This document shows, piece after piece, positions 1-64,000 of a stretch of 64,000 nt of DNA. The notes beneath the pieces were generated by a model. It was not told the DNA's origin. It worked only from the letters and a program-made list of their open reading frames with translations, and did no database searches. The translations under genes were made by a program, and so were the position numbers. Position 1 is the first letter of the stretch. Every line of letters begins with the position of its first letter. The stretch covers positions 1,980-65,979 of the forward strand of contig JBNJGH010000003.1 of the NCBI GenBank assembly GCA_051747585.1, written 5' to 3'. The stretch is from Candidatus Rifleibacteriota bacterium. GTDB taxonomy: Bacteria > Muiribacteriota > Ozemobacteria > Ozemobacterales > Ozemobacteraceae.

Positions 1-1408
1 AATGCTCGCATGCCCCTGACCGATTTTCAAAAAGAAAATCGACTACCGGATCTTTTTCTGCTGAAAAACTTTCAAATAATGAATAAACGCAATTTTCTTT
101 TAAATAAGCCATTACTCTTTTTACTCGTTGATTTATCGTCGTTGCATTTTCTGACAACTTGTCAGCAAGATCCCTTATTCTTTTATCTATTCCATTCCTG
201 TTAAGGTATATTCGCGTTGGCCCTGAAATATTAAGCGAAGACATCTCTACATCTCTTACAGGGGGCTGATCAATCAATACCCGAGCAAGATATCTTCTTC
301 TTGCCGACGATCTTCCCGGGAAAAATATAGAGCGATCACTCTCAACCATTATAAAGTTACTATCTATATCAAGGTTAACCGTAAGATCAGGAACAAACAA
401 AACAGGCGGCTCAGTATTTTCAAGATTAATTTCCAGCTGATGAAGGGTTCTGTCGGTATTATAATCTTCTTTCAACCAGAACTGGCCTGTGTTTTCCCTG
501 AGGTTAACAAAGTATCTGCTATATCGATTTCTATACCATCTTCCTCTGGAATAATTAGCAAAGGTTGTACCTCGCATAAGCTTGCCTTTTAGTCTTCTGA
601 GTATGGATAAAGAAAGAGAAGCCTTGTCACTCGGTCTTATCCTCATAACAACAGCAGGATTATCTTCAAGCAAACCACCTTCGCCTATAGTCAAAGCATC
701 ACTGAAACCTTTGAGGGATCGTTTAGAAGCACGAGAAGCAAGTCCATATCTTTTAGTCCTGGGAATCATATAAAAACATGATCCCCAAACCAGCACAAAC
801 AAAAAAGCCAGGCCGGCAAGTTTTAATGGGCTGAAAGTTTTACAATCGGTTGGTTTTAATTTACGGGTCAAGCAGCTATGTCGCATCATTACAATTTTAT
901 GAAGCACAATAAAGATACAGAACAAATATGGAATAAGACTCAATGGAAACAAAAAGTTTACATTCATAGCCGCTACCGCAAGAATTGCCATTAATGACAA
1001 GACTAAAAAACCCGTTACAGTTTTTGCATTATTTGTAATTTGAAGCTGAAGAACAATGATAATTGAAGTAAACTCGAGCATTATAACAATACCGGGAATT
1101 TCAAACTTGCTATAGACAATTAAAATATAACCCAAAGTCAACAGGCTTAAAAACTGAGTAAGACGTGGAAAAGGAAGCAACCTGCGACCCGATATCAGCA
1201 CAAAAAGAGAAGGAAACATTAATACAGTCATTAAAGTTCTTAAATAACCGGTTGTCCATACAGACACGAACGAAATTAAAGCTATTAGCGCCAACAATCT
1301 TAAAAAACCGGAGTCAACGGTAAAATCATTTACAAAAGCTTTGTTAAAGCTTTTAACTTTGCCTTCTATTTCCATAAATCTATCGTTTGTTTTATTTATA
1401 TCAGGCAT
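1..1408 (-). CDS. Transglutaminase-like membrane protein (TgpA/DUF3488-like). N-terminus in window; C-terminus runs off the 5' edge.
   Basis: I translated the minus strand by hand from the ATG at 1408 (MPDINKTNDRFMEIEGKVKS...). It gives an uninterrupted reading frame with multiple hydrophobic helices, then a soluble region ending ...FENRSGACEH, a transglutaminase-like Cys motif. The ORF track misses it because the frame stays open to the window edge. It sits directly downstream of MoxR and DUF58, the classic MoxR-DUF58-TGase gene order. Confidence 0.55.
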   Translation of the reverse strand, partial: MPDINKTNDRFMEIEGKVKSFNKAFVNDFTVDSGFLRLLALIALISFVSVWTTGYLRTLMTVLMFPSLFVLISGRRLLPFPRLTQFLSLLTLGYILIVYSKFEIPGIVIMLEFTSIIIVLQLQITNNAKTVTGFLVLSLMAILAVAAMNVNFLFPLSLIPYLFCIFIVLHKIVMMRHSCLTRKLKPTDCKTFSPLKLAGLAFLFVLVWGSCFYMIPRTKRYGLASRASKRSLKGFSDALTIGEGGLLEDNPAVVMRIRPSDKASLSLSILRRLKGKLMRGTTFANYSRGRWYRNRYSRYFVNLRENTGQFWLKEDYNTDRTLHQLEINLENTEPPVLFVPDLTVNLDIDSNFIMVESDRSIFFPGRSSARRRYLARVLIDQPPVRDVEMSSLNISGPTRIYLNRNGIDKRIRDLADKLSENATTINQRVKRVMAYLKENCVYSLFESFSAEKDPVVDFLFENRSGACEH

Positions 1409-2348
1409 TTATTTTACTCAGAATTTCATTAAAATCTATTCCACGACAGTCACCCGTAGGCGGAGGAATCTTGTCATACTCTTTTAAGTCGGCAAGCCAA
1501 TGCAAAAGAGTCGAATAATTATCAGTTACGGACATCCAATTATAAGAACCATGTTCCTGCCTGGCCCAGATAAAAGCATGGCTGCCGTTTTCCCGCAGTT
1601 TGAAAATGATACTGGTAACAATTTTAAGACAGTCTTCAAATACTTCGTCGGTTAGACCCGAGAAATTGAAGTAAAGCTTCTCGGGCAAACCATAGTTTAT
1701 GGATTTAATCAATACCCATTCAAAGTTTGATCTTGCCGAAATTGTCCAGTTGATTAAAGAAGCATCTTCACCGGACTGATAAGGTTTCTGCATCCAGTAG
1801 TCCCCTTCTTTTCCCGGCTCAAACTTCTGGATCGCACCGCCAATTTCTTTCTCGATAAGTTCGGGAATAACTCTTGCTTTTTTGGGCGCAACAAACACAG
1901 ACTGTTGAGGCAATAAGGCTCGAATAAAAATCAAGCCAAATGGATGAAAGGAAAACAAAGCAAAATTTTTAAGTTTATATATTCCCCGTTTTTCTGCTCT
2001 AATTCTGGTTCTAAGATAAATGATTTCTTCTGCTTCCAGTTTTCCGGTAAAGTCATCTTCAAAAGCAATACAATAATGAGCCCTTCCCTCAAATTCTTTC
2101 AAGCGACATTTTATCGAAAACTCTTCTCCGGCATAAATTTCCTCTTCAGCTTCAAGTATAGGCTCAAGACCGGAAATGTTTCTGTATGATATATATAAAA
2201 TAATAATAAAAGCTGCTATAAAACAGCTGGCCATAACAAATAACAGATTGTTGCCGGTATTTTGAGCTGAAAACAACAAAAAGACCGACAAAAAAATGCA
2301 TGCTTTACCAAAATTAGTCAGACAGATTTTAATTCGGGGTTTATTCAA
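1401..2348 (-). CDS. DUF58 domain protein, the MoxR-associated partner; N-terminal TM helices
   Basis: Contains the YQSGEDASLINWTISARS motif, which fits the DUF58 signature (Y.xGDD.R.IDW...AR). Its start overlaps the MoxR stop, and it is followed after 4 nt by the transglutaminase-like gene. Confidence 0.6.
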   Translation of the reverse strand: MNKPRIKICLTNFGKACIFLSVFLLFSAQNTGNNLLFVMASCFIAAFIIILYISYRNISGLEPILEAEEEIYAGEEFSIKCRLKEFEGRAHYCIAFEDDFTGKLEAEEIIYLRTRIRAEKRGIYKLKNFALFSFHPFGLIFIRALLPQQSVFVAPKKARVIPELIEKEIGGAIQKFEPGKEGDYWMQKPYQSGEDASLINWTISARSNFEWVLIKSINYGLPEKLYFNFSGLTDEVFEDCLKIVTSIIFKLRENGSHAFIWARQEHGSYNWMSVTDNYSTLLHWLADLKEYDKIPPPTGDCRGIDFNEILSKINA

Positions 2349-3285
2349 TCTTTACCTTTTGCAGCAATTCATGCTGAACCCACTCAGCAGGTGCTCCCTC
2401 GCTGTTAAATGTTGTTGTGCCCTTTAATCCTATTCTGTGGCACCACACACCAGGGAGCAATTCTTTAATAATATCAATATTAACGGTTTCCAGGTCTCTT
2501 AAATATGCAAGAGCCTGGGCTGCACGCATAAGTGCAATGCATCCTCTGGGGCTTACCGGCAAATCGACTTCTTCATGGTTTCTTACAGCTTCAGTTAGTC
2601 GTGTAATATAATCGTAAACATGTTCCGGAACCTCAATCTCATTAGCTAGCTTCTGACAATCGCGAATTTCGTCAAGCTCGAGAACCTGCTCTAATTTAAT
2701 CTCTGATTTCAGCCCCCATTTCATTTTCAATATTTCTTTTTCTGACTGAGCATCAGGATAGCCTATGGTCAATCGCATGAGAAATCTGTCTCGCTGAGAT
2801 TCGGGGAGAGGATAGGTTCCATGGAATCCGCGCGGATTCTGCGTCGCAATAACCATAAAGGGCAAAGATAGCTGAAAATGGTTCCGGTCGACACTTACTT
2901 CATATTCATTCATTGCCTGAAGCAGAGCGCTCTGAGTCTTAGGAGGCGCGCGGTTCAACTCATCGGCAAGAACAATATTTGCAAAAATAGGCCCTTTAAC
3001 AAATTCAAATTTTTCAAGACTACGTCTGTAAATTTTGGTTCCGAGAATATCAGAAGGTAACAGATCGGCAGTAAATTGAATTCTGTTGAAAGTACCACCA
3101 ATTGCCTGAGACAAAGCCGAAGCGAGTGTAGTTTTGCCTACTCCGGGCAGGTCTTCCATTAAAAGGTGACCATCAGCCAGCAGACAGGTCAAAGTTAATT
3201 CTATCTGGTCGGGCTTTCCAAGTATTACTGTTTTCAATTTTTGATCTAGTTCTAGTAGTGATTCTTTGAGTTGTTCTTTGTTCAT
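2341..3285 (-). CDS. MoxR-family AAA+ ATPase
   Basis: Walker A motif PGVGKTTLASALS, Walker B motif IVLADELNRAPP, and the MoxR C-terminal lid region. Confidence 0.85.
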   Translation of the reverse strand: MNKEQLKESLLELDQKLKTVILGKPDQIELTLTCLLADGHLLMEDLPGVGKTTLASALSQAIGGTFNRIQFTADLLPSDILGTKIYRRSLEKFEFVKGPIFANIVLADELNRAPPKTQSALLQAMNEYEVSVDRNHFQLSLPFMVIATQNPRGFHGTYPLPESQRDRFLMRLTIGYPDAQSEKEILKMKWGLKSEIKLEQVLELDEIRDCQKLANEIEVPEHVYDYITRLTEAVRNHEEVDLPVSPRGCIALMRAAQALAYLRDLETVNIDIIKELLPGVWCHRIGLKGTTTFNSEGAPAEWVQHELLQKVKIE

Positions 3286-3441
3286 CAGGTAATTCTCACC
3301 AGCATTATTACGATTTTATAAATATTACTTTTCGGAACTGACTAACTAAATGATACAGAATTTAGCAGGAAAAACAAAGTCAGCTTGTATTAATTCAGCA
3401 ATTATCCATTTGTTTGTTGAAACTCTCTAATATTACTACAT

Positions 3442-3649
3442 GGAATGCCACTAAGATAAGAAGTAAAATTTTGCGAATCGTGCTCGCCTGTCCGCCATAG
3501 CCTTGGCGACGGCGGATGATCGTAATCCTAATCGTAATCGATTTAAATGTTGATTATTCGATTACGATCTCGCTGATTACGAGCACCGCTTTGCTGAGCA
3601 CGAATAAATCATCTCTGCTTTAAATATCTCCTTAACTTAGTGGCATTCA
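3442..3649. repeat. Short variant of the window's palindromic repeat family (R1), bounded by 14-bp inverted repeats
   Basis: The inverted repeats ggaatgccactaag (3442-3455) and cttagtggcattca (3636-3649) flank a nested palindrome (cgtgctcgcc...gatcgtaatc...cgattacgatc...gagcacg). That palindrome shares the module cgattacga..accgcttYgctgagcacga with the tails of copies R5 and R6. Confidence 0.5.
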
Positions 3650-3752
3650 TTACAACATGGATAATAACTAGTATTAATTTATATCACTAAATACTTGCTA
3701 AATATGCTAATATATTACCCAATTAAAATACTCAATATTAAGGAAAGGATTT

Positions 3753-5192
3753 ATGGCTAAGACAACAAAGAAAAAAAATACTGCCTTAAAAATCCCTAAC
3801 GCATGGGATGTTCTCAAAAGCAAAGATGGCAAAAAGCTCGAAAAGAGGGCACAAAGCTATCGCAATTTTTTAGACAATTGCAAAACTGAACGAGAAACAA
3901 TAATCTTCATCGAAGAAGATGCAAAAAAAGCCGGTTTTAAACCTCTACCCCAGCTGGGTACCGGCAAGAAACTAAAGCCCGGAAGCAGGGTTTATTTTAT
4001 TAATAAAAATCGCGCCATGGGTCTTGCAATAATTGGTAAAAAAAATCCCAGCGAAGGTTTCAGACTAATAGCAGCTCATCACGATTGTCCCAGGCTGGAT
4101 ATCAAAGCCGTGCCTCTTTATGAAAAACATGGCCTGGCACTTTTAAAAACACATTATTACGGTGGAATTAAAAAGTTTCAATGGGCTGCTATACCACTTG
4201 CCCTTCATGGTTTTGCAATAACAAAATCCGGCAAAAAACTAAATTTTAATATTGGCGAAAAAACCAGTGATCCTGTTTTTTCAATTACTGACATAGCTCC
4301 TCATCTGAGCAGAAAGATTCAAGATGATAGAAAATCGTCTACAACTATTAAAGGTGAAGAACTAAATCTGGTTATTGGTCATCGTCCTGCCCTCAAGGCA
4401 AACAAAGATTCAGAAAAAGAGACTCCCGATCGCATAAAACAGGCAATTATCGAATATCTTCACAAAGAAATGGGCCTCGAAGAAGAAGACTTTGGTTGGG
4501 CTGAGTTTCATGCAGTGCCGGCTTTCAACTCAAGAGAAGTCGGATTGGACAGAGCATTGATAGGTGGCTATGGTCATGACGACCGAGCCTGTGTTTTTGC
4601 CTCTTATGACGCTCTTTGTGATATAAAAGTTCCACAACATACTTGCGCCATAATGTTTCTTGACAAAGAAGAGATCGGATCATGCGGTGCCAACGGTGCG
4701 CAGTCAATGATGGTCACAGATTTTCTCGGAATGCTTGTAGAAGCCACCTCCGGAAAAAGCGACTTCGCTTCCATAAGAGGCGCAATTTCTGAGTCAATGG
4801 TAATTTCGGCAGATACCAGCACGCCACTTGATCCAACCTTCGATGGAACCCATGATCAGTTGAATTCTGCCTTAATGGGTAAAGGAGTCTGGATAAGCAA
4901 ATACGCCGGCAGCGGCGGTAAAATGTTCAGCGGCGAAGCTGATGTAGAGTTTATCAACTATATACGACAAATGCTCATAAAAGAAAATATACCTTATCAA
5001 TTTGGCGAAATGGGTAAAGTAGACGAAGGCGGCGGAGGTACTGTTGCCTACCTGCTTTCGAACCTCAATATGCATGTGCTTGATATTTGCCTCCCCACCC
5101 TGAGCTTGCATTCTCCCTTTGAACTGATTTCAAAAGTTGATTATTACTACACCGTCTCGACCTATAAAGCCTTCATGGAGAATACCTACTAA
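3753..5192 (+). CDS. M18-family aminopeptidase (aspartyl aminopeptidase-like)
   Basis: Motifs AAHHDCPRLDIK (compare the HTDSPCL motif of M18), DKEEIGSCGANGAQ, and the GGGGTVAYL ... HSPFE metal-ligand region. A length of 479 aa is typical for M18. Confidence 0.65.
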   Translation: MAKTTKKKNTALKIPNAWDVLKSKDGKKLEKRAQSYRNFLDNCKTERETIIFIEEDAKKAGFKPLPQLGTGKKLKPGSRVYFINKNRAMGLAIIGKKNPSEGFRLIAAHHDCPRLDIKAVPLYEKHGLALLKTHYYGGIKKFQWAAIPLALHGFAITKSGKKLNFNIGEKTSDPVFSITDIAPHLSRKIQDDRKSSTTIKGEELNLVIGHRPALKANKDSEKETPDRIKQAIIEYLHKEMGLEEEDFGWAEFHAVPAFNSREVGLDRALIGGYGHDDRACVFASYDALCDIKVPQHTCAIMFLDKEEIGSCGANGAQSMMVTDFLGMLVEATSGKSDFASIRGAISESMVISADTSTPLDPTFDGTHDQLNSALMGKGVWISKYAGSGGKMFSGEADVEFINYIRQMLIKENIPYQFGEMGKVDEGGGGTVAYLLSNLNMHVLDICLPTLSLHSPFELISKVDYYYTVSTYKAFMENTY

Positions 5193-5198
5193 TTTTCT

Positions 5199-6323
5199 AT
5201 GAAATTGACTGATTTTGAAAAACTTATATCGCAGGGTAAGCTTGCTTACCCTGCTTATATTTTTTCCGGTCCGGAAGATTTTTTAAAGTTACGTACATTT
5301 GAAAAAATAATTAAAAAATTTATTCCAGACAAAGACCGCAGCGATAACATTTTTAAGATTGATTGCAACACAAAAGAAGCCGAGAATTCAGATGAATTAA
5401 TTTATAGTTTTGCATTTAATTCAAGCCCCAGGTTTTTTCTTTTTAACGATTTTCAAAACCTGAAAAAAAGAAAACCTTTGCTTGAAAGAATCTATGACAA
5501 CGGAATTCCGGCAGATACTTTTTTAATTTTCAATACAAACAACAAAAAAGTTGCCCAGGAAATCTCAACCAAACTGAAACAACAGAATGAACAGGTTGAG
5601 TTCTGGCGCCCATTTGAAAATCAGCTGCCTCTATGGGTAAAGAAAGAAGCCAATGAGCTTGGAGGAAAAATCCAGCCTGACGCCATAGAACTGCTCTTAG
5701 ACCTGACAGGCTCTGAGTTGTCTATTTTATTCCAGGAGCTCAAAAAACTTGTTATCGCTTCCGGCAACGCTCCCATAACGAAAGATAAGATAAAAGAATC
5801 TGTAAGATACCTGCGGAAAGACTCCGTTTTTGATTTTCTCGAACAATTCGGCAATCGCCGCCTTAAAAGCTGCTTAAGAACGCTTGAGTCTCTTTGTCTT
5901 AGCGGCGAACCACCTCAAAAAATCTGGTTCATGCTTGTTCGACAATTGAGGGATTTCAGACTTTTTCATGAACTTACAATTGACCGCCCCGATATTTTTG
6001 CTGAGATTAAAAGGCATTTGCAAGACTACAGACAGATTTATGGCAAAACAGACTTTAAATCGAATCAGAAAAAGAAAAGTATTATTACCGAGATTCAAAA
6101 ATCAATCAGGTCATTACCCCCATCTTTGCTTTCAACCACTGGATACAGCAACCCCATGAAAATCAAACAACTCTATATGGCACTGAATTTTGAATATACT
6201 GAACTGGTTAAAACCTGGCCTAAACTAATTCAAATGGATCTGCACTTAAAATCCGGGACACCTGATGCAAAAAACGCACTTCAAACTTTTGTAACCAGAA
6301 CACTTAGAAGCCAGACAAGCTAA
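5199..6323 (+). CDS. holA: DNA polymerase III delta subunit
   Basis: N-terminal LISQGKLAYPAYIFSGPEDFL matches the HolA signature (L..G.L.PVYLLYGEE.FL). The size and the position just before rpsT are also typical. Confidence 0.55.
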   Translation: MKLTDFEKLISQGKLAYPAYIFSGPEDFLKLRTFEKIIKKFIPDKDRSDNIFKIDCNTKEAENSDELIYSFAFNSSPRFFLFNDFQNLKKRKPLLERIYDNGIPADTFLIFNTNNKKVAQEISTKLKQQNEQVEFWRPFENQLPLWVKKEANELGGKIQPDAIELLLDLTGSELSILFQELKKLVIASGNAPITKDKIKESVRYLRKDSVFDFLEQFGNRRLKSCLRTLESLCLSGEPPQKIWFMLVRQLRDFRLFHELTIDRPDIFAEIKRHLQDYRQIYGKTDFKSNQKKKSIITEIQKSIRSLPPSLLSTTGYSNPMKIKQLYMALNFEYTELVKTWPKLIQMDLHLKSGTPDAKNALQTFVTRTLRSQTS

Positions 6324-6325
6324 AA

Positions 6326-6373
6326 CCATTTATCGGCGACACCCGACCATGTCGCCGATAAATGGCTAATTTT
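6326..6373. terminator. Bidirectional hairpin terminator between the convergent holA and rpsT genes
   Basis: Perfect 16-bp stem, ccatttatcggcgaca / tgtcgccgataaatgg, with an 8-nt loop, followed by ctaatttt. Confidence 0.5.
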
Positions 6374-6393
6374 AAAAATCTTTAAAACTTAAA

Positions 6394-6666
6394 TTATGCG
6401 TTCTGAGCTCTGTTAACAGCTTTCATTAAACGACTAACTTTGCGTGCAGCCGTTCTAGGATGAATATATTCATTCGAAGCTGCTTTATAATATTTTTTTA
6501 CAGTCAAATTCAATATTTTTTCAATTTCTTCCTGTGACTGCTTTTCTTCTGCAGCAGTCATGGTTTTCTTACGATAAGTCTTGAGTTCAGAAATAGCACG
6601 AACTCTTCTAGTATGTCTACGATTTGCTTTTCTAGCATTTTTAGCAGCCGACAATGTATTAGCCAT
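6394..6666 (-). CDS. rpsT: 30S ribosomal protein S20
   Basis: MANTLSAAKNARKANRRHTRR... is the S20 signature. I place the start at the ATG at 6666, which is preceded by an aaggtga ribosome-binding site, rather than at the longer ORF-track start at 6690. Confidence 0.85.
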   Translation of the reverse strand: MANTLSAAKNARKANRRHTRRVRAISELKTYRKKTMTAAEEKQSQEEIEKILNLTVKKYYKAASNEYIHPRTAARKVSRLMKAVNRAQNA

Positions 6667-6773
6667 GATAATCACCTTTCTCATATTCAAAAATCAGGAA
6701 TGGTATTCTAGCACGTACAAAACCTTTTTTCAAGTACACAATTTCCCGCTTCATTACAGGGAGTCTCGAACTC

Positions 6774-7775
6774 TCAAAGATCGTAGGTCGCCAGAACATA
6801 TTTCCCGGGTTCAAGATAAAAAGTAAGAATTTTGCCCTCCGGGGTTACAACTTGCTTCCGTGGCAAATCAGGTGCCAGACAAGGAACTCTGATAATGTCA
6901 GAAAAACTCAGTACTCTACCTGAAGGCGAGCATCTATAAAGCCGGTCGCGATAAATAGCGCCATTTTCTGAATGACAGGCAACAAGGTTTAAATAAATAT
7001 TGCCTGCTGAATCTTTGCCGATGATTTCTCCACCGGCATAGTTAACTTTTGAGTCTTTTATTTCCAGAGGAAACTCAGCAAGCTGAAGATCCTGGGGCGG
7101 AGAAGCAACAATTCGTAAGTTTAAAGTTGCATTGCGTTTTTTCAAATTTAAGCCGAGAAGCTTGTTACCGATGCCATAAACAGGAGAAAGCCCCTTACCA
7201 TAAGGTATTTGCTTTTTTAGCGTATCACTTTCGTCAAAGCTCAGAATAGAAGCCATCATCGGCATATCTACCAGAAGATTTTTTCCTGAGGTTTCAAGTG
7301 ACGCAGCATCAAAAAAGCCCTCAATAACGGTTTTCTGTTTACCTTCAGAATCTATCTTATAAATATATCCCTCGATTGGAGCGAATAACCAGAACGATCC
7401 ATCTGGGGCAAAGGCAAAATCCTTGATAACTTTGCCATAAGAGGCAATTGAAATATTTTTTTTCAAACCGGTATCCGGACTGAAAAGCTTAAGCTGATTG
7501 TTCGCAGAATCGAGTATCCATACTTTTTCGTTAATCGAACGAAATGCAAAGGGAACTCCTTCGGTATATCTTTCTTCATCTTGTTCAGATGCCCCGATTT
7601 CTGAATCTGCCTCACCAAGTGGGATTTTTAGAAGAACGTTTGACCTTTGGGCTTCGAACATGCTTTTATGATAGTTCAAGGAAAATATCCGTTTGAAATT
7701 ATTTTCCTCTGCAGAACCCTCAAATACAACAGAACAAAACAACGAAATCATTACTATAAATAAACATTTTTTCAT
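6774..7775 (-). CDS. Secreted hypothetical protein with signal peptide, possibly beta-propeller-like
   Basis: N-terminal MKKCLFIVMISLFCSVVFEGSA signal peptide; beta-rich composition; no motif I recognise. Confidence 0.35.
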   Translation of the reverse strand: MKKCLFIVMISLFCSVVFEGSAEENNFKRIFSLNYHKSMFEAQRSNVLLKIPLGEADSEIGASEQDEERYTEGVPFAFRSINEKVWILDSANNQLKLFSPDTGLKKNISIASYGKVIKDFAFAPDGSFWLFAPIEGYIYKIDSEGKQKTVIEGFFDAASLETSGKNLLVDMPMMASILSFDESDTLKKQIPYGKGLSPVYGIGNKLLGLNLKKRNATLNLRIVASPPQDLQLAEFPLEIKDSKVNYAGGEIIGKDSAGNIYLNLVACHSENGAIYRDRLYRCSPSGRVLSFSDIIRVPCLAPDLPRKQVVTPEGKILTFYLEPGKYVLATYDL

Positions 7776-7790
7776 TTTATCACCTGCGCC

Positions 7791-8894
7791 TTAGGGTAAA
7801 GGTATTCCAACGGAACGCGGATTAACGTAACTTCCATTCTTCTTTAAACCGAAATGAAGATGTGGGCCTGTTGTCCATTGCCCAGTGTTATCAGATCTGG
7901 CAATTTCCTGGCCGGCACTTACCCGGTCCCCCTTACTCACTGAAGTGCTTTGCAGATGGCAGTAAAAAGATTCATACCCGTTTGCATAGCGAACTTTAAC
8001 ATAGCGACCGCCACCGGATTCATAACCGGATGCAATTACTGTTCCATCCCCCAGAGCGTTCAATCGTGTTCCATTAACTACCGGCAAATCAATGCCATTA
8101 TGGAATTTTCTGGTGCCCAACGTCGGATGTGTTCTCCAGCCGAACTCACTACTGGCGCGACCAGGCATTGGCTGACATGGAGCGGAGGTAAGTGGGCCAC
8201 CATTTGCAGCAACAGATGCAGGTGCCGGCAAGTTTCCTGAAGGAGACTGATTAGAAGGGCGATTTACAGCCGTCTGTCCTGCTGATTGCTGAGGAGTATC
8301 TACATAATTAGCATGAATATATGCTGTTTGCCCGTTATGATCAATCTTGTACCAGTCCCCATCTTTGCCGATTATTTTTACAGGATTGTTATTGTAGAGA
8401 CTACCGATAATCGTTCCCCAGGGCGAGGTTCTAACATTCAGGCTGGTATTAACTTTTACCGTTCCATTAATAACTTTACTCTCTTCGTCCTCTTCATCAT
8501 TTGCGGCAACTTCTTCATCAGACTCTTCAACTTCTCCTGCTACTTCTTTCAGGCGATTAGAAACTTCGCTAAGTCTTTTTGCCAAATCAAGCATCTGCTG
8601 AACAAAATCACGGTAGTCGCCGTTTTCATCGGCAAAGGAGTCTGGGTCTTCGGCAAATTTTTTGAGAAGATCAGAATATTTTTGATTGGCTTCGTCAAGC
8701 TTTTTAATTGCTCGGTTCAGGTTGTCCCTGTCTATACTGCCAACACTCACACTCGCCTGTTCATTGTCCGATACGGCTTCGTCGGCAGACTGCCGAATAT
8801 TGATTTCTCCTCCGGCAAAAGGGTTTGTCGCACAAAAACCTGAAACAGTTATATAAAACATAAAAATTGCAAAAATGAACAACTGTTTTTTCAT
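7791..8894 (-). CDS. M23-family (LytM-domain) metallopeptidase with SH3b domain and coiled-coil
   Basis: Signal peptide; a coiled-coil segment; an SH3b-like segment (GTVKVNTSLNVRTSPW...YKIDHNGQTAYIHANYV); and the C-terminal M23 motifs HNGIDL ... GPHLHFG. Confidence 0.75.
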   Translation of the reverse strand: MKKQLFIFAIFMFYITVSGFCATNPFAGGEINIRQSADEAVSDNEQASVSVGSIDRDNLNRAIKKLDEANQKYSDLLKKFAEDPDSFADENGDYRDFVQQMLDLAKRLSEVSNRLKEVAGEVEESDEEVAANDEEDEESKVINGTVKVNTSLNVRTSPWGTIIGSLYNNNPVKIIGKDGDWYKIDHNGQTAYIHANYVDTPQQSAGQTAVNRPSNQSPSGNLPAPASVAANGGPLTSAPCQPMPGRASSEFGWRTHPTLGTRKFHNGIDLPVVNGTRLNALGDGTVIASGYESGGGRYVKVRYANGYESFYCHLQSTSVSKGDRVSAGQEIARSDNTGQWTTGPHLHFGLKKNGSYVNPRSVGIPLP

Positions 8895-9020
8895 AATCTT
8901 CTCCTCTTGGCTTGCTTTACTTATTTTACCACCATTATTTTTAAAAGTTTTTATTTTTTTAAGAGTTAGCTATGGATTAATTCTCGGTAAATCATTATTC
9001 TCTGGGTTTCAAACGTTCTG

Positions 9021-9110
9021 GTTTATTTCTTTGTGGCTTTGAGGCTTGGTGTGAAGCAAATTCTTTTCTGAAACAAGTTGTTAGTCGCTGACCCAGAATT
9101 GCTGGTAGCT
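9021..9110. repeat. Partial copy (R2) of the right-end module of the repeat family
   Basis: ttatttctttgtggctttgaggcttggtgtgaag...gttgttagtcgctgacccagaattgctgg matches the tail of R3 at 36636-36718. Confidence 0.45.
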
Positions 9111-9187
9111 ATGCCTTGATATGAGAAGTGAAAAGTTTTATACTTAGCTGTTACTAACAGTTTGACGCATTGATACCGGAGTAAACT

Positions 9188-11968
9188 TTGAAAAATTCCC
9201 TTCTCAAATCACTTGTCAAAGCACAGCACATAGAAAGCTTCAACAGTTTTTCTCAACTTGACAAAAGTTTTTTAAACGAACTTGAAAATAAACCTGCCAT
9301 TATACTGCGAGTCTATTCGGGCAAATCAGACGGATCCTGGCGTTTTCTTTATCAGGATTCTCAAAAATCATCACCTAAATCTGATATTGCAGAATTGACA
9401 GATTTTTCCGGCCAGAATCCCGAAAACCTTTTAAGCTGGCATCATAAAGACTCGGGAAACAACGAACAATATTTGTTTATCAGTCCTTATATCAATAATG
9501 GCTATCATCTGGGTGATCTTATCCTTAAAATTGAATCCGCCCCCCCCCTTGATTTTAAAGAGCTCACTGAATGGCACTTTTATTCAGATATTTTAACCAA
9601 TCTTATTTTTGCCCACTACCAGTTTGCCCCACACCTTTTACCTGTTTTTGCCAACGATTCTGAAAGACTTTTAAGTTTTATTCGTGAAACCCAACTGATT
9701 TTGACTGCCAAAAATCAGGTTATTGCCCTGACTATAGAGCAAGACAAGCAACAAGCTACAGAATGGTTCAAAGAAGACCAGCCGATTCTTTCAAAATTTA
9801 TTTCCAGAGTACAACAAGAATTAAACCTGCCCGGTATTTTTATATTACAGAATGCAGCGCCGGGCTTTATTCATCAAGTTATTGCTACTTCGAACTCTGA
9901 AAGCAAAGATTTGACAGATTCCATTTACGAAATGATCGAGGCTGTCAAACAATACGATGAAGAATTTAATCAAGCAATAGTAAATGAATACAAGCTTTTT
10001 AACAGTATATCTCAAACAGAGGGACAAAAACTGGTTCCATTGGTTTTCAGTTGTCAGGCCGGTGGAATTACCTTTGGTCATCTTGGTATTTTTGCCACCC
10101 GACAGAGCCTTGCAAGGTATCTAAACCATAGATCAAAAATTCTTCCCATGCTTGCCAATCAACTGGGATTTTATTTCAGCCACCTCCACCAGTTAAGACG
10201 CGAAGCTCTTGAAGCAAGGATGTTGCAACAAATCAACCAAACCTGCAATACAATTAACTCATCGGTAGATATAGGGGCAATCCTTTTTAAACTGGTAGAA
10301 AGTTTGAATAATTTGTTTCGCCAGTATTCAGGTGCCATCCTGATGAACTCTCCCGAAACCCAGGAACTCGAAGTTACTACCCAACTTGGCGGCCCCGTAC
10401 CTGAAAACCTTGACATCCACAGCGAATTAAAAAAGCATCCAGATATTTATGACTTAATTCATGAGGGAGCTGTATTTGATAATAGAGATGGAAAATATCC
10501 ATTACCTATACGATACATTTTACCTCTTTCTGCCACTCCTCAAGCTCTGATAATTTCAACCGATCTTGCTACTCCGGCTTCACTCGGGGCAGTAATTCTT
10601 TACGAGCATCCTATCAACAAAAACCTGACCGAAGAGACATTACAAAAGCTTTTACCTATTTTATTAAATGGTATCAGCGCTTCTTTACAGGTCGCCCGGA
10701 ACTATGCAGAAAAGCTGGAAACAATAAAATCACTCGAAGGGTTGATGTCAAAGCTTTCTGATTCTGACTCACTTTTTGACGAGATGATTACTATTATACG
10801 CCGGCTATTGAGAGTTAACCGAATTTCATTTTTAACCCTCGATGAAAGCGAAAAATATTTATACATCCAAAAAGAATTCGGTCTTCCAGAAGGAATCAAA
10901 GAAACTACCCGCATACCAATCGGAGACGAAATTTCTGGTTATGTTGCCAGACATGGCAAGTCGCTACGAATTGACAATATCGAGCGAGAAGGACTTTTTA
11001 AAAAGCGCTCAATGGAAGATTATCTTAACAGGTCATTGCTGTCGGTTCCCCTTATAAGCAAAAGCGGCGGTTCTGACAAGGTTATCGGAGTTATAAATGT
11101 AAACAACAAAACGAACGGATTAACTTTTACTCAGCAGGATCAACAATTGCTGGAGGCAATAGCCCACCTTGTTGTTACGGCACTTGAAAAGGTAAGGTTT
11201 CTTGAAGAAAAGCATGAAAAAGAATTGCTTGAGCGACAGCTTAAAGATGCCAAAGACATTCAAATGTCGTTATTGCCCAAATCTTTCAATGAGTTTCCGG
11301 CAAATATCGAGATGTATGGTAAAAGCATACCCGCAAGACAAATTGGCGGCGATTTCTTTGATATCATTCCCATGGATGACGGTCGGATACTTGTCGCCCT
11401 GGGCGATGTCTCCGGCAAAGGAATGCCCGCTGCAATCCTGATGGCGGTTTCGCGCATGATTCTTCGTTCGGTAGTTCAAGATACAAGCGACCTGACGACT
11501 ATTCTGGATAAAGTAAATCAGAAGCTTTCACTAGAACTGGACTCATACCATTTCGTTACTTTACAGATAGTAACTATCGACCCTGAAAGTGGAAATGCAG
11601 AAATGACGTCTGCCGGTCATGGTCCTTTAATGGTAAGACTTAATGGCAAGATAACTTTAATTGAAACCAAAGGCGGGCCGCCACTTGGCATTTCAGGTAT
11701 TCCGGTTGCTTTTGACACCAGAAAATTTGTAATGCATCCTTCAGATTGCCTGCTTATGTTTACCGATGGCCTTTCAGAGGAACATTCCGAAAACGGCGAA
11801 ATGTTCGGCAGCCAAAGAATAGAAAAGTTTCTTGCCCAATCCGAAGATCTAAATGCAAGGGAAACAACCGAAAAGTTAATATCTGAAGCCATAAAATGGC
11901 GCGGATCAAGAGAAGCACACGATGATTTGACACTGCTAACCTTAAAATTTAAGGGTAATATAAAATGA
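9188..11968 (+). CDS. Multi-GAF sensor fused to a PP2C/SpoIIE-type Ser/Thr phosphatase (RsbU-like)
   Basis: The C-terminal 230 aa carry the SpoIIE/PP2C motifs GGDFFDI ... LGDVSGKGMPAAILMA ... TDGLSE ... DDLTLL. GAF-like segments lie upstream. The only in-frame start is the TTG at 9188, so the start assignment is uncertain. Confidence 0.75.
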   Translation: MKNSLLKSLVKAQHIESFNSFSQLDKSFLNELENKPAIILRVYSGKSDGSWRFLYQDSQKSSPKSDIAELTDFSGQNPENLLSWHHKDSGNNEQYLFISPYINNGYHLGDLILKIESAPPLDFKELTEWHFYSDILTNLIFAHYQFAPHLLPVFANDSERLLSFIRETQLILTAKNQVIALTIEQDKQQATEWFKEDQPILSKFISRVQQELNLPGIFILQNAAPGFIHQVIATSNSESKDLTDSIYEMIEAVKQYDEEFNQAIVNEYKLFNSISQTEGQKLVPLVFSCQAGGITFGHLGIFATRQSLARYLNHRSKILPMLANQLGFYFSHLHQLRREALEARMLQQINQTCNTINSSVDIGAILFKLVESLNNLFRQYSGAILMNSPETQELEVTTQLGGPVPENLDIHSELKKHPDIYDLIHEGAVFDNRDGKYPLPIRYILPLSATPQALIISTDLATPASLGAVILYEHPINKNLTEETLQKLLPILLNGISASLQVARNYAEKLETIKSLEGLMSKLSDSDSLFDEMITIIRRLLRVNRISFLTLDESEKYLYIQKEFGLPEGIKETTRIPIGDEISGYVARHGKSLRIDNIEREGLFKKRSMEDYLNRSLLSVPLISKSGGSDKVIGVINVNNKTNGLTFTQQDQQLLEAIAHLVVTALEKVRFLEEKHEKELLERQLKDAKDIQMSLLPKSFNEFPANIEMYGKSIPARQIGGDFFDIIPMDDGRILVALGDVSGKGMPAAILMAVSRMILRSVVQDTSDLTTILDKVNQKLSLELDSYHFVTLQIVTIDPESGNAEMTSAGHGPLMVRLNGKITLIETKGGPPLGISGIPVAFDTRKFVMHPSDCLLMFTDGLSEEHSENGEMFGSQRIEKFLAQSEDLNARETTEKLISEAIKWRGSREAHDDLTLLTLKFKGNIK

Positions 11969-14082
11969 ATTCACCGCAACAAACTCTTCAATTTTACAAC
12001 CGACTTGCCGAAAAATCGGCCAATACAAAAGACTTGCATCAGCTGATCGACTCTATTATTGACGAAACAATTCATTTTCTTGATGCCGATTCCGGCTCTA
12101 TAATGGTGTATGACCAGAACGAAAATTGTCTGCGCCTGTTTGCTTCAAAAAGACACCCTAGAATAAAATCCAACAACAGCTCAGGGGCGGTAGCAAAAAT
12201 TGGTATAGATCATGGGATTGCCGGTGAAGTTTTTTCGAGTGGCAAACCTGTAATTGTAAGTGATTTAAGCAAATATGACCAAAAGCTTCGTCTCAACCAA
12301 AAAACTGCCAAAGGCTCTTTTTTATCTTTACCCCTTAAAATCAATAATAAAATCATCGGCGTAATGAATCTAAACCGGCCGCCAAAAAGAAAAGGGTTCT
12401 GCGAACAAGACTTGAAACTACTTGCATCTGTCGAAACAACCATAGCCGGCTTAATAGAAAAGGAAAAGCTTGTGGCCAGCATAGACGCCAACCGGCGCGA
12501 GATCAGCAGCCTTTATTCACTCAGTCGCATTTTAATTGAATCTACCAATTTCTATGCCGGTCTGGAAACCTTTCTTGAAAAGTTATCGGAATTTCTAAAC
12601 CTGGAGCGATCTGCAGTAATAAAAATCCCCGAGAATTACAAAAAGCAAATTAACAGCGAAGCAATTACAAATACTGAAATTGAAATTATTGCCGCAAATA
12701 AGCTTGAAAAAAAGCAACTGACAAAAATGTTTCATTCCGTATCCAGCAGGTTGAAAAATCAGTTAACCATGCCATGGACAAAGGACACTTCAGATTTCGA
12801 AAAACCGCCGTTATCGCTTTCATTCGAAGAAAATGCTGCGACCCGCGAACTTTTCTGCATCCCTCTTATAGTAGAGGGGAATCCATCACACATGCTTCTT
12901 GTCAGCCGACGCTATCTTGAAAATGATATAGAAAAGGCAAAAAAACATTATCGTTTTCTTTATTTAATTGCGCAAAACCTGAGCATGTCGCTGGAAAAAG
13001 AAAAAATGATTGAGCGCATTCATGAAGATCAAGATATGCTGCTTGCAAACGCAACCAGGAACAGAATTTTTCTGGAAATCAGTAAAGATCTGGCATCAAC
13101 CCTTGACCCATTAGTCATTTTACAAAAAGCATTTAACCAGTTCAGCGCAGTCATATCTTATACATCAATTGCCATTCTTTTGTTTGATGACCTCGATGAG
13201 ACTTATCGCCTGATAACTCAGCCAACTATTTCTATCTCAAAATCTTATCAGGAATCTATTGCAGATAATATTTTCAAACTGTTTCAAGAATTTCCGACTG
13301 ATCCTGAACTTACCAGAGAAAATTTTGCCAAACCGGTTATATTCAAGCCACAACAGGTGGGTGGAAAACCAAAGCGCACCTTTGAACAAACCCTGCATCT
13401 TCCAATAATTATAGGTGATCGAGTTGCCGGGCTAATTCATCTTTCCAGAGCTGAAAACGAGCCATTTACCAATCACGAACTCGACATTACTTCACAATTC
13501 ACCGGTATATTTATTACCAGCATCAAAAATGCGCTTATACATAAGCGCACTGAGATGCTGGCGTTTACCGACCCTTTAACCGGTCTTTTCAATCATCGTT
13601 ATTTTCAGGAAACCTTGTCGCATGAATTTACCCGTGCCTCGAGGTATTCAATTCCGTTATCATTGATGGTAATGGATATTGATTTTTTCAAAAAATTTAA
13701 CGATACCTATGGGCATCTCGTAGGCGATAAAGTCTTGCGTCACGTTGCCGGAATATTTAAGAACTCCATACGTGAACAAATCGATACGGTTGCCCGCTAT
13801 GGTGGCGAAGAATTTGCGGTTATTCTTCCGGAAACCACACTTGATGGTGCACAACAATTCGCTGAAAGAATTCGCAATACTGTAGAAGAAACTACCCTGA
13901 TGGAAGAAGACAAAGAACTTTCGGTAACATTGTCAATTGGGGTAGCATGCACAAGAGTAACTGCGTGTCATAAAACATCTGACCTGGTTGAGGCGGCAGA
14001 TAATGCTCTTTACTGGGCTAAAGAACACGGAAGAAATCAGGTAAAAACTTTTGAAGAAAGCACAATCGAAAATGGCAGCTAA
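11965..14082 (+). CDS. GAF-GAF-GGDEF diguanylate cyclase
   Basis: The C-terminus carries the RYGGEEF motif and the GGDEF fold (DIDFFKKFNDTYGHLVGD). Two GAF-like regions lie N-terminal. The ATG overlaps the upstream stop (ATGA). Confidence 0.85.
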   Translation: MNSPQQTLQFYNRLAEKSANTKDLHQLIDSIIDETIHFLDADSGSIMVYDQNENCLRLFASKRHPRIKSNNSSGAVAKIGIDHGIAGEVFSSGKPVIVSDLSKYDQKLRLNQKTAKGSFLSLPLKINNKIIGVMNLNRPPKRKGFCEQDLKLLASVETTIAGLIEKEKLVASIDANRREISSLYSLSRILIESTNFYAGLETFLEKLSEFLNLERSAVIKIPENYKKQINSEAITNTEIEIIAANKLEKKQLTKMFHSVSSRLKNQLTMPWTKDTSDFEKPPLSLSFEENAATRELFCIPLIVEGNPSHMLLVSRRYLENDIEKAKKHYRFLYLIAQNLSMSLEKEKMIERIHEDQDMLLANATRNRIFLEISKDLASTLDPLVILQKAFNQFSAVISYTSIAILLFDDLDETYRLITQPTISISKSYQESIADNIFKLFQEFPTDPELTRENFAKPVIFKPQQVGGKPKRTFEQTLHLPIIIGDRVAGLIHLSRAENEPFTNHELDITSQFTGIFITSIKNALIHKRTEMLAFTDPLTGLFNHRYFQETLSHEFTRASRYSIPLSLMVMDIDFFKKFNDTYGHLVGDKVLRHVAGIFKNSIREQIDTVARYGGEEFAVILPETTLDGAQQFAERIRNTVEETTLMEEDKELSVTLSIGVACTRVTACHKTSDLVEAADNALYWAKEHGRNQVKTFEESTIENGS

Positions 14083-16273
14083 AAAAAATAAATCTAACAA
14101 TACGACCGAGCAAACTTTTAAACGCTTATCGCGACTTTCCGATATTTCAATGGCTCTTTCTTCAGGACTCGAGCTTGACGAGCTGCTTAAAACAATGGGG
14201 CGCTCGGTAAAAGAAGCCCTTGATTCAGACGAAGTTTATTTTCTTCTCCTGATCCGAGATACTTATGAACTGAAGCTCTCGCAGGCAATAGGTATCAGGC
14301 GCAAAAGGCCCAAAAATATTCCATGTCCAGACAGGCGCACTATTATGGTATCAGAAGAAGAGTTCGGCTTTGCCCCCTGCCCCACAAATACGGATAAAGG
14401 CAAGCAAGAAAAAAAACTCAGCCCCGAAGCCAAACTAATGCGCAGTGCATTTTTCAGTCGCCAACGCCTTCTTTTTAGTGGTGAAATGAATGATCCGTTG
14501 TTCAAAGACTCTCCTTTCAAATCTGCGCTAATCATTCCTTTAACTACTAACACCAGATGTGTTGGCCTGATGTCGGTTGCCAACATAAAAAAAAGCCGAT
14601 CATTTACGGTAAATGACCTCGAAGAAGCAACCGTTTTTGCAAATCTGGCTGCCATGGCAATAGAGCACCTTACCCTTGTGGAAGAAAGAGAAAGCAGAAT
14701 AAGGGAGATGGAAAAGCTCAACACCCTGGCCAAAAGATTTTCTACGGTGCAAACCCTCGAAGGTCTTATCGGCCTTTCTTTTGAATATCTTTCGCAGCTT
14801 ATTCCCCATGACCTTGGCGTAGTTTGCCTTTTTAAAGATGACGAAGAAACCAGATATTTCGTTTCCCGATTACCACTCTCTCCCTCAAGCCTGGATCGAC
14901 TTTCTAATCACATAAACGACATCAGCTCAAAAATCCGGGGCTCAGAGTCAAGGCTTATAAGGTGCCAACAACTGTTTCTTCCAGGTCAGAAAACCCTTAC
15001 AATGACCAGTGTTTTTAGACGCAAGATTCAATCTTTTTTAACGGTTCCCCTGACTGTTCAAGGCAAAAGCATCGGTATAATTAATATTTCGGCGACAAGA
15101 GCCAATGCCTTTAACCGAGAACACTTAAGAACCTTTACTACTTTATCAAATCTGCTGGCTACAGCTGTCGAAAACGTTAAAATAAGACTATACCTTGAAA
15201 GACGCATAGATGAAATCTCTGTATTGTTTGAAATTTCTCAGTCTATTACCTCTACACTTGTTCTTGACGAAGTTTTAGACTCTATTGTGAACTTTTCAAT
15301 GGAAATGATGAACGCTCTGAGATGCGAACTTAGACTACTTGACCAAACCGGAAAACTTTTAGAGGTAAGAGCTTCACGAGGCTTGTCAAAATCATTTCTG
15401 GCTTCAACTGCAATAAAAACCGGTGAAGGAATTATAGGGAACTGTTTCTCTCAAAAGCTCCCTATTTCTGTAGTCGATGCCCGCAAAGACCCGCGAACCA
15501 AATACATCACAATGATAAAGCGCGAAAAACTTGCAGGTCTGCTTGCCGTACCAATAATACAGAGAGGCCGATCTATCGGGGTCATCACAATTTATACCAG
15601 TAAACCAAGAGACTTTTCACAAGACGAGATTGACCTGCTTTCTACTTTTGCATCTCAGGCAAGTATCGCTATAGAAAATGCTCAGCTCTATGCCAACATG
15701 AAAGAACAATATTTATCAATGGTTATGGCATTAGCCGCTGCTATAGAAGTAAAAGACTCATACACCCATGGACATAGTACAAATGTAATGGAATATGCGG
15801 TTAAAATAGCTAAAGAGCTTGATCTACCGGAAGAAGAAATTGAAACAATCAGATACGCAGGTCTTTTACATGATATAGGGAAAATCGGTATTAAAGATGT
15901 CATTTTGACCAAAAGCGGACATCTCACCGAAACAGAAATGAACGAACTGCATCGTCATCCTGAATATGGTGCAAATATCATGGAAAGGGTCGAGCTCTTA
16001 AAAGACATAGCACCTCTAACCCTTTACCATCATGAAAGATACGACGGCAAAGGATATCCTCTTGGCCTCGTCGGAGAACAGATCCCTCTGGGCGCACGAA
16101 TTCTAGCAGTTGCTGACACCTACGATGCAATGATTGCAGATCGGCCATATAGAAATGCTTTTCCTTTCGATTATGTAAAAAAAGAAATGAAAAAGGTTGC
16201 AGGAACCCAATTAGACCCTGAAATTGTAAATATATTTTTTGATATTCTTAAACGCGAAGGTAACGATAAATAA
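14051..16273 (+). CDS. Multi-GAF HD-GYP c-di-GMP phosphodiesterase
   Basis: HD-GYP signature: HGHSTNV ... LLHDIGKIGI ... HHERYDGKGYP. Three GAF-like segments lie upstream. The true start is probably the second Met at 14072. Confidence 0.85.
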   Translation: MKKAQSKMAAKKNKSNNTTEQTFKRLSRLSDISMALSSGLELDELLKTMGRSVKEALDSDEVYFLLLIRDTYELKLSQAIGIRRKRPKNIPCPDRRTIMVSEEEFGFAPCPTNTDKGKQEKKLSPEAKLMRSAFFSRQRLLFSGEMNDPLFKDSPFKSALIIPLTTNTRCVGLMSVANIKKSRSFTVNDLEEATVFANLAAMAIEHLTLVEERESRIREMEKLNTLAKRFSTVQTLEGLIGLSFEYLSQLIPHDLGVVCLFKDDEETRYFVSRLPLSPSSLDRLSNHINDISSKIRGSESRLIRCQQLFLPGQKTLTMTSVFRRKIQSFLTVPLTVQGKSIGIINISATRANAFNREHLRTFTTLSNLLATAVENVKIRLYLERRIDEISVLFEISQSITSTLVLDEVLDSIVNFSMEMMNALRCELRLLDQTGKLLEVRASRGLSKSFLASTAIKTGEGIIGNCFSQKLPISVVDARKDPRTKYITMIKREKLAGLLAVPIIQRGRSIGVITIYTSKPRDFSQDEIDLLSTFASQASIAIENAQLYANMKEQYLSMVMALAAAIEVKDSYTHGHSTNVMEYAVKIAKELDLPEEEIETIRYAGLLHDIGKIGIKDVILTKSGHLTETEMNELHRHPEYGANIMERVELLKDIAPLTLYHHERYDGKGYPLGLVGEQIPLGARILAVADTYDAMIADRPYRNAFPFDYVKKEMKKVAGTQLDPEIVNIFFDILKREGNDK

Positions 16274-16279
16274 CCACAA

Positions 16280-18907
16280 ATGACACCGGACAACTTGGAA
16301 ATAGTCGCTTTTTCGCACAATGCTGACCTTGATCAACTTGGAGCGGCACGTTGTATTTTGCTTGCTAATACCAATGCCAGCCTGATGCATCCGGTAAGGC
16401 TTAAACAAAATGCCTGGGAATTTGCACGCAAACAAAACTGGTTTGAAACCATAAATATTAAAGAAATTGATTTTAAAAAGGTCAACAAAGTCCACCTGAT
16501 TGGAGTAAGCCTGCCCAAACACAACCCTGAGCTGTCAAATAAACTGGTAAGACATAATATTGAAACAATCATTTATGCCAACAGGCGATGTAAGTTACCT
16601 TTCAAGTTCTTTACCCTCTCAACCAGAAGTCAAAGCATTACTGCCGGGTTGCTTAACAGGCTTTTAAAAGATAAGAAAGAATTCAATCACGAAGACCTTG
16701 ATCTTTTCGCCATGGCAATTTGTGAAAAAACCTGGGCCGGTCTTTCAAGCAGGGTTACGCCCACAGATCTAATTATCCTTGACTTTTTGCGCAAAAAGCG
16801 GGTTTCAAACCGTCGAATTGCCGACAGCATTGTTCTTGGCCTCAGAGAAGGACAAACCCGACTTTATCATGAAATGCTGAGAAACATTCAGGATATTCAC
16901 CCGGGCAACTGGCCTGTTACATTGATCTGCGTGAATTCAGCCGGCAAGGTTCAAGATTTGGAGCCAATTGTAGAAAGTATCTGGTCAGAAATTTGTCCTC
17001 ACATTGCTGTTATATGTATAACCTCAGGCAAATTTTCCAGGGTCTGGGCCCGAAGCAGCATAAGCGAAGTAGACCTGGCCGAAGTTTTCAAGGATTTCAG
17101 GCCCGACCTGAAAAGAAACTGGGTAAGTTTTAATTTTTCAGGAACTAACCACAAACTTAATTCTTACGTTTTAAAAGATTATCTTTTTCGCTTCCTGCCC
17201 CCGGCACTGACAGCCGAAAAAATAATGTCGGTATCGCCTCAATCAATAGACTGTATTGCTTCCGTAAAAAAAGCAATGGATGCCATGCTAAAATTCAATC
17301 TAATGTCCCTGGTAGTGACCAGACAGGGAAAATATGCCGGCATAATCACCCGCCGCGATCTTGACAGAGCAGTTCAAATGGAATTGCTCGATTCACCAAT
17401 CGAGCCCTACGTTCCGACTTCAACTCCGGTTGTGGGGCCAACAACACCTGCCAGAGCCCTGAAAAACATAATGGTTAGATTCAATCTTACCCGATTACCT
17501 GTCGTTCAAGAAAATGAGGCCATAGGAATCATTACCACCAGAGAATTGTTACGCGCTTTACCCGACCATTTGCCACTACCTCCTGATTACCTGCCATTGG
17601 CAGAAGTGGCCAAACTCCCTTCTGCAAACAAGATAGAAGAAATAATAAAGAGGGTTTTTTCTCTTAAAGTATTTCATATTTTAAGCAAAATCGGTAAATT
17701 TGCCACCCGGGATCAAATCAATGCTTTCGCTGTTGGTGGTTTTGTAAGAGACCTGTTAATGGAAAAACAGAACCTTGACATAGATATTGTTGTAATCGGT
17801 GACGCAATCCCCTTTGCCCGGAGAATGAGCAAAGAATTTAACTGCGATTTCAAAGTTTTCGATCGTTTTCATACCGCCAGAATTTACCTTGAAGATATGA
17901 AGATTGATTTCAGCTCAGCCAGAATTGAGCACTATCCTGATCCCGGAGCACTGCCCCAGATTGAATTTTCCGGACTTTCAAGCGATCTTTATCGCCGAGA
18001 TTTCACCATTAACTCACTGGCACTAAGTCTTAACTCTGTAACATTTCTTGAATTAAAAGACTTTTTTGGCGGATTTGCCGATCTAGCGCAAAAAAAAATC
18101 AGAATTCTACATTCTTTCAGTTTCATAGAAGATCCTACCCGCCTTTTCAGAGCAATCAGATTCGCAAGGCGTTTTAACTTTAATTTCGAAAAAGATACAA
18201 GACGTGCATTTGACCTGGCGGTTCATCGCGGATGCATGCGTAAGCTTTCGATAAAAAGAATCGGAAGTGAAATTTCGCGTTGCCTTAACGAAGAAAAGCC
18301 CTACAAAATAATAGAAGAATTGTTTAACAATGATTTAATGACAGCTTTGAGTCCTGAACTGAACGATATCTCAATGATTCCGAGTAGATTCAGGCTTGTC
18401 AAAGGACTGGTCAAAAGATTCAAAGTTATTGAAGAAGAAATTGATGAAGAGGCTATTTTATGGACAGGACTGCTGTGTACCCTTTCTCCACAGAAAGCAG
18501 CAAATATTCTCGATTCTATCGGAACTCCCCACAGCAGAAGAGTACTGGTGGTAAGTGCTTTAAAAGCCGTCAACCAGGTTCCTGAAAAAATATCAGCTGT
18601 AGATATTGATAACAACAGCAATCTTTTTAATCTTCTTTCACCATATCCAATAGAAGCTTTGATCGCTTTAATGGCATTTGCTCTTGAAAAAAGAAATTCC
18701 AGAAAAGTCTTGAAATTTATTGGAGAATTAAGAACAATAAAGCCCCTGATTAACGGACATGACTTGATTTCAGCCGGGATCCCACCCGGACCACATATGA
18801 GAACTATTTTTAAACATATCCTTGAATTAAAGCTTCAGGGAAAGAAACTTAGCAAAAATAAGGAGTTGGAAATTGCCATACAGAAATATAAGATTTTATC
18901 GAGCTAG
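16280..18907 (+). CDS. Multidomain tRNA nucleotidyltransferase / poly(A) polymerase-family protein with a DHH-like N-terminus and a CBS pair
   Basis: Poly(A) polymerase head-domain motif GGFVRDLLM ... DIDIVV ... RRDFTINSLA. A CBS pair (two MSLVVTRQGKYAGIITRRDL-like units). An N-terminal IVAFSHNADLDQLGAA DHH-like motif. Confidence 0.7.
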   Translation: MTPDNLEIVAFSHNADLDQLGAARCILLANTNASLMHPVRLKQNAWEFARKQNWFETINIKEIDFKKVNKVHLIGVSLPKHNPELSNKLVRHNIETIIYANRRCKLPFKFFTLSTRSQSITAGLLNRLLKDKKEFNHEDLDLFAMAICEKTWAGLSSRVTPTDLIILDFLRKKRVSNRRIADSIVLGLREGQTRLYHEMLRNIQDIHPGNWPVTLICVNSAGKVQDLEPIVESIWSEICPHIAVICITSGKFSRVWARSSISEVDLAEVFKDFRPDLKRNWVSFNFSGTNHKLNSYVLKDYLFRFLPPALTAEKIMSVSPQSIDCIASVKKAMDAMLKFNLMSLVVTRQGKYAGIITRRDLDRAVQMELLDSPIEPYVPTSTPVVGPTTPARALKNIMVRFNLTRLPVVQENEAIGIITTRELLRALPDHLPLPPDYLPLAEVAKLPSANKIEEIIKRVFSLKVFHILSKIGKFATRDQINAFAVGGFVRDLLMEKQNLDIDIVVIGDAIPFARRMSKEFNCDFKVFDRFHTARIYLEDMKIDFSSARIEHYPDPGALPQIEFSGLSSDLYRRDFTINSLALSLNSVTFLELKDFFGGFADLAQKKIRILHSFSFIEDPTRLFRAIRFARRFNFNFEKDTRRAFDLAVHRGCMRKLSIKRIGSEISRCLNEEKPYKIIEELFNNDLMTALSPELNDISMIPSRFRLVKGLVKRFKVIEEEIDEEAILWTGLLCTLSPQKAANILDSIGTPHSRRVLVVSALKAVNQVPEKISAVDIDNNSNLFNLLSPYPIEALIALMAFALEKRNSRKVLKFIGELRTIKPLINGHDLISAGIPPGPHMRTIFKHILELKLQGKKLSKNKELEIAIQKYKILSS

Positions 18908-18920
18908 ACCGCCTGGAGGA

Positions 18921-19703
18921 ATGCCAAAAGAATCTTTTGACCGCCTTATAATAATTGTCGGTTTGATTCTGTTTTTATTTGCCTTGAGCCTCGCATTTCA
19001 AAGCCCAAAAGACATTCTTTCTTCAGCAATACATTATATTGTGCTTATTCCGGTCATTTTAATTTCTCTGACATTTCATGAACTTGCACATGCTTTAATG
19101 GCCGATTTTCTTGGCGACCCAACCCCGAGAAGAATGGGAAGAATTACGCTTAACCCATTACGTCACCTCGACATACTGGGAGCAATGATGCTTTTTATTG
19201 CCGGCTTTGGCTGGGCCAAGCCGGTAAGGGTCGATTCGAAAAACTTTAGAGTGCCTGCCAAAGCCATGGCAGCGGTAGCTATAGTAGGGCCGCTTTCCAA
19301 CTTCAGCATGGCGGCTATTGGAATGCTTCTGATGAAGGGCCTGGCTGCGCTGATTAATTATGCCGAGCTGGCACCAATAGTTGTAATGCTTGGCCAGAGA
19401 ACACTCGAAACTTTTATTGTGATAAATCTCGGCCTTGGCATTTTTAATCTGCTGCCCTTTCCACCCCTTGACGGTTCAAGAATAGTATCATTCGTGCTTC
19501 CGGCCAGGTATAGACTGCAATATCACAGGTTCGAAGAAGTTGCCCCCTTTATACTACTCATTCTATTTGCCCTGGGTGGACTCGGAATGCTCCTTACGCC
19601 GCTGATAACCAATTCATACAGCTTTTTAAACAACATCACCGGAAACCCGATAAAAGAAATAAGCCTTTATCTTTTTAAATTTACAGGAGGAGTAACCCTG
19701 TAA
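18921..19703 (+). CDS. Site-2 protease family (M50-like) membrane metalloprotease
   Basis: HELAHALMADFLGDPT (HExxH inside a TM helix) followed by RITLNPLRHLD, typical of small S2P/SpoIVFB-like proteins. I chose the start at the Met after the upstream stop. Confidence 0.6.
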   Translation: MPKESFDRLIIIVGLILFLFALSLAFQSPKDILSSAIHYIVLIPVILISLTFHELAHALMADFLGDPTPRRMGRITLNPLRHLDILGAMMLFIAGFGWAKPVRVDSKNFRVPAKAMAAVAIVGPLSNFSMAAIGMLLMKGLAALINYAELAPIVVMLGQRTLETFIVINLGLGIFNLLPFPPLDGSRIVSFVLPARYRLQYHRFEEVAPFILLILFALGGLGMLLTPLITNSYSFLNNITGNPIKEISLYLFKFTGGVTL

Positions 19704-19716
19704 AAAACAGTTCATT

Positions 19717-19771
19717 GAGCGAAACTGACTGGTGGTTTCGACTATCGCTCAACCACCAGTCAGCTTCGCTC
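19717..19771. terminator. Long, near-perfect hairpin between the convergent S2P and ferritin genes
   Basis: gagcgaaactgactggtggtt (19717-19737), a 13-nt loop, then aaccaccagtcagcttcgctc (19751-19771). The 21-bp stem has 1 mismatch and is flanked by A/T runs. Confidence 0.45.
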
Positions 19772-19793
19772 AACTACCAGTTAAAAAACCTGG

Positions 19794-20321
19794 TCAGGCT
19801 TCTTCTGCGGTCGGATTCATTGGGTCGCCGCCTGAAGGCCTGGTTGCCAGTTCTTTATCGACCATAAACATGCCACCGGGTGCTGCACCGGTAAGATTGA
19901 ACATATCTATTACTTCCTGCACTGAAGACTCTTCTTCGACCTGCTCAGAAACGAACCAGTTCAGCATGTTAACTGTTGAGTGATCTTTTATGGAAAGAGC
20001 CATATCCATGAGCTCGTTTATACATTTGGTAATGTGAGCTTCGTGTTTAAGCGCTTCTTCAAAAGCCTGCTTTGCAGATTTCCAGGATTTTGGCGGAGCT
20101 TTTAAAGCCTTGAGCTCAACCGCCGCGCCTTTTTCTTCAAGATAATTCATAAAGCGCACTGCATGGCCCATTTCTTCCATTGCCTGATTTCTCATCCAGA
20201 TCTGCATACCGGGCATACCTTTGTCGGCTGCATATTCAGCCATTGCAAGGTAAAGATAAAAAGAATAAAGCTCTTCTTGAATCTGCTTGTTAATTGCATT
20301 AACCATTTTCTTATCAATCAT
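19794..20321 (-). CDS. ftn: Ferritin (non-haem bacterial ferritin)
   Basis: Ferritin-like di-iron ligands (E..EE.GHA, E..H) and overall similarity to Ftn: ELYSFYLYLAMAEY ... AMEEMGHA. Confidence 0.8.
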   Translation of the reverse strand: MIDKKMVNAINKQIQEELYSFYLYLAMAEYAADKGMPGMQIWMRNQAMEEMGHAVRFMNYLEEKGAAVELKALKAPPKSWKSAKQAFEEALKHEAHITKCINELMDMALSIKDHSTVNMLNWFVSEQVEEESSVQEVIDMFNLTGAAPGGMFMVDKELATRPSGGDPMNPTAEEA

Positions 20322-20391
20322 TTGCTGCTCCTTTAAATAATATTTCTTCTCAAAGTCTATTTAATAGTACTCGTTACTGCAAATATTTTTT

Positions 20392-20859
20392 TTATAGTCG
20401 GTCATCAAAAGTTTGAAACCTTTTCAATAAATCATTTGTAGGATTTTTCTCGTGATGTCTTAACACCATTCTCACAATTTTTTTTTCAAATCCAAGTTTT
20501 TTAAGCAATTTTGCTCCGGCAATACAATGAGCGGTATTTTTGACCGGAAAAAGCACTTTGGCAACCTTAAAAATAATAGTATGGCGGGTTACGCCTTTTC
20601 CTATGTCGTGTAACAGAGCCAGCTTCAAAAGCGTTTTTTTCTCGAATTGGGAAATGTTTTTATCTTCGAGAATAGCATTATAAACTCTTAAAACATGAGC
20701 CTTTTCTGATCTACGCAAGCGATTAAGATGAAAATGGCAATCCAAAGGCATTGTTTTTACCGCATCATTCCATTGTTTTTTACTATATTTTGGCAACAAA
20801 ACCTGTTTAAATTGCCAAATTCTATAAAGAATTCTATTAAACAAATTTGTCCCTGACAT
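20392..20859 (-). CDS. HD-domain phosphohydrolase
   Basis: LLHDIGK ... HH... HD motif. Confidence 0.5.
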   Translation of the reverse strand: MSGTNLFNRILYRIWQFKQVLLPKYSKKQWNDAVKTMPLDCHFHLNRLRRSEKAHVLRVYNAILEDKNISQFEKKTLLKLALLHDIGKGVTRHTIIFKVAKVLFPVKNTAHCIAGAKLLKKLGFEKKIVRMVLRHHEKNPTNDLLKRFQTFDDRL

Positions 20860-22209
20860 TTATTTTTTCCTGTTGTATCGTTCTGGCCAGAGCTTTTTCA
20901 AGCGATCTGATACGAACTTTTCTTTACCTGTATTCTTGGGTCGATAAAAAAGCCTGCCGGAAATTTCATCAGGTAGATAAGAATCTTTTACAAAGCCCCC
21001 CGGATAATCATGAGGGTATTTGTATTCTTTGCCGTAGCCCATATCTTTCATCAAACCTGTCGGCGCATTCCTGATATGAAATGGAACAGAAGGCTCATTA
21101 CCTTCTTTGATAGCTCTTTTAAGAACTCCTTCAGCTTTATAAAGAGAGTTGCTTTTTGGCGCCGAAGCTAGATAAACAGCCAGTTGTGCCATAAAAAGAT
21201 GCCCTTCGGGTGGGCCAACGTAATCAAAAGCCTGTGCTGCTGACATCGCCAGAGTTAAGGCATAGGGGTCTGCCATTCCCACATCTTCGCTGGCAAACCT
21301 GATCATACGCCTGAGAATAAATTTGCAATCCTCTCCCCCTTCTATCATGCGATAAAGCCAGTATAAGCTGGCATCCGGGTCTGAGCCCCTCATCGATTTA
21401 TGCATTGCAGAAATAAGGTTGTAGTGCTCTTCCCCGCCTTTGTCATATCTAAGAGACTTTGCCTGAAAACTGTCTTTTACAAGTTCGAGAGTGACTTCAG
21501 GCTCGTATGGATTATTCTGACGGGCAACTTCATGACAGGTTTCAAGAACATTCAATCCGATCCTGGCATCTCCGGAGGCCATAAGAGCGATTCTTTCCAG
21601 GGCTTCTTCTTGAATTTTCACTTTGGGCTCTTGATTCAGCTGCTCATCTGATTCAAGAGCACGCAGAAGAATATTAATCAAGGCATCCTCGGATACCGGC
21701 TTGAGCGTCAAAACCTGACAACGAGACAATAAGGCCGAAATGACCTCGAAACTTGGATTTTCGGTTGTCGCACCAATAAAAATTACGGTTCCATTTTCAA
21801 TATGAGGCAGAAGCGCATCCTGTTGAGCCTTGTTGAATCTATGTATTTCATCGACAAAAAGCAAAGTCTTTCTTCCCGATGAGCGGCGAAGATTGTCTGC
21901 TTTTGCAAACACATTTTTCAGATCTTTTACCCCTGATGTTACTGCAGAAAGTTGAATAAACTCAGAATCAGAGGTTTTAGCCATTACTCTTGCAAGTGTT
22001 GTTTTTCCGCAACCGGGCGGGCCCCAGAATATAATTGAACCGCTCAGGCCTGCCTCGAGTAAAATACGCAGTGGTCTGCCTTCACCAAGGATGTGTTCCT
22101 GTCCGAGAATTTCTTCTATTTTCTCGGGGCGCATTCGGTCAGCTAATGGCTGATATGGCCTGGAAGCCTGCAGGTTGCCTGATTTTTCGAGATTAAAAAG
22201 ATCGTTCAT
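20860..22209 (-). CDS. rarA: Replication-associated recombination protein A (AAA+ ATPase, MgsA/WRNIP family)
   Basis: GPPGCGKTTLARV Walker A, DEIHRFNKAQQD Walker B/sensor, and the conserved RarA C-terminal domain. Confidence 0.85.
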   Translation of the reverse strand: MNDLFNLEKSGNLQASRPYQPLADRMRPEKIEEILGQEHILGEGRPLRILLEAGLSGSIIFWGPPGCGKTTLARVMAKTSDSEFIQLSAVTSGVKDLKNVFAKADNLRRSSGRKTLLFVDEIHRFNKAQQDALLPHIENGTVIFIGATTENPSFEVISALLSRCQVLTLKPVSEDALINILLRALESDEQLNQEPKVKIQEEALERIALMASGDARIGLNVLETCHEVARQNNPYEPEVTLELVKDSFQAKSLRYDKGGEEHYNLISAMHKSMRGSDPDASLYWLYRMIEGGEDCKFILRRMIRFASEDVGMADPYALTLAMSAAQAFDYVGPPEGHLFMAQLAVYLASAPKSNSLYKAEGVLKRAIKEGNEPSVPFHIRNAPTGLMKDMGYGKEYKYPHDYPGGFVKDSYLPDEISGRLFYRPKNTGKEKFVSDRLKKLWPERYNRKK

Positions 22210-22211
22210 TT

Positions 22212-22766
22212 TCAGGCAATCAGCTGATCTTGAATTTCACTCATTGCCTTTAATGACAAAGCAATGAATTCAGGAAACTCGATCCCGGCTTTTTCGCACT
22301 CAAGAATATTTTCGCGCGAAACGCTTCGGGCAAAGCCTTTTTCTTTCATTCGTTTTTTTATTGATTTAACCTTTACCGAAGAGATTTTACGATCAGGATA
22401 AACCAGTGCACAAGCCACTATAAGCCCGGTAATACTTTCTGAAGCTGCAAGAGCATGGTCTAAAACCGACTCACGCCTGGCCCCGGTTTCTTCGTTGTGG
22501 GCTTTTATCGCATGCAGATATTCGTCTTTAAAACCTTCTTTTTCAAGCATTTCTGCAGCCACCGCCGCATGCCTTTTCATATCCGTTCCGACTATATCGA
22601 GGTCCATATCATGTAGAAGTCCTAGAATTTCCCAATCCTGAGCCGGCTCGCTCAGTTTTTCTGCAACTGCCTTCATAACAGCACCGCTGGCCAGGCAATG
22701 TTTTCTTAAGTTTTCTGTTTTTAAATTTTCGTAAAGTAATTCCAAAGCTTTTTCTTTACTTATCAT
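22212..22766 (-). CDS. HD/HDIG-domain protein
   Basis: LGLLHDMDLD ... H..H pattern. Confidence 0.45.
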   Translation of the reverse strand: MISKEKALELLYENLKTENLRKHCLASGAVMKAVAEKLSEPAQDWEILGLLHDMDLDIVGTDMKRHAAVAAEMLEKEGFKDEYLHAIKAHNEETGARRESVLDHALAASESITGLIVACALVYPDRKISSVKVKSIKKRMKEKGFARSVSRENILECEKAGIEFPEFIALSLKAMSEIQDQLIA

Positions 22767-22781
22767 GCTGTCTTCCTTTCT

Positions 22782-23636
22782 TTAAAATGAACTGATATCG
22801 GCCAGATCTTTCTGGGTATTCCTGGCAAGCACTTCAATCACTTTCCAGGTATGGCGTCTGTATGCCATTGCAACCTCGTGGGCAATTTCCTTCAGACCTT
22901 TGCGACTCATAGGTTGTTTTGGATAAACCATAAGTTTACGGGTAGTTAAAAAAACCGCCTTTTTGATAGGTAGATGTTTGACCGCCCAGTCTTTAAACTC
23001 GGCATTGTCGAGCAAAACCCCGGCAGTAGCCAAATCAAGACCACCAGATTCTTCTTTGATAAATGCAGGCGCTTGCCCATTTCGATGAAAGCAATCCTGG
23101 CAGGGCAACAAACCGTTCAATTTTTTTATATCTTTAATCCATATTCTTTCAGTGCCGGTTCCGCATTCCAATAAAGGATCGTGATAAAATTCCTGATTTT
23201 TTCTTATCCAGGCGATAGTTGGAGAATCTTCAGGTTTTTCAGATTTTTCTTTTTTTATTTCTGATTCTTTTTTATCTGATAATTTTTTTACAAAACTTGC
23301 AGGCATAATCTCTGCTTCTTTTTCTTCAGATTTTGTCGAAGAATAAAGACCGGTAAATATTTGCTGTGCTTCAGGGTATTTCTTTTTTTTGAAAGATCGA
23401 TCAGGAAAAACGTAACCATCGGCATAACCAACCGGAGTTAATTGGCTGCCGGATGATTCTGAAAGCACATGATCTGCATCAATTAAAATTTCTTTGCCAT
23501 TTTGGATTGCAATAAATGCATCGGGTCTGTTTGCCTGCTGAGAAAATGAAACCGAAACAGATGCAAGAACAACAAAAAGCAAAATATATATAAATTTATT
23601 TTTCACTTGGTTATCACCTTTTTTGATTTTGTACAC
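22782..23636 (-). CDS. Secreted hypothetical protein
   Basis: Signal peptide followed by a Lys/Glu-rich linker, then a Cys-containing C-terminal domain. No family I recognise. Confidence 0.35.
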   Translation of the reverse strand: MYKIKKGDNQVKNKFIYILLFVVLASVSVSFSQQANRPDAFIAIQNGKEILIDADHVLSESSGSQLTPVGYADGYVFPDRSFKKKKYPEAQQIFTGLYSSTKSEEKEAEIMPASFVKKLSDKKESEIKKEKSEKPEDSPTIAWIRKNQEFYHDPLLECGTGTERIWIKDIKKLNGLLPCQDCFHRNGQAPAFIKEESGGLDLATAGVLLDNAEFKDWAVKHLPIKKAVFLTTRKLMVYPKQPMSRKGLKEIAHEVAMAYRRHTWKVIEVLARNTQKDLADISSF

Positions 23637-23765
23637 TCAGTCTAACAAAGAATGAAAAATTTTTCGCGCTGATTTTATTTCTCGAATTCGAGGAGAAAAG
23701 CAATATCATTATCAGCAAAACAAAAATTGTTTTACAAATAGTTGAATTCAGGTTTTATTTAATCC

Positions 23766-25637
23766 ATGTGCGGAATTAATGGAATTATATTATTTGATCA
23801 ATGTAAGCCTTCTAGCGAATTAGCTCATATCGTAGAACTGATGAATGAAAAAATCATTCATCGGGGACCTGACGAAGAAGGTTGCTTTGTTAATAACAGC
23901 CTGGGACTTGGAATCAGAAGGCTATCGATAATTGATTTAAAAACCGGAAGCCAGCCGATTTTCAATGAAGACCACACCCTGGTAATGGTTTGCAACGGAG
24001 AGATTTACAATTTTAAAACCCTACGCCAGATTTTGATTAAAAAGGGGCACCTATTCTCTACTCGAACAGATTCCGAAGTAATTATCCATGCATACGAAGA
24101 ATATGGCAATGATTTTTTAGACAAGCTGGAGGGAATGTTTGCTTTTGCCCTTTATGATATTAAGCAGAAAAAAGTCATTCTCGCCCGCGACAGATTAGGA
24201 GAAAAACCCTGTTACTTTTACAAAGATCAGCATAGACTTATTTTTGCCTCAGAACTTCAAAGTTTACTGTCTACGGGTTATATAAAAAAAACAATTAACA
24301 AGCATGCCCTTGCCCAATACCTTCAATTAACCTATATACCTTCGCCATTAACTATTTATGAGGGTGTTTACAAGCTTAAGCCCGCCCATTATCTGGAGAT
24401 AAACCTAAATGGAGATATAAAAGAGAATTGTTACTGGCATCTTTCATATAAAAAGACCTTAATGGGCTATGATGATGCATGCCAGACACTGAGGAAGAAA
24501 ATTCTTGAGTCCGTTAAAAACTGTATGATCAGCGATGTGCCGGTTGGAGCTTTTTTAAGCGGGGGAATCGATTCGGCTTCGATTGTCAGTTCTATGGCTC
24601 AACTTTCCGACAAGCCCGTAGAAACCTTCACCATTGGTTTTGCCAATAAAAAGTTCGATGAACGAGATAAAGCCAGGCTGGTTGCAAACCTGTATAAAAC
24701 CAATCACCATGAATTTGTTTTGAATTTTAACCAGGCCATAACTATGATAGACAGGCTCATAGAAACTATGGCAGAGCCTTTTGCCGACATATCAACCTTG
24801 CCCACCTATTTTATTTCGCAATTTGCATCTGAACAGGTCAAAGTTGTGCTGACCGGTGATGCCGGAGATGAAATTTTTGGCGGATACAACAAATACTTAA
24901 TAAATTACTTTTCTAAAATTTACTGCAAAATTCCACGATTCCTACGCAAAGGATTCATAGAGCCGATCGTATTTAAAATTAGAGACCGGAATTTTTTAAG
25001 CAGAAAAATAAAAAAAGTTATATCAGCCTCTGAAAAGTCCTATCTAGAACAGAGTATTGATCTAATGACTCTTGGATTTAAGAGAAATGAGCTCGAACTA
25101 CTTCTAAATCCACAACACTATCAATCTGACAGTTTAAAATTCATAAAAGAAATCTATAAAGAAGCACCGGCCAACGATTCTTTGAACAAAACCCTTTATA
25201 CAGATTTAAAGGTCGTTCTAGAAGGAGATATATTTAATAAAGTCGATAAAATGAGCATGTTAAACTCCCTTGAAACCCGAGTTCCGTTTGCAGCCAGGTC
25301 TATTGTCGAGTTTGCCGCAACACTACCGATTGCCTATAAAATTAAAAATAAAAATCTTAAAATCATTCTAAAAGACAGCATGCGAAATGCATTGCCCCCC
25401 CAAATTTTAAATGCGCCGAAATCAGGATTTGAAATTCCCCTGGGCCATTGGTTTCGAAATGAGTTAAAACCAGAGCTCCTGGCGGTTTTAAACAAAAAAA
25501 ATATCGAAAAGCAGGGATTTTTTAACTATTCTTATATAAACCGTATAATACAAGAACACTTGAGTTGCAAAGTCAATCGAAGATATGAGTTATGGGTATT
25601 GTATGTTTTTACAAAGTGGTATTCGAAGCAACAATAA
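23766..25637 (+). CDS. asnB: Asparagine synthetase (glutamine-hydrolysing) family amidotransferase
   Basis: N-terminal MCGI (Ntn-type Cys2), SGGIDS PP-loop, and AsnB length. Confidence 0.85.
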   Translation: MCGINGIILFDQCKPSSELAHIVELMNEKIIHRGPDEEGCFVNNSLGLGIRRLSIIDLKTGSQPIFNEDHTLVMVCNGEIYNFKTLRQILIKKGHLFSTRTDSEVIIHAYEEYGNDFLDKLEGMFAFALYDIKQKKVILARDRLGEKPCYFYKDQHRLIFASELQSLLSTGYIKKTINKHALAQYLQLTYIPSPLTIYEGVYKLKPAHYLEINLNGDIKENCYWHLSYKKTLMGYDDACQTLRKKILESVKNCMISDVPVGAFLSGGIDSASIVSSMAQLSDKPVETFTIGFANKKFDERDKARLVANLYKTNHHEFVLNFNQAITMIDRLIETMAEPFADISTLPTYFISQFASEQVKVVLTGDAGDEIFGGYNKYLINYFSKIYCKIPRFLRKGFIEPIVFKIRDRNFLSRKIKKVISASEKSYLEQSIDLMTLGFKRNELELLLNPQHYQSDSLKFIKEIYKEAPANDSLNKTLYTDLKVVLEGDIFNKVDKMSMLNSLETRVPFAARSIVEFAATLPIAYKIKNKNLKIILKDSMRNALPPQILNAPKSGFEIPLGHWFRNELKPELLAVLNKKNIEKQGFFNYSYINRIIQEHLSCKVNRRYELWVLYVFTKWYSKQQ

Positions 25638-25713
25638 TTTGTTTACCAACCAAAATTTATAAATTAATAATTTAAAACGTGTTAATCTATTTGCCTGCTT
25701 AAAACTTGCTTTC

Positions 25714-25742
25714 TTGTATTATAAAAGGCGATATGCTATAAA
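25714..25742 (+). promoter_or_regulatory. Candidate sigma70-like promoter upstream of the GT4 gene
   Basis: TTGTAT, a 17-nt spacer, then TATAAA, about 60 nt upstream of the ATG at 25800. Confidence 0.3.
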
Positions 25743-25799
25743 TATTTTCGTCGAGCCTTATTCAAGAACCATCCCCAAACTCACCTAAGACTATACCCG

Positions 25800-26924
25800 A
25801 TGAAAACCCGAAAACGAATTGCATTCTCAGCTTCTTCCAAAGCTTTTTTGCGGTCCCGCAAGCACTTAATAAGCAAGCTGGCCAAAATGGGCCACGAAGT
25901 CTTTTGTATAGTACCCATAGAAGAAGGCGAGAACTGTAAAAACGAATTCGGCGCGGAATTTCATTGTTTACCCCTGCAAAAAACGGGATTTAATCCTTTC
26001 AGTGACCTGAAATTTCTATTGGGCCTTATAAAGCTTTTTCGCCGCCTGAAAATCGACATGACAATTGCTTTTACCATAAAACCTGTCATTTATTGTTCAA
26101 TTGCGGCCAAAATTTCTCGAGTCCCCTTTGTAAGCTCAGTTATTACCGGACTGGGCTACGCTTTTGTTAACAATTCTTTTCACCAGAAATTTGCCGGGTT
26201 TATAGCCTCAAAACTATATAAGATAGCTCTTGCCTGTAATCAAAAAGTCTTTTTTCTCAATCCTGATGACCAGATAGAGTTTTTGAACCTTGGAGCGGTC
26301 AAGCCAGATCAATGTGCAATCATAAATGGCCCGGGAGTTGATCTTGAACACTTTAATTTTTCGCCCTGGGAATCAAACAAAACCAGCTTTGTATTGATTG
26401 CTCGAATGTTAAAAGAAAAGGGAGTGATGGAATTCGTCGAAGCAGCCCGCAAAATAAAAGAAGTTTATCCTGAAACTGAATTTAACATAGTTGGACCTTC
26501 AGATCCCGGCCCTTCAGCAATAAGTATAAAAAAACTCGAAGACTTTACACGCCGGGGCCTGGTTAAATATCTTGGTTACACCGATGATGTGCGAACTTAT
26601 TTGCGGAATTCTGCCGTTTATGTGTTACCTTCTTATTATCGGGAAGGAATTCCAAGAACTAATCTTGAAGCAATGGCAATCGGAAGAGCAATAATTACAA
26701 CTGATACTCCCGGATGCAGAGAAACTGTTCAAAATGGGAAAAATGGTTATCTAATACCTCCACGTAACAGCAGCGCTCTGGCCAAAGCTATGCTAAAATT
26801 TATTGAGAAGCCATCACTCGCGAATACGATGGGAAAAGCAAGCCGAGAATTGGCAGAAAAAAGTTTTGCCGTGAATGAAATAAATCATTCTATGATGTCC
26901 GACCTCAATCTATTAGAAACCTGA
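25800..26924 (+). CDS. Glycosyltransferase family 4 (GT-B, RfaG-like)
   Basis: C-terminal EGIPRTNLEAMAIGRAIITTDTPGCRE E-x7-E-type motif. Confidence 0.8.
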   Translation: MKTRKRIAFSASSKAFLRSRKHLISKLAKMGHEVFCIVPIEEGENCKNEFGAEFHCLPLQKTGFNPFSDLKFLLGLIKLFRRLKIDMTIAFTIKPVIYCSIAAKISRVPFVSSVITGLGYAFVNNSFHQKFAGFIASKLYKIALACNQKVFFLNPDDQIEFLNLGAVKPDQCAIINGPGVDLEHFNFSPWESNKTSFVLIARMLKEKGVMEFVEAARKIKEVYPETEFNIVGPSDPGPSAISIKKLEDFTRRGLVKYLGYTDDVRTYLRNSAVYVLPSYYREGIPRTNLEAMAIGRAIITTDTPGCRETVQNGKNGYLIPPRNSSALAKAMLKFIEKPSLANTMGKASRELAEKSFAVNEINHSMMSDLNLLET

Positions 26925-26937
26925 CCGGGAGTTTACC

Positions 26938-27831
26938 GTGAATTATTTAAACGAAAAAGAAATAACTTTTGGCCAATTCAAACAAGTTGCCTTACAGCAT
27001 TACGGGTGGGCATTAATTTGTATTATCTCATTACTTTTTCTCGAAAGCTTTTTCTTTATTTATCCGCCCCGCGGCTTTGTTGCCGAAGATTTCGTTACTT
27101 TGGGCAGCATAAAAGGGCAACCTCTGTTATCTATTGACAGCCTCTGGCAAAGCAAAATCAGCGACGATATATTTATGCTTGATATTCTAGATGGTTCTGA
27201 AATAAAAAGGTTTAAAAACCGTGTAGAAAAATTGAGATACATAGAAAATAATTTGCGCCCCAATCTTCATTTTACCAGTTTAAACAAAACTATTTTTAAA
27301 ATAACCTTTATTCAACCTTCAGCAGAAAAAATCAGGCCGTTTTTGAATGTTTTTACCAAAAAGTTTCTCGATCAAGTTGCCTTAATAAGCCGGGAACAAT
27401 TGCAAAACAGAAGAAGAAACGCCAATTTTTTTTATCGGCAATTGTTGCGACGTAACGCTCTAATTCACAGCTTATTCAAACCTACAACCAAGTTTGAAAA
27501 AATAATTCCCGATCAGAAAAGTCGAATAGACAACGTATTTCCTCAAGATGAAGATAGCTGGCTTGGCAAAATTGGTCTTATAACAATTAATGAGTTAAAT
27601 AAATACCTTTTTAGAGCTCAAACTATGTTAAAAGATTATACTGACGAACAACAGAAAATATTGTCTTTGTTCCCATTTACTCACAAAAGACTCACCGATC
27701 CCGAAATGCCTCCCAAGCCTGTACAACCCTTTTTGTTTGTATTTCATATTTTTGTAGTTATAGCGATTTTCCTTATCTATATTGCCGGATTGTTTTATTA
27801 TTTTCCCTTTAAAGACGAGGACAAGTCGTAG
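26938..27831 (+). CDS. Hypothetical membrane protein with Wzz-like topology (two TM helices flanking a soluble domain)
   Basis: An N-terminal TM helix and a C-terminal TM helix (FLFVFHIFVVIAIFLIYIAGLFYYF). GTG start. Function is inferred only from topology and gene context. Confidence 0.3.
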   Translation: MNYLNEKEITFGQFKQVALQHYGWALICIISLLFLESFFFIYPPRGFVAEDFVTLGSIKGQPLLSIDSLWQSKISDDIFMLDILDGSEIKRFKNRVEKLRYIENNLRPNLHFTSLNKTIFKITFIQPSAEKIRPFLNVFTKKFLDQVALISREQLQNRRRNANFFYRQLLRRNALIHSLFKPTTKFEKIIPDQKSRIDNVFPQDEDSWLGKIGLITINELNKYLFRAQTMLKDYTDEQQKILSLFPFTHKRLTDPEMPPKPVQPFLFVFHIFVVIAIFLIYIAGLFYYFPFKDEDKS

Positions 27832-29052
27832 ATGGAAAGAGGCGTTACCGATGACTCTGCATTTCCCTTACCCCTTTCTCTTTACATCATTTTTTTTCCC
27901 ATAGCTATAGGAATCCTTGGACCAAGTTTCATTGTCGCCGACATATTTTTTCTTTTATTTATTTTTGCCTGTCTCATTAAAGCCTTTATTAGGAAACAAT
28001 TTACCATTATTTCTTTAGACGCTATATTTTTAATTTTTCTTGGGTGTACGGCATTCGGCAACAATATTACCGCTCACTTGCCCGCCTATTTGTTTGAAGT
28101 AGCTTCTCTTGTTTACATGTATGCAGGATCTCGATGCATACTAAGCCAGATTGACAGTAGCGAAAAACTAAACCAATTTATTGATCTGATAAGAAAAGTT
28201 TTTATTATATTTTTGTTATTTTCCGCCATCATAATAATTTTCAGGGCATTAGGTTTTAATCACATAACCGAGTCATTTTTCAAATATGGTAAAAATTACA
28301 AAGGCTTTTTTAATTTTACCAATCAGCTATCCATCTTTTTTGCCTGTTTATGGCCAATTACAATTATTGGCTTCTCTGAAAAGCCGGCTTGGAGATTTTT
28401 CTTTTACTTTATTTATTTAGTCATTCTCAGCTACACAGGATCTCGCAGCGGCTTCTGGATAGGTCTTGGGCAAACCACTCTAATTGAAATTCTTTTTTGC
28501 AACAAAAAACAGAGCGCATTTTTAGTGGCACGAGCTTTTGGCCTTGCCGCCGTTCTTTTTTTTGTTATAACCATTATGGCAACCATGCCGTCTTTAAACA
28601 GGAGTTTAGGACAAAACAAAGACGCTTCTTTGAGCCTGGATCAACCAAGAATTATAAACTTCCGCAATGCTTTTAACAATTCAAAATCCTGGCTAAGCGG
28701 ATATGGTTTAGGCTGTTTTGACCAGGTCTATCGCTTCGAAGTCCACAGCACTCCGTTGTCAATTTTAGTTGAAACAGGAATCTGTGGTTTTCTGTCTTTG
28801 TCGCTGGGAATTATTATTTTTGCTAATGCTTTTTTAAGGGCAAGTCCCGACCGATCCCTACCAAACCTGAAAAAAGCTCTTATCATTTCTTATTTGGGAA
28901 TTATAGGAATTGGAACAGTTAATTATTTGTTTCGAAACCGTTCCTGCTGGTTATTATTTGCAATAACCCTTGTATTTATAAAAATCCAAAGTAAAGAAAA
29001 AGTTTTACTCAAAACATTTGCAAAGACTTCTGGCGAATATAAACATAACTGA
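27832..29052 (+). CDS. O-antigen polymerase/ligase family (Wzy-like) polytopic membrane protein
   Basis: About 10 TM helices and a Wzy_C-like loop (GYGLGCFDQVYRFEVHSTPLSILVETG). Confidence 0.6.
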   Translation: MERGVTDDSAFPLPLSLYIIFFPIAIGILGPSFIVADIFFLLFIFACLIKAFIRKQFTIISLDAIFLIFLGCTAFGNNITAHLPAYLFEVASLVYMYAGSRCILSQIDSSEKLNQFIDLIRKVFIIFLLFSAIIIIFRALGFNHITESFFKYGKNYKGFFNFTNQLSIFFACLWPITIIGFSEKPAWRFFFYFIYLVILSYTGSRSGFWIGLGQTTLIEILFCNKKQSAFLVARAFGLAAVLFFVITIMATMPSLNRSLGQNKDASLSLDQPRIINFRNAFNNSKSWLSGYGLGCFDQVYRFEVHSTPLSILVETGICGFLSLSLGIIIFANAFLRASPDRSLPNLKKALIISYLGIIGIGTVNYLFRNRSCWLLFAITLVFIKIQSKEKVLLKTFAKTSGEYKHN

Positions 29053-29944
29053 CCAGCATTTTTTGAATAAAGCCTTTCCACATAGACCTCAATATTTCAT
29101 TTCGTTTTAAAAATCTGGCATATCTTAAAAATCTAAAAGTCTCACTAAGGCTCAGATGCCCAATACTTGCCAATCCTGTTTGAAAAAATTCTTTTGAAAG
29201 CGCAGTTTTATAAAATTTACCACCTTTATATTTTTCAAGAATTTTCATTCTGTTTTCATGCATATATTTGAAATTAAAAACGGTATTGCTGTCGTGTATT
29301 CTATACTTGGCAACGGGCACAGGCAAAGACCGCAATTTACCTCCCGCATCAGACAATTTAAGCCACATATACCAATCCTCTATTTTAATATTAGAATCAT
29401 AACCACCGACGTTTTGAACAGCATCTCTTCTAAGTAGGGCTGCAGGCCCTGAAGGTATGTATTTTTGCATTATAAGCTCCTCAAAACTATGCCAATGATC
29501 CATACCTTTTTGTATTTTTAATACTTTACCCTCTTCGTCAATCAATTCGTATCCACCGAAAGCTGCAGAAATTCTTGAATCTTTTTCTAATATTGGAAGT
29601 AAAATTTTTATCTTTTCGGGCAAAAGAATATCGTCAGATGCAACAACCATAAAATATTTGCCGTCTGCCCAGGCAAGTCCCTCATTTAAAGTTGGCGTAA
29701 GCCCTTTGTTAGGTCTATTTCTATACTCAAACCTCTTTAAAGAGGCTTGGCAAATATTGAGTATTGGCTTGATACGTTCATTGGTTTTGTCGTTTGAGCC
29801 ATCATTAATCAATATAAATTCCAGATTGTTATAATCCAGCCTCAAAACGCTTTTTACAGCTTCAACAACAAATTTTTCATGATTATAAGCCGGCATACAA
29901 ACAGAAATTAAGGGGTTATTTTCAGTTGTTTTTTCTTTTGCCAT
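29009..29944 (-). CDS. Glycosyltransferase family 2
   Basis: ISVCMPAYNHEKFV ... LINDGSND GT-A signature. Confidence 0.8.
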   Translation of the reverse strand: MAKEKTTENNPLISVCMPAYNHEKFVVEAVKSVLRLDYNNLEFILINDGSNDKTNERIKPILNICQASLKRFEYRNRPNKGLTPTLNEGLAWADGKYFMVVASDDILLPEKIKILLPILEKDSRISAAFGGYELIDEEGKVLKIQKGMDHWHSFEELIMQKYIPSGPAALLRRDAVQNVGGYDSNIKIEDWYMWLKLSDAGGKLRSLPVPVAKYRIHDSNTVFNFKYMHENRMKILEKYKGGKFYKTALSKEFFQTGLASIGHLSLSETFRFLRYARFLKRNEILRSMWKGFIQKMLVSYVYIRQKSLQMF

Positions 29945-30248
29945 GAGTTTTATTATGTACGTTACCTACTTTTTTAAAAAGTAGCAGCAGAATAGAATTT
30001 ATAATCTAGAACAAAAAACATACTTGGGCAAGACATAAAGATTGTAATACCAGACAAAGCTCTATTGTATGGAATCAACTCCTTGAATTTTCGAATATAT
30101 TGGAATAAGCTATAGCTTGATTGAATGTTTTCTACGCTCAAATACTTGCAGATGACTGCTTGAAAAAAAAGACAGTTAAATTAGCTATTCAGCAAATTTT
30201 TCACGTAATTTTCCAGTCTCCAACATCAAATTAAAATTCTGAAAAAAA

Positions 30249-31127
30249 TTGAAATCTGAAAACCATACTAACCAAATAATTACAAAGTTATATAAAAAAA
30301 TAAATAAGATTGTGCGGAACAAATTGTTTCCCTCAAGATCACCGTATTTCATGATCATAGGTGCAGAAAAATCCGGCACAAGTTCCTTACATTATTACCT
30401 TGACCAGCACCCACTGCTGGATGGTTCCAATCCCAAAGAGTTACATTATTTTGACCGGGAAAAATATTACAATAAAAACATAATATGGTATGAAAACCAT
30501 TTTTGTTCGTTAAGAAAAAAGATTAAACATTTCGAATCTACCCCTAATTATATTTATTATGAATCTATAGCAAGAAATATTAAGGACTTATATCCAGAAA
30601 TAAAACTAATTTTGCTACTTCGTGAACCAATTAAAAGAGCCTATTCAGCCTGGAACATGCATAAAAAATTTTTCGAGTCAAAAAAATCACCAGTAAGCAA
30701 ATTTTTACCAGATGGTTCCAGCAATCCTCTTTATAATTATTTTTATAAAAACAGATCTACTTTTCCTTCTTTTGAAGAGTGCATCCAGCTGGAATTGGAT
30801 GAGAAGGTCAAAAACACTAAAGAACCGGCTATTGTGAGACGAGGGCTATATTTTGACCAAATACAAAATTACCTGAAATACTTTTCCAGGGATCAACTTA
30901 TGATATTGGGGATCAAAGATTTAAAAGAGCGTAAAATTGAGACTTTAAATAATTTAATGAAATTTCTTGAGCTTCCCCAGTTTAATTGGAAAAGAATAGA
31001 TTTAACGGAAATAAACAAAAGAACCTATACCCAGGCAATGAAAAGCGATACCAGAAAACGACTTCAAGACTTTTATTCAGAACCCAACAAAAAACTATTT
31101 GAAAATTTTGGAGAAATTAATTGGTAA
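30249..31127 (+). CDS. PAPS-dependent sulfotransferase
   Basis: 5'-PSB loop IIGAEKSGTSSL and 3'-PB region LLLREPIKRAYSAW. Confidence 0.7.
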   Translation: MKSENHTNQIITKLYKKINKIVRNKLFPSRSPYFMIIGAEKSGTSSLHYYLDQHPLLDGSNPKELHYFDREKYYNKNIIWYENHFCSLRKKIKHFESTPNYIYYESIARNIKDLYPEIKLILLLREPIKRAYSAWNMHKKFFESKKSPVSKFLPDGSSNPLYNYFYKNRSTFPSFEECIQLELDEKVKNTKEPAIVRRGLYFDQIQNYLKYFSRDQLMILGIKDLKERKIETLNNLMKFLELPQFNWKRIDLTEINKRTYTQAMKSDTRKRLQDFYSEPNKKLFENFGEINW

Positions 31128-31148
31128 AGAACACTTTATGAATATTTT

Positions 31149-32120
31149 TTAACGAACATAGCCGAATTGTTTCAATTTTTTCTTTGAAAAGCCATAATCC
31201 TGCAAAAATAAATTATCTGCACAAAGTATTTCTGACAAATCGTGCTTTTGCGAGTCGTTGAGATAGCTATGAGCATTATCTTTTGTTACTTTTACATTTT
31301 GACACTTTGCAAGAATTTTTGAGTAAATGGGTTTAAGAAAATGAAAATTCTTTAGAAGATAGCCCAAATGAGTTTTTCTTATTTTTTCAACTCGATAATG
31401 AATTTTTTGACTCAGGGTTATCCCCGGGCTAACCTTACCATAAGAGCAATAAACGCTTTTATTACAGGGCTCACTGTTAAACTGGCTTTGAAGCATTTGC
31501 CAATCAAGTTTCAATAATTCGCCAAGCTTACCAAAATAGGAATTCGAATCGTTTTGCAGATCTTCATATAAAATTACCTCAAGATCCGAGAAATATTTAC
31601 TAATATAATTTATCAGGCGGCGATAGAAAAGAATGTCAAAAGCCTCTTTCTCCGGGTTGCGCAGGACGCCAGCAACAAATTTGTTTAAAGAATTCATATC
31701 TTTTTCATTATGAAAAATCCAACGGAACATTTCAACATAATAGGCATAAACAAAACTCGTAGGCTCTCTAAGACTTATAAGTATTTTTGTATTATAAGGC
31801 TTTAATAATTCAGCTAATTTGGGAATCATCTGTTTATGATAAAGATTATGAGAAATTGAAATACATTCTTCACTGATTACATTCATCAGATCTCTGGTTA
31901 ATTGCTCTTCAAGTTCATTTCTTATCAGCGAAATGTTTCTGCCATTTTTCAAACTGCTGAGAATCTGGCCAATGGGGTTGTAAAGACCTTCCTGCAAAAA
32001 AGCTCCATGCCGACCGAGAAAATTGATTTTTCCGTTTGAGTGAAGAGGCATCAATAAATTTGATTGTAAGGAAGTTGTAGCTGTTTTAGGTAATCCAACG
32101 TGAAGAACAATTTTTTTCAT
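31149..32120 (-). CDS. Second sulfotransferase-family protein
   Basis: HVGLPKTATTSLQ P-loop-like PSB motif at the N-terminus and RE...R region; more divergent. Confidence 0.5.
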   Translation of the reverse strand: MKKIVLHVGLPKTATTSLQSNLLMPLHSNGKINFLGRHGAFLQEGLYNPIGQILSSLKNGRNISLIRNELEEQLTRDLMNVISEECISISHNLYHKQMIPKLAELLKPYNTKILISLREPTSFVYAYYVEMFRWIFHNEKDMNSLNKFVAGVLRNPEKEAFDILFYRRLINYISKYFSDLEVILYEDLQNDSNSYFGKLGELLKLDWQMLQSQFNSEPCNKSVYCSYGKVSPGITLSQKIHYRVEKIRKTHLGYLLKNFHFLKPIYSKILAKCQNVKVTKDNAHSYLNDSQKHDLSEILCADNLFLQDYGFSKKKLKQFGYVR

Positions 32121-32123
32121 CGA

Positions 32124-33221
32124 TCAAAATCCATTAACAAGCTCTATTATTACTTTTGTATCTTCTTCATTCTGTACTGAACTAACAGGCAAACTCAAAA
32201 CCTGTTCATGAATAATTTCAGTAATTTTCAACTCAGTAGTTTGCAGGTCCTTTAAAGACTTTTGGCGGTGAGGTGGAATTGGATAATGGATCATTGTCTC
32301 GACACCATTTTCAAAAAGATATTTTTGCAAATTCTTTCGATCTTTTGCCCTTATAACAAATAAATGCCAGACATGACTATCATCTTGTATGAATTCGGGC
32401 AAAATGATTGCTGAATTGGAGATGCTTTCACAATACAACCTTGCAATGTTTTTACGCTTATTATTCTCCTGATCAATGTATTTCAACTTTACTCTCAAAA
32501 AGGCGGCCTGAAGTTCATCGAGCCGACTATTAACTCCCAGGTAATTATTGACGTATTTTTTATCACTTCCATAATTTCTCAATGCTTTAATACAGGTTGC
32601 CAACTCTTTGTTATTAGTTATTACAGCGCCCCCATCACCTAAAGCACCCATATTTTTTCCCGGGTAAAAACTGAATCCCGCAGCATCGCCAAAAGAACCG
32701 GCTTTTTTACCGAATTGGATTGCGCCATGTGCCTGAGCAGCATCTTCAATTACTAACAAGTTATGTTTTTTAGCAATTCTTACTATTTTATTCATTTCAG
32801 CAACGCGGCCATAAAGATGAACCGGCATAATAGCTCTTGTCTTTCTGGTAATAAACTTTTCTATTAAAGTTGCATCTATATTGTATGATTTAATATCTGG
32901 CTCGATTAGAACAGGCTTTAAATTATTTTCAGTTATAGATAGAATGGTCGCAAAATAAGTGTTAGCCGGAACAATTATCTCGTCACCCTCAGTTAATAAC
33001 CCAAGCTCTTTGTAAGCTCTCAAAATAAGGGTTAAGGCATCGAGCCCATTAGCAACACCAATACAATATTTTACCTTATTATAAAGCGCAAACTCTTTTT
33101 CGAACGAATCAACCTCAGTTCCCAAGACATACCAACCCGAGTTCAGCACTCGCTCAAATGCCTCACTTAATTCTTGTTTATATTGAAGATTTATTTTTTG
33201 TATGTCGAGAAAGTTGATCAC
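32124..33221 (-). CDS. fdtB: DegT/DnrJ/EryC1-family PLP-dependent sugar aminotransferase (dTDP-3-keto-6-deoxyhexose 3-aminotransferase-like)
   Basis: Family-typical N-terminus and PLP-Lys region; it sits in an fdtA-fdtC-fdtB arrangement. Confidence 0.75.
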
Positions 33222-33227
33222 AATATA

Positions 33228-33683
33228 TTATCTCAGTTTTTTTACAATTCTGGCGGGCACCCCTGCCACAAGAGCATTCGGGGGAACATTTGTGGTTACA
33301 ACTGCGCCGGCGGCTACCATCGCCTTGCTTCCGACAATGATTCCAGGCAATATAGTAGCGTTCGCTCCGATAGAAGCTCCCTTACAAATAACTGTTTCGA
33401 GAAAACTATCGGGGTATTTTCCTGATTCAGGATATTTGTCATTGGTAAAGGTCACGTTGGGTCCAATAAATACGTTATCTTCGATTTTTATACCATCCCA
33501 AACCTGAACCCCACACTTGATTGTAACATTATCGCCAATAGTTACATCATTTTCAATAAAACAATGAGAGCAGATATTACAATGTTTGCCAATTTCTGCA
33601 CCTGCCAGAACAACGCAAAATTGCCAGATATTGGTATCTATACCAATATTCTCAGACTGCACATCACTTAATTTATGAATCAT
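33228..33683 (-). CDS. fdtC: Hexapeptide-repeat (LbH) sugar N-acetyltransferase
   Basis: Left-handed beta-helix hexapeptide repeats ([LIV]-G-x-x-x-x). It sits between fdtA and fdtB. Confidence 0.7.
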
Positions 33684-34072
33684 AATAAAGCCTTGAATTT
33701 GCAGTAATCTCTAATATAATCTTCTTCAGAAAAATAATTGTCTGCCAGAACCATCAAAACACAATCTGGCGAAAAATCATATAACTCCCGCCATGTCATT
33801 TCATCGATAAAAAGCCCTCTATCAGGTGAATCAAGGGTAACTTCCGCCTTTTCAAAACCATCGTCAAGACAACATTTGCAACTGCCATTCAAACAAACGA
33901 CAATCTGCTTTAGTTTTTTATGGGCATGACAGCCGCGTTTAACACCTACTTTGGTATCGAAAATGTAATAAATTCTTTTGATTTCAAAAGGAATATTTTT
34001 CAAACTTTCTAATGCAACAAGCGAACCTCGATCATCGCCCATTATTTCAAAGTTGAAAATTGCAGGTTTCAT
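33680..34072 (-). CDS. fdtA: dTDP-4-keto-6-deoxyglucose 3,4-ketoisomerase (cupin, WxcM C-terminal type)
   Basis: Very close match to the FdtA consensus: KRIYYIFDT ... RGCHAHKKL ... VCLNGSC ... DDG. Confidence 0.85.
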
Positions 34073-34296
34073 TGATCAGCCAAGTCCTTTAAGCTTAAGT
34101 CAGCATACTCACAAAACAGGATAACACAACTTTGAACATCAAGCGCAGTGTTCTAATTCATTTGACTTAGCTCACTACAAGTATTAAATTACAGCCTGTT
34201 TAACTTGCGAATCTTCGATATATACTTTTTGAATGCGGTTACAATGTTATTAAAATTTAAAACCTTTTCTTTTAAAATCTTATTCTGGAGCTATCT

Positions 34297-35058
34297 ATGA
34301 GAAAAGTTTTTGATTTTTTTATCAGCAGTCAGGTTCGGCTCTCTGCAATTTTTGACAAGTTTCTTCCAACAATTATGAGAAGAGATGGTTATTCTGACTA
34401 CATCTCAGCCATTATGCCCACAAAGCTTAAAAGGGGCTTAAAAATTGTCGATGTTGGCGGGGGAAAAAAGCCGGTTATATCGTTGGCGCAAAAAGAAGGT
34501 CTGGGCCTCAAAATTACTGGTTTTGACCTGAGCAGCAGGGAATTAAAAAAAGCACCCCAAGGCATCTATGATCATATTTTTACCGGCGATATCTGTAAAA
34601 CCTGCATTAACTTAAATGCTGATCTGGTTATCTGTATAGCAGTTCTCGAGCACGTAAAAGATACAGAAGCTGCCCTTAAAAATATTGCTGCAATGCTTAA
34701 CCCCGAGGGAAAAGCTCTTATTTTTGTACCCTGCCGAAATTCTATTTATGCACAGTTAAATTTAATCCTTCCGCAAAATTTGAAAAGAACTCTTCTTTCT
34801 TTTTTATGCCCCGGAAGTGAAAAATACCAGGGATTTAAAAGCTTCTACGACAGATGCACTCCCGCAAAATTTAAACAAAACGTCCGCAAAGCTTGTCTTA
34901 AAGTAATTGACGAATATTATTATTTTCAAAGCGACTATTTTTCTTTTTTCCTGCCTTTACATGTTCTATACAGATTGACGACTCTTTTACTTCGTAGATC
35001 GCTTGGCAATGATGCCGCCGAAACTTTTACTCTTTTGCTTCAGCGCTCTGATGACTAA
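34297..35058 (+). CDS. Class I SAM-dependent methyltransferase
   Basis: Motif I: KIVDVGGGKKP. Confidence 0.55.
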   Translation: MRKVFDFFISSQVRLSAIFDKFLPTIMRRDGYSDYISAIMPTKLKRGLKIVDVGGGKKPVISLAQKEGLGLKITGFDLSSRELKKAPQGIYDHIFTGDICKTCINLNADLVICIAVLEHVKDTEAALKNIAAMLNPEGKALIFVPCRNSIYAQLNLILPQNLKRTLLSFLCPGSEKYQGFKSFYDRCTPAKFKQNVRKACLKVIDEYYYFQSDYFSFFLPLHVLYRLTTLLLRRSLGNDAAETFTLLLQRSDD

Positions 35059-36262
35059 GCCAGGGCGGCTGATTAGCATAAAACTCTTTATAAAGCATTG
35101 TTATTGCTATTAAAGTAATAATAGTATGGTTCGCGCACAGGCCGGCAATTTTAAAATTCAATGCCAGAAATATTGCCAGAAATATTCTGATAAATGCAAG
35201 TTTAAGCATAATTTTATTCAGCTTTGCTTCAAGCCCGAGACTGTAAAACAAAGGTATCATAAAGGCATTGGGAATAGCCATCCAGAGTGATAACCATAAA
35301 AACAAAGCTGCAAGTGTAACTTCGTTAAAAGCATAAAATTTTAAATACCATACCAGTGCACCGATTACCATGACCGAAACACAAACAGCTCCGCCAAGCT
35401 TGAAATGCCTTTTTTTTGCCAGCTCGAGCTCTTGTTTATCTGTTTTGTTAACAGCTTCGTTCATTCCCGGGTATACTGCCTGAGCACTGACATAAGACGG
35501 CCAGATGCATAATTTAAGTGCAGAATCAAGGGTTCCATAAACGCCCAACAGTTCAGGGCTAAAGAATCTGCCTGCCACCAGCGAATCGATTCTTACATAA
35601 ATTGAATTAGCAACTCCCAGCGCCATAAAAGGCCATGCTGTTTTAAACATTAATCTAAATTCATTATTGGATTTTGCAATCGGATGCGCCTGCGAAGAAT
35701 CAATAACTATTGTTTCTATCCAGACACCAATTGCGAGTGCAGCCAGTGCAACATTGGCATTAAAGGATTGAAGACTCGCACAAATTATTATAAAAAGCAT
35801 AGCCGACAAGAAATGAACTATAGAACCGCGCAGAAGCGAGCTATATTCCTGGCGGGCGTGACGATAGCCCTGATTTCCCAGTAAAACGACCCTGCCGACG
35901 CAAAAGAAGAAAGCAGCCAGCCCTGCGCCTTGCCAGCTCCAGGCAATTTCACCGAACTGGTTAAAAATTATAAAAATCAGACCGCCAAAAAATCCTAAAA
36001 TTATTCTGGTGATAATTATTTCAGGAAGTTGGGGATGAGTTCGATTATCTCTGCTGCCAAACAACACAGGAAAAGCTTTTGCCATACCCATATCAGCAAT
36101 TTGCGACACAACAAAAGCTGCATTTGAGATAAAAAAGAATTTGCCCGCTTCTGCTTTTGAACTGAATATTATCAAAGCGAACTGCAAAAGTGGAATTGCC
36201 GCCAGACTCATGGTTCTGGCAAGAGCGAAAGGTAAAATTTTTCTAAAAATAAATTCGAACAT
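35027..36262 (-). CDS. Wzx-like polysaccharide flippase (MOP superfamily)
   Basis: About 12 TM helices and a Wzx-like N-terminus; it lies within the glycan cluster. Confidence 0.6.
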   Translation of the reverse strand: MFEFIFRKILPFALARTMSLAAIPLLQFALIIFSSKAEAGKFFFISNAAFVVSQIADMGMAKAFPVLFGSRDNRTHPQLPEIIITRIILGFFGGLIFIIFNQFGEIAWSWQGAGLAAFFFCVGRVVLLGNQGYRHARQEYSSLLRGSIVHFLSAMLFIIICASLQSFNANVALAALAIGVWIETIVIDSSQAHPIAKSNNEFRLMFKTAWPFMALGVANSIYVRIDSLVAGRFFSPELLGVYGTLDSALKLCIWPSYVSAQAVYPGMNEAVNKTDKQELELAKKRHFKLGGAVCVSVMVIGALVWYLKFYAFNEVTLAALFLWLSLWMAIPNAFMIPLFYSLGLEAKLNKIMLKLAFIRIFLAIFLALNFKIAGLCANHTIITLIAITMLYKEFYANQPPWLSHQSAEAKE

Positions 36263-36361
36263 AACTTTTTGTTTTATTGGAATGCTGATAATACTGTTTA
36301 TTGATTATTTTGTCATCAACCCTTTCGCTCAACTGAAGAATACTGAACAAAAAACCAGATA

Positions 36362-36718
36362 TTCTCGGTCAATTATTATCAGCTGGTTACCAAAATTTTT
36401 GGTTTTACTTCTTTTTGTCAAATATAGAATTTAAACCACCGAGATCACCGAGGCCACCGAGTGGATTTTTTTATCTTTTTCAGCCGTGGATTGTCCGGGG
36501 GACAATCAGCCGGCGACTTTTTGTCGCCGGCTTTCCCGGCATAAGCAAGCTCTAAGAAAAACACTGGTGCTTTTCTTAGAGCTTGCTTATGCCGGGAACA
36601 AGGCTGAAAAAGATTCTCTGTGCTGCTCTGTGAACTCTGTGGTTATTTTCTTTGTGGCTTTGAGGCTTAGTGTGAGAAATTTTCTTTTTCTTAAACGAGT
36701 TGATGGTAGCTGACCGAG
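36362..36718. repeat. Full copy (R3) of the modular palindromic repeat
   Basis: The core at 36465-36602 is bounded by the 11-bp inverted repeats ctttttcagcc / ggctgaaaaag. Hairpin H1 is at 36479-36497, H2 at 36498-36522, and H3 at 36525-36586 with a 26-bp perfect stem. The flanks are about 90% identical to R4. Confidence 0.8.
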
Positions 36719-36801
36719 AATTGCTGACAAAAAACTGTTGGTTGTTATTAATCTGTCGGTCTATGGTATAATAAGAAAAAATCTTTTAGGAGGCAGGCTG
36801 A

Positions 36802-38478
36802 ATGCGCCGCAATGCTGTTTATAAACATAAAGGTTTCACAAAGCTGGCAGATTATTATTACCGTGAAATTTTAAGCAGAAATCCGGTAACCGCCACCTGG
36901 CTCGGGGAGCATTCTTTTGATGGGTTTCTACCGGAAACCGGAGCAGAAGCCATTGAACGCAACAATTCTTTTTTGCGGGAAATGCGAAACGCTTTTCTAT
37001 CTCTGCCAGAGGGTGAACTGTCTATCGACGAACGTCTTGATCGAGACATAGCCGTTCATTTTGCTTCGACTCAATTATTTCTAGAAGAAGATCTTCAAAG
37101 GTGGAAAATGGGCCGTGATTTGGCTATGAATATTGGCGATTCTCTCTTTTTACTTTTCACCAGAGACTTTGCCCCTCTCCATGACCGGGCAGAGAAAATG
37201 ATTTTACGCTTGAAGTCTGTTCCTGCCTATCTGATGAGGAGCAAAACCCTTTTTCAAAACGTCCCTGCCCTCTGGGGAGAAATATTCCTGGAATCTATGA
37301 CTCAGCTACCAGGATTTATAGAAACAGTTCAACAAAGCATAAGTCCTCGAATTTCTCCCTTGCTGGCAGATGAATTCGAGAAAGCTGCAGCTAGCGCCAA
37401 AAAAGCAATTGCCGAGTTCAAAAACTGGTTTACCCATGCCATAATGCCTAAAGCTGAACATGACTGGGCAATGGGAGAAAATGCTTTTCAAGCCTATCTT
37501 GGCATAATTAAAACCGGTTTAAACCAGAGTGAAATTCTTGACATTGCCGATAAGACAGCCCAACAAGCAAGAATCGAGCTCGAACTTTTAACTGACGAAA
37601 TTTTAGGAAAAAGCACAGGAAGAGCTGCGGGAGCCAGGAAAGAAGCTCTTAAAAGAATCAGACACCATTGTCCTGCAAACTTTGAAGTCGCATTGGCAAC
37701 CTACCGAGATGCCATAAAAAAATGCCGTGAGTTTGTAAAAACTTCAAGCTTTGCAACTCTTCCCGAAAATGAAGAGCTTGAAATCATGGAAACCCCTGAT
37801 TTCATGTCACATTTAATTCCATTCTCTGCCTATATTGGACCTGAAAGGCATGCAAAAATTCAAAAAGGAATCTACCTTCTCACCCGGGATAAACAGGGAT
37901 CAAATTCAAGCAGATATAACTATGCTGAAATTGCAAATGCAGCCTTACACGAAGGATACCCGGGGCATCATCTTCAGTTAACCGGTCAAAATCTTCATCC
38001 CGGAAAAATCAGGATTTTTGCTGAAAGTCTTGAAATGATAGAAGGATGGGCGCACTATTGCGAAGACCAGTTAAAAGACAAAGGCTTTTATAAATCTAAA
38101 GAGGAAGCCTTTACCCACGCTCTTGACCAATTATTTAACGCGGCCCGGCTGAAAATTGACATTAATTTGCAATGCAAAACCTGGAACTTTGACAAAGCCA
38201 TGCAGTTTTTAATGGAAGAAGCAGGAATAGACAAAGCCTCTGCTTCTGCAGAGCTCAAAAGGTATTCACAGAGTCCAGGATGTCAGTTAAGCTACATCGT
38301 AGGAAAAGAGCTTTTAAATGACTTAAAACATAGCATGAAGAATAAATTGCAAAACGATTTTTGCGAAAAAGACTTTCACGATTTAATAGTCTATGAAGGC
38401 AGTATACCAACTTTCATGGCAAGAAAATATTACCCGGAAATTCTTGAGCAAAATCGCAAATCAACCGGCAGGACATGA
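36802..38478 (+). CDS. DUF885-family protein (putative metallopeptidase)
   Basis: HEGYPGHHLQ motif, and length and N-terminal region typical of DUF885. Confidence 0.55.
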   Translation: MRRNAVYKHKGFTKLADYYYREILSRNPVTATWLGEHSFDGFLPETGAEAIERNNSFLREMRNAFLSLPEGELSIDERLDRDIAVHFASTQLFLEEDLQRWKMGRDLAMNIGDSLFLLFTRDFAPLHDRAEKMILRLKSVPAYLMRSKTLFQNVPALWGEIFLESMTQLPGFIETVQQSISPRISPLLADEFEKAAASAKKAIAEFKNWFTHAIMPKAEHDWAMGENAFQAYLGIIKTGLNQSEILDIADKTAQQARIELELLTDEILGKSTGRAAGARKEALKRIRHHCPANFEVALATYRDAIKKCREFVKTSSFATLPENEELEIMETPDFMSHLIPFSAYIGPERHAKIQKGIYLLTRDKQGSNSSRYNYAEIANAALHEGYPGHHLQLTGQNLHPGKIRIFAESLEMIEGWAHYCEDQLKDKGFYKSKEEAFTHALDQLFNAARLKIDINLQCKTWNFDKAMQFLMEEAGIDKASASAELKRYSQSPGCQLSYIVGKELLNDLKHSMKNKLQNDFCEKDFHDLIVYEGSIPTFMARKYYPEILEQNRKSTGRT

Positions 38479-38479
38479 A

Positions 38480-38986
38480 ATGACTTTTCAGAAACAGCTT
38501 TTTATACCCAACAAAAAAGATTATATTACCGGAGAAAAAAGACCTGAAGTTGACTGCATAATCTGTTCCATTATTTCTAAAGCTCCAGAAGTTACCAATC
38601 TGTTAATCTGGAAAAACAAGCATGTAGCAATTTGTGCAAATCTTTACCCTTACAATGCAGGACATTTACTGTTATTCCCCACACGGCATATAAACGATCC
38701 CAGGGATTACAACAATACAGAAATTATACAGATGCAGATGCTTTTAAGCAGAACCCTCGAGATTTTAGACAAACTCTATCAACCTGCCGGTTATAACATC
38801 GGCTACAACGTGGGCGAAGCTTCAGGAGCGAGCATAGCGCACCTTCATCAGCATGTCGTTCCCAGATATCCCAGAGAACTTGGCTTTGTTGATATTACCG
38901 CCGGGGCAAAAATTATAATAGAAGACCCGCAGATAACCCTTGAAAACTTGAAAAATGCTTTTGCCAATTTCTGCTTGGAATCTTAA
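38480..38986 (+). CDS. HIT-family (histidine triad) nucleotide hydrolase/transferase
   Basis: HLHQHVVPR histidine triad. I chose the start at the ATG at 38480, immediately after the upstream stop. Confidence 0.7.
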   Translation: MTFQKQLFIPNKKDYITGEKRPEVDCIICSIISKAPEVTNLLIWKNKHVAICANLYPYNAGHLLLFPTRHINDPRDYNNTEIIQMQMLLSRTLEILDKLYQPAGYNIGYNVGEASGASIAHLHQHVVPRYPRELGFVDITAGAKIIIEDPQITLENLKNAFANFCLES

Positions 38987-39047
38987 CTTCAGGCATCAAT
39001 TTTTTTATGTTATAATCCTCAAATAACAATAAACGGGAGAGTTTTAA

Positions 39048-39719
39048 ATGAACAAAAAACTGCTTGCAAGCTTGATTATGGGCTTTTTGTGTTTTGCCGT
39101 TACAGGATGGACTTCACCGGAAGGTGACCTGCAATTCCTGGGTTTTTCCAATGAAATGATCGATGAAGTCAACAATGTTCTCGATGTCGAAAATAACGAA
39201 TTTGTTCAAACTCCAGAGAATGATTCGCAGAAGCCAAAAGAGACAAAAACCGAAGCCGACTATTTACAGGAACAATTGGTAGAGCTTGCTAACAGCCGTG
39301 CAATAACCGCAGGTAGAAAAGATAAATCAGAACAAATAAGAAACAAAACCATGAAATTCTGGTCAAAAATGCAACCGGCAAACCAAAATAGCCCTGCAAC
39401 AGATGAGTTGCGTAGCCAGGTTCTTGCCGGGTTAAGAGAATCGCTAACCCTGGCAGGCTACCGCATTATTCAGCTTGACCTGCTTGACCTACCACCTGAG
39501 ATGTCTGAAAATAAATTTAGAGCGGTAGTAAGAGTTACCAAACCTTTAAAAAGCAGAAATTCCTACAGGGAAATTCAAAATAATCTTAAACAAATTAAAG
39601 AAGTTTGTTCAAATGCAGCAACTATTGAAGGTAAAAACTACCTTTCAGAACTAACAACCTTCGTAGCAGAAAATCCTGAAAACAAATATTATTACGAAAA
39701 AACCATTTTGAGGTATTAA
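39048..39719 (+). CDS. Secreted hypothetical protein
   Basis: Signal peptide only. Confidence 0.35.
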   Translation: MNKKLLASLIMGFLCFAVTGWTSPEGDLQFLGFSNEMIDEVNNVLDVENNEFVQTPENDSQKPKETKTEADYLQEQLVELANSRAITAGRKDKSEQIRNKTMKFWSKMQPANQNSPATDELRSQVLAGLRESLTLAGYRIIQLDLLDLPPEMSENKFRAVVRVTKPLKSRNSYREIQNNLKQIKEVCSNAATIEGKNYLSELTTFVAENPENKYYYEKTILRY

Positions 39720-39725
39720 TTACTT

Positions 39726-40139
39726 ATGAGCCTTCTAGCATCGCAACGACAATCAACCCGCCTGATGGTTTATGCGATGGTTTGCACCCTGGTCGTCGCT
39801 TTTGGCAGCATTGGCGCTGTGTTTGCAGCCCATATTGGCCCTCAATATTCACTTATGGGCCTCTTTCTTGGTTCAGCTCTCGGAGCTTTTATTGCTGTTT
39901 TCGAATCAACAATTATAGGCTGCATGACCGGTATGCTTACCGGTTTGGTAGTTTTTCCTCTTGTTTATTACTTTATTGATTTTGAAACTGCTTACCTCAT
40001 AATATTTGTTCTGGCCCTGTTCGGTGCAATAATGGGCGAGCCCCTGGCCTATTTCTGGCGCGAAGCCGAAGAAATCGAAGATGCTGACGACAATATAGAA
40101 AGCTTCAAAGAAAACGACCGGGAGTATTTTGATGAGTGA
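39726..40139 (+). CDS. Small hypothetical membrane protein (3-4 TM helices, acidic tail)
   Basis: Hydrophobic helices followed by a D/E-rich C-terminus. Confidence 0.35.
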   Translation: MSLLASQRQSTRLMVYAMVCTLVVAFGSIGAVFAAHIGPQYSLMGLFLGSALGAFIAVFESTIIGCMTGMLTGLVVFPLVYYFIDFETAYLIIFVLALFGAIMGEPLAYFWREAEEIEDADDNIESFKENDREYFDE

Positions 40140-40533
40140 AATTCGCCTTATAATGCTGGAAAATGGCGAGGCTTCATCCGGCCATATTCCCTCATCTTCT
40201 ATCCCATCTATTATGTGGGCAATCTCACAAAAAGCTGACAACTCCGAAACACTTTGGAACCTGTTAGAGGATATGGATCCGGGACTTTTCGAACATTTTT
40301 CATGCAACAATGATGATTCTCCGCTGCTTGAGGGTTTTGATGACGGCCTTCTGGTAATTAACTGGGATCACAACTGCATAGAATCATTCCAAATTTACCA
40401 GCCCCTCAAATTCTCAGGAGTCGTGATTCCCCACAACGGAAAACACCTTGATATTGAGCATGAAGAAATACCTTACAAAATTGAAAGAAATTGGAACATC
40501 ATAGATCACCACTTTGAAGAGAGCAGGCATTGA
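40129..40533 (+). CDS. Small acidic hypothetical protein
   Basis: ORF only; overlaps its neighbours by a few nt, consistent with translational coupling. Confidence 0.3.
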   Translation: MMSEIRLIMLENGEASSGHIPSSSIPSIMWAISQKADNSETLWNLLEDMDPGLFEHFSCNNDDSPLLEGFDDGLLVINWDHNCIESFQIYQPLKFSGVVIPHNGKHLDIEHEEIPYKIERNWNIIDHHFEESRH

Positions 40534-42931
40534 AAAAATGATTAATTGTCCCGGCTGTGGCGCCGTAAATAATGAAGACTCAATCAGCTGCATTGCATGC
40601 AATCGCACCCTGAAAGTAGTTTGCCCGCAATGCTCTTTAAGAAATCCTTTAACAGCTGCAATCTGCAGCCAATGCGGAAGAATTCTCAATGAAAAAAATG
40701 ATCCGAGAATTATGCAACAAAAGATCGGGGATCCGGTTAGCGACATGTATGCAGAAGATGATGGCATAACTGCGACTGATGAATTCCCGTTAAATTCCTT
40801 TTTAAAAGTTTTTATCGGCGGATTCGTTTTTGCTCTTCTTTACCTGAGTAAAATTTTAAGTGGATATCCTTTTGCTCTATTGGGCTCCGGACTTCTAAGT
40901 GGTATTCTCGCCCTCTGGGGTTTAATTGAAATTGCTTTCTGGCTGATTGAAGACAATGTAATTAATGAAAATCCGAATAAGGACAAATTACCGGATAATT
41001 ATCCTACAAAAGAAGAAGGCGGTCTTCCCGTCATAGGTGAATCTTTTGAGGAAACAGACAAAGAACTTATTAACAAAAATAAGAGCAGCGAAAAAGCACC
41101 TGAACAACCATCCTTATCACCAGCAGAAGAAGAGGCTCTTTCTGATGCGGTAAAAGCCGATACCCAAACAGCCTCAGTTAAAGAATCCGAAGAAGATTCA
41201 ACCAAAGAATTTTCCCAGGCATCTTCCGAGTCGGATAAGCCCTCCAAACCTCAATACGAAACCCTGGCCGAATTTCTTTCAGATGGTATAGAAAAAGAAA
41301 TTCAGGCAGTACAGCGCAAAATAAGACGATCACCGGAAAATTATGCACTTTTGATGCATCTGGCTCAACTTCATGAAGAGCGGGGAGAATTGAACCTTGC
41401 TCTCGAAAAGATGACAGAATGTGTAAGTTTTGAACCTGAAATTGCAGAAATTTATCTGTATTTCGGGGTGCTAAACATGAAAAGCGACCAGATAGAAGAA
41501 GCCAGAGAAGCCTTTTATAAAGCCCTGGACCTCAATCGCTTTATGTCAAAAGCTTTTTATCAACTTGGCATACTTGAACGCGGCTCCGGCGACCTGCAGA
41601 AAGCAAGAAAAAACCTCCAGAAATGTATACAGCTTTCTCCAGACGATGCCTATGCTCATTACCAGCTGGGTATGGTTTACCGGGAAATGGGAGATTCAGG
41701 ACTTGCAATGATGGAGCTCAAAAGAGCAACCATACTTCACCCAACTGACTCTTACGGTCACAGTAAACTGGGACAAATTTACCAGCAAAACGGTCAATAC
41801 GATCTATCAATAAGTGAATATTCCCAAGCTTTGAGTCTAAAACCCCACGATCCGTTTGTGCTTGAAAAACTGGCGGAGGTCGTTGCAGCAAAGGGCCTGC
41901 CCGCCAGAGCCGCAGAATTGTTTCAAGAAGCACTGGCAAAGCAGTTTCATCCCAAAATTGAAACAATGATATCTCTGGGCAAAATGCTGAGAAAACTTGA
42001 AGAATTTGAAGATCTCGAGCTCCTTGCAGACGAAATTCTCAGGCTCTCAGAAAACAATTCAGATGGTTTATTTTTAAAGGCATACGCTGTTTTACAACAA
42101 AACCGCGAGCAGGAAGCAATTGAATTATTTGAAAAGCTGAGCGAGTATCCTCATGCAAGCTATGAAGCCTGGCTGGAGCTCGGAAAACTATACCAGAATG
42201 AAGGAAGAGAAGACAAAGCTCTTTCCGCCTTTATAAGAGCTTCGACCAATGCGCCTGACCAGGCCGGAATCTGGAATAATATTGGAATACTGCTCGGCAA
42301 TCAAAAAGCTTATGAAGAAGCTTTAAAAGCCTTTAAAAAAGCGGCGAGCTTTGACTATTCAGATCAACAGATAGCAGACAATCTAAAAGCCGTTGAAAAG
42401 AAACTCGAATCCAGTTGCAGTCGAATTATCGAAAGTCGCAAAGCACAGCTGCAAAAAGAGCCTGATGACTTAAATGCATACATAGAAATGGGTCGCGCCT
42501 ACGAAGTTTTGCAAAGACCAGATGATGCGCTAATGGCATATCAACGTCTGCTGGCTATCAATCCGGAGCATGTTGACGGTCTTATCTGTTATGCTGAGCT
42601 TTTACGAAAACGTGGTAAGTTAAAAATGGCAATGCGCTGCTATCGCGAAATTCTTAAATTACAGCCTGAAAACGCACGGACTCATTTGTATCTGGTGCAG
42701 GCAAATCTTAATTTAGGGTTTTTGAATGAAGCCTTGAGGCATGCAGTTACTGCACAAAAACTTAACCAGGATGACCCCAGAACCCATTTTCTTCTGGGCA
42801 AAATTTATTTTGCCAAAGGCCTTGCCCCCAGAGCTCTTAAAGAATTTACCGTTGTCGCTTCAACAGCTTCTGATCCAGATATGATAAGCTGGGCCGAGTT
42901 AATGAGAAGACGACTTTCAAGGACAGTTTAA
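40514..42931 (+). CDS. Double zinc-ribbon / TM / TPR-repeat protein
   Basis: N-terminal CPGCG...CIAC...CPQC...CSQCG, then two TM helices, then about 600 aa of TPR repeats. Confidence 0.6.
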   Translation: MKRAGIEKMINCPGCGAVNNEDSISCIACNRTLKVVCPQCSLRNPLTAAICSQCGRILNEKNDPRIMQQKIGDPVSDMYAEDDGITATDEFPLNSFLKVFIGGFVFALLYLSKILSGYPFALLGSGLLSGILALWGLIEIAFWLIEDNVINENPNKDKLPDNYPTKEEGGLPVIGESFEETDKELINKNKSSEKAPEQPSLSPAEEEALSDAVKADTQTASVKESEEDSTKEFSQASSESDKPSKPQYETLAEFLSDGIEKEIQAVQRKIRRSPENYALLMHLAQLHEERGELNLALEKMTECVSFEPEIAEIYLYFGVLNMKSDQIEEAREAFYKALDLNRFMSKAFYQLGILERGSGDLQKARKNLQKCIQLSPDDAYAHYQLGMVYREMGDSGLAMMELKRATILHPTDSYGHSKLGQIYQQNGQYDLSISEYSQALSLKPHDPFVLEKLAEVVAAKGLPARAAELFQEALAKQFHPKIETMISLGKMLRKLEEFEDLELLADEILRLSENNSDGLFLKAYAVLQQNREQEAIELFEKLSEYPHASYEAWLELGKLYQNEGREDKALSAFIRASTNAPDQAGIWNNIGILLGNQKAYEEALKAFKKAASFDYSDQQIADNLKAVEKKLESSCSRIIESRKAQLQKEPDDLNAYIEMGRAYEVLQRPDDALMAYQRLLAINPEHVDGLICYAELLRKRGKLKMAMRCYREILKLQPENARTHLYLVQANLNLGFLNEALRHAVTAQKLNQDDPRTHFLLGKIYFAKGLAPRALKEFTVVASTASDPDMISWAELMRRRLSRTV

Positions 42932-42932
42932 T

Positions 42933-44084
42933 GTGAATAGTTCTAAACTTATAACAGCTTTTATTGTTTTTTTATTTTTTTCATCTACTTATTCTGCAAA
43001 TTGCCAATTCAGCAACGAATTAGAGTCAGACGTCTCGGTTAGAGATCTACTCGAAAATTATGAACGTAACCCCAAGGCCGAAACCTATTACTTAATGGCC
43101 CTGGCCGAAACCCAGAAAAACAATATAGAAAAAGCTGAAAAGGCGATAAAAACCGGACTTGCAATCAATCCTCGTTCGGTCAGACTGTTGAATCTGAAAG
43201 GGGCAATCAAAGCCAGACAAGGGCAACCGGCAGCTGCCAGAAGAATTTTTCTGGGTGTTTTACAGCTCGATCCGGAAAACGAGTATGCCCAAACGTCTTT
43301 AAGATCGGTTGAAAAACAGTTACAGCCACGAAGAAAGCGTTTGCCGCTTTTAGAAAAATCACCGGATAACAAAGTGGACTCTTCTCCTGACAGCCCTCTG
43401 AAAAAAACTGTAAAAAAACCGAAGGTTGAGAAAAAAATACTACAATCTTCTTACTTCGAAGAAGTTAAAGATAAGCAAAATTGTTATTATGGCATGGCTT
43501 CGATTGACAGGGCCTATAAAAGATATTTAGATTCGAACCCCACTAATAAAGAATTTTCTTTGAACAAATTAACCGAAGAGGGGTATCTAACTTCAAAACC
43601 TATATGCCCTGATTCAGGGCAATACTCCTACAACGACTCCGATGTCGTATGCAGTGAACATGGCAATAAAACAGAACTCGGTGGTGAAGTAACTTCAGTT
43701 TTTAACGATTATAACCGCGGTATTAAAGCAAAATTGAGCCATAATTACCTCGATGCCCTTAAAGCTTTTGAACAGGTGGTAGTTCTTTATCCGCGCTGGG
43801 CTGAAGCTCATTACCAGCTTGGAGACACCCTGTTCAGACTGGGAGAAGCCGACGCCGCAATGGTTTCTTTAAGAAAGTGTTTGAAACACAACCCAGATAA
43901 TCTTGACGCGAAACTTCTTCTTGCAAACATTTACTTTAAAGTCGGTCAGAAATCTGCTTCTTTAAAGATTCTCGATGAAATTATAAAAGAAAAGAAAGGT
44001 ACGGTATACGGCCTTTCAGCCAAAAGTATTGCAAGATCAATACGTTCTGGCAGAAACTATTATCAGGTATTTCCTCCCAATTAA
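42933..44084 (+). CDS. Secreted TPR-repeat protein
   Basis: Signal peptide and TPR repeats. GTG start. Confidence 0.5.
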   Translation: MNSSKLITAFIVFLFFSSTYSANCQFSNELESDVSVRDLLENYERNPKAETYYLMALAETQKNNIEKAEKAIKTGLAINPRSVRLLNLKGAIKARQGQPAAARRIFLGVLQLDPENEYAQTSLRSVEKQLQPRRKRLPLLEKSPDNKVDSSPDSPLKKTVKKPKVEKKILQSSYFEEVKDKQNCYYGMASIDRAYKRYLDSNPTNKEFSLNKLTEEGYLTSKPICPDSGQYSYNDSDVVCSEHGNKTELGGEVTSVFNDYNRGIKAKLSHNYLDALKAFEQVVVLYPRWAEAHYQLGDTLFRLGEADAAMVSLRKCLKHNPDNLDAKLLLANIYFKVGQKSASLKILDEIIKEKKGTVYGLSAKSIARSIRSGRNYYQVFPPN

Positions 44085-44095
44085 AGCTGCTTGAA

Positions 44096-44959
44096 ATGAA
44101 AAAGAAATTAAAAAAATTAGCATTTATATGTCATCCGACTCGATCATCGCTTCCACCGATCATTAAAGAGCTGATTTGCTGGGCTGAGGAAAATGATATC
44201 GGAGTAAGACTCACTCCCCGAATGGCTCAAATAGTTCAACGACCTGAACTTGGACTTCCCCGTCAGGATATGGCTCGCGAAATCGATATGGTTATAGTTC
44301 TTGGTGGAGACGGTTCTATTCTTGAAACCACTAGAGCTTTTGCCGCAGACGGAATTCCGGTAGCAGGTCTCAACCTTGGTCATCTAGGTTTTTTGACGCT
44401 GGATGAACCAAAAAATGCAATAAGCACCCTTGAAAAATTGCGGGACGGTAAATTTCGTATCGAAAACCGTATGATGTTGCAGGCAGTCGTTTACCGCAAC
44501 GGCAGACAAATGTTTCGGGGAATCGCTTTAAACGATGTCGTAATTCAAAAAGGCACAATGCTGAGAGTTATTAACATTGATGTAGCTATTTCAGGTGCCA
44601 AAGTAAATACCTATCATGGAGACGGGATCATTTTCGCCACACCGACAGGCTCAACTGCATATTCGTTGTCGGCAGGCGGTCCAATTGTTCCACCCTGGGT
44701 TAATGTTATGGTGATTTGTCCGCTTAATTGCCACACACTAAGTGCCAGACCGGTAATAACTTCGGATCAGGAATACATCAGCGCAAAAATCAGCTGCATT
44801 CATTCCAAGGTAGATCTGGTTCTCGATGGACAGGAAGGCTTCAGACTGCTGGATGAAGATATTATCGAAGTATCGCGAGCACAAGAGTTGGGAAAAATCG
44901 TGGTATTCAAATCGCGAAATTTCTTTGAAGTACTTAGTAAAAAAATGAACTGGGGTTAA
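44096..44959 (+). CDS. nadK: NAD+ kinase
   Basis: GGDGSIL ... NLGHLGFLT motifs. Confidence 0.85.
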   Translation: MKKKLKKLAFICHPTRSSLPPIIKELICWAEENDIGVRLTPRMAQIVQRPELGLPRQDMAREIDMVIVLGGDGSILETTRAFAADGIPVAGLNLGHLGFLTLDEPKNAISTLEKLRDGKFRIENRMMLQAVVYRNGRQMFRGIALNDVVIQKGTMLRVINIDVAISGAKVNTYHGDGIIFATPTGSTAYSLSAGGPIVPPWVNVMVICPLNCHTLSARPVITSDQEYISAKISCIHSKVDLVLDGQEGFRLLDEDIIEVSRAQELGKIVVFKSRNFFEVLSKKMNWG

Positions 44960-44968
44960 AAAGAAAAA

Positions 44969-46852
44969 ATGAGATTTAAATTTTTTTCTATTCTGTTACT
45001 ATTATCTCTTTTTATTCCGTCCAGCTTATCTGCTCAGGGCGATTTTGATATTAAGGCTATAAGACCCGCAATTAAAGAAAACGGGCATTTTCTGGCTCAG
45101 ATTAAAGTCGTCGTTGGAGAAGATCACCTTATTTATCGCGAACAAACGAGTATTACCAGTGAATCAGATAAAATCGAGATCGTATGGCCAGATACCAGAA
45201 TAAAGCCTGACCCCTTTACCGGCAAAAAAGTAGAGGTTTTTGACGCAGGCAGTCATATTTTTAAAATACTGGTATTTAGCGAAAATCTTTCTAAAGAAAC
45301 AATCAAGCTCAAATTTAGTTACCAGGGCTGCTCAAATAAAACCTGTTTTTTTCCTACCAGTAAGACACTTAACTTTTCAGTTAAAAATGAGCCAACAACA
45401 AATCAACCGACTGACACCTCAAACAGCCCCTTTCAAATTTCCACACCCGGTCTTATGTCTTTAAATCTTGAGTCCGATAAAGAGCCTGAGGCTGAAACAG
45501 AAAAAACCAAAAAAAAAACCAGTTTCAAGCACCACAAAAAAATTACAGTAAATAATGCTGCAAAAGTTGAAGAAGAAAGCTTTGATACCGGCTTCGACCA
45601 AATGTCTTCAGTTTTAAAAGAACATGGTATTTTCTGGGTGCTGATTTTATCATTCCTTGGCGGCTTGCTGATAAGTTTAACTCCATGCGTTTACCCTATG
45701 ATTCCGATAACTCTTTCGATTATAGGCAGTCGGAAAGAAAATCAAAGTTTTTATAAAGGCCTCGGACTTTCAGCCATTTATGTCGCCGGCCTCTCGCTAA
45801 CTTATGCCCTGCTTGGACTAACCGCTGCCACTTTTGGAGCTCAGATTCGCAGCATACTTCAAGGAACTGCTTTTCAAGCAGCTATTTCAGTGATTTTCTT
45901 TTTACTAGCGCTGTCGATGTTTGATATTTTTATGATTCAGGCTCCAACTTCTTTGCGCAATAAATTAAGTAACATAAAAAAGACCGGGCTTTTCGGAATT
46001 TTTATTATGGGTCTGGTTTCCGGGCTGATGGCCTCTCCATGTGTTGCTGCACCTCTTGCAGGAATTCTTGCTTTTATTGCAGCTACCGGCAGTCAAACGA
46101 TGGGCTTCTTTATGCTTCTGCTGTTTGCCTGGGGTATGAGCATACCCTTGCTTTTAATTGGTGCCTTTTCTGGTTCGTTAAACGCATTACCCAAAGCAGG
46201 GGAATGGATGAACCGGGTCAAAGAATTTTATGGTTTCCTGCTCATGGGTGCTTCGCTTTATTTTGCCAGACCACTTATTGGCGAAACCTGGACAGATCTG
46301 GGTGTTGCGCTTCTTTTGGCAGCATTTGCAGCTTTTCTTGGCCTCTTCAATAAGCTCGAACAAAACTCAACTTTTTTGCAAAAATCATTTAAAGCATTCG
46401 GCATAGTAACAATTGCGGTGGCATCTGCATTTGCAATCAGCGCAACAGCCAGATGGGGCAGCCTGTGTATGCCCGGCCCTGCAAACGAAAGATTGCAACA
46501 ATCACAGACTATAAGCTGGAATTACGACCTCGACTCGGCCCTAAAAGAAGCTGCGGGCAAAGACCAATTAATCTTTGTCGACTTCCGGGCCGACTGGTGT
46601 ACTATTTGTCGGGAACTCGAAGAGCGGGTTTTCCCCCGCCCTGCGATTGCAAACCTTTTAAATAAAATGGTGGCTGTCAAAATTGATGCAACCACCACCA
46701 GCCACGAAATCAAGCACCTTAACCAGAAATATTCTGTTGTCGGTCTCCCCACTCTTCTTATTCTTGACTCTCAAGGCAACGAAATTAAACGAATGGTCGG
46801 AAACATCAGCACTCCCGACCTGAAATCAATCCTGGAAAAAGCCCTGAGATAA
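44969..46852 (+). CDS. dsbD: Thiol:disulfide interchange protein DsbD-like (CcdA membrane core plus C-terminal thioredoxin)
   Basis: Signal peptide, N-terminal beta domain, TM core with conserved Cys, and C-terminal WCTICRELE thioredoxin motif. Confidence 0.75.
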   Translation: MRFKFFSILLLLSLFIPSSLSAQGDFDIKAIRPAIKENGHFLAQIKVVVGEDHLIYREQTSITSESDKIEIVWPDTRIKPDPFTGKKVEVFDAGSHIFKILVFSENLSKETIKLKFSYQGCSNKTCFFPTSKTLNFSVKNEPTTNQPTDTSNSPFQISTPGLMSLNLESDKEPEAETEKTKKKTSFKHHKKITVNNAAKVEEESFDTGFDQMSSVLKEHGIFWVLILSFLGGLLISLTPCVYPMIPITLSIIGSRKENQSFYKGLGLSAIYVAGLSLTYALLGLTAATFGAQIRSILQGTAFQAAISVIFFLLALSMFDIFMIQAPTSLRNKLSNIKKTGLFGIFIMGLVSGLMASPCVAAPLAGILAFIAATGSQTMGFFMLLLFAWGMSIPLLLIGAFSGSLNALPKAGEWMNRVKEFYGFLLMGASLYFARPLIGETWTDLGVALLLAAFAAFLGLFNKLEQNSTFLQKSFKAFGIVTIAVASAFAISATARWGSLCMPGPANERLQQSQTISWNYDLDSALKEAAGKDQLIFVDFRADWCTICRELEERVFPRPAIANLLNKMVAVKIDATTTSHEIKHLNQKYSVVGLPTLLILDSQGNEIKRMVGNISTPDLKSILEKALR

Positions 46853-46892
46853 TTAGAACAATCAGCAATTCTCAGTGAACTGTTATTAGCTG

Positions 46893-47195
46893 GTTTTTAA
46901 AATCTTTGGTTTTATTTCTTTCTGTCAAATATAGAATTTAAACCACCGAGATCACTGAGGCCACCGAGTGGATTGTTTTATCTTTTTCAGCCTTGTTCCC
47001 GGCAGCAGCAAGCCCTCAGAAAAACATGAGTGCTTTTCTGAGGGCTTGCTGCTGCCGGGAAAGCCGGGCGGTGAAACCGCCGGCTGATTGTCCCCAGGAC
47101 AATCAGCCGGCTGAAAAAGATGCTCTGTGATTCTCTGAGAGCTCTGTGGTTAATTTCTTTGCGGCTTTGAGGCTTGGTGGTGTGAGGAATCTTAA
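46893..47195. repeat. Full copy (R4) of the modular palindromic repeat
   Basis: Core at 46982-47119, bounded by the same 11-bp inverted repeats. H3 is at 46998-47059 and carries the different but fully compensated stem cccggcagcagcaagccctcag. The H1/H2 block lies on the opposite side of H3 relative to R3. Confidence 0.8.
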
Positions 47196-47199
47196 ATAA

Positions 47200-47964
47200 T
47201 TATAGTCCTGTTGGCAGGTCTATAAATTCATATTCCAGCGCGAACTTTTCGGCCAGATGTTTGGCCAGAGCTTGAACTCCAAAAACCTCAGTCGCATAAT
47301 GTCCCGCCGAAACCATGTTTACTCCTACATCTCGGCAGGCTGCAACCCCCTGGTGAATAATTTCACCGGTTAAAATTAAATCGATTTCGCCGTTATAAAC
47401 CTGCTCAGCATTTACAGAGCTCCAGCCACCGCCGGAAGTAATTCCAATATTTTGAACTTTTTCTTTACCAAAATCCAGATTGGTATTGATTGGGCCAATC
47501 AATTTTTCGATTTTATTTTTAAACTCATTTAGTGATACAGGTTGCTTGAGTCTGGCAAGTACACCCACAGGATTTCTGCCTGCTCCAAAAGGGCCTTTTA
47601 CTTCTGCTTGAAGTAAGTTGGCCATTTGAGCATTATTACCAAAAATCAAATGCGCATCAAGCGGTAGATGCATGGCAAAAAGATTAAGATCGCCCTTCAT
47701 AAGCGATTTAACCATTCGTTGTTTTATGCGGTTAAGGCTTGTCCATTCTCCGCCTTTCCAGAACAGGCCGTGATGAACAAATGCAAAATCACCGTTTTTT
47801 TTGATTGCCTTATCAAAGAACTCAACAGTTGCATCAACGCCGGCAATTATTTTTTTTATTTCTTCTTTTCCTTCAAATTGCAGGCCATTGTATGAATAAT
47901 CGGGAAAATTGTAATCTGCAAAAATTTCATTAATATATTTAATCAGTTCATTTCGATTTACCAT
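47200..47964 (-). CDS. Nif3-family dinuclear metal-centre protein (YqfO/YbgI-like)
   Basis: Conserved Nif3 N-terminus (ADYNFPDYSYNGLQFEG) and the HHG motif. Confidence 0.8.
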   Translation of the reverse strand: MVNRNELIKYINEIFADYNFPDYSYNGLQFEGKEEIKKIIAGVDATVEFFDKAIKKNGDFAFVHHGLFWKGGEWTSLNRIKQRMVKSLMKGDLNLFAMHLPLDAHLIFGNNAQMANLLQAEVKGPFGAGRNPVGVLARLKQPVSLNEFKNKIEKLIGPINTNLDFGKEKVQNIGITSGGGWSSVNAEQVYNGEIDLILTGEIIHQGVAACRDVGVNMVSAGHYATEVFGVQALAKHLAEKFALEYEFIDLPTGL

Positions 47965-48748
47965 TAAAATCTCTCCTGTTCATCTTAAGTGGTATTGTAT
48001 CAAAACAATAATCGATACCCAGCTCATTACACTTTTCTTTAACAAATAATTTCTGCTGACCGGTTTTTGATGCTTCGACTGTCAAAAGCAAACAATCATT
48101 ATTTAATAAAGGCTCAACTTTTTTTAAGCGCTTTTTGCGCTGCCAGGGATGAATATGTTTACCGTTTTTATCATTGAATAAACCGCTGGTAATTACACCA
48201 TCGATTTTATTGTTTATTAACGTTTCTTCGACAAAGGTTTCACCTTCAAGCAATATTAGAGGATCACTTTTGTATCTCGCAGCCTGCTCAGTTATTTTTA
48301 AAACAAGCTGCCACATCATTCGTTTATTTAAAGGATTGTTAGAAACGAGTTTAAAATAATCTGCCCGTGCCAGTAAAATACCTTCAAAGCCTTTCAACAT
48401 ATATTCTCGCACTCTACTGACAAGAATATTTGTGAATGCCTGGGAATAAAAGCGGGCAAATTTAAGATTTTGGGGTGATTTTTTCCGATCTAAGACATAG
48501 TTTTTGGCTCTAATGTCTAAAGGCATAATACGCCAGTCTTCGACCTCACAAACATTCAGCCAGGCTACAGGAGTAAGTCCTTTATTTACGAGCTCCTGTA
48601 ATTGGGCACGACTGTAACAGTCAGGATCCAGCACAACTATACCATTTGAGGCCGTAATTTCTTCACCGGTGGCTACAAATTGCCAACCAAAAGCTGATAC
48701 CGTAGAAAAAACAAATACAAGCAACAGAGACAGGATATTTTTTTTCAC
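47948..48748 (-). CDS. Secreted hypothetical protein, possibly a GH114/TM1410-like TIM-barrel hydrolase
   Basis: Signal peptide. The family assignment is tentative and based on size and composition only. Confidence 0.3.
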   Translation of the reverse strand: MKKNILSLLLVFVFSTVSAFGWQFVATGEEITASNGIVVLDPDCYSRAQLQELVNKGLTPVAWLNVCEVEDWRIMPLDIRAKNYVLDRKKSPQNLKFARFYSQAFTNILVSRVREYMLKGFEGILLARADYFKLVSNNPLNKRMMWQLVLKITEQAARYKSDPLILLEGETFVEETLINNKIDGVITSGLFNDKNGKHIHPWQRKKRLKKVEPLLNNDCLLLTVEASKTGQQKLFVKEKCNELGIDYCFDTIPLKMNRRDFNGKSK

Positions 48749-50163
48749 AATAACGCCTCTGCTTCTTTGATCTTATTTTCTACGAACTGCTTATATTCAG
48801 ATAAGCTGCTTGTATCTTCGGCCTCAAACCTTGAAACAAGAATTGGCTGAGTATTTGAGGCTCTTACAAGGCCCCAGCCTTTATCGAACTCAACTCTTAT
48901 GCCATCGGTTAAATTTATGTTTCTTATAATCGGTGCAGTTAAACTTTTATTATGGGTTTGAATTAAATTTATAACCTGATCAACTACTTTGAACTTTTTG
49001 CTTTCTTCGCAATCTATTCTTATTTCCGGAGTCACAATAACTTCAGGTAAATCTCTTAAAAAATCGGCAGGGCATTTATCGGGCATTGCCTGAGCCGATA
49101 TGCGGGCAATCTCGAGTGATGCGTGAATCGCATCATCGAAGCCGAAGAATTCTTCGGCAAAAAAGATGTGTCCGCTCATTTCGCCTGCCAGCATTGCTTT
49201 GGCTTCTTTCATTTTATTTTTAATCAAAGAATGCCCGGTTTTCCACATAACCGGGTTGCCGCCGGCATTTTCAATTTCGCGATACATTCTGGTCGAACAT
49301 TTTACCTCTCCAATAATTGTGGCATGAGGATTTCTTTGCAGAACATCTCTGGCCAGAATAATCATAATTTCATCGCCCCAGAGAATATTGCCTTCGTTAT
49401 CGACCACTCCCAGCCGATCGCTATCGCCATCATAAGAAAAGCCCACATCTGCCCCGACCTCTTTTACTTTGCTTACAAGGTGCTGCAGATTTTTTTCCAC
49501 TGTCGGATCCGGATGATGATTTGGGAAATTGCCATCGGGCTCACAGAATAATTCAATAACTTCACAACCCAGTTTTTTGAAAATTTGCGGTGCAACAAGC
49601 CCGGCTGTGCCATTGCCTGCATCGACAACCACCTTCGGTTTATTTGCTTGTTCTTTGAGGGCTTTCTGTCTATTGATCTGAAAATCTATATAAGCTTCAA
49701 TAATGTTATAAGAACTTTGCTTTCCGTTTCCATCAATGAAGCTTTCTTTTTCGAGAATTTCGCGAACTTTTTGAATTTGATCGCCATAAATAGTAGTTTT
49801 GTTAAAACCAAGTTTGAAGCCGTTGTATTCAGGCGGGTTGTGGCTTCCCGTAATCATGATGGCTCCGTCAATATCGAGCTTGAACATGGAATAATAAACC
49901 AGAGGAGTCGGACACATTCCCAGATCGATAACATCGACTCCTGAGTCGAGAAGCCCTCTGGTAAACCAGTCCTGCAATTGCGGACCGCTAAGACGGGCAT
50001 CTCGCCCTATTGCCATGCGTAGCTCGCCGGGCTTGCCTTTTTCATTGGCCACATAAGCTGCAAAAGATCTGGCAAGCTTATATATGAATTCCTCTGAAAA
50101 GTCTTTCTCAACTATTCCTCTTATATCGTATTGTTTAAAAACGCTTTTATTAAAATTTTTCAT
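48745..50163 (-). CDS. Phosphomannomutase/phosphoglucomutase (alpha-D-phosphohexomutase)
   Basis: TGSHNPPEYNGFK active-site Ser loop, GDGDSDR metal loop, and typical length. Confidence 0.85.
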   Translation of the reverse strand: MKNFNKSVFKQYDIRGIVEKDFSEEFIYKLARSFAAYVANEKGKPGELRMAIGRDARLSGPQLQDWFTRGLLDSGVDVIDLGMCPTPLVYYSMFKLDIDGAIMITGSHNPPEYNGFKLGFNKTTIYGDQIQKVREILEKESFIDGNGKQSSYNIIEAYIDFQINRQKALKEQANKPKVVVDAGNGTAGLVAPQIFKKLGCEVIELFCEPDGNFPNHHPDPTVEKNLQHLVSKVKEVGADVGFSYDGDSDRLGVVDNEGNILWGDEIMIILARDVLQRNPHATIIGEVKCSTRMYREIENAGGNPVMWKTGHSLIKNKMKEAKAMLAGEMSGHIFFAEEFFGFDDAIHASLEIARISAQAMPDKCPADFLRDLPEVIVTPEIRIDCEESKKFKVVDQVINLIQTHNKSLTAPIIRNINLTDGIRVEFDKGWGLVRASNTQPILVSRFEAEDTSSLSEYKQFVENKIKEAEALL

Positions 50164-50189
50164 TATCGCCTCAACTCTTTGTATAAAAT

Positions 50190-51920
50190 TTACCAGTTTG
50201 TTATTTTAAAAGTATTAGACAGACTGACCTGTAAGTCTGAACTGGTTGAAGTATAGTCGATACTTATTCGTGAAACGTCGTCAACTGCCTCGCCAAAATA
50301 AATTTGATCGCTTAAAAGATTGCCAAAGTAAGCCCACTTCATTGAAGATTGCAAAGTTGGATCTATCGGGATCCAACCGCGACGGGGGAAAAACACTTCA
50401 CACCAGGCATGACCAATAGAGGTCTCTTGCCCCATTAATTCAGGTTTAACCAGAAAGCCGGTCACCATTCTGGCAGGTTTTTGTTTACGCAAACACAGCG
50501 CTGCCAGCATGCGGGAATATTCGGTACAATCACAGTTGTCAGGATTATTAAAGGCCCATTCAACCGAATAATCCTTAAAATTTTCTTTATATTTCAACCC
50601 ATCATTAACGGCAATAGTAGCTGTTTGCACATAATTGCCGCCTCTTCGCTCGATTCTGTCTGCCATAAGCGCAAGCAAAGAATTGTTAACTGCATACTTT
50701 TCGCTTAAATTATTGTAATCGATTGCAGGAACACTTATGCTTTGATCTGCCATATCGGTTGCAAGTAGTGGCCTGGTCTTGATTCTGTAGACAAGCTTGA
50801 GAGTGAAATCAGGCTTTATATATTCTTTTGGTACAGAGAGTCTCAAGTAGCCATTAGATTTTTTTTCAGTAATTCTAGCTCTGCTGTTTGATCCCCCCGA
50901 TAATATTTGAGCCTGCACAAGTTTAGCGCTCTGATGTGACTCAATATCGGGCACAGGCTTTACCAGAAAATCAAGCCTCTCAATATTTGAAGGCCGGGTT
51001 ACCCTGACCTTAATTTTTTCTTCGAGTCTGAAATCCTGGGGTTCAAGGGCAAATAAAATTCTTTCCAGACTTTCTTTATTCAAAAGGTTTGAAAATCTGC
51101 GCAAAACCTTTTTACATTCATTTGCCAGCCCATCAAGCTGCCCTGCATAAAACCTGGCTCTTATCCAGGCATCATGAGAGTAGCCTTTGTTATCAAGTGG
51201 CATTGCCGCTTCAAAAGCTCTTATCGCAGGGTTATAGTCTTGCCGCTCAAGGTAATGTAAACCAAGCATATAATGAGGGTAGGCATCATTTGTGCTGGTA
51301 AAAGCAGTATTTTTTAGAATATTAAAAGCGCTTTCTTTATAACCGGCATTTTCATAAGCGGTTGCAAGCGCCACAGCAAGCGATACGTTTTCCTGGTCTC
51401 TTTCGAGTGCATAGTTTAAGAATGCAATTGCATCTAATGGGCGTTCCATGTCGTTGAGCAAAATTAATCCAGCTATCTGAGCAGCTTGAGAATTTTCCGG
51501 ATCAAGAGCCATAACCTTTCTGGCAAGCTCAACGGCTAAAACGGCCTTGCCTTCTATTTTTCTTGCTGCCAACAATCTGTTGTTCCAGAAGCCCTTCTCT
51601 CCAGGCGCTAGTTTGCATGCCCGGGAAAAATAGGTTTCTGCAGCCTTATAATTTTTATTTCGCAACTCCTCTAGCCCCTGATTGTTGTATTCAACTGCCT
51701 GATTAAAGTCTGACACTTCAGCCTGCCGAAATTTCATATCCGGCAATTTAACCCTGAGAGTGCGATTAAAGCTCAAGAACTGTTTTTCTCTGGGAAAAAA
51801 GCGCTCAATAAGTTTCTGATCAAAAGCATGCAAAAACTGCGGCAATGCCAGGAAAAATAAAAAGAAAACTATTGCCTTTTTCATCTTATTAATATTATCA
51901 CCCGCATTGCGTGCAAACAA
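50190..51920 (-). CDS. Secreted TPR-repeat protein with a C-terminal transglutaminase-like cysteine protease domain
   Basis: Signal peptide and TPRs. C-terminal DNCDCTEYSRMLAALCL ... GHAWCEVFF ... IPIDPT, giving the Cys-His-Asp transglutaminase-core arrangement. Confidence 0.65.
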   Translation of the reverse strand: MFARNAGDNINKMKKAIVFFLFFLALPQFLHAFDQKLIERFFPREKQFLSFNRTLRVKLPDMKFRQAEVSDFNQAVEYNNQGLEELRNKNYKAAETYFSRACKLAPGEKGFWNNRLLAARKIEGKAVLAVELARKVMALDPENSQAAQIAGLILLNDMERPLDAIAFLNYALERDQENVSLAVALATAYENAGYKESAFNILKNTAFTSTNDAYPHYMLGLHYLERQDYNPAIRAFEAAMPLDNKGYSHDAWIRARFYAGQLDGLANECKKVLRRFSNLLNKESLERILFALEPQDFRLEEKIKVRVTRPSNIERLDFLVKPVPDIESHQSAKLVQAQILSGGSNSRARITEKKSNGYLRLSVPKEYIKPDFTLKLVYRIKTRPLLATDMADQSISVPAIDYNNLSEKYAVNNSLLALMADRIERRGGNYVQTATIAVNDGLKYKENFKDYSVEWAFNNPDNCDCTEYSRMLAALCLRKQKPARMVTGFLVKPELMGQETSIGHAWCEVFFPRRGWIPIDPTLQSSMKWAYFGNLLSDQIYFGEAVDDVSRISIDYTSTSSDLQVSLSNTFKITNW

Positions 51921-51968
51921 CCAATTTTAGATCAGTAATTCCCGGCCAAAGAAAAATCGACTGCTTTT

Positions 51969-52515
51969 AAGAATGAAAATGCATCACACTAAGCCTCAGA
52001 GCCACGGCGTTCACAAAGAAGAAATAAAATAAAAAAAGTGCATCTCGCAAAGATCGCCAGGTTCGCTAAGTCCGCAACGAAGAAATATTTCAACAAGCTT
52101 CAGACTTTTTCATTACAAATTCTTAGTATATTTTTAACCACAGAGCCCGCAGAGCTGCACAGAGAATCTTTTCAGCCATTGTTCCGTTTGTCAACAAGGG
52201 TTCAGAAAAACACTGGTGTTTTTCTGAACCCTTGCTGACAAACGGAAAGCCGGACGGTGAAACCGCCGGCTGATTGTCCCATGGACAATCAAGGGCAGAA
52301 AAAGAAAAAAACAACTCGGTGACCTCAGTGATCTCTGTGGTTTAAATTCTTTGCGCTCTTTGCGGCTTGGCGAGATGTTTTTTTCAGGATTCGACAACGA
52401 TGACGGGCAGGATGCCCTAATGCTGGGGCACCTGAGGATGCAGTGCGCCCCAATGCAACGATTACGATAACCGCTTCGCTGAGCACGAGCACGATTTTTC
52501 TTTTGTGTGAGGCAA
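51969..52515. repeat. Extended copy (R5) of the modular repeat, about 550 bp, in reverse orientation relative to R3 and R4
   Basis: Same end modules as R3/R4 plus an extra conserved insert of about 120 bp. Core at 52167-52304, with H3 at 52182-52247 (stem ttccgtttgtcaacaagggttcag). The tail shares the gacgggcaggatgccctaatgctggggcac and cgattacgataaccgcttcgctgagcacgagcacga modules with R7 and R1. Confidence 0.8.
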
Positions 52516-53523
52516 TTATTTTTTGCGGGTTTTTTTGGTTTTTCGCTTTGCTTTATATTTGCCGGTTGGTTCTGAGACTTTGTTCTTTTCTGCCAGCTGT
52601 TCGATTTGTTTAATAGAAAGCTCGGTAATTTCACTTATTTCTTCAAAAGACTTGCCCCTGGCAATCATTTTAAGAGCAATTTTCTCGCATCTTAATTGAT
52701 CACCCTTTTCTATACCTTCTTCAAGGCCTTCTTTGCGGCCTTCTTTGCGGCCTTCTTTGCGGCCTTCTTCAAGGCCCTCGAATTTGCCGACACCATAAGT
52801 TGAGTCAACCATGCTGGCCTGGTAACTGAGATCGGCAAGGTAAGCTTCGTATTCCTGGCGCTCTTTATCGCTCATTTTTAAAATGTCGAGCTTTTTTTGC
52901 GCCTTTTTTAAGCCCTTAGCCTTGAAATTGTCTTTGATTTTTCCGTTTTTGAGAAAATATATCCATTCATCGAGGGTATTTTTTGCCACATCGTCAAAGT
53001 TTTTGACCTTGATTACATACATTTCAGGAAAAAGCTGTGAAGGATGGTCTTTTTTGAGGCATTTTCGCTGCAGCGGACTCAGGGTAAGCTCTTCGTTTTT
53101 ATGAACGCCCTTAAAAGTGGTAGTGCCATGATAGATATAATCGCTACCCTTGCCGAGATCGAAATAAACTATGGCTACAGAAATAACCTTAACTATTTCA
53201 GAGTATTTCTGACCCTCTTTAAAGTGCTCGGTTATGGCTTTGGCAACCCCGAACAAAACCCGCTGCAAAAAGTCTATTTCCCTTTGATATTGAACCTCAA
53301 TTAAAATTATTTCGCCTTTGTGGGTTTTGCATTTTAAATCGAGCCGGCTGAATTTATCATGTGATGTTTCTTTGTTGCTTTCGCTTTCAAGAATCTCGAC
53401 AATGGTGATTTTATTGCCAAGCAACTCAGTCAGAAAACCTTCTAAAATATCAAAATTGGCTTTACTGCGTAAAAGCCGTTTCATCGCCCAGTCAAAACTG
53501 ACAAGTTTTCGAGTTGAAGCCAT
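52516..53523 (-). CDS. Rpn-family recombination-promoting nuclease / putative transposase (PD-(D/E)XK, Transposase_31 / YhgA-like)
   Basis: N-terminal FDWAMKRLL ... LIEVQYQ PD-(D/E)XK core. The C-terminal short-period repeat EGRKEGRKEGRKEGLEEGIEKG is characteristic of Rpn proteins. Confidence 0.8.
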   Translation of the reverse strand: MASTRKLVSFDWAMKRLLRSKANFDILEGFLTELLGNKITIVEILESESNKETSHDKFSRLDLKCKTHKGEIILIEVQYQREIDFLQRVLFGVAKAITEHFKEGQKYSEIVKVISVAIVYFDLGKGSDYIYHGTTTFKGVHKNEELTLSPLQRKCLKKDHPSQLFPEMYVIKVKNFDDVAKNTLDEWIYFLKNGKIKDNFKAKGLKKAQKKLDILKMSDKERQEYEAYLADLSYQASMVDSTYGVGKFEGLEEGRKEGRKEGRKEGLEEGIEKGDQLRCEKIALKMIARGKSFEEISEITELSIKQIEQLAEKNKVSEPTGKYKAKRKTKKTRKK

Positions 53524-53640
53524 TGTTTACCTCTGAATGCAGTGTTCTTGACTCTAATTTTACGCTGATGCAATTTAAATAGCAAATTTACCTTAAATTC
53601 CCAGCAACATGCGTGTTAACTGCTATCAGCTGCTCTCAAG

Positions 53641-54210
53641 AAAGAATATGCATCACGCTAAGCCTCAGAGCCACGAGGTTCACAAAGAAGAAATCAAATA
53701 AAAAAAGTGCATCTCGCAAAGATCGCCAGGTTCGCTAAGTCCGCAATAAAGAAATGTTTCAACAAGCTTCGGATTTTTTCATTTCAAATTCATAGTAGAT
53801 TATAAACCACAGAGTCCTCAAAGGTGCACAGAGGATCTTTTTCAGCCTTGGATTGTCCTTTGGACAATCAGCCGGCGGTTTCACCGTCCGGCTTTCCCTT
53901 CATTAATAACAGGGTAGAAAAGCACCAGTGTTTTTCTACCCTGTTATTAATGAAGGGAACAATGGCTGAAAAAGATTAAGAAATCAGCTCTGTGATCTCG
54001 GTGATCTCTGTGGTTTAAATTCTTAGCGCTCTTTGCGGCTTGGCGAGATGTTTTTTTTCAGGATTCGACAACGATGACGGGCAGGATGCCCTAATGCTGG
54101 GGCGCCTGAGGATGCACTATGCCCCACGATTACGATGACGATTACCGCTTCGCTGAGCACGAGCACGAGCACGAGTTTTCTTTTTGCCTTAGCGGCTTTG
54201 GGTGAGGCAA
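53641..54210. repeat. Extended copy (R6) of the modular repeat; a direct repeat of R5 on the other side of the Rpn gene
   Basis: About 95% identical to R5 outside the core. Core at 53837-53974, with H1 at 53851-53869, H2 at 53870-53893 and H3 at 53896-53957. Its stem (cccttcattaataacagggtag) is unrelated to R5's, and its loop is inverted relative to R3. Confidence 0.8.
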
Positions 54211-54214
54211 TTAA

Positions 54215-56605
54215 TTAAAGTTCTACTTCGAGTCTTTCGAGGAGAATTGCGAATTCTTCTTTGCCAGGCTTGGAGAAATACATTCTGCGATTTGCATATT
54301 TAAAGTATGGAAAAAGGCCGAAAGCCTCGGTTCCATCTCGTGATAATACTACCAGCTCAGACTCAGGCAATTCTATGCCTGGTCTTTTATCAGGTTTCAG
54401 GGCAACGGCAAGAGGCCCGGTCAGATCTGCAAAAGGCACTTTGGTACCTTTAGGCGTCTTCATAACTATTGAATTGTTTAAAATTGATTTAGTACCCCGC
54501 AAAATTTCAGCAAGCCCTTCAACTGCCTGGGGAATAGTTTCGTTCAAAGGCTCGATAGGCTGCTTCAAATACTCGCGTAGTTCGCGCAACATCATTAAAG
54601 GGTTAGTATCAGATGAGTCGGAAAGAATTTTGGACAAAGAAAAGGTAAAAAATACCGGGTTTTCTTTTGACTGCTTCATTGCCAAAGCAAAATTATGCAG
54701 ACAACGTAAAGCGGTTGGCCCGATCAAATGACCTTTAAGACAGTCTTTAACGCTTTTTTCAAGCATTGCTGAGGGCGGAGCAAAAAACATACAAGATTGC
54801 AAAAAACACAAATTAAGATAGGCAATCAGATTATCGCTGACTTTGTTTATAACGTTTAGCAGTTGCTCTTCCGATGCAGGTTTAAAAAGCACCGAGAAAG
54901 GCGTTGAAATAAAAGAAGGAAATCTCGAGATAATAGTTTGAGCCGCAGGAATTGGTTGGATTTTGATTAAATTTTTGCTTTCTCTGGCGGGTCGCTCTTT
55001 TGACTTTGTCTTTTTTTCAGGAGCATCTGTTGGTAATTTTTTGGGCGGCGGTTTGATAGTAGTCGCTTCTTTTTGCTCTTCTTTTTTTTCAACTTCCGCC
55101 TCAGCCTTTTCAGATACTGATTCTTTTATATCGCCCTTTTGATCTTCTAAAGAAGCGTTCTTTACTTCTTTTTCACTGGCTTCTTCTGTTTTTTGGTTTT
55201 CGTCTGTTTTTTGGACTTCAGCAGCTTCTTGCAGAGCTAATTCATTCTGAATTTCAATTTCTTCTGTGCCACTATCATCTATCTGTTGACTGATTTCTTC
55301 AAAATCTACATTCTCTATTTCAACGCTTTCAATCTGGGAACTTTCGTGCTTTTTAGAAGATTGTTCCTCTGCTTCAGATTGAGCGAGTGAATCATCATCA
55401 GCCTTATTCGCAACAACCGAGTCATCTTCTAGTTTTTTCTCATCGTTTTCTTTTTGTGGTTCTGCCTCTATAATCTCTGCGTTATCATCTATTTCGCTGA
55501 TTGCACTCTGCTCTTTTTCAAATTCAAGATTTTCCTTCAGGGCGTCATCTTTTTCTATAACCAACTCTTCGGTATCTTTCTCGTCTGTCTTATCCTCTGC
55601 TTCATCAGAAAATGTCTCTACCGAATTAGCAAAATCTTGTATTTCTTCGGGGCTGGTCTGAGCAAGTTCTGCTTCAATTTTTTCATTTTCTGCTCGTTTC
55701 TTTTCTTCTTCTTCCATGCGCTTTCGTCTTTTTTCTTCCATTTCCTGTTTGAACGAGACGAACTCCCCGTCTTTTTTTTCGTCAGCCTGGGCCTGGGCCT
55801 TATCTTTAGAGGCATCTGCTTTGCTCTCTATCTTATTTTTTTGAAGTCTTTCTCGCTTTCGCTTACTTACAAAAGGAATGGAATCAAGTTCCTTTAAGGC
55901 TTCTCTTGCTTTTTTTGCAACCAGAGGATGGTTATGATACTGAACCTTGGCAATAACTTTTCTAAGATCATTATTTATTAACAATGGAAGAAAAGGGGCA
56001 ACATTCTGCAAAACCCATTCATCCGGAGAACCCAAAGCATAATCCAGAATAATTTTCATCTGTTCCGAAGGCAGAGCTTTAATTACTTTAAAAGCAGTTT
56101 CAGAAACAAGCTTATCCGCATCAGTTACCAGGTTCAGCACCTGAGCAAAATGGGTAGGTCTGCCACTGTTAACTGCTACCTGGCATGCCATCGCTCTAAC
56201 TTCCGGGTCAATGTGGTTTAGGCAGGCATCCATAAAGTCGTGTGCTTTTGTTGGTATTGTTTCTCCCATTGCGCCCATGGTTGCTATCAACATCTGACTA
56301 CTGCCATGGGTTGCCAGGTATTCCCACATTTTCTGATTCATTTCTGTGGTTCCGGACTTTCGCTGTAAATGCTCGAGGATCTGGCGTTCTAAAGACGGGT
56401 CTCGCGGAAAAGCTTCAAGAGTAAGACAGGTCTGGGCAATCAATATGGCGATTTCTTCGTTCTTTTCGTATATCGCGGCTTCTTTGAGGTCGGGAATTAG
56501 ATTGTGCCGACGATCAAACAAAATTCGATACACGGCTTCTTTTCTAACATCGGGTTCGGTGCTGTAAAGCCGTGAAATTATTTCTTTTTCCCTGAGATTT
56601 CGCAT
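54215..56605 (-). CDS. HEAT-repeat protein with a roughly 300-aa hyper-acidic E/K/D-rich disordered linker and a C-terminal domain of unknown function
   Basis: N-terminal PBS-lyase/HEAT-like repeats (DPEVRAMACQVAV...). The central segment is low-complexity EEKKR / EEAEDK. The C-terminal ~250 aa have no recognisable motif. Confidence 0.5.
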   Translation of the reverse strand: MRNLREKEIISRLYSTEPDVRKEAVYRILFDRRHNLIPDLKEAAIYEKNEEIAILIAQTCLTLEAFPRDPSLERQILEHLQRKSGTTEMNQKMWEYLATHGSSQMLIATMGAMGETIPTKAHDFMDACLNHIDPEVRAMACQVAVNSGRPTHFAQVLNLVTDADKLVSETAFKVIKALPSEQMKIILDYALGSPDEWVLQNVAPFLPLLINNDLRKVIAKVQYHNHPLVAKKAREALKELDSIPFVSKRKRERLQKNKIESKADASKDKAQAQADEKKDGEFVSFKQEMEEKRRKRMEEEEKKRAENEKIEAELAQTSPEEIQDFANSVETFSDEAEDKTDEKDTEELVIEKDDALKENLEFEKEQSAISEIDDNAEIIEAEPQKENDEKKLEDDSVVANKADDDSLAQSEAEEQSSKKHESSQIESVEIENVDFEEISQQIDDSGTEEIEIQNELALQEAAEVQKTDENQKTEEASEKEVKNASLEDQKGDIKESVSEKAEAEVEKKEEQKEATTIKPPPKKLPTDAPEKKTKSKERPARESKNLIKIQPIPAAQTIISRFPSFISTPFSVLFKPASEEQLLNVINKVSDNLIAYLNLCFLQSCMFFAPPSAMLEKSVKDCLKGHLIGPTALRCLHNFALAMKQSKENPVFFTFSLSKILSDSSDTNPLMMLRELREYLKQPIEPLNETIPQAVEGLAEILRGTKSILNNSIVMKTPKGTKVPFADLTGPLAVALKPDKRPGIELPESELVVLSRDGTEAFGLFPYFKYANRRMYFSKPGKEEFAILLERLEVEL

Positions 56606-56794
56606 AGTTTTTTATGATTCAATTTTATCTTTATTTGCCGGCTGAAACAACAGGTAAAATCATCGCGATTATCATAAGTTAAGAGATTGCTTCGTCGGCT
56701 TCGGCCAGATCAGCCGATCTGACCTACTCTCCTCGCAATGACATATTGCGCGGTCCCTGAGCGAAGTCGAAGGGACCAGGTAACTGTTCTTTGG

Positions 56795-56870
56795 TGGTTT
56801 TGACGGGCAGGATGCCCTAATACTGGGGCACATGAGGATACAAAGTGCCCCAGTGCGACTAACGCTCAAC
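56795..56870. repeat. Partial copy (R7) of the gacgggcaggatgccctaat...ctggggcac...gtgccccag module
   Basis: Matches R5 at 52390-52460 and R6 at 54070-54130. Confidence 0.5.
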
Positions 56871-56876
56871 CACCAA

Positions 56877-56913
56877 ATAAAAAAGCGGCTCGTCTCGAGC
56901 CGCTTTTTTTTTT
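56877..56913. terminator. Bidirectional rho-independent terminator
   Basis: A-run, then the stem gcggctcg / cgagccgc with loop tct, then a 10-T run. It lies just downstream of the minus-strand FmdB gene. Confidence 0.7.
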
Positions 56914-56923
56914 AATTTTTATA

Positions 56924-57274
56924 TTATAAAAAGGCTGCGGACGGAACCGTTGTATCGCTTTTAGTTGAAGTAGATGTGTCGCTTTTTGATTCAGATGAAG
57001 GTTTAGCCTCTTTTTTCTCTCCGCTTTTTTCCTTGCCTTTGTCATCTTTTGATTTTGCAGACTCGTTATCTCTCTTTTTCGCTTCAAGATAACCGGAGTC
57101 GCGATAATCAGTCGAATAAAAACCAGACCCTTTAAAAATAACCGAGCTGGCTGACATCAGCTTCTGACCGACCCCGTTACAATCCGGGCAATGCTGTGGA
57201 TCTTTACAGGACATTGAATGAAAGGCATCAAATACTTTATTGCATTTTTTACATTTATAACTATAGGTAGGCAT
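56924..57274 (-). CDS. FmdB-family zinc-ribbon protein with a Ser/Lys-rich tail
   Basis: MPTYSYKCKKCNKVFD ... CPDCNG CxxC-x17-CxxC zinc ribbon at the N-terminus. Confidence 0.65.
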   Translation of the reverse strand: MPTYSYKCKKCNKVFDAFHSMSCKDPQHCPDCNGVGQKLMSASSVIFKGSGFYSTDYRDSGYLEAKKRDNESAKSKDDKGKEKSGEKKEAKPSSESKSDTSTSTKSDTTVPSAAFL

Positions 57275-57339
57275 TTACCTTTCCTCCTGAATTAGAAAGC
57301 AGAGTTTAGCACTCTTATTATCAGAGTGCTAACAATCTA

Positions 57340-59007
57340 TCATAACCCGGCAGCCTGTTCAAGAAAAATATCGCAATCTTTTAACAGTTGCTGGCTTTCA
57401 TTGCCGGTATAAACGAAACAAACCAGCTGATTCAATCTATTAAATTCCTTTTTGTATTTATCATCTGACATATCGATTTTTTTTAAACGTTTTGCAGATG
57501 TTTCGATTTGCATTTTTGTTTTTTCATCAGGTATTGGCAAGGGAATTGACCTGATTTGTGAGACCGTTATATGAAAACTGTGATAATTGCCGCTAAACCA
57601 TGCATTAACCAAAAGACTGTTTAAGACAGCTTCCAAATACAATAACGAAATTCTTTTATTTTCTGACAAAATAAATGATAAAGAATTTTTGGGGTAAAAA
57701 CCTTTTTCATCAAGTGCGGCCACAATACGTATTTTTAATTTTTCATTACGAATATTCTGGTATAACAGCTTATTCCCCGCAAAAATTTCGGGTTTACCTG
57801 CATAGGCAAGATGTTTACCATAATCTATATATTTGCCATTCCAGTTAATTTTAAATGGAGTTATCTCTTTTCCTTTTAAAACCGGACGAAAATTATCGGC
57901 CAATTTCTGGTCATAAACAAACTTTGAAACCGTTCCCTTTCTTTTCTGGGCTTCTTGGATGCCGACCCCGACCTTGCAAAGGCTTCCTAAAGTTGGAAAT
58001 TTTTGCTCCCAAAAAGCAAAGATTTCTTTTAATGCCGCGGGCACTATGCTTTGTCTGAGCCCCTTGCCTTCGACAAGCTCAGCTAACTCAGCCCGGTGGC
58101 AATTTTTCCAAACTCCATCGCTTTTGTAATCACTATGAATTTTAACAATACCGGCTTTTTGGGCAGGTTGTTTTACCAGGTGAGTAACAACGGGCAACAC
58201 GCCCGGAGCTTTGGGAAAAAATCTGCCGGGTAATAAAAAAATATTTTTTACCCGGTTGGCGAAAACATGTTTGCGAATTGCCTTGCATTGATGGTTTACC
58301 AAATAAGTATGAGACGTCAAAAATAGCAGATTTCCCTGTTTTTTTAACATTTCAATTGATTTTTCAATAAAAAATGTATAAAGATCTTTTTCGCCCTCTG
58401 TCGTTTTGTAGGTTTTGAGCAGATAGTTTTTAAGCTGCTGGGAAAGATTTACTTTGTAGGGAGGATTCCCAAGAATTAAAGAAAATTTTGTTTTAATTGA
58501 AGTAGTAAGAAAATTTTCACATCGCAAGACAGGCCACCCGGCTTTTGGAAAAGAAGAAAGCAATCGGCCAAGGCATACAAGTAAAGCCTGATTATCTATG
58601 TCATAACCAAAAAGTCTATTTAAAAATTTTGTTTTATCGTTGTTGGACTTCAGTCTATTTGCAACTGCGAGCAAAAAACTACCATCACCGCAAGCTGGGT
58701 CCAGCATTTTGCCTTTTAAATCAGGCTCAATTTTATTGAGTATTTGCTCGGCAAAAACATCGGGCGTGTAATACTGACCTGAATTTCTTTTCAGCGTCTT
58801 AACCCGGCTTTCTAAATCGGGAATATCATGTCCTTTGCTCAATTTAAGACTGAAGCTGCTATCTTGCAGATCTTTCGCCCAGGCTAAAATATATTCGGGC
58901 GCAGCTAATTCAAGCAGAATTTCATAAGGAGTTTCAGGAAAAGCAGCAGAAAACCGCTTTTCGATGGTATTTTTGAACCATGCAAATAAACTGGCTTTCT
59001 GCTGCAA
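57340..59007 (-). CDS. Solitary gamma-class N6-adenine DNA methyltransferase (Eco57I/TaqI-like) with a C-terminal target-recognition domain
   Basis: Motif X GQYYTPDVFAEQIL; motif I LDPACGDGSFLL; motif IV GNPPY. No adjacent endonuclease gene. Confidence 0.75.
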   Translation of the reverse strand: MQQKASLFAWFKNTIEKRFSAAFPETPYEILLELAAPEYILAWAKDLQDSSFSLKLSKGHDIPDLESRVKTLKRNSGQYYTPDVFAEQILNKIEPDLKGKMLDPACGDGSFLLAVANRLKSNNDKTKFLNRLFGYDIDNQALLVCLGRLLSSFPKAGWPVLRCENFLTTSIKTKFSLILGNPPYKVNLSQQLKNYLLKTYKTTEGEKDLYTFFIEKSIEMLKKQGNLLFLTSHTYLVNHQCKAIRKHVFANRVKNIFLLPGRFFPKAPGVLPVVTHLVKQPAQKAGIVKIHSDYKSDGVWKNCHRAELAELVEGKGLRQSIVPAALKEIFAFWEQKFPTLGSLCKVGVGIQEAQKRKGTVSKFVYDQKLADNFRPVLKGKEITPFKINWNGKYIDYGKHLAYAGKPEIFAGNKLLYQNIRNEKLKIRIVAALDEKGFYPKNSLSFILSENKRISLLYLEAVLNSLLVNAWFSGNYHSFHITVSQIRSIPLPIPDEKTKMQIETSAKRLKKIDMSDDKYKKEFNRLNQLVCFVYTGNESQQLLKDCDIFLEQAAGL

Positions 59008-59032
59008 TTAATAGCTCCGAATTAAGCGAACT

Positions 59033-60268
59033 TTATACCGATTCGGTTCGGGCCGGGCTTTTTCTTTCCTGCTCTTTTCGTCGATTAATAAACTCGATGA
59101 GGAAAGATGCGAAAACACCTAAAACTCCGGCGCTGAGGCCCGCAAGAATAACCATTATAGATCTGCGGGGTTTAGATTTGAGTTCTGGTGGAACAGGCTC
59201 GTCAATAACTTCAAATTGATTTACTTCTTCGGCCTCGGTAATCTTAGCCATTTCATATTGTTCGGTTAAAACTCCGAAAACCTTTTCTTTAACCTTGAGA
59301 TCACGCTTTAATCTGACAAATTCAAGTGAAAGGTCGGGTATGTCTACCAGTTTTTCTTCGGTAAGTGCAATCTCTTTTTCGATAGAATTCAAGCGAGCTT
59401 CTTCAGAAACTTTCTGTCCTTCTATTTTTACCAGCTCGGGCACATTTCCTGAGGCTTTAAGCAAACTGTTCTGCATATTAAGCTTGATTTCGGCTTCAAC
59501 CTTTTCGGCTTCGAGTTTGGCAAGCTTATCTATAAGAGCGCTGGCCTGCTGCTCCATAGAAAACACTTTATGCTTGCTTTGAAATTTTTTGAGCTCGTTT
59601 TCAGCTGCAACAAGTTCTTTACGAACTTTTTTCAGCTGTCTTTCAATAAAGAGTCTCTTTTCTCTTTGCGGTCCACTTGCAAAGCTGGCCAGAAAATCGA
59701 GATAAGCCGAGGCTATTTCGGCAGAGACCTTTGGATCAAGGGTTTCAACACCTACGGTTATAAGCCCGTCCTTGTCTTTATCTACCGAAACAATGCTGTT
59801 CACCTTTTTAACGGTTTTATCGTAAATTATTTCTTCGGGCGGATTCTCGCCGACAATAGCAGGATGAGTGGCTATACCGAAACGTTTTATGATTCTATCG
59901 GTCATAGTTCGGCTTTTAAGATAAGCCATAAGGTATTCGGCAGAGCCACCGCCGCCTGCGCTACCAAGCATGCCCCCCAGAGGCAGACTGCTTAACAGAG
60001 ACTGCATTTTTCCGCCACCTGAATGAACGAAAATGGTAGCACTGGACTTGAAATGATTAGACAACGTCAAACTGTATAATGCAGTTGCTACTGCAACAAG
60101 AAAAGGAAAAACTATTACAAGTTTCCAGTGCTTTACCAATACTCTGAACAGCTCAAAAAGATCTATTTCGTCTTCTTCGAGCCCCATAAGTATTTCTCGC
60201 TTTAAAAGCTCTTCTTTAACTTCTTTTTTAAGCTGCTCTGCGTTAATTTCCGTATTTTTTTCGTTCAT
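59033..60268 (-). CDS. Wzz/GumC-like polysaccharide co-polymerase (chain-length determinant) without a kinase domain
   Basis: An N-terminal TM helix, a long coiled-coil periplasmic region, and a C-terminal TM helix (IMVILAGLSAGVLGVFASFLI). Confidence 0.6.
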   Translation of the reverse strand: MNEKNTEINAEQLKKEVKEELLKREILMGLEEDEIDLFELFRVLVKHWKLVIVFPFLVAVATALYSLTLSNHFKSSATIFVHSGGGKMQSLLSSLPLGGMLGSAGGGGSAEYLMAYLKSRTMTDRIIKRFGIATHPAIVGENPPEEIIYDKTVKKVNSIVSVDKDKDGLITVGVETLDPKVSAEIASAYLDFLASFASGPQREKRLFIERQLKKVRKELVAAENELKKFQSKHKVFSMEQQASALIDKLAKLEAEKVEAEIKLNMQNSLLKASGNVPELVKIEGQKVSEEARLNSIEKEIALTEEKLVDIPDLSLEFVRLKRDLKVKEKVFGVLTEQYEMAKITEAEEVNQFEVIDEPVPPELKSKPRRSIMVILAGLSAGVLGVFASFLIEFINRRKEQERKSPARTESV

Positions 60269-61398
60269 TATTCTTCGATTATTTCTACATTAGCTCTTGG
60301 TAATACCATTTTTTCGCCGCCCTTGAGGGTCTCAATTTCGACGACGCGAACTTTTGCTTCTGAAGGTATTTTGGTTGGTTTTTCCGGAAGATTTACCACT
60401 TTTGCAACTTCACCGAAATGTGGTTCACGAATAATACGCACCATGCTGCCAATCTGCATTCCAGTTGATGAAACCTGAGGAGCACTGTCGATAGAGGCCC
60501 CTTCGATTGGGATCACAACTTCAGGCCGCATAACTCCGGCGCGGATCTGGGTTGCGCCATTAATAGAAGTCTTTTTGCCTTCACAGTTTTTTAGCAGATC
60601 AAAGGTTTTTTGAGCCATATTTATTTGCCCAAACCCTTCTGTTACAACAAGGGTTATGCCTTTTTCTTCGGTTCCGGTAATTGCAACACCAAGATCATAG
60701 CCAAGAAATTCCTTGAGATCATTGGCATCGTAACCGCCAACCACAACCCCGGCTGCTCCAACTTCGACAGCTCTGCTTAAAGCATCTGCCGTTACAAGAG
60801 AGCCACCAACAATAATTTTGTTTTTATGCTCAATTTTTATGTCTTCTTTGTTAAGAATATCTGAAGGCGATTGGGCGACCATTTCAAGCTCACCAATTGC
60901 TTCTGGACCGATTCCAAAAATTCCCTGCACGAATGTGGCAACTGTATCGACCTTGACACCTTCATCTTCGTATACATCATCAATGAAGCCATCGACATAA
61001 GCATTTACTTCGACAGGTATGGGCGGCTCACGCAAGATAGCCTGACCGGTAGCATCAGAAAGACTTTCTATCGTTCCGGTTATGGGAGCCTTAATCTGGG
61101 TTTTAAAGAAACCGAAAAGACCTTGAGTTTCGGCAATAATTTCGTCTTTTGCTATTTCATCGCCCTCTTTTTTTACCAGAAAAAGATTAATTTCTTTTGC
61201 CTCACAACCCAGCATATTTGCCAGATTCAAAGGGTAAACATTACCGGGCAGATCAGTAGAGGCAACTACATCTTCGGCAGTAACCTTATCACCTTTTTTA
61301 ACATGCACTTTTCCAAGCATTGGCAAACGACGATCTTTTTCTACAAGGGTTTTACCAACAATTTTTAATCCGGGAGTATAAGCACTAGCCATTAGCAA
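60268..61398 (-). CDS. Hypothetical protein, partner of the ASKHA ATPase; possible barrel-sandwich-hybrid segments at both ends
   Basis: N-terminal KVHVKKGDKVTAEDVV and C-terminal EKMVLPRANVEIIEE resemble lipoyl/biotinyl-like hybrid motifs. The middle is Gly-rich (VGAAGVVVGG). Tightly coupled to the upstream gene. Confidence 0.35.
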   Translation of the reverse strand: MLMASAYTPGLKIVGKTLVEKDRRLPMLGKVHVKKGDKVTAEDVVASTDLPGNVYPLNLANMLGCEAKEINLFLVKKEGDEIAKDEIIAETQGLFGFFKTQIKAPITGTIESLSDATGQAILREPPIPVEVNAYVDGFIDDVYEDEGVKVDTVATFVQGIFGIGPEAIGELEMVAQSPSDILNKEDIKIEHKNKIIVGGSLVTADALSRAVEVGAAGVVVGGYDANDLKEFLGYDLGVAITGTEEKGITLVVTEGFGQINMAQKTFDLLKNCEGKKTSINGATQIRAGVMRPEVVIPIEGASIDSAPQVSSTGMQIGSMVRIIREPHFGEVAKVVNLPEKPTKIPSEAKVRVVEIETLKGGEKMVLPRANVEIIEE

Positions 61399-61410
61399 CC
61401 ATCCTTTCTA

Positions 61411-63270
61411 TCACAGGCCAGGATAGAGATCCATGGCTTTATACCATGATTTCACCAGTTCAACACGTTTCGATTTATCTTTTGGTAAGGTAAAAGGCCT
61501 TCCGCGGGTATCAAAAACAAGTCCGACAACTCCGCCATCTACTTTAGCCTCTATTTCTTTACCATCACCTTCGCCAAGATCAAATCCCCATCTTGGTTTG
61601 ATAAACAAGTCTGCCTTTTCACCGACTTTCAATGGCACAACATTCAGTTCCCCGCCTTTGCAGGTAATATTTTTCTTTTCGCCATCGGGCATGGTAAGAG
61701 TAACTTCCATTACCGCTTCACCCATTTTGACCTTGCCGACCGGTGCAATACAGGTTCCAATATAAATTAAACAGTCTTTTTCGAAAACGCTCATTGCTGC
61801 ATCTTCATGAACTTTAGCCAGAACACCAAGCTGAGGCATCATAAAGATGGAGTCAACAGTCAGCATGGTTATTCCTTCGGGCATGAAAGCATCAATTAAC
61901 ATCATTGCCGTCTGCTGCCTTCTTGGAGCGTGTGAAAGAACACCGCCTGAACCTATAAGCATATCAAGCTCTTTAAGGTTAACCAGGGTTTCACCCGTCA
62001 TACTTTGATCAAAAACATCGCCGATAGTTCTTTCCTGTTGAACACCTTTCAGACCGACAGCTAATGAACGGTGCTGATCGAATGACAATCTTAAAGCTTC
62101 ACGGGCGCAGGCTTGCTCAACCATCAATTCCTGCAACAAAGAAGGAATGGTGGTAGGTCTGATCATTTTATTTTTAACGCGGTTACGCAAATCGGCTTCT
62201 TCCATATCGAAAGGAACCCAGCGCATGATTTTATCAATTCCCGCTTCAGCAAAAACATTACTGATTGAATAACTCATACCATAGTTTGCAGAAACAGACT
62301 TGTTGTAAATTCCGCCAAATACGCTGAAAACATCTGTAGTCGCGCCGCCGATGTCTGCACCAACGACATTGATGCCTTTTCTTTTGGAAATAAGCTGCAT
62401 AATATCGCCGACTGCGCCTGGAGTAGGCATAATATCTTCATCGGTTAATTCCATAAGATGCGGATAACCCGGAGCATGACTCATAACATGTTCAAGAAAC
62501 AGCTGCTGAATTTTCTGTCGAGTCGGCATCAGGTTTTCTTGTTCAAGAGTAGGTCTGAGGTTATCGGTTATATCAAGCGAGACTTTGTCTGCAAGACGCT
62601 CTTTTATAAGGTCTGTTGCCTGGTTGTTACCCGCATACAAAACCGGCAGCTGATAACTTACACCTAGTCGTGCTTTCGGGTTTGCTGCAGCTATAATTTC
62701 TGCCAGTTTTGCAACATGAGAGGTTGTTCCGCCATCGATACCGCCGGAGAGCAGAATCATATCAGGTCTTAAATGCCTGATTCGCTGAATTTTCTCATGA
62801 GGGAGTCTACCGTCATTAATTGCCAGAACATCCATAACAATAGCTCCGGCACCAAGAGCAGCTCGAGTTGCCGATTCTCCGGTCATTGTTTTAACAACAC
62901 CGGAAACCATCATCTGAAGGCCGCCACCGGCCGAACTGGTTGAGACGTATAAATCTACGCCTTTATTGTCGTTAAGCGGTTTTATAATTGCCGTTCCATC
63001 ATCGGTTAAAATCTGCCTTCCGGCAAGTTCTTGAACTTCAGATACAGCATTGAGCACGCCCTGAGTAACATCTTCAACCGGTGCTTCAACCGTAGTCGGG
63101 GCTTCACCCCTGACAATGAGTCTGAAAACACCGTCACGCTTTTCGATAAGAATTGCCTTAGTGGTTGTACTACCACAATCCGTAGCCAGGATACTTTGAA
63201 TATCACCTTTGCTCACGTGATTCACCTTCCTTACTGTCCTTTTTAAGCTTTTCCAGGTCTTCGATGGCAA
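61411..63270 (-). CDS. ASKHA-superfamily ATPase of the GlmL/MutL / EutA / DdrA-reactivase type, 619 aa
   Basis: Phosphate-1 motif ATDCGSTTTKAIL; LLSGGIDGGTTSHV; a second motif GADIGGATTDVFSV. It is longer than a canonical GlmL (about 460 aa), so the family assignment is approximate. Confidence 0.5.
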   Translation of the reverse strand: MPSKTWKSLKRTVRKVNHVSKGDIQSILATDCGSTTTKAILIEKRDGVFRLIVRGEAPTTVEAPVEDVTQGVLNAVSEVQELAGRQILTDDGTAIIKPLNDNKGVDLYVSTSSAGGGLQMMVSGVVKTMTGESATRAALGAGAIVMDVLAINDGRLPHEKIQRIRHLRPDMILLSGGIDGGTTSHVAKLAEIIAAANPKARLGVSYQLPVLYAGNNQATDLIKERLADKVSLDITDNLRPTLEQENLMPTRQKIQQLFLEHVMSHAPGYPHLMELTDEDIMPTPGAVGDIMQLISKRKGINVVGADIGGATTDVFSVFGGIYNKSVSANYGMSYSISNVFAEAGIDKIMRWVPFDMEEADLRNRVKNKMIRPTTIPSLLQELMVEQACAREALRLSFDQHRSLAVGLKGVQQERTIGDVFDQSMTGETLVNLKELDMLIGSGGVLSHAPRRQQTAMMLIDAFMPEGITMLTVDSIFMMPQLGVLAKVHEDAAMSVFEKDCLIYIGTCIAPVGKVKMGEAVMEVTLTMPDGEKKNITCKGGELNVVPLKVGEKADLFIKPRWGFDLGEGDGKEIEAKVDGGVVGLVFDTRGRPFTLPKDKSKRVELVKSWYKAMDLYPGL

Positions 63271-63547
63271 CGATAAGCTGTTCTATTCGTTTACGATCTG
63301 CGGCAATCGCCTGCAGTTTTTCCATCTTGACCGGATCAATAATCGTTTCAAGTATAGGGCCAAACAATATAAGGGTACTATGACCTATGAGCGACAAGGG
63401 CTTGCACATTTCCAGAGCCATAACCGCAGGAACACTCATTCGACGACGAACTACCCCATCGGCAAGCAAATTGATAAACTCATCAATTTCTTCGTCAGTG
63501 AATTTAGTATTTTCTTCCGGGCTTTCCGGAATTGTCCACATGCCCAT
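63203..63547 (-). CDS. Small hypothetical protein (114 aa)
   Basis: ORF only; its C-terminus overlaps the ASKHA gene start. Confidence 0.3.
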   Translation of the reverse strand: MGMWTIPESPEENTKFTDEEIDEFINLLADGVVRRRMSVPAVMALEMCKPLSLIGHSTLILFGPILETIIDPVKMEKLQAIAADRKRIEQLIVAIEDLEKLKKDSKEGESREQR

Positions 63548-63558
63548 ATAAATTCGCC

Positions 63559-64000
63559 TTATATTATATGTAACCAGTCAGATAACAGGAACTGAAATCG
63601 ACCGATCAGCAGAGAAATACGACCCATCACAGTCGTTCCGAACGCTGCGCCGAAACTTACCATCAGAAACCAGATACCTACACGGCTTAGATTGCCGTAA
63701 ACAGGGCCGCGGTGCTCGGTTGAAAAGAAGAAGTAAAACAAACAGGTTATTGAACCAATTACCAGAACCAGATTTGAGAAACTCTGCATATAATCGCCGG
63801 CAACAGCCAATGGTCTAATTGCTTTTGCGACCTGTGGTATAAGCATCTGCTGAGTTGAATAAACAATTGCCAGCCCGGTAGAAACACCCATAACAAAAGA
63901 TATGGTAAAACGACTGACCCAGGAATAAGCTGGACTAAGCTTAAACAACATTAACAAACCCAGAAGCCCGGGAATAATATAAGCCAACTCTGCGGGGTTG
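63559..64000 (-). CDS. Hypothetical polytopic membrane protein; the reading frame stays open to the 3' window edge, so it is probably N-terminally truncated here
   Basis: Four hydrophobic helices. The ORF-track start at 63987 is a TTG, and the frame continues without a stop to position 64000. Confidence 0.4.
   Translation of the reverse strand, partial: NPAELAYIIPGLLGLLMLFKLSPAYSWVSRFTISFVMGVSTGLAIVYSTQQMLIPQVAKAIRPLAVAGDYMQSFSNLVLVIGSITCLFYFFFSTEHRGPVYGNLSRVGIWFLMVSFGAAFGTTVMGRISLLIGRFQFLLSDWLHII

Follow-up and report, generated by a model that had tools for sequence, protein, structure and literature searches.

An overlapping trio of genes joining GAF-type sensors to PP2C, GGDEF and HD-GYP outputs, conserved in Candidatus Rifleibacteriota

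Do three overlapping signalling genes form one regulatory circuit, or are they merely transcribed together? The question is raised by a stretch of Candidatus Rifleibacteriota DNA of 64 kb (64,000 nucleotides, referred to here as the window), in which positions 9188-16273 hold three overlapping plus-strand genes, P1, P2 and P3. Their predicted outputs are, in order, a PP2C/SpoIIE phosphatase, a GGDEF diguanylate cyclase and an HD-GYP phosphodiesterase, and they are closely followed on the 3′ side by P4, encoding a CBS-containing nucleotidyltransferase of the A-adding/CCA type, and then by P5, encoding an M50 protease. An earlier note had described three adjacent, overlapping genes with these outputs in an operon that continues into a CBS nucleotidyltransferase and a site-2 protease; open reading frames and Pfam matches agree on the trio, and Pfam matches to P4 and P5 bear out the continuation. 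The elements of the locus are as follows.

9116..9144, + strand: sigma-70-like promoter candidate, TTGATA-17-TATACT, in the 293-nt gap 5′ of P1
9188..11968, + strand: P1, 926 aa, soluble sensor with a PP2C/SpoIIE Ser/Thr phosphatase output (Pfam, ORF)
11965..14082, + strand: P2, 705 aa, soluble sensor with three GAF-fold modules and a GGDEF output (Pfam, AF2)
14072..16273, + strand: P3, 733 aa, soluble GAF-GAF-GAF-HD-GYP phosphodiesterase (Pfam, ORF)
16280..18907, + strand: P4, 875 aa, N-terminal extension, CBS pair and class II nucleotidyltransferase of the A-adding/CCA type (Pfam)
18873..19703, + strand: P5, 276 aa, M50 intramembrane metalloprotease (Pfam Peptidase_M50)
19715..19773, no strand assigned: strong hairpin lying between P5 and a convergent ferritin gene (free energy against shuffles)

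P1 starts with TTG, with GGAG 6 nt upstream. Read from the sequence, P1 and P2 overlap by 4 nt (ATGA), P3 and P4 are separated by 6 nt, and P4 and P5 overlap by 35 nt. With ATG 14072 as the start of P3, its overlap with P2 is 11 nt; with TTG 14051, which would give a protein of 740 aa, it is 32 nt. The ATG is favoured because the aligned ATG is the first possible start in most orthologues. Junctions in the orthologous loci are similarly tight, and the overlapping start/stop junctions are kept. Conserved in most loci as well are M18 peptidase and holA-like genes upstream, and ferritin, HD and MgsA genes downstream. The promoter candidate had the top score in the scanned region (10/12 matches), but the total number of matches in the scan did not exceed the shuffled expectation, and what supports the candidate is its position. 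The hairpin (-42.7 kcal/mol, z = -8.7 against shuffles) has its T-run on the minus-strand side and is formally an intrinsic terminator of the ferritin gene; it marks the 3′ end of the operon. No transmembrane segments were found in P1, P2 or P3, and all three are soluble cytoplasmic proteins.

P5 has a TTG start with AGGAG 7 nt upstream, HELAH and NLLPFPPLDG motifs, and five to six hydrophobic segments. P4 matched PolyA_pol, two CBS domains and PolyA_pol_RNAbd in Pfam, and aligned end to end with the NCBIfam model NF041569 for A-adding tRNA nucleotidyltransferase (aa 7-869 against 2-876 of 880). The score of 332.6 bits lies below the 1440-bit equivalog cut-off, and P4 is classed as a relative sharing that architecture rather than as a demonstrated equivalog.

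The phosphatase gene, P1, has 20 full-length orthologues with 49-73% identity, and its product can be divided into four N-terminal modules and the output domain.

9188..9658, + strand: P1 module a, aa 1-157, alpha/beta, fold uncertain (AF2 model)
9659..10222, + strand: P1 module b, aa 158-345, GAF-like in the structure model only (AF2 topology)
10223..10753, + strand: P1 module c, aa 346-522, divergent GAF (weak library-wide profile link)
10766..11188, + strand: P1 module d, aa 527-667, canonical GAF adjoining the output domain (Pfam)
11375..11950, + strand: P1 PP2C/SpoIIE domain, aa 730-921 (Pfam SpoIIE)

The output domain covered the full SpoIIE profile (PF07228) with 155.6 bits against a 25-bit cut-off (E 1.9e-45), and follows an extended helical linker (about 60 aa), which AF2 modelled as a helix at aa 649-694. 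The signatures GGDF[FY]D, DVSG[KH]G, TDG and a C-terminal DD, which we take to be the metal-binding ligands, are all present: GGDFFD, TDG and HDD are invariant across 21 sequences, and GDV[SA]GKG nearly so, with Ser replaced by Ala in 2 of the 21. Module d was recognised by Pfam as GAF (3e-14) and GAF_2 (1.1e-13), with a mean identity of 77% among orthologues, whereas Pfam found no GAF in aa 1-520, module c included. A profile of the N-terminal region matched just 26 proteins among 1.84 billion, and outside its own family only two multi-GAF histidine kinases, P0158 and P0159 (E 3.4e-6 and 1.2e-4); a module c profile aligned with the beginning of every one of the five P0158 GAF repeats and, in P0159, with the third GAF. 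Module b carries an invariant motif, PLVFSCQAGGxT[FY]GHLG, and has no sequence link to GAF by Pfam or hhalign. The AF2 model of P1 is poor overall (pLDDT 57); most of aa 190-310 in module b reaches 70-83, with the topology a1-b1-b2-a2-a3-b3-b4-b5-a5. Module a is poorly conserved (mean 26% identity among orthologues), was modelled with four strands at low pLDDT, and had no Pfam or hhalign match. On this reading of profiles and models, P1 is judged to contain one clear GAF, one divergent and weak GAF, one GAF seen in a low-confidence model only, and one uncertain module.

For P2, 18 full-length orthologues were found, and its product is divided as follows.

12028..12459, + strand: P2 GAF1, aa 22-165 (Pfam GAF_2, 2.8e-23)
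12550..12927, + strand: P2 middle module, aa ~196-321, GAF-like in the structure model only (AF2, Foldseek)
13108..13500, + strand: P2 GAF3, aa ~382-512, weak GAF (Pfam GAF_3, E 1.3e-3, sub-threshold)
13561..14040, + strand: P2 GGDEF domain, aa 533-692, with GGEEF at aa 613-617 (PF00990, TIGR00254)

The AF2 model of aa 1-540 (mean pLDDT 78) consists of three alpha/beta modules connected by long helices. Its top Foldseek matches, extending up to about 600 columns, were the tandem-GAF proteins PDE5A/PDE6/PDE2A and CyaB2, and also three-domain phytochrome sensory modules. The middle module had no hhalign match, and Pfam recorded no GAF in aa 170-380. GAF3 is the best-modelled part (pLDDT about 85-92), and hhalign linked it to P2 GAF1 and to P3 GAF3 with 54-61% probability. 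Judged by sequence and model together, the count for P2 is one clear GAF, one weak GAF and one apparent in the structure model only. The GGDEF domain scored 173 bits against PF00990 (cut-off 23.8, E 5.5e-51) and 182.5 bits against TIGR00254 (cut-off 37.4), and its DIDFFKKFND and RYGGEEF motifs are invariant in 19 sequences. The RxxD inhibition site, which is common in the family but does not define it, was sought five residues upstream of GG[DE]EF, in what we take to be the register of PleD. It was absent from all 19 sequences: the position reads EQID, with the arginine displaced by one residue (REQID).

P3 is the most conserved member of the trio (70-84% identity), and each of its sensor modules was recognised by the Pfam GAF families (PF01590/PF13185/PF13492), with E values taken from separate scans of the three stretches.

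14171..14665, + strand: P3 GAF1, aa 41-205 in the 740-aa numbering (Pfam GAF, 9.4e-10)
14723..15175, + strand: P3 GAF2, aa ~225-375 (Pfam GAF_2, 4.1e-10, C-terminal half only)
15263..15679, + strand: P3 GAF3, aa 405-543, adjoining the output domain (Pfam GAF_2, 1.3e-19)
15734..16225, + strand: P3 HD-GYP domain, aa 562-725 (Pfam HD_5, HD)

GAF1 contains a conserved insert, R[KR]RPxxIxCxDRRT..S.EEFGFAPC, with two invariant cysteines. GAF2 aligned with GAF3 at 95.8% hhalign probability, and GAF3 itself has a mean identity of about 90% to the window copy, with 70% of its columns invariant in 17 sequences. The output domain matched HD_5 (137 bits, E 6.7e-40) and HD (85 bits, E 5.4e-24) and is 84% conserved among orthologues. 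With motif definitions and roles as given in a preprint (10.1101/2021.11.05.467447), LLHDIGK, HPEYG, HHE[RK][YF]DGxGYP (HHERYDGKGYP in the window) and VADT[YF]DAM are invariant in 17 sequences, as is the glutamate of the N-terminal loop that serves the third metal (IExKDSYTxGHS loop; IE[VA]KDSYTHGHS). RPYR, which corresponds to the RxY[K/R] motif, is present and invariant. At the KPG position the window has K-S-G, and the orthologues vary, with KKE, KEG, KQG or KQE.

The claim of the earlier note that the GGEEF and HD/GYP motifs are intact is thus upheld and extends to the orthologues; indeed, the catalytic motifs of all three outputs are intact and essentially invariant in 16-20 orthologues. 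This bears on the idea that at least one output is degenerate and serves as a receptor, scaffold or trigger enzyme, for instance an HD-GYP or GGDEF domain sensing c-di-GMP or GTP. Inactive GGDEF and HD-GYP proteins that signal by protein-protein contacts are well known (10.1101/2021.11.05.467447), and the high conservation of P3 in GAF3 and HD-GYP would also fit an interaction surface. Every catalytic or metal residue checked is, however, essentially invariant across the clade, which is the opposite of what degenerate domains display, and we regard a non-enzymatic role as extremely unlikely. If the motifs are taken at face value, P2 would be a cyclase whose active site is intact and which lacks the canonical RxxD site of inhibition, and P3 would be a c-di-GMP phosphodiesterase, its metal-ligand set being complete with the third-metal glutamate and its RxY[K/R] motif pointing to specificity for c-di-GMP.

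The same note had assigned two or three GAF-like sensors to each protein. That number stands for P3, with three by Pfam; Pfam gave one in P1 and one in P2, with a further sub-threshold match in P2, and the remaining modules come from weak profile links or fold models. The clear GAFs share 21-27% identity, and several modules have no sequence similarity to one another by hhalign. The choice that had been posed between recent duplication and divergence is therefore settled in favour of divergence: with identity this low, the clear GAFs are ancient and not recent duplicates. The three N-termini are GAF-type, so that part of the notion of a shared kind of sensor holds, but the sequence divergence means that the same domain kind in three proteins should not be read as the same signal sensed.

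Divergent arrays are also consistent with unrelated inputs, as would be expected if the genes were co-located but independent, encoding three one-component sensors with their own signals and targets that are merely co-transcribed in a syntenic housekeeping region. The gene order across the clade bears on this directly. Within the reach of each contig, the order PP2C-GGDEF-HD-GYP-nucleotidyltransferase-M50 recurred at each of the 25 related loci, which puts the arrangement far beyond chance. Among 23 genome loci, all five genes were present on every sufficiently long contig, and the two most divergent P3 relatives kept the order too; a gene of the P4 family lay 3′ of P3 in every locus with a contig reaching that far. 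Since synteny extends to the flanking housekeeping genes at most loci, the conserved order of the trio could partly reflect the high general synteny of the region. At the loci of those two divergent relatives (L024 and L025), however, the flanks differ and the PP2C-GGDEF-HD-GYP-nucleotidyltransferase core is intact. Conservation of the overlapping start/stop junctions likewise argues against independence, as does the fact that a cyclase and a phosphodiesterase of the same messenger are linked functionally by their chemistry. Moreover, beyond the clade the closest HD-GYP domains are often part of one polypeptide together with GAF and GGDEF domains (P0099-P0102, P0115), so that other lineages have fused these activities. 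Independent sensors appear to us unlikely, if still a serious alternative. What these comparisons add to the earlier note is the origin of the window in Candidatus Rifleibacteriota, the retention of the five-gene string even where the flanks differ, and the restriction of full-length P1 and P3 relatives, among the proteins searched, to this clade. On the best explanation taken as a whole, the five-gene operon is probably a conserved signature of Candidatus Rifleibacteriota.

Partners and effectors were then sought around the operon. No STAS domain, HATPase_c-type anti-sigma kinase or sigma factor was matched by Pfam in ORFs of at least 120 aa across the 64 kb window, and inspection of the small intergenic ORFs by eye, not by Pfam, revealed no such gene; the absence of a STAS or anti-sigma partner nearby, noted earlier, is thereby corroborated for the whole window. 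Genes for a SiaB kinase or for SiaC (DUF1987-like), and for PilZ or other c-di-GMP effectors, were also absent from the window. The PP2C substrate and the c-di-GMP target therefore have no candidate there. The flanks of the related loci contained no partner-switching genes, and neither a kinase nor an adaptor was found close to the operon at the 25 loci or elsewhere in the window. Lack of a shared partner gene in the window is again compatible with independent sensors, and so are the orphan GAF-PP2C genes that are common elsewhere, in unrelated contexts; because of these, adjacency of the PP2C gene alone proves little.

The same absence of adaptor and kinase would suit a different scheme, in which P1 dephosphorylates P2, P3 or both, with a Ser/Thr kinase encoded elsewhere, making an adaptor-free, self-contained c-di-GMP switch. 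Translational coupling of P1 and P2 through the ATGA overlap would favour such direct control, as would the confinement of full-length P1 and P3 relatives to the same clade: among the proteins searched they were found in this clade only, and relatives of P3 fell sharply from full-length matches (at least 56% identity) to domain-only matches. The SpoIIE/RsbU-type PPMs characterised so far, however, target small STAS- or SiaC-type partners (PMC7278518, PMC12143880), and the STAS-like phospho-site motif DS[ST]G is absent from every protein of the operon. Direct control of this kind seems to us improbable.

From the conserved and translationally coupled gene order we infer that P1-P3 work together, and functional coupling among them, or with the nucleotidyltransferase and the M50 protease, is put forward on the same terms; enzymatic activities, ligand gating and the identity of the PP2C substrate are likewise predictions. 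The reading that we favour, with moderate confidence, is a co-expressed cyclase/phosphodiesterase pair with a phosphatase arm, in which a separate cytoplasmic GAF array would gate each enzyme. Cyclase and phosphodiesterase would be made in fixed proportion through translational coupling and act as a push-pull pair, with the activity of each enzyme controlled by whatever ligand or cue its own divergent array of GAFs detects inside the cell. A dimeric helical linker would transmit the signal, in the manner of GAF/PAS-regulated PPM phosphatases, GGDEF cyclases and histidine kinases, and the level of c-di-GMP would integrate several intracellular cues. The PP2C arm would dephosphorylate a phosphoprotein encoded elsewhere, most likely a STAS- or SiaC-type partner, and could thereby exert feedback on the cyclase, as in SiaABCD, or provide a parallel partner-switching output. 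A still more compact variant, a self-contained five-gene unit that does without a classical partner-switching adaptor and in which the GAF-gated PP2C acts directly on the cyclase or phosphodiesterase and the CBS-nucleotidyltransferase, the M50 protease or both read c-di-GMP or a GAF ligand, strikes us as very doubtful; if true, it would tie a second messenger to tRNA/RNA 3′-end processing or regulated intramembrane proteolysis throughout the phylum.

Taken singly, the proteins are routine members of well-known signalling families, and no new biochemistry is implied. The unusual part is the conservation of the arrangement, an overlapping-gene trio retained across Candidatus Rifleibacteriota. 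Signalling proteins normally turn over fast between lineages. The pattern of conservation points to a core regulatory circuit of a phylum that is uncultured and functionally almost uncharacterised, and the trio may be its main control point for c-di-GMP. The locus also offers a compact natural test case for whether one kind of sensor-plus-linker module can drive phosphatase, cyclase and phosphodiesterase outputs. Should the PP2C arm of the favoured circuit regulate the c-di-GMP enzymes without a pair of the SiaB/SiaC type, this would be a new wiring from phosphorylation to c-di-GMP.

Among known systems, SiaABCD of Pseudomonas aeruginosa likewise places the genes for a PP2C-type phosphatase and a GGDEF cyclase together in one operon (here predicted), and in it the phosphatase arm, SiaA, controls c-di-GMP synthesis by the cyclase SiaD (PMC7278518). 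P1, soluble and equipped with GAF modules, differs from SiaA, for which a membrane location is described; the SiaB kinase and its partner SiaC are encoded between phosphatase and cyclase, whereas P1 and P2 overlap directly; and the operon described here adds an HD-GYP phosphodiesterase. Against the NCBIfam models, P1 scored 32 bits for SiaA (cut-off 700) and P2 162 bits for SiaD (cut-off 290), a resemblance at the domain level. In layout P1 resembles RsbZ of Clostridioides difficile and other GAF-PPMs of the RsbU/SpoIIE family, which have N-terminal tandem GAFs, a helical linker and a PPM/SpoIIE-type phosphatase; a coiled-coil-linker mechanism is common to PPM, GGDEF and histidine-kinase outputs (PMC12143880). 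RsbZ works in partner-switching with RsbV/RsbW and sigma B, genes for which are absent near P1, and P1 differs further in having about four N-terminal modules, of which two or three escape recognition by standard profiles and are confined to the clade.

Comparable to P3 in design is the PmGH family, which includes Persephonella marina PmGH (PDB 4MCW) and Tlr0485, in which GAF precedes a complete HD-GYP domain. Both P3 and this family have the glutamate for the trinuclear metal site and the RxY[K/R] motif, 4MCW was among the top structural matches for the GAF models, and in Tlr0485 HD-GYP activity is gated by cAMP through the GAF domain (10.1101/2021.11.05.467447). P3 differs in having three GAFs instead of one, and in the K-S-G at its KPG position, which varies among orthologues. 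The tandem-GAF proteins PDE2A/PDE5A/PDE6 and CyaB2, and the PAS-GAF-PHY module of a phytochrome cyclase (5LLW), are more distant (10-17% identity) and have other outputs; cyclic-nucleotide or bilin binding, as in those modules, is not indicated here. The GAF-HD-GYP-GGDEF fusions, finally, unite GAF sensing with synthesis and breakdown of c-di-GMP in one chain, and resemble P3 in the HD-GYP domain only (35-46% identity over about 25% of P3). In Candidatus Rifleibacteriota these predicted activities are carried instead on separate polypeptides with their own GAF arrays, and a PP2C protein is added.

Five tightly packed open reading frames on the forward strand made up the operon, preceded by a candidate promoter.

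9116-9144: sigma-70-like site, within the 293-nt gap between P1 and the divergent M23-peptidase gene
9188-11968, + strand: P1, PP2C/SpoIIE phosphatase, 926 aa
11965-14082, + strand: P2, GGDEF cyclase, 705 aa
14051 or 14072-16273, + strand: P3, HD-GYP phosphodiesterase, 740 or 733 aa
16280-18907, + strand: P4, CBS-containing nucleotidyltransferase, 875 aa
18873-19703, + strand: P5, M50 protease, 276 aa

The junctions were read from the sequence. P1 and P2 share an ATGA overlap, P2 and P3 overlap by 11 nt when P3 starts at ATG 14072, P3 and P4 are separated by 6 nt, and P4 and P5 overlap by 35 nt. The coordinates, genes and overlaps of the earlier note were therefore correct, as was its continuation of the operon into P4 and P5: Pfam found two CBS domains, a PolyA_pol head domain and its RNA-binding domain in P4, and Peptidase_M50 in P5. 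Most P3 orthologues have an upstream in-frame stop and cannot start before the ATG aligned with ATG 14072, which makes 14072 a likelier start than 14051. The start codon of P1 is TTG, with GGAG 6 nt upstream. Scanning the operon for promoters and terminators gave no more matches than shuffled sequence, and only the site at 9116-9144 was well placed. P5 and the ferritin gene converge, and the interval between them holds a very stable 59-nt hairpin (19715-19773; -42.7 kcal/mol, z = -8.7) with a T-run on the ferritin side. Rfam gave 0 matches over the whole window, and the window contained no tRNAs.

Pfam placed the output domains at the C-terminal ends of the first three proteins: SpoIIE/PP2C in P1 (1.9e-45, aa 730-921), GGDEF in P2 (5.5e-51, aa 533-692) and HD_5/HD in P3 (6.7e-40 and 5.4e-24, aa 562-725). 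To assess motif conservation, each protein was aligned with orthologues taken from related loci. In P1 the PP2C signatures GGDFFD, TDG and HDD were invariant, and GDV[SA]GKG was almost invariant (2 of 21 sequences have Ala for Ser). The P2 motifs DIDFFKKFND and RYGGEEF were likewise invariant. At the position that we take to correspond to the RxxD product-inhibition site of PleD, every P2 orthologue has EQID (REQID), so that classical I-site feedback is probably absent. The metal ligands of P3 were all invariant (the Glu of the IExKDSYTxGHS loop, HD, HPEYG, HHE[RK][YF]DGxGYP and the Asp of VADT[YF]DAM), and so was its RPYR motif; RxY[K/R] is a mark of c-di-GMP specificity in HD-GYP domains (10.1101/2021.11.05.467447). 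Intact GGEEF and HD/GYP motifs, noticed earlier in the single sequence, thus extend to the orthologues, and loss of catalytic residues was not seen. As judged from sequence, P1, P2 and P3 are members of the PPM/SpoIIE, GGDEF and HD-GYP families, respectively. No transmembrane segments were found in P1-P3, indicating that their sensors are cytoplasmic. P5 has five or six, together with HExxH and NxxPxxxLDG motifs, as in active M50 proteases.

P4 aligned end to end with the NCBIfam model for the A-adding tRNA nucleotidyltransferase, far under the equivalog cut-off. Its N-terminal ~320 aa (window 16280-17240) form a long extension with no Pfam match, beginning, by eye, with a DHH-motif-I-like 'SHNADLDQLGA'. 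Three related loci (L014, L015 and L024) encode a short nucleotidyltransferase of 421-430 aa that has neither the N-terminal extension nor the CBS pair.

Scanning for P1 with one genome per species gave 23 loci, nearly all under the name Candidatus Riflebacteria, Rifleibacteriota or Ozemobacteraceae; identity was highest (73%) in Ca. Ozemobacter sp. When the window proteins were compared with these loci by tblastn, the order P1-P2-P3-P4-P5 was found wherever the contig was long enough, and the junctions were likewise overlapping or minimal. Within the trio, identity was highest for P3 (70-84%) and lowest for P1 (49-73%). Searching with P3 gave full-length relatives in about 75 clusters, all with at least 56% identity, followed by an abrupt drop to single-domain matches. 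Of the P3 relatives examined, the two most divergent retained the PP2C-GGDEF-HD-GYP-nucleotidyltransferase order, and one of them the M50 gene, with flanks unlike those of the window. The chief reason to regard the operon as a functional unit is that its core and its translational coupling are conserved amid flanks that vary. Two loci labelled as other lineages, L003 (DYKG01000020.1, 'Candidatus Methylomirabilis sp.') and L009 (SABV01000006.1, 'Erysipelotrichia bacterium'), showed the complete synteny of the Riflebacteria type, with P1 at 54-64% identity, and are therefore probably mis-binned or mislabelled MAG contigs.

The earlier note assigned two to three GAF-like domains to each protein. 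This was upheld for P3, with three Pfam GAF stretches, and called for qualification in the other two: P2 has one strong Pfam GAF (aa 22-165), its further GAF folds being supported partly by modelling, and in P1 Pfam found a single GAF, at aa 527-667. We divided the region upstream of the P1 output into modules a (aa 1-157), b (158-345), c (346-522) and d (527-667). Neither P1 aa 1-520 nor P2 aa 170-380 gave a family in sub-segment scans with Pfam; when P2 was scanned in pieces, aa ~385-512 matched GAF_3 below threshold (E 1.3e-3). In profile-profile comparisons of orthologue alignments the Pfam-positive GAFs were mutually related at 84-97% probability, and when the orthologue profiles were aligned locally with hhalign, no link to GAF emerged for P1 modules a, b and c or for the middle module of P2. 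Matches between modules b and c at 91% in P1 and 50% in P2 were discarded, being merely residues common to overlapping slices.

An AF2 model of P2 aa 1-540 (pLDDT 78) contained three alpha/beta modules joined by helices of 30-55 residues. Its best PDB matches were the tandem-GAF regulatory segments of PDE5A, PDE6 and PDE2A, CyaB2, PmGH (GAF-HD-GYP) and three-domain phytochrome sensory modules, and on this model we accept P2 as a three-GAF-fold protein. The AF2 model of P1 was poor (pLDDT 57), with an alignment of 7 sequences, six N-terminal-region homologues being retrievable; its fold-search matches come without query ranges, so that GAF matches are not assignable to single modules. Among 1.84 billion representative proteins, a profile of P1 aa 1-545 matched just 26 at E <= 1e-3, and except for two or three these were PP2C orthologues or fragments. 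On this distribution the N-terminal sensor region of P1 is restricted to the clade. Two proteins stood clearly outside this group, both of them histidine kinases with several GAFs (E 3.4e-6 and 1.2e-4). In local comparison the profile of module c matched the start of all five GAF repeats in one kinase and the whole third GAF in the other. The same profile had no match among PDB sequences. Module d is thus a canonical GAF by its Pfam match, and we read module c as a divergent one. Module b, the best-modelled stretch of the poor P1 model (pLDDT 70-83 across most of aa 190-310), is GAF-like by model topology only, and module a showed neither a Pfam family in the sub-segment scan nor a GAF relationship by local hhalign.

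Within module b, which has no recognisable family, lies an invariant PLVFSCQAGGxT[FY]GHLG (aa 284-300, window 10037-10087) with conserved Cys289 and His298. Apparent kinship of this module with TAL effectors among PDB sequences (E 2.7e-5) was rejected as a repeat-summed artefact of 'CQAGG/CQAHG', nearly all of the matches having no stretch that passed by itself. The first GAF of P3 carries a phylum-invariant insert, R[KR]RPxxIxCxDRRT[IV]xxSxEEFGFAPC (aa ~85-115 in the 740-aa numbering, window 14300-14400), in which two cysteines are invariant; NT[QR]CVGL holds a third that is mostly conserved. The insert may be a redox or metal-sensing site inside a GAF domain.

Whether the GAF domains of the three proteins are mutually similar or divergent had been posed as a check, and they proved divergent. 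Recognisable GAFs of different proteins were 21-27% identical over the domain; for the other modules nothing in common could be detected. Among orthologues each GAF was 50-90% conserved, and conservation rose toward the output domain: 26%, 44%, 68% and 77% for P1 modules a to d, and 65%, 81% and 90% for P3 GAF1 to GAF3. Identity of at most 27% between proteins, against 50-90% among orthologues, rules out recent GAF duplication. The GAF arrays are therefore ancient and individually constrained, which fits different inputs and not one shared signal.

No STAS, anti-sigma kinase, sigma factor, SiaB/SiaC or PilZ was detected in the 64-kb window (ORFs from 120 aa upward by Pfam, small intergenic ones by inspection), so the earlier statement that no STAS or anti-sigma partner of the PP2C lies nearby stands. 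A regular expression for the STAS-like phospho-site D[ST][ST]G had no match in the operon proteins. At locus L026, a GAF-GAF-SpoIIE relative from outside the Riflebacteria (P0116) had no cyclase, phosphodiesterase or STAS gene adjoining. The operon's neighbours are housekeeping genes, upstream for an M18 aminopeptidase, a holA-like product, ribosomal protein S20 and an M23 peptidase, and downstream for ferritin, two small HD proteins and MgsA. A polysaccharide/O-antigen-type cluster follows at 23.7-36 kb; within it, the stretch at 28000-32000, whose genes are Wzy-like, GT2, sulfotransferase or unknown, dips to 32-35% G+C (~40% elsewhere), as is typical of horizontally exchanged glycan genes. 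A MoxR-type cluster at window 1-3285 has the same neighbourhood in L024.

2341-3285, - strand: MoxR AAA+ ATPase
1401-2348, - strand: 315-aa protein without family
~1-1407, - strand: TgpA_N/transglutaminase-like membrane protein, N-terminal part, running past the window start

Elsewhere in the window, a PD-(D/E)XK transposase-family ORF (52516-53523, - strand), with a 12/24-nt tandem repeat at 52715-52776, and an N6_Mtase/Eco57I/TaqI_C DNA methyltransferase-like gene (57340-59007, - strand) may be mobile or restriction-modification elements. Three small consecutive ORFs of 223, 137 and 134 aa without family match (39048-40533, + strand) precede two large TPR proteins, one with an N-terminal double zinc ribbon.

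We propose that the P2 cyclase and P3 phosphodiesterase would act as a co-expressed antagonistic pair setting c-di-GMP, each controlled by a cytoplasmic GAF array of its own by way of a dimeric helical linker. PMC12143880 puts forward the view that a sensor-linker arrangement of this kind can be exchanged between PPM phosphatases, GGDEF cyclases and histidine kinases, and documents RsbZ as a tandem-GAF PPM. Single polypeptides combining GAF, HD-GYP and GGDEF domains occur in other lineages and independently support a functional link between these domain types. The P1 arm would most plausibly dephosphorylate a partner encoded elsewhere. The clearest precedent for co-transcription of PP2C and cyclase genes is SiaABCD, in which the adaptor SiaC, once dephosphorylated by SiaA, activates the cyclase SiaD (PMC7278518).

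The searchable literature yielded no description of a PP2C-GGDEF-HD-GYP operon or trio, nor of signalling in Riflebacteria or Ozemobacter. Compared with known systems, P3 fits the GAF-HD-GYP (PmGH) family. Because kinase and adaptor genes are absent locally, the operon is a member neither of the classical partner-switching modules nor of SiaABCD, though it may work like the latter. It holds nothing greatly surprising to a specialist: the parts are familiar, and their composition, so far undescribed, is conserved across the phylum.

Follow-up and report, generated by a model that had tools for sequence, protein, structure and literature searches.

The surface glycan of an uncultured Rifleibacteriota bacterium is predicted from its genes to carry a sulfated form of a rare amino sugar. 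In the window, by which is meant the whole 64,000-nucleotide (64-kb) stretch of Candidatus Rifleibacteriota bacterium DNA that was analysed, a glycan cluster, probably of the Wzx/Wzy type, encodes two candidate sulfotransferases, ST1 and ST2, together with an Fdt cassette for an acetamido-dideoxyhexose (Table 1). In the reading that we prefer, to which we give a probability of about 0.6, both are PAPS-dependent O-sulfotransferases and ST2 sulfates the Fdt-made sugar on a lipid-linked unit. The novelty lies in the tie of the ST2 family to the Fdt pathway; a Wzx/Wzy cluster with sulfotransferases has been described before, for synechan. The core of the initial annotation, which described two sulfotransferases and a dTDP-3-acetamido-3,6-dideoxyhexose cassette in a heteropolysaccharide cluster, stands with the corrections given below.

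Table 1. Genes of the glycan cluster and key codons of ST2 (window coordinates)
Feature	Position	Strand	Details
AsnB-type glutamine amidotransferase	23766..25637	+	623 aa; first cluster gene
GT4 glycosyltransferase	25800..26924	+	374 aa; Glycos_transf_1 116 bits, Glyco_trans_4_2 52 bits
297-aa protein, hydrophobic segment at either end	26938..27831	+	TM-like segments aa 17-35, 265-283
Probable Wzy / O-antigen-polymerase-family membrane protein	27832..29052	+	406 aa; at least 6 TM-like segments
GT2 glycosyltransferase	29009..29944	-	311 aa; Glycos_transf_2 90 bits
ST1, canonical PAPS-type carbohydrate sulfotransferase	30249..31127	+	292 aa counted from TTG
ST2, divergent sulfotransferase-fold protein	31149..32120	-	323 aa; last gene of fdtA-fdtC-fdtB-ST2 operon
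ST2 A126	31743-31745	-	codon GCC at 3'-PB Ser site
ST2 R118	31767-31769	-	3'-PB Arg codon
ST2 E85	31866-31868	-	invariant Glu codon
ST2 K12	32085-32087	-	PSB Lys codon
FdtB/QdtB-type dTDP-3-keto-6-deoxyhexose 3-aminotransferase	32124..33221	-	365 aa; DegT_DnrJ_EryC1 359 bits
FdtC-type left-handed beta-helix N-acetyltransferase	33228..33683	-	151 aa; Hexapep 80 bits
FdtA-type dTDP-6-deoxy-3,4-keto-hexulose isomerase	33680..34072	-	130 aa; PF05523 170 bits
Class-I SAM-dependent methyltransferase	34297..35058	+	253 aa; Methyltransf_23 58 bits, Methyltransf_11 41 bits
Probable Wzx / MOP-family flippase	35027..36262	-	411 aa; nine TM-like segments

The glycan cluster

ORF calling places 13 ORFs between 23766 and 36262, the same boundaries as had been claimed for the cluster. 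Every gene in it is uninterrupted and has the full length expected for its family, and the sulfotransferase/glycan cluster feature is no product of chance. The region is probably a compact, low-GC heteropolysaccharide cluster of the Wzx/Wzy type. As had been described, ST1 and ST2 lie on opposite strands; they are convergent, with 21 bp between their 3' ends.

The asnB-like, GT4, GT2 and SAM methyltransferase genes named in the initial annotation all give clear Pfam matches. The amidotransferase matches Asn_synthase (309 bits), GATase_7 and asn_synth_AEB (474 bits, cutoff 267), and scores 557 bits, under the cutoff of 817, with the XrtA/PEP-CTERM amidotransferase model. The genes for the amidated and methylated repeat unit that had been suggested are thus there, but the suggestion goes by gene presence alone, and no uronic-acid pathway gene that might provide the amidotransferase target was found in the cluster. 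The methyltransferase showed no specific relationship to the one adjoining FdtA in a related locus (L001).

The Wzx and Wzy identities are probable, and are drawn from multi-pass topology together with HMM scores short of their gathering thresholds (GA), so that the earlier naming of both is borne out in topology and left sub-threshold in profile. The Wzy-like protein matches Wzy_C (E = 9e-7) at 29.2 bits, under the GA of 31.7, and the Wzx-like protein matches Polysacc_synt_3 (E = 7e-5) at 22.7 bits, just under the GA of 23, and Polysacc_synt at E = 5e-3; pairwise BLAST of the former with the Wzy of another locus and of the latter with other Wzx proteins was uninformative. The 297-aa protein, whose gene is followed by the Wzy-like one at a distance of 0 bp, had no match in Pfam or NCBIfam, Wzz HMMs included; its topology makes it a possible Wzz-like co-polymerase. 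A true Wzz/GNVR protein is encoded at 59033-60268, 23 kb from the cluster. No initiating phosphoglycosyl transferase (Bac_transf or WecA-type) was found within the 64-kb window.

ST1, a conventional sulfotransferase

By its sequence, ST1 appears to be a conventional PAPS-dependent O-sulfotransferase of the heparan-sulfate (HS) 3-OST / NST type. It exceeds the Pfam gathering score for both Sulfotransfer_1 (58.1 bits, GA 22) and Sulfotransfer_3 (35.4 bits, GA 27), and its closest PDB matches are HS 3-OST-5 (3bd9, E = 5.6e-16) and 3rnl (E = 1e-15). In the 3bd9 alignment its GAEKSGTSS, FESTPNY and LLREPIKRAYS segments line up with 3-OST motifs, and K41 (the 5'-PSB Lys), E96 (the catalytic base), and R125 and S133 (3'-PB) match HS 3-OST-5 motif positions; the same four residues are conserved in the ST1 family alignment (A2). 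More than 140 homologs were gathered, with PF00685 and PF13469 in every one. The start of ST1 is uncertain, the TTG being used here and M35 by NCBI. No TM-like segment is seen in ST1 or in ST2, and both are soluble, presumably cytoplasmic enzymes.

ST2, a divergent family member

The initial annotation had claimed two PAPS-type sulfotransferases and proposed that each be checked by sulfotransferase HMM and conserved residues. The claim holds for ST1 on every count that had been set. ST2 gave no Pfam match even at E = 10, none in NCBIfam, and none in a single-sequence PDB search, it lacks the 3'-PB helix Ser, and NCBI annotates it as ‘hypothetical protein’. By the proposed check alone ST2 would have been rejected; its identity as a sulfotransferase therefore needed evidence from profiles, structure and context, which supports it. 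Atypical PSB motifs that PF00685 misses are found in some bacterial carbohydrate sulfotransferases (PMC11625862).

Profiles built from the family recover the relationship. The ST2 family profile matches SULT4A1 and 3rnl (4e-6), and PF00685 is weakly matched by 12 of 24 family members (E <= 0.1, best 3e-6). A global hhalign alignment of ST2 with ST1 (98.2%) pairs K12 with K41, E84/E85 with E96, R118 with R125 and A126 with S133. The structural check that had been proposed also bears the assignment out: the AF2 model (pLDDT 92.7, pTM 0.88) is predicted to have a sulfotransferase fold, with a central beta-sheet, a strand-loop-helix (PSB) and a strand-turn-helix (PB), and the best Foldseek matches are TPST, 3rnl, SULTs and the CurM sulfotransferase domain. 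In the model K12 lies within GLPKTATTS, after strand 3-8 and before helix 15-28. Family members can be recognised by their P-loop, H-x-G-x-PKTAT-T/S, by an invariant Glu that follows strand 2, and by the Arg...Ser of the 3'-PB helix. The invariance of the P-loop is partly due to the pattern used for retrieval, but K12 is also invariant in an alignment (A1) gathered without use of the motif. All 109 homologs with scores of 117 bits or more have E85 and R118. E85, and E84 as the partner of ST1 E96 in the alignment, are candidates for the catalytic base, which is His or, in 3-OST and NST, Glu. Profile and model evidence thus place ST2 in a divergent family with the sulfotransferase fold, one that is largely unannotated but retains both the PSB Lys and the 3'-PB Arg.

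ST2 might instead be no sulfotransferase, but a P-loop kinase/NTPase-like protein, or a protein with the sulfotransferase fold that uses another donor or an acceptor unrelated to the glycan. Its position below every curated sulfotransferase HMM, its annotation as hypothetical, the low Foldseek TM-scores (0.34-0.46) and the GPN-loop GTPases among the matches would fit such a protein. We regard this as highly improbable.

The substitution at position 126 raises a different doubt. Eight residues after Arg118, Ser is found in 102/109 of these homologs, Ala in five and Gly in two; the window ST2 has Ala126. This Ser has been regarded in reviews as a defining or catalytic residue (PMC11625862, PMC4757672), and its counterpart in SULT1E1 forms a hydrogen bond to the catalytic Lys and keeps PAPS hydrolysis in check (PMC4757672), which lends support to the idea that ST2 is catalytically impaired or inactive, by Ser126Ala or for shortage of PAPS, with the glycan sulfated by ST1 only or by neither enzyme. 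The absence of PAPS genes from the 64-kb window is in keeping with this. However, the gene runs to its full length without disruption and keeps all other conserved residues, and the recurrence of Ala or Gly at this site in seven homologs across the score range suggests that the substitution is tolerated. The neighbouring ST1 depends on PAPS too, and the cell can therefore be presumed to produce it. An impaired ST2 is therefore judged unlikely.

The Fdt operon and its sugar

ST2 had been described as inserted adjacent to the Fdt cassette. Gene spacing indicates instead that it is the fourth gene of a predicted co-transcribed fdtA-fdtC-fdtB-ST2 operon, 3 bp from fdtB (gaps ST2-fdtB-fdtC-fdtA of 3, 6 and -4 bp), and the association is kept throughout the family. 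The cassette itself is confirmed: the 3,4-ketoisomerase (PF05523, 170 bits), 3-aminotransferase and N-acetyltransferase of the dTDP-3-acetamido-3,6-dideoxyhexose pathway are all in this one operon. The aminotransferase matches 5u1z (E = 6e-134), 7n63 (E = 1.5e-130) and QdtB 3frk (E = 1e-119), and the FdtC-type protein matches the 4mzu N-terminal domain (E = 4e-68) and the N-acetyltransferase 7s43 (E = 2e-67), with QdtC at only 4e-16. The isomerase scores higher with FdtA 2pa7 (E = 8e-48, 165 bits) than with QdtA 4zu7 (E = 2e-32, 115 bits), which favours a galacto (Fuc3NAc) over a gluco (Qui3NAc) product. RmlA and RmlB (NTP_transferase, dTDP-glucose dehydratase) are absent from the 64-kb window and must be encoded elsewhere in the genome. 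The literature that could be searched yielded no sulfated Fuc3NAc or Qui3NAc, as would be expected if the structure is new, but just as much if the prediction is wrong.

FdtB creates a 3-amino group that is itself a conceivable target, in which case the ST2 family would be N-sulfotransferases yielding a sulfamido sugar, with N-sulfation replacing or competing with N-acetylation. An FdtC-type N-acetyltransferase is present, however, in the window and in 20 of the 22 FdtA-containing loci of the 117-200-bit bin, and where loci seemingly without FdtC were inspected, a different acyltransferase is encoded nearby (Acetyltransf_6 in L035; a long hexapeptide enzyme and KAS III in L034). N-sulfation is thus very unlikely.

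ST2 neighbourhoods in other genomes

The association of ST2 with Fdt genes is conserved throughout the family, which is found in many marine bacteria. Among 143 loci dereplicated at 90% identity, 72 of the close clade were compared with 40 distant relatives. Of the close-clade loci, 42/72 have a sugar aminotransferase no more than 3 kb from ST2, as do 3/40 distant ones (p = 6e-8, for loci that are not phylogenetically independent); in the 42 it is on the same strand in all but one (41/42) and upstream of ST2 in 34. FdtA lies within 5 kb in 26/72 against 3/40, and RmlA within 10 kb in 19/72 against 1/40. Many of the approximately 40% of close-clade loci without an aminotransferase within 3 kb are short contigs. 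ST2 directly adjoins an aminotransferase on the same strand in 22 loci.

Two proteins (P0149 and P0167) are ST2-GT2 fusions. Compared with the GT2 that immediately follows the ST2 homolog of Marinobacterium (L012), the window GT2 shows 39% identity (E = 3e-62), and compared with the GT2 domain of P0149 it shows 28% (E = 1e-19); by sequence it appears to be of the same type as the GT2s that trail or are fused to ST2 homologs. The placement of the ST2 family beside rare-amino-sugar genes leads to the prediction of a sulfated form of that sugar, and it is gene neighbourhood alone that points to this acceptor.

The timing of sulfation could differ from that which we prefer. ST2 might act on the nucleotide sugar, so that sulfated dTDP-3-acetamido-3,6-dideoxyhexose is transferred ready-made by a glycosyltransferase. 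This would suit the usual position of ST2, right after the aminotransferase in a nucleotide-sugar sub-operon (RmlB-RmlA-FdtA-FdtC-FdtB-ST2) and not among the glycosyltransferases, and fusion of ST2 to GT2 or adjacency to it would also suit donor channelling. However, the nearest structural relatives of ST2 (3-OST, NST) work on polymer chains, and in several loci (L006, L012) Wzx stands between FdtB and ST2, so that not every locus keeps strictly to this order. We know of no bacterial nucleotide-sugar sulfotransferase, which further counts against this route, and we consider it doubtful.

Proposed pathway and PAPS supply

In the preferred scheme, with sulfation on the lipid-linked unit, RmlA and RmlB encoded elsewhere would supply dTDP-4-keto-6-deoxyglucose, which FdtA, FdtB and FdtC would convert to dTDP-3-acetamido-3,6-dideoxyhexose, Fuc3NAc being favoured. 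A GT2 would add this sugar to the repeat unit, carried on undecaprenyl diphosphate, on the cytoplasmic side of the membrane, where ST2, using PAPS, would place sulfate at an unsubstituted hydroxyl (O-2 or O-4) of the newly added sugar. ST1 may sulfate a second position or residue, after which Wzx would flip the sulfated unit and Wzy polymerise it. What the analysis shows is the gene content, the folds and motifs, the place of ST2 in the operon, and the ties of its family to amino-sugar and PAPS genes; the donor, acceptor, regiochemistry and timing, and the full activity of the Ala126 variant, are what we infer here.

No APS kinase, ATP sulfurylase, CysD/N or CysQ gene was found within the 64-kb window. 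ST2 homologs outside this genome share operons with PAPS-synthesis genes, an APS kinase lying within 10 kb of the ST2 homolog in 11 loci. The gene order in L006 is CysDN, transporter, CysC, RmlB, RmlA, FdtA, FdtC, FdtB, Wzx and the ST2 homolog; in L012, from the cultured Marinobacterium sediminicola, it is transporter, CysQ, CysD, CysNC, RmlBA, FdtACB, Wzx, the ST2 homolog, glycosyltransferases and Bac_transf. No second sulfotransferase candidate was found in the L012 cluster, the ST2 homolog being the only one.

Comparison with known systems

The initial annotation held sulfated surface polysaccharides to be uncommon in bacteria, a view that is only partly right, since sulfotransferases within Wzx/Wzy or capsule clusters have been described in Synechocystis (PMC8205485), Vibrio (PMC11641403) and Cobetia (PMC11766843). 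The synechan (xss) cluster of Synechocystis sp. PCC 6803 has two sulfotransferases of distinct subfamilies, XssA and XssE, and like the window cluster it is of the Wzx/Wzy type, with glycosyltransferases and a co-polymerase (PMC8205485), the Wzx, Wzy and co-polymerase of the window cluster being putative. Its sulfation is presumed to be cytoplasmic and to precede export, as proposed here. In contrast, synechan is made up of neutral hexoses plus rhamnose, nothing in its cluster corresponds to the amino-sugar (Fdt) cassette of the window, and the xss sulfotransferases, unlike ST2, are detectable by Pfam (PMC8205485). ST1 gave tblastn matches on five Synechocystis plasmid records (counted per record); ST2 matched no plasmid in the collection searched.

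Sulfotransferase genes also lie within polysaccharide clusters of the marine bacteria Vibrio sp. KMM 8419 (PMC11641403) and Cobetia marina KMM 1449 (PMC11766843), and co-located cysC/cysN/cysD genes have been proposed as a hallmark of sulfated glycan synthesis (PMC11641403, PMC11766843). L006 and L012 share that cys-gene pattern, whereas the window itself is without cys genes. The Vibrio capsule differs in its ABC transporter export, its sulfated rhamnose and its lack of an Fdt pathway (PMC11641403).

NodH, KpsS and Stf0, of rhizobial and mycobacterial glycolipids, are likewise bacterial PAPS-dependent carbohydrate sulfotransferases. The heparan sulfate 3-O-sulfotransferases and the NDST sulfotransferase domain (3bd9, 1zrh, 1nst) are animal Golgi enzymes that act on glycosaminoglycan chains; ST2 is only approximately 15% identical to them, and differs in its PKTAT loop, in an extra ~60 residues near the C-terminus and in the replacement of the Ser by Ala.

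The characterised FdtA/B/C and QdtA/B/C pathways (2pa7, 3frk, 3fs8) are those of Aneurinibacillus thermoaerophilus and Thermoanaerobacterium thermosaccharolyticum. The window shares their three enzyme activities in one operon, with FdtA closest to 2pa7 and the aminotransferase matching QdtB. In the literature searched, these pathways end at the N-acetylated dTDP-sugar, and no sulfotransferase tied to them was found. In contrast, an ST2-family gene is appended to the Fdt pathway here and in dozens of related loci.

The glycan cluster and its Fdt genes

Two proteins of the window are 100% identical to proteins encoded on a 77-kb contig from a Candidatus Rifleibacteriota MAG. Thirteen ORFs fill the glycan cluster. 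It is bordered by housekeeping genes: on the left those for MgsA, an unknown secreted protein and two HD-domain proteins, on the right one for a DUF885 protein. The coding strand switches six times over 12.5 kb, the strand groups being asnB-GT4-unk297-Wzy (+), GT2 (-), ST1 (+), ST2-fdtB-fdtC-fdtA (-), methyltransferase (+) and Wzx (-), where ST1 and ST2 are the two sulfotransferase candidates. These switches, together with the overlapping 3′ ends of two convergent pairs (Wzy/GT2 and methyltransferase/Wzx), suggest that the cluster was assembled as a mosaic. Most cluster genes have a GC content below the window mean of 0.399, with ST1 (0.313) and ST2 (0.334) the lowest; low GC and strand flips are the usual picture of a variable, horizontally exchanged surface-glycan island. 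A promoter and terminator scan of 29800-34400 gave results no different from shuffled sequence.

The AsnB-type amidotransferase, GT4, GT2, methyltransferase, FdtA, hexapeptide acetyltransferase and DegT aminotransferase all pass their Pfam thresholds. The Wzy and Wzx calls rest on E-value and multi-pass hydropathy, with sub-threshold scores (Wzy_C, 29.2 bits against a GA of 31.7, E ~1e-6; Polysacc_synt_3, 22.7 bits against a GA of 23, E 7e-5), and pairwise BLAST against better-scoring Wzx and Wzy proteins of related loci was uninformative. The 297-aa protein abutting Wzy (unk297) carries two hydrophobic segments, one at either terminus, and was matched by no HMM; that it is a co-polymerase is only a guess. 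RmlA/RmlB, an initiating phosphoglycosyl transferase and PAPS-synthesis genes were not found within the 64-kb window, where motifs of APS kinase, ATP sulfurylase, CysD and CysQ were first sought by regex and Pfam was then run on the ORFs of at least 100 aa.

At the level of sequence, comparison with solved structures confirms the Fdt pathway assignment. The isomerase is nearest to FdtA (2pa7, 8e-48, 165 bits), with QdtA lower at 115 bits. The acetyltransferase resembles 7s43 and 7s3u, both N-acetyltransferases, and the N-terminal domain of 4mzu, a 'WxcM-like protein', with E-values of ~1e-67; the aminotransferase matches 5u1z and 7n63 at ~1e-130 and QdtB at 1e-119. ST2 had been described as inserted beside this cassette; it is instead an operon member, closing the order fdtA-fdtC-fdtB-ST2, in which successive genes are spaced by -4, 6 and 3 bp.

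Coordinates of features in the window
Feature	Position	Strand	Remark
GAF-domain signalling proteins	9188-16273		three in succession: SpoIIE-type phosphatase, GGDEF diguanylate cyclase, HD_5 (HD-GYP-like)
Glycan cluster	23766-36262
Wzy/GT2 3′ overlap	29009-29052		44 bp
ST1	30249-31127	+	292 aa from TTG
Region upstream of NCBI start of ST1	30249-30353	+
ST2	31149-32120	-	323 aa
Codon of ST2 A126	31743-31745	-	GCC, confirmed
fdtA/fdtC/fdtB	32124-34072	-
Methyltransferase/Wzx 3′ overlap	35027-35058		32 bp
GH114-like glycosidase	47948-48748		overlaps the phosphomutase gene
Phosphoglucomutase/phosphomannomutase	48745-50163
PD-(D/E)XK transposase-family protein	52516-53523
N6_Mtase/Eco57I/TaqI_C protein	57340-59007		restriction-modification methylase-type
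Wzz/GNVR co-polymerase	59033-60268		bona fide
Wzz/GNVR gene and neighbour	59033-61398		neighbour with Biotin_lipoyl match

ST1 is a canonical sulfotransferase

ST1 scores 58 bits against Sulfotransfer_1 (GA 22). With E-values from 1e-12 to 6e-16 it also matches heparan sulfate 3-OST-5 and 3-OST-1, the sulfotransferase domain of NDST1, and 3rnl, a sulfotransferase of bacterial origin. Its motifs GAEKSGTSS (K41), FESTPNY (E96) and LLREPIKRAYS (R125, S133) align with their 3-OST counterparts. More than 140 relatives, in Bacteroidota, Gammaproteobacteria and other taxa, all carry PF00685 and PF13469, and distant relatives are plasmid-borne in Synechocystis, Sinorhizobium and the Roseobacter group. 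The deposited gene model, which starts at M35 (258 aa), is probably truncated. An earlier start, at TTG (30249), GTG (aa 22) or TTG (aa 26), is more likely because P32 and 20-30 residues ahead of the PSB strand are conserved in the family.

ST2 as a probable divergent sulfotransferase

By the measure set for it in the initial annotation, a match to sulfotransferase HMMs, ST2 fails: single-sequence searches of Pfam (to E = 10), NCBIfam and PDB gave no match, and its NCBI name is hypothetical. Direct BLASTP of ST1 against ST2 yields just a 45-residue match with E = 0.08. Pfam sulfotransferase seeds are skewed to animal enzymes and miss bacterial ones (PMC11625862). ST2 can nevertheless be counted as a probable sulfotransferase on four independent lines of evidence, which include profiles, motifs and gene context. 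A profile of 24 first-pass ST2 homologs matches SULT4A1 and 3rnl at 4e-6, and 12 of the 24 have weak PF00685 matches. Alignment of the ST2 and ST1 family profiles by hhalign gives 96.9% (local) and 98.2% (global), the global alignment pairing K12 with K41, E84 with E96, R118 with R125 and A126 with S133. In the 109 homologs with scores of 117 bits or more, E85 and R118 never vary, and 102 have Ser at position 126. That the PKTAT loop does not vary in this larger set is partly a product of the retrieval pattern, but the 24 first-pass homologs, gathered without the motif, showed no variation in it either.

The weak point of the case is A126. The Ser of the 3′-PB motif is regarded in reviews as a defining residue, and in SULT1E1 the equivalent Ser forms a hydrogen bond to the catalytic lysine and keeps PAPS hydrolysis in check (PMC11625862, PMC4757672); the literature searched yielded no quantitative mutagenesis of this residue. 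Seven ST2 homologs scattered over the score range have Ala or Gly at this position, which suggests that replacement of the Ser is tolerated. Reduced or uncoupled activity of the window ST2 is possible. Of the proposal of two PAPS-type sulfotransferases in a glycan cluster, the canonical ST1 and the Fdt cassette hold good, whilst ST2 departs from it in the HMM test, in not being an insertion and in its 3′-PB residue.

The ST2 family often accompanies amino-sugar pathways

Six neighbourhoods of ST2 homologs in other genomes and metagenomes were fetched singly. FdtA, an acyltransferase and a DegT protein adjoin the homolog in L001, L005 and L006, a DegT protein and a PglD-like acetyltransferase lie by it in L003, and in L004 and L007 it sits among glycan genes without Fdt. 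The methyltransferase of the window was compared with the FdtA-adjacent one in L001 and showed no specific relationship to it.

A wider survey used 72 genome and 80 metagenome loci found by the family P-loop pattern, whose six-frame ORFs were scanned with HMMs from the window, L001, L005 and L006; dereplication at 90% identity left 143 loci. For loci in which the sequence to one side of ST2 extends 3 kb or more, the contrast between the close clade (at least 117 bits) and distant relatives is large. A sugar aminotransferase lies within 3 kb of ST2 in 42/72 close-clade loci against 3/40 distant ones (Fisher p 6e-8), FdtA within 5 kb in 26/72 against 3/40 (p 7e-4) and RmlA within 10 kb in 19/72 against 1/40 (p 1e-3), p-values that overstate certainty because the loci are not phylogenetically independent. 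In 41 of the 42 cases ST2 and the aminotransferase share a strand; the aminotransferase lies upstream of ST2 in 34 and directly adjacent to it in 22.

One subclade (HMM scores of 218-250 bits; L014, L017, L018, L019, L086, L089, L093 and L094, from Thalassotalea, Alcanivorax, Marinobacter and metagenome contigs) has the arrangement RmlB-RmlA-aminotransferase-[1.7-2.4 kb]-ST2. The aminotransferase of these loci scores only ~90-130 bits against the FdtB model and so probably belongs to a different dTDP-amino-sugar pathway. In L007, a TARA scaffold, the family seems to have expanded locally: the ST2 HMM matches four ORFs at ~735-7341 with 162-316 bits, two or more of these are neighbours, one has Ala at the 3′-PB Ser position, and Fdt genes are absent nearby. 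A tblastn search of 72,556 plasmids with ST2 found no match.

PAPS synthesis and partner enzymes

An APS kinase lies within 10 kb of the ST2 homolog in 11 dereplicated loci. In L006 the order is CysD-CysN fusion, CitMHS/TrkA_C transporter, APS kinase, RmlB, RmlA, FdtA, FdtC, FdtB, Wzx and ST2 homolog. The strongest argument that the ST2 family comprises genuine PAPS-dependent sulfotransferases, as we predict, is the operon of L012, from the cultured Marinobacterium sediminicola CGMCC 1.7287. Here a complete cluster forms a co-directional run (5-17842) of sulfate-type transporter, CysQ, CysD, CysN-CysC fusion, RmlB, RmlA, FdtA, FdtC, FdtB and Wzx, then the ST2 homolog, GT2, GT, an unknown protein, GT4, two epimerases and a Bac_transf initiating transferase. 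The genes after the ST2 homolog were also tallied as four glycosyltransferase-like genes, two epimerases and Bac_transf. Searches of L012 with an ST1-type HMM and Pfam found no further sulfotransferase, so the ST2-type protein is the only visible consumer of the operon's PAPS. The L012 cluster is an ideal cultured model for testing the function of the family.

The GT2 that follows the ST2 homolog in L012 is 39% identical to the window GT2 (3e-62). Two 50%-cluster representatives, P0149 (672 aa) and P0167 (720 aa), are fusions of an N-terminal ST2 domain to a C-terminal GT2 domain. Their GT2 domains differ in type: that of P0149 is 28% identical to the window GT2, and that of P0167 proved unrelated to it. 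P0218 (510 aa) is a further fusion, in which the domain order may be reversed.

ST2-type and ST1-type genes are paired, as in the window, in nine other dereplicated loci, and an ST2-type gene occurs with a Sulfotransfer_2 gene in L001 and L003 and with a Sulfotransfer_3/1 gene in L035. Two unlike sulfotransferases per cluster is thus a recurring design, and the synechan cluster likewise contains two different sulfotransferases (PMC8205485).

A model for sulfation

Neither ST1 nor ST2 has TM-like segments and PAPS is cytoplasmic, so sulfation is expected before Wzx flips the repeat unit. In the most economical model, predicted in its donor, acceptor, regiochemistry and timing alike, FdtA, FdtB and FdtC would make dTDP-Fuc3NAc or its gluco epimer, GT2 would then transfer this sugar, ST2 would sulfate O-2 or O-4 of the Fuc3NAc/Qui3NAc residue on the lipid-linked intermediate, and ST1 would act at a second site. 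The place of ST2 in the operon also leaves room for sulfation of the dTDP-sugar itself, an RmlB-RmlA-FdtA-FdtC-FdtB-ST2 module yielding sulfated dTDP-3-acetamido-3,6-dideoxyhexose; we consider this rather improbable. If true, this activated sugar would be new and the enzyme the first in bacteria to sulfate a nucleotide sugar, and marine bacteria with the module should show sulfated Fuc3NAc/Qui3NAc, as yet undescribed in any glycan. N-sulfation by ST2-family enzymes, considered for loci that lack an FdtC-type gene, is unlikely, since even in those loci the pathway comes with N-acyltransferases. Under the preferred model of O-sulfation on the lipid-linked residue, confirmation would give bacterial glycobiology a new sulfated monosaccharide, together with a regiospecific sulfotransferase that acts on a 6-deoxy amino sugar.

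Relation to known systems

The window probably holds a fairly ordinary sulfated-glycan cluster that lacks PAPS genes within the window, a modest result. We know of no cultured members of the Rifleibacteriota phylum. Sulfotransferases have been described within bacterial Wzx/Wzy, ABC-type or capsule clusters of Synechocystis (synechan; PMC8205485), Vibrio sp. KMM 8419 (PMC11641403) and Cobetia marina (PMC11766843), with co-located cysNDC genes proposed as a hallmark (PMC11641403). The window cluster as a whole is one more member of this documented group.

The ST2 family itself is uncharacterised, and its association with the Fdt pathway appears unreported: the searchable literature yielded no report of sulfated Fuc3NAc or Qui3NAc and no paper on a sulfotransferase together with fdt or qdt genes. 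The family is of moderate size: a library of 1.84 billion proteins contains 396 representatives (~400 clusters at 50% identity) with E <= 1e-30, rising to 2,986 with E <= 1e-10. RefSeq names eight of ten members from cultured organisms 'hypothetical protein'; UniProt auto-names about half 'Sulfotransferase domain-containing protein', so the superfamily link is already partly recognised. Statistics now tie a family mostly 'hypothetical' in RefSeq to a single nucleotide-sugar pathway and to operons dedicated to PAPS synthesis. The prediction can be tested in cultured M. sediminicola CGMCC 1.7287 and Pseudoalteromonas amylolytica JW1, whose orthologs WP_239039994.1 and WP_070983255.1, respectively, have Ser where the window ST2 has A126. 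Sulfated bacterial polysaccharides are wanted as heparin-like and metal-binding biomaterials, and the bottleneck is finding the responsible enzymes.

Other features of the window

The run of GAF-domain proteins, which lies ~8 kb upstream of the glycan cluster, has the appearance of a c-di-GMP control block. The Wzz/GNVR and GH114-like/phosphomutase genes may belong to other polysaccharide systems nearby, and the stretch between them includes the transposase-family and methylase-type genes.

Follow-up and report, generated by a model that had tools for sequence, protein, structure and literature searches.

A MITE-like repeat family in Candidatus Rifleibacteriota with a folded core whose longest helix changes in sequence and keeps its pairing

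Bacterial MITEs, such as Correia of Neisseria, ERIC, RUP, and Nezha, are short, non-coding, intergenic, multi-copy sequences. They have terminal inverted repeats, generate a target-site duplication, and show presence/absence polymorphism among relatives, and they fold into long hairpins and vary in size through internal modules. In Candidatus Thiomargarita nelsonii, MITEs with 10-bp direct and 19-bp inverted repeats were described together with TIGR01784-family genes, and a PD-(D/E)XK_2 (YhgA/Rpn-like) origin was proposed for them (PMC4853749). Palindromic DNA is also subject to template switching between inverted repeats, whose footprints are multi-base compensatory changes and the inversion of loops (PMC8794818).

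What we describe here is a repeat family found in a stretch of 64,000 nucleotides of Candidatus Rifleibacteriota DNA, which we refer to as the window. The family has all the properties of bacterial MITEs listed above. With template-switch quasipalindromes (Monttinen and Loytynoja 2022, PMC8794818; E. coli quasipalindrome work) it shares compensated substitutions, near-perfect long stems, and loop inversion, and, as in the Thiomargarita MITEs (PMC4853749), a TIGR01784 gene is embedded between two of its copies. The feature is real and statistically solid: it represents a new family in an uncultivated phylum, and its odd property, a hairpin whose two arms covary, is explained by a combination of known processes, fitting the known behaviour of palindromes better than a new kind of system. 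On balance, we favour a lineage-specific, non-coding MITE-like family of Candidatus Rifleibacteriota whose folded core would be under selection for pairing, with template switching supplying the double changes and the flips.

The sequence-only reading had placed four full copies (R3 to R6) and three partial ones in the window, and all four full copies are present there. R3 is a complete MITE-like element of 371 bp (36356-36726), with ends (CAGATATTCTCGGTCA and TGACCGAGAATTGCTG) that form an inverted repeat, and is flanked by the 9-bp direct target duplication ACAAAAAAC (36347-36355 and 36727-36735; 9/9 in the TIR/TSD scan). Its core, in the order H1-H2-H3, occupies 36473-36614 on the + strand, with an RNA fold of -100.6 kcal/mol (z -14.8) and a covariance-model match of 141 bits. 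Within it, the 13-bp inverted repeat lies at 36473-36485 and 36602-36614, H1 at 36489-36507, H2 at 36508-36532, and H3 at 36533-36598. The left arm of R3, designated type 1 (36413-36472), has three CACCGAG heptads with 9-nt spacing, and the right arm (36615-36650), an imperfect inverted repeat of the left one, has three CTCTGTG heptads. In general, the two arms outside the core are imperfect inverted repeats of each other (60 nt, 87%), each of them with three CAC(A/C)GAG heptads spaced by 9-10 nt.

R4 (46856-47195, 340 bp) is inserted where the convergent genes DsbD and NIF3 meet, between their abutting stop codons, and is flanked by the duplication ATAATTA (46849-46855 and 47196-47202), and its right terminal repeat is absent. 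Its core (46980-47121) is on the - strand, reading H3-H2-H1 on the + strand, with H3 at 46996-47061 and H1 at 47086-47104. The two remaining copies are composite repeats. R5 (51933-52515) is located downstream of an Rpn-family gene and upstream of a transglutaminase/TPR gene; its core (52166-52306) is also on the - strand and reads H3-H2-H1 on the + strand (H3 52182-52247; H1 52272-52290). R6 (53630-54210) is located upstream of the same Rpn gene, with its core (53835-53976) in the H1-H2-H3 order on the + strand (H1 53851-53869; H3 53894-53959). R5 and R6 form a direct repeat of 549 nt with 79% identity; their flanks, first taken to be about 95% identical, measure 88-91%.

The proposed partial copies do share flank modules with the full ones, but none of them contains a core. 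The first (8975-9104, 130 bp) is a core-less element with the same ends and the duplication TTAGCTATG / GTAGCTATG (8/9). The second (3396-3670, 275 bp) is a different element of the same terminal-repeat family (CAGCAATTATCC), with a perfect 9-bp duplication (GTATTAATT), and a 29-nt side module is the only part that it has in common with R5 and R6. The third (56801-56859, + strand) is an isolated side module of 59 nt with two small GC hairpins, which is also present in R5 and R6 and stands here without a core. Altogether, the elements range from 130 to 580 bp, with four core-bearing and two related ones in the 64 kb, and they contain no credible ORF.

The core is 141-142 bp long and is closed by a perfect inverted repeat, ATCTTTTTCAGCC / GGCTGAAAAAGAT, of 13 bp rather than the 11 bp initially assigned to it. 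Inside, there are three hairpins: H1, with an 8-bp stem; H2, with a GC stem of 9-10 bp that usually has a bulged pyrimidine; and H3, the longest. H3 had been read as a 26-bp stem with a 10-nt loop, but its arms are 31-32 nt long and 97% complementary in each window copy, pairing over about 30 bp around a loop of 2-4 nt, with one mismatch or wobble near the tip. It had also been claimed that the opposite arm is an exact complement in every copy; the strict compensation is real, but the exactness gives way at the near-tip mismatch or wobble and at a single mid-stem mismatch in R5 (A.C on the + strand, G.U on the - strand), which is the sole mid-stem exception. Either strand of the core forms a four-way junction from the three hairpins, with equally good RNA folds (z -15 to -17), and the arms plus the core, folded as 248 nt of DNA, give a single long hairpin with the four-way junction (z -15.3). 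The 13-bp repeat and the H1 and H2 stems are near-invariant, and H3 is likewise fixed in sequence at its base and tip, whereas the adjacent loops and spacers vary freely, as seen in the loop of H1 and in the 2-4 nt that follow the left repeat. The core motif GATTGTCCNNNGGACAATCAGCCGG, that is, GATTGTCC-NNN-GGACAATCAGCCGG, has five matches in the window, which hit all four full copies (4/4), one of them on both strands, and none in 100 shuffled sequences.

The protein of the DUF885 gene that adjoins R3 is 100% identical to one from an NCBI MAG of Candidatus Rifleibacteriota. Among the relatives of the window, those with about 70% protein identity are syntenic with it. No trace of the family was detected in these relatives (L002-L007, about 115 kb) by BLAST, and L002, L005, and L006 also gave no match to a covariance model based on nine cores. 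A closer species is represented by JGI contigs, reached through the Rpn-family protein, whose coding DNA is 77-86% identical to the window. This species has cores at three loci: on both sides of the orthologous Rpn gene, at L010:2497-2638, and at L010:4922-5063. The same covariance model, run over 250 kb, returned no diverged extra copies. The H1-H2 motif had no match in public genome, metagenome, and viral contig collections, even though it is present in the JGI contigs, and a looser H2 pattern gave three chance matches only, all in high-GC genomes. In Rfam, the whole window has no match at the gathering threshold, and permissive E-values add only generic miRNA-precursor and hairpin models, all far below threshold. 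Plasmid, phage, and viral-contig searches yielded no match either, and no described family for the element was found in the literature searched, which together bear out the earlier impression that the element is undescribed.

The scaffold that hosts the core has the hallmarks of a transposable unit. Its terminal inverted repeats have the consensus CAGCAATTCTCGGTCA, and in R3 the end CAGATATTCTCGGTCA is identical to CAGCAATTCTCGGTCA (reverse complement) at 14/16 positions. The same end family occurs at 3396, 8975, and L010:2318. Scanning for the end motif together with a flanking 9-mer recovered exactly four elements: R3 (36356-36726; ACAAAAAAC) and 3396-3670 (GTATTAATT), both with 9/9 duplications, and 8975-9104 and L010:2318-2754, both with 8/9. 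Insertion polymorphism is evident as well. The site of R4 is empty in a relative of about 85% identity (L008), which has gagATAATTAtagg, with ATAATTA once, where the window has ATAATTA on both sides of the element; it is also empty in the relatives of about 70% identity, including L002 and L006, and R3 is missing from the orthologous site in L001. With these terminal inverted repeats, 9-bp target duplications, and empty site, the host element is MITE-like, and the contrast with ordinary MITEs drawn in the sequence-only reading was overstated. In R4, the right terminal repeat is missing and 7 nt of flank resembling that of R3 are present, so a less regular mode of arrival is probable; its truncated end and 7-bp rather than 9-bp duplication imply that clean transposition is not the origin of every copy. 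Among the window ORFs scanned, there was no DDE transposase and no serine or tyrosine recombinase. No cognate transposase with these ends was found, and the Rpn gene is the sole transposase-like gene of the window.

A side question concerns the way in which the scaffold and the core came together. The 130-bp element at 8975 corresponds to the scaffold minus the arms and the core, and the arms do not occur without the core. The core, or the arms plus the core, may be a separate insertion into the scaffold, as in nested MITEs; the repeat GGTTTAYTTCTTT at the junction is as compatible with a target duplication as with the loss of sequence between direct repeats on either side of a palindrome.

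Covariation in H3 was analysed in nine cores representing seven lineages, namely the four window copies plus the three loci of the related species. Out of 30 H3 pairs, 13 are invariant, one varies on one side only, and 16 have changed on both sides; 100% of the cells are paired, with no broken pair. None of 500 shuffles attained any of the observed measures, and sliding the partner column lowers pairing to 37-51%. When only the window cores are considered (n = 4), 16/60 pairs have changed on both sides. Many of these double changes are transversions (C-G to G-C, A-T to T-A), which are impossible via a wobble pair. Compensated changes also occur outside H3, in H1 (L010b, G-C to A-T) and in H2 (L010a and R3).

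The middle of H3 (20 bp) aligns gap-free, with no indel across the seven lineages, and its sequences fall into three lineages: R3, R4, and L010a; R5 and L010b; and R6 with the copies that flank the Rpn gene in the related species. Identity is 35-60% between these lineages and 80-85% within them, also across species (16/20 for R6 against the related species; 17/20 for R4 against L010a). The stems of R5 and R6, which had been called unrelated, are identical at 9-10/20 positions and belong to related lineages. Between the window and the related species, four-fold synonymous sites are 54.5% identical, as compared with 33/40 in the H3 middle, which means that the latter evolves about three times more slowly. 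Selection on structure, one of the three explanations offered at the outset, is supported by this rate and by the absence of indels in seven lineages, and the term hypervariable is misleading for a stretch that, of all the paired parts of this strongly conserved element, is just the one under the least constraint.

Three further ideas about the origin of the stems were considered. A swapped-in cassette, also among the initial explanations, is neither supported nor needed, since the stems are related, align position by position, and form three lineages common to both species. A captured or guide-like sequence was rejected, as the 20-mers of the H3 middle match nowhere else in the DNA examined with up to 4 mismatches. 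An assembly artefact was rejected too: mismatches are retained where present, and the independent NCBI and JGI assemblies give the same pattern. The 32-nt arms, moreover, are shorter than the usual final k-mer sizes of assemblers, which also counts against an artefact.

The core is not only variable in sequence but also in orientation, an observation overlooked in the sequence-only reading. Both in R3 versus R4 and in R5 versus R6, the flanks are direct and the cores inverted. Moreover, in a four-way alignment with collinear flanks, R6 of the window reads H3-H2-H1 and its related-species orthologue H1-H2-H3, from which it follows that the core flipped after the two species split. Since the two arm types differ as soon as the 13-bp repeat ends, the inversion breakpoints must lie within this repeat. 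One trait of invertons, a segment between inverted repeats that is found in both orientations, is present here. On a smaller scale, the 18-nt tip of H3 is either AAAAACACTGGTGCTTTT or its exact reverse complement, AAAAGCACCAGTGTTTTT, independently of the orientation of the core. These inversions, on the scale of the tip as well as on that of the entire core, support a templated DNA route, in line with the hairpin-templated repair that had been suggested. Within a genome, adjacent copies resemble each other more closely (98-100% identity in the related species, 82-92% in the window) than orthologues do, the repeat modules being 81-87% identical from one species to the other. This pattern indicates gene conversion and amounts to concerted evolution, which accounts for the similar flanks and the different stems of R5 and R6.

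The favoured account brings these observations together as follows. A transposable scaffold, defined by the CAGCAATTCTCGGTCA terminal inverted repeats, 9-bp target duplications, and a long imperfect-palindrome interior, carries the 142-bp core between its two heptad-bearing arms, and this core folds into the four-way junction. Sequence-specific contacts would be made at the 13-bp repeat, H1, H2, and the base and tip of H3, whereas the 20-bp middle of H3 would act as a spacer helix, free in sequence but fixed in pairing and length, within a folded nucleic acid that is recognised as such. A change in one arm would be copied to the other, or reverted, by template switching or arm-to-arm conversion, and the same processes would flip the H3 tip and the whole core. 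Template switching by itself would give a neutral rate of change. The observed rate is lower, and selection on pairing would therefore be needed as well. The recognised form is more likely folded DNA than the product of an RNA gene, because both strands and orientations are tolerated, no transcription signals are attached, and the units have target duplications. The anatomy, the covariation, the insertion polymorphism with its target duplication, the two kinds of inversion, the conservation above the neutral level, and the concerted evolution of adjacent copies are observed, whereas selection on the folded DNA (or RNA) form, the template-switching route, and the enzyme that would mobilise the element are inferred; the account draws on seven independent core lineages, and template switching is read from its footprints. 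As a separate consideration, the conservation across species could reflect a function for the host instead of selection at the level of the element.

Among the alternatives, the first takes the core for a structured non-coding RNA (a small RNA gene or a cis-regulatory element), in which H3 would change by compensation at the RNA level and the flanks would be incidental. The strong covariation with 100% pairing, the very stable folds, and the conservation above the neutral level speak for such an RNA. The few non-Watson-Crick pairs point weakly in the same direction, as they are G.T (G.U in the RNA) on one strand in five lineages versus two in the frame of the flanks, numbers too small to decide between RNA and DNA. 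However, this RNA would belong to no Rfam family, the only resemblance being to generic miRNA-hairpin models below threshold, and the promoter and terminator scan found neither signal attached to the core. Both orientations of the core occur within the flanks, every orientation is also found with respect to the neighbouring genes (divergent, convergent, and tandem contexts), the H3 tip inverts, and the target duplications show the unit behaving like an insertion of DNA. Furthermore, since one mismatch in a 30-bp helix has only a small energetic cost, arms so close to perfect would not be expected from selection on RNA folding alone. Taken together, these points make an RNA gene unlikely.

A second alternative assigns the core to the adjacent Rpn-family PD-(D/E)XK_2 gene, annotated as a putative transposase/invertase (52516-53523, - strand; PF12784, 1.2e-30; TIGR01784, 3.3e-29). 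According to it, the core would be the cis site of a site- or structure-specific recombination run by this nuclease: the enzyme would have the cruciform or four-way junction as its target, inversion of the core would take place at the 13-bp repeats, and both the Rpn gene and the repeats would be mobilised by it. The gene lies between two direct copies, the counterparts of R5 and R6, in both species, and its paralogues, 82-96% identical, are mostly found on short contigs that stop at these repeats, with most Rpn-bearing contigs below 2 kb. Nearly all copies keep the 13-bp repeats unchanged, and the inversion breakpoints must fall within these repeats; the heptad triplets resemble protein-binding sites, and a link between MITEs and PD-(D/E)XK_2 proteins was suggested for Thiomargarita (PMC4853749). 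A link between the element and the adjacent gene is therefore possible. On the other hand, two other Rpn paralogues of the related species have no core nearby, 4/7 core loci are not beside an Rpn gene, and neither the inversion at perfect 13-bp repeats nor the flip of the tip between 32-nt arms needs a dedicated enzyme. From the work on the E. coli Rpn proteins, no Rpn protein is known to transpose or invert DNA. We therefore regard recombination run by the Rpn nuclease as rather improbable, and we would be slower still to see in the folded core the long-sought cis DNA substrate of the Rpn-family transposase/invertase. If it were such a substrate, the contacts of the nuclease would be the two shorter stems, H1 and H2, together with H3 at its base and at its tip, and the H3 middle would be a spacer of fixed length. 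Cleavage at the invariant 13-bp repeats would result in inversion of the core and in movement of the Rpn gene as well as of the non-autonomous copies. The Rpn gene might then integrate as a circle into a resident copy, and its flanking direct repeats would be explained in this way. The three conserved H3 lineages could, in that case, mark compatibility groups.

It is also doubtful, to a similar degree, that these are neutral palindromes in decaying junk repeats, with arms kept perfect by mechanical arm-to-arm correction and neither function nor selection. Template switching alone can hold arms identical and flip loops (PMC8794818), and concerted evolution between neighbouring copies is evident. 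Nevertheless, an unbiased correction of the arms would proceed at the neutral rate, contrary to the 33/40 of the H3 middle against the 54.5% of four-fold sites, and it would not produce almost invariant H1 and H2 stems and 13-bp repeats beside freely varying loops and spacers, a constant stem length without indels, or whole modules with 81-87% identity across species. Finally, intrinsic (bidirectional) transcription terminators carried by the repeat, as might be suspected from the stable GC-rich hairpins, from R4 between convergent genes, and from R5 and R6 downstream of genes, were rejected as very improbable. None of the hairpins has a T-run behind it, and no site in any core was picked up in the scan for terminators; in addition, R3 lies between divergent genes, and a 30-bp stem with two hairpins within a closing stem is unlike the anatomy of a terminator.

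The favoured MITE-like family with a folded core offers a natural case of a 30-bp helix in non-coding repeat DNA in which 16/30 pairs have changed and none is broken. Since covariation and the inversion of loop and core coincide in the same copies, it provides a test bed for separating structural selection from templated mutation. The Rpn/PD-(D/E)XK_2 proteins form a large family of putative transposases without defined DNA ends, and the structured repeat that flanks one of their genes here represents a concrete substrate for study. From a practical point of view, these repeats break metagenome contigs, and they can pass for RNA genes in screens based on covariation.

Compared with the systems described so far, REP/BIME/REPIN sequences (RAYT Y1) are also GC-rich extragenic hairpins arranged in mosaics of modules and in both orientations, and compensatory change is reported in REPIN stems. 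However, the defining features of REP/REPIN-RAYT are absent here: there is no GTAG-type 5' head, the scanned ORFs of the window include no RAYT/Y1 gene, the unit is far larger, and target duplications are present where RAYT/IS200-type movement leaves none. Integron attC sites resemble the core in that folded single-stranded DNA serves as the recombination site, with a conserved structure and a free stem sequence. Contrary to attC, the core has neither R''/R' sites (RYYYAAC / GTTRRRY) nor the pattern of extrahelical bases, its boundaries being ATCTTTTTCAGCC / GGCTGAAAAAGAT, and there is no integrase or cassette array, the copies lying 1.6-10 kb apart among housekeeping genes. The flip/flop of the parvovirus AAV ITR and the invertons share with the core the occurrence of a branched palindrome, or of a segment lying between inverted repeats, in two orientations with the outer arms unchanged. 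Unlike the terminal palindromes of parvoviruses, the copies described here are chromosomal and internal rather than genome ends, and, unlike invertons, the invertible piece has no promoter-like site and no serine or tyrosine invertase is encoded among the scanned ORFs.

Template switching is a mutational mechanism and not a family of elements, and it leaves unexplained the sub-neutral rate and the constant length of the stem. In the Thiomargarita MITEs (PMC4853749), which are likened here by their description and not by sequence, a covarying core was not described and the link with the nuclease genes is one of association. Bacterial MITEs share their features with the family, with the partner insertion sequence, which was not found, as one difference. 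The other two concern the interior, which is a separately bounded four-way-junction core that inverts in place, and one of its helices, which is free in sequence yet strictly paired.

The site of R3, one of the full copies of the MITE-like repeat (36356-36726 in the window), lies at the right edge of a polysaccharide-synthesis stretch of about 12.5 kb (23766-36262), whose genes include those for an asparagine synthase, glycosyltransferases, a Wzy-like protein, a sulfotransferase, and a DegT aminotransferase, and whose GC content is mostly lower (0.33-0.38 over 24-36 kb). The syntenic genomes at about 70% protein identity lack this stretch, and there the 274-aa gene directly adjoins the DUF885 gene. 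In a related species, the site of R3 (L001:2146-2260) is taken by an element sharing its left end with a 275-bp element present in the window at 3396-3670. The ends of this 275-bp element belong to the same terminal-repeat family as those of the studied repeats (CAGCAATTATCC...), and a perfect 9-bp duplication, GTATTAATT, is found at it. However, its interior is quite unlike that of the studied repeats and holds inverted repeats of its own.

The Rpn gene, a PD-(D/E)XK_2 putative transposase/invertase gene located between the full copies R5 and R6 (52516-53523, minus strand), carries five 12-bp units (CCTTCTTTGCGG) in tandem inside its coding sequence (52715-52774), whose translation would be a short Ala/Lys-rich repeat close to the protein's C-terminal part. 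In the related species, the pair of repeats flanking Rpn (L008:388-782 and 2174-2568) is 98-100% identical. Moreover, one and the same repeat is joined to differing Rpn paralogues and left contexts in contigs from different samples (L008, L010, L018, and L019), which could mean that the repeats have been sites of rearrangement or that the assemblies are chimeric.

A further hairpin repeat varies in its middle but is constant at its ends (GTCATTGCGAGG ... CGACGAAGCAATCTC), with one copy in the window (56650-56790) and three tandem copies in the related species (L009:6685-6814 and L009:9159-9300).

Regarding terminator-like hairpins, the peptidase M50 gene and the ferritin-like gene converge on a 32-nt inverted repeat (84%, with a 13-nt spacer; 19706-19782), which is probably a terminator hairpin. 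aaaaaagcggctcgtctcgagccgcttttttttt, 3' of the zinc-ribbon gene (56884-56912), has the look of a classic intrinsic terminator that works in both directions. The repeat cores are unlike the intrinsic terminator of this genome that the latter exemplifies.

Smaller modules are also discernible. A 59-nt module with two small GC hairpins (gggcaggatgccc; ggggcac...gtgcccc) is found within R5 and R6 (52401-52459 and 54075-54133) and also standing alone (56801-56859), its copies being 85-86% identical to each other. Within the flank modules of the repeat element (36651-36690, 47155-47190, and 52350-52380), degenerate units about 8 nt long (CTTTGCGG / CTTTGAGG / CTTGGTGG) form short tandem runs with a variable number of units, resembling a minisatellite inside the element.

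Follow-up and report, generated by a model that had tools for sequence, protein, structure and literature searches.

A mobile nested palindrome of Candidatus Riflebacteria with a core that has been inverted more than once

Introduction

Four full copies of a ~220-nt non-coding nested palindrome, here called R, are present in the 64-kb stretch of DNA that was analysed in this study (the window), and the inner modules of these copies do not all lie in the same order and orientation. An initial annotation of the interval 46982-47119, which is the core of copy R4, had offered two mechanisms for this behaviour, namely the inversion of a site-specific invertible segment and template switching driven by the palindrome itself. 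The locus raises the question of whether the core of R is a programmed switch or has been flipped passively, as a by-product of the copying of palindromes.

The organism is assigned to Candidatus Riflebacteria on the basis of NIF3 homologues. A series of JGI metagenomes contains a sister species (93% amino acid identity for NIF3 and 96% for Rpn), and P0241 is 100% identical to a protein of the window. The window itself derives from a single MAG assembly, and six distinct R copies were available for the analysis in total.

Results and Discussion

Architecture of R

R is composed of a long outer arm, a short outer arm, a 13-bp inverted repeat (IR13) and a core of three hairpins (H1, H2 and H3). 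All four copies in the window are intergenic, being located in the gaps of a map of 51 ORFs:

36426-36645, plus strand: R3, with IR13 at 36473-36485 and 36602-36614, H1 at 36489-36507, H2 at 36509-36531 and H3 at 36533-36598
46933-47154, plus strand: R4, with the long arm at 46933-46979, IR13 at 46980-46992, its inverted partner at 47109-47121 and the short arm at 47122-47154
46996-47061, 47063-47084 and 47086-47104, plus strand: H3, H2 and H1 in the core of R4
52134-52350, minus strand: R5, with degenerate inverted repeats at 52165-52177 and 52294-52306, H3 at 52182-52247, H2 at 52249-52270 and H1 at 52272-52290
53802-54023, minus strand: R6, with IR13 at 53835-53847 and 53964-53976, H1 at 53851-53869, H2 at 53871-53892 and H3 at 53894-53959

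The long arm consists of AGAATTTAAACCAC and, after it, two to four copies of a 9-nt unit of the type ATCACNGAG, and the short arm is its imperfect complement. Samples of the sister species differ in how many 9-nt units (ATCACAGAG) their long arm carries (L007, L010, L012 and L013 versus L001, L009 and L014), the distance from the start of the arm to IR13 being either 41 or 50 nt, which represents a small tandem-repeat polymorphism inside R. The terminal inverted repeats of R are ~18 nt long, and its two ends, AGAATTTAAACCACMGAG and CTCTGTGGTTTAnAATTT, are paired with each other when the DNA is folded. IR13 reads ATCTTTTTCAGCC on one side of the core and GGCTGAAAAAGAT on the other. The 11-mer CTTTTTCAGCC has exactly six exact matches in the window, which form three plus/minus pairs, each 127 nt apart (36475/36602, 46982/47109 and 53837/53964). 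The perfect inverted repeats that had been described as bounding the core are thus present in R3, R4 and R6, where the six 11-mers extend to 13 bp, but not in R5, where the repeats are degenerate (tcttttcagcc and ggcagaaaaag). The sequence of IR13 is conserved in three of the four window copies and in all copies of the sister species, and the stem of H3 varies.

Between the two IR13 repeats lies a core of 116 nt. In this core, H1 is GATTGTCC-nnn-GGACAATC and H2 is GCCGGCGG-TTTCA-CCG(T/C)CCGGC, with a conserved bulged T or C on one side. H3 is built of two arms of 32 nt, in which the base (TTCCC) is conserved and a middle part of ~17 nt is variable; its tip, AGAAAAACAC-TG-GTGCTTTTCT, is conserved as well, and H3 carries a conserved mismatch. 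As single-stranded DNA, R is predicted to fold into a closing stem with a three-hairpin junction at -79 to -82 kcal/mol and a z-score of about -15 (-82 kcal/mol and z = -14.6 for R4).

Orientation of the core and of the H3 tip

Because the outer arms are unequal in length, a common frame for all R copies is well defined: the distance from AACCAC to the 11-mer is 41-50 nt in the long arm and 30-32 nt in the short arm. In this arms frame the H1-H2 block, whose orientation is unambiguous because the bulge in H2 is one-sided, lies to the left of H3 in R3 and R5, and to the right of H3 and reverse-complemented in R4 and R6. This is the arrangement that had been read from the window initially, and global alignments in the arms frame bear it out. 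Between R3 and R4 the left flank is 88% identical in direct orientation, and the core is 80.5% identical as reverse complement versus 50% when aligned directly. The corresponding values for R5 and R6 are 88.6% and 85.6% for the two flanks, and 80% versus 48% for the core. When R6 is compared with the orthologous copy of the sister species (L001), the right flank is 81% identical, and the core is 87% identical as reverse complement versus 50% directly. Both R copies that flank the orthologous Rpn gene in the sister species read H1-H2-H3, and their closest relative is the core of R6. An inversion of the whole element between its outer terminal repeats was rejected, since the long arm keeps its side in sister copies.

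The tip (apex) of H3 occurs in two states: A-CAC-TG-GTG-C with an A.C mismatch (state 1), and G-CAC-CA-GTG-T with a G.T wobble (state 2). These are exact reverse complements of each other that co-vary at four positions; the mismatch and the loop therefore change together. In the arms frame, state 1 is found in R3, R4 and R6. R5 has state 2 with one extra substitution, in agreement with the earlier observation of similar H3 loops in R3, R4 and R6, and of a sequence like the reverse complement in R5. A copy of the sister species at L017:1559-1778 (L017b) has the order H1-H2-H3 and apex state 2, like R5. The six distinct copies are arranged as follows:

R3: H1-H2 block X+ (order H1-H2-H3), H3 tip Ap+ (state 1)
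L001 type: H1-H2 block X+, H3 tip Ap+
R5: H1-H2 block X+, H3 tip Ap- (state 2), with CA in the loop and an A-T pair in place of the mismatch; the long arm has the higher coordinates
L017b: H1-H2 block X+, H3 tip Ap-
R4: H1-H2 block X- (order H3-H2'-H1'), H3 tip Ap+
R6: H1-H2 block X-, H3 tip Ap+, long arm at the high-coordinate end

Three of the four possible configurations were observed, as had been claimed, and the fourth (X-/Ap-) is absent from the six distinct copies, a number too small for this absence to be significant. The pairs R3/R4, R5/R6 and R6/sister-species orthologue, which are closest by their flanks or by their cores, are all opposite in the core, and at least two in-place flips are therefore required. 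Likewise, the orientation at the R6 locus differs between the two species, which implies at least two independent core flips. Judged from these alignments, the core has been inverted in place more than once, the independent flips dating probably from after the speciation. At least two changes of the tip state are implied among the R copies as well. In both of the closest sister pairs, the side of the H1-H2 block changed and the orientation of the H3 tip with respect to the arms remained unchanged.

The orientation at orthologous loci had been named in the initial annotation as a way to tell an active inversion system from static rearrangements. In this comparison, R6 is opposite to its sister-species orthologue, and within the sister species all 16 instances, in consensus contigs of 11 metagenome assemblies, show one and the same orientation, although a minority orientation would not be visible in such contigs. 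These contigs do vary in other respects, namely in the number of 9-nt units and in the loop and bulge bases of H2.

Co-evolution of the H3 arms

Across seven sequences, the 30 base pairs of H3 (210 cells) include no broken pair and a single G.U pair, and double changes were observed in 17 of the 30 pairs. In both R3/R4 and R6/L001, 4 of the 30 pairs differ; all eight differences are two-sided and none is one-sided. The divergence of the H3 arms (about 13%) is similar to that of the left flanks of R3 and R4 (about 12%), and it is not above the divergence of the right flanks of R6 and L001 (about 19%). These alignments show a perfect co-evolution of the two arms of H3. If selection for pairing alone were responsible, slower evolution of the arms and wobble intermediates would be expected. 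Pairing of the Watson-Crick type only, at about the rate of the flanks, therefore argues for arm-to-arm copying at the DNA level. For template switching between the arms of an inverted repeat, homogenisation of the arms together with inversion of the spacer is documented (PMC5941160 and PMC8604942), and PMC12928735 describes recurrent flip-flop inversions at chloroplast hairpins with inverted repeats of 11-24 bp.

Insertion sites and mobility of R

A second MITE-like family in the window, here called S, is ~130 nt long with the ends TCAGCAATTCTC, and it is the host into which R has been nested. S is found at three positions:

8975-9104, plus strand: solo S lacking an internal R, which serves as the paralogous empty site of the R insertions seen in R3 and R4
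about 36350-36727: S around R3
46856-47195, plus strand: 340-nt insertion in which R4 is preceded by the left half of S and followed by its right half in truncated form; the orthologous site in the sister species lacks it

At the orthologous R4 site of the sister species (L001) there is no insertion, and the stop codons of NIF3 and DsbD abut (7330/7331). The 340-nt composite insertion is flanked by the 7-bp sequence ATAATTA at 46849-46855 and 47196-47202, which may be a target-site duplication, but the right end of S is truncated there. Where R lies inside S, only an imperfect duplication of ~9-17 nt was found (TTTCTTTNTG region). The orthologous R3 site (L027) is without R as well, and it contains another small element, whose ends are the same (CAGCAATTCTC). 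This variant of S (L027:2131-2275) has another interior, and it recurs at L016/L017:16534-16619.

From the empty orthologous sites of R4 and R3, together with the solo S, it follows that R is a nested, MITE-like insertion. This pattern of occupied and empty sites shows R to be mobile. R3 and R4 both represent R inserted into S, and their H3 stems, with four compensated differences, are the most similar ones. They descend from one S::R composite, which spread to two sites in the lineage of the window after its split from the sister species. R is short and non-coding, has terminal inverted repeats, occurs in dispersed copies (four in the 64 kb of the window and three distinct loci in the sister species), and shows presence or absence at orthologous and paralogous sites, all of which are features of MITEs. 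Neither the window nor 383 kb of loci yielded a transposase with ends that match those of R.

The Rpn gene and its flanking repeats

R5 and R6 are located on either side of a gene that is the sole recombination-related gene found in the window:

52516-53523, minus strand: Rpn-family PD-(D/E)XK nuclease gene (PF12784; JGI name 'predicted transposase/invertase, TIGR01784')
51956-52494, plus strand: downstream member of a ~540-nt direct repeat, which carries R5
53625-54168: partner of this repeat, which carries R6

The two repeats that flank the Rpn gene are 79% identical overall, with the core inverted. In the sister species, the direct repeats at L001:160-770 and 1946-2556 are nearly identical, each contains an R copy, and together they bracket an Rpn/PDDEXK_2 gene. 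This suggests gene conversion, or a unit of repeat and gene that may be duplicated or mobile. The contigs of several samples break inside the direct repeats around Rpn. L008:2504-3996 and L017:6174-7621 share their upstream context (a cation ATPase, a 62-aa ORF and an R copy), and downstream of this context Rpn P0121 is found in one sample and a 316-aa paralogue in others. Here, Rpn paralogues may have recombined at the R copy, or else the assembly is chimeric.

Several other repeats were seen in this neighbourhood. A 12-nt tandem repeat at 52731-52765, within the Rpn coding sequence on the minus strand, encodes GRKEGRKEGRKE with three GRKE units. A 59-nt motif of two hairpins (GGGCAGGATGCCC and GGGGCAC...GTGCCCC) occurs three times (52401-52459, 54075-54133 and 56801-56859), with RNA fold z-scores of -2.3 to -4.8; its third copy is intergenic and without R. 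Beside this third copy, and upstream of a zinc-ribbon gene (56924-57274, minus strand), lies a GC-rich hairpin at 56880-56912, GCGGCTCG-TCT-CGAGCCGC, which lies between an A-run and a T-run and looks like a bidirectional intrinsic terminator.

Possible mechanisms of the core inversion

We consider it probable that R is a non-autonomous, MITE-like nested palindrome, the core flips of which are a passive by-product of palindrome copying and not a programmed switch. The arms of an inverted repeat would be copied or recombined during replication, for which intra- or inter-strand template switching, or recombination between short repeats on an extruded hairpin, are candidate routes. Copying of the arms would both homogenise them and invert the spacer, and a single process could thereby give rise to the perfect arms and to the flips. 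At the level of the outer arm pair, IR13 and the outer arms would flip the whole 116-nt core; at the level of the inner pair, the 32-nt arms of H3 would flip the H3 tip only. Starting from an ancestor of type X+ with apex state 2, one event per lineage would produce all six distinct copies. Such flips would be rare, on an evolutionary timescale, and they would not be regulated. It is for these reasons that we infer a mechanism of template switching or recombination.

Some observations sit less easily with this passive explanation. IR13 is, with its 13 bp, short for homologous recombination, which counts against it, and the strict conservation of IR13 versus the free variation of the H3 stem hints at recognition by a protein. 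Moreover, as the H1-H2 block switched side with the tip unchanged, the nested model needs either two events or a particular ancestral state. If the H1-H2 block alone is taken to move, four events are required on the six copies, just as in the model of nested inversions; with this equal number of events the two models are inseparable here, and six distinct copies are too few to separate them statistically. Nevertheless, of the two mechanisms proposed in the initial annotation, the passive, palindrome-driven one is better supported. Inversion of a segment bounded by inverted repeats is well supported by the sister copies and by the orthologous locus, and the evidence leans away from a site-specific switch.

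Such a switch would involve a trans-acting site-specific recombinase that acts on IR13 and flips the core at many loci, thereby changing a strand-specific signal, for example an RNA hairpin, a terminator or a binding site. The perfect and conserved IR13 beside a variable H3 stem is in line with this idea, as are the recurrence of the core flips and the asymmetric marks of the core (the bulged T or C of H2 and the mismatch of H3), which are of the kind that proteins read. However, an invertase gene did not turn up: no serine or tyrosine recombinase was detected in a Pfam scan of 37 window ORFs, nor among the precomputed Pfam assignments of the syntenic stretch of the sister species, through the orthologues of which the ORFs 38393-38986, 40514-42931, 42933-44084 and 44096-44959 were exclusively judged. 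The two cores that were scanned, R3 and R4, contain no promoter or terminator consensus, and an orientation-dependent terminator at H2 was dropped from consideration on this basis. R copies are found in unrelated contexts, R4 being placed between two convergent stop codons with no obvious target, and only 116 nt separate the two repeats. In addition, the orientation is the same in 16 of the 16 instances from the 11 sister-species assemblies, despite other strain-level differences. A programmed switch therefore appears quite unlikely to us. An enzyme could also be involved in a different manner, if the Rpn nuclease, or a putative transposase of the element, acted on the folded four-way junction or cruciform and set or reset the orientation during nuclease-driven recombination or transposition, with an outcome like that of parvovirus hairpin transfer. 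The PD-(D/E)XK fold is found in several junction-resolving enzymes, and R as single-stranded DNA folds into just such a closing stem with three hairpins (z about -15). R5 and R6 flank the Rpn gene within the ~540-nt direct repeats, this arrangement is repeated in the sister species, and another R copy is located upstream of an Rpn paralogue. On the other hand, R3, R4 and L017b do not adjoin Rpn genes, and no R copy is present near the Rpn paralogues P0124, P0127, P0126 and P0130; inspection of P0122, P0123, P0124, P0126, P0127 and P0130 yielded only two further R loci, both in L017. A single duplication of the gene with its upstream region can explain the association with Rpn, and the R6 flip occurred at a fixed locus and not in transposition. 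We therefore regard this possibility as unlikely. Its most specific form, in which R copies are the natural DNA substrates of the adjacent Rpn PD-(D/E)XK enzyme and are actively flipped or moved by it, as a multi-locus, structure-directed inversion system in Riflebacteria, seems highly improbable; here the enzyme would recognise IR13, the bulged base of H2 and the A.C mismatch of H3 on the extruded junction. If the flips were enzyme-driven after all, the poorly understood Rpn/PDDEXK_2 'transposase' family would gain a defined substrate.

The core might also be an independent mobile element of small size, bounded by 13-bp terminal inverted repeats, that was inserted, or excised and then reinserted, in either orientation into an element made of the arms. 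It does have perfect terminal inverted repeats of its own, and nested MITE-like elements exist in this genome, as exemplified by R inside S. Yet BLAST searches of 383 kb with whole R elements gave no element consisting of arms only, and a covariance model applied to 243 kb gave no core-only copy. Sister copies share both flanks and have related H3 stems, such that near-identical cores would have had to insert independently, and the H3 tip flips apart from the core. This makes a separate core element very unlikely. Lastly, palindromes are known to confuse de Bruijn graphs, and the orientations could be artefacts of a short-read MAG. The window does come from a single MAG, in which it lies on an NCBI contig of 77 kb, and the arms of H3 are perfect repeats of 32 nt, so the orientation of the tip could stay ambiguous at small k. 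IR13, at 13 bp, is below the k of any assembler, however, and the orientation of the core is therefore supported by reads. Furthermore, the inverted cores differ by 13-20% in sequence from their sisters, the configuration in the sister species is identical in 11 independent assemblies, and the four variable positions of the tip change in concert, to the exact reverse complement. We thus deem an assembly artefact exceedingly improbable.

Comparison with known systems

No match at the gathering threshold was obtained with Rfam 15 over the whole window, and in E-value mode the only matches lay far below the threshold and were to microRNA precursors and further unrelated families. When the H1-H2 junction, the H3 tip and the IR13 pair were scanned for as exact patterns, there was no occurrence in GTDB representative genomes or in metagenome and viral contigs, the sole exact-pattern match in public contigs being one chance palindrome in a Bacteroidales MAG. 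BLAST searches of plasmids and phages found no match to R, and a covariance model of the core detected no further R cores in 243 kb of related loci. REP/REPIN elements with a RAYT were considered and rejected, as neither the ORFs of the window nor the genes of the syntenic stretch in the sister species contain a Y1/HUH transposase domain, and as R is much larger than a REP doublet.

Correia elements, ERIC sequences and BIME/REP mosaics are bacterial MITEs or palindromic intergenic repeats. Like these, R is short, non-coding, multi-copy and intergenic, has terminal inverted repeats, folds into a long hairpin and is present or absent at orthologous sites; the alternating orientation of its modules gives it a mosaic character, as in BIMEs. 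Unlike these, R shows no sequence relationship to entries in Rfam or to the records searched, no cognate transposase was found in the material described above, and it combines a three-hairpin junction, closed by a conserved 13-bp repeat, with orientation isomers.

Site-specific invertible promoters and switches are known from fimS, Hin/Gin and the invertons of Bacteroides. With these R shares short inverted repeats around a segment that occurs in both orientations, and the presence of several dispersed copies. It differs from invertons in that neither a nearby invertase gene nor, in the two cores scanned, a promoter or other orientation-dependent cargo was found, in that the assemblies show no heterogeneity, and in that the spacer is shorter than is typical. 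The genome of AAV is linear and single-stranded, with terminal repeats at its ends that flip by hairpin transfer in each round of replication. R resembles such a parvovirus terminal repeat in having a closing stem around small palindromes, the order of which is reversed between two isomers, but R is chromosomal, internal and stable across strains.

Close parallels exist with the inversion of spacers and the correction of quasi-palindromes by template switching in replication (PMC5941160 and PMC8604942), in which, as in R, inverted repeats of 11-32 bp form the exact limits of the tract that is inverted. As in these cases and in the chloroplast inversions, the arms are perfectly complementary and the flips recur independently in related sequences; the arms of R are homogenised, and the inverted tract is the spacer between them. 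The outer spacer of R is, with 116 nt, longer than the 5-50 bp given for chloroplast flip-flops (Kim and Lee 2005, as cited in PMC12928735). R is furthermore set apart from both groups by its two nested levels of flipping, i.e. the 116-nt core and the ~10-nt tip, inside a mobile multi-copy element, and by a mechanism that is deduced from the copies themselves. R is an undescribed bacterial palindromic mobile repeat that shows inverted-repeat-mediated flip-flop. If the passive reading is right, R provides a clean natural example from bacteria in which perfect hairpin arms and recurrent flipping of the spacer occur together in a mobile palindromic repeat. It calls for caution in the annotation, alignment and assembly of such repeats, and adds comparative evidence for template switching beyond the model organisms.
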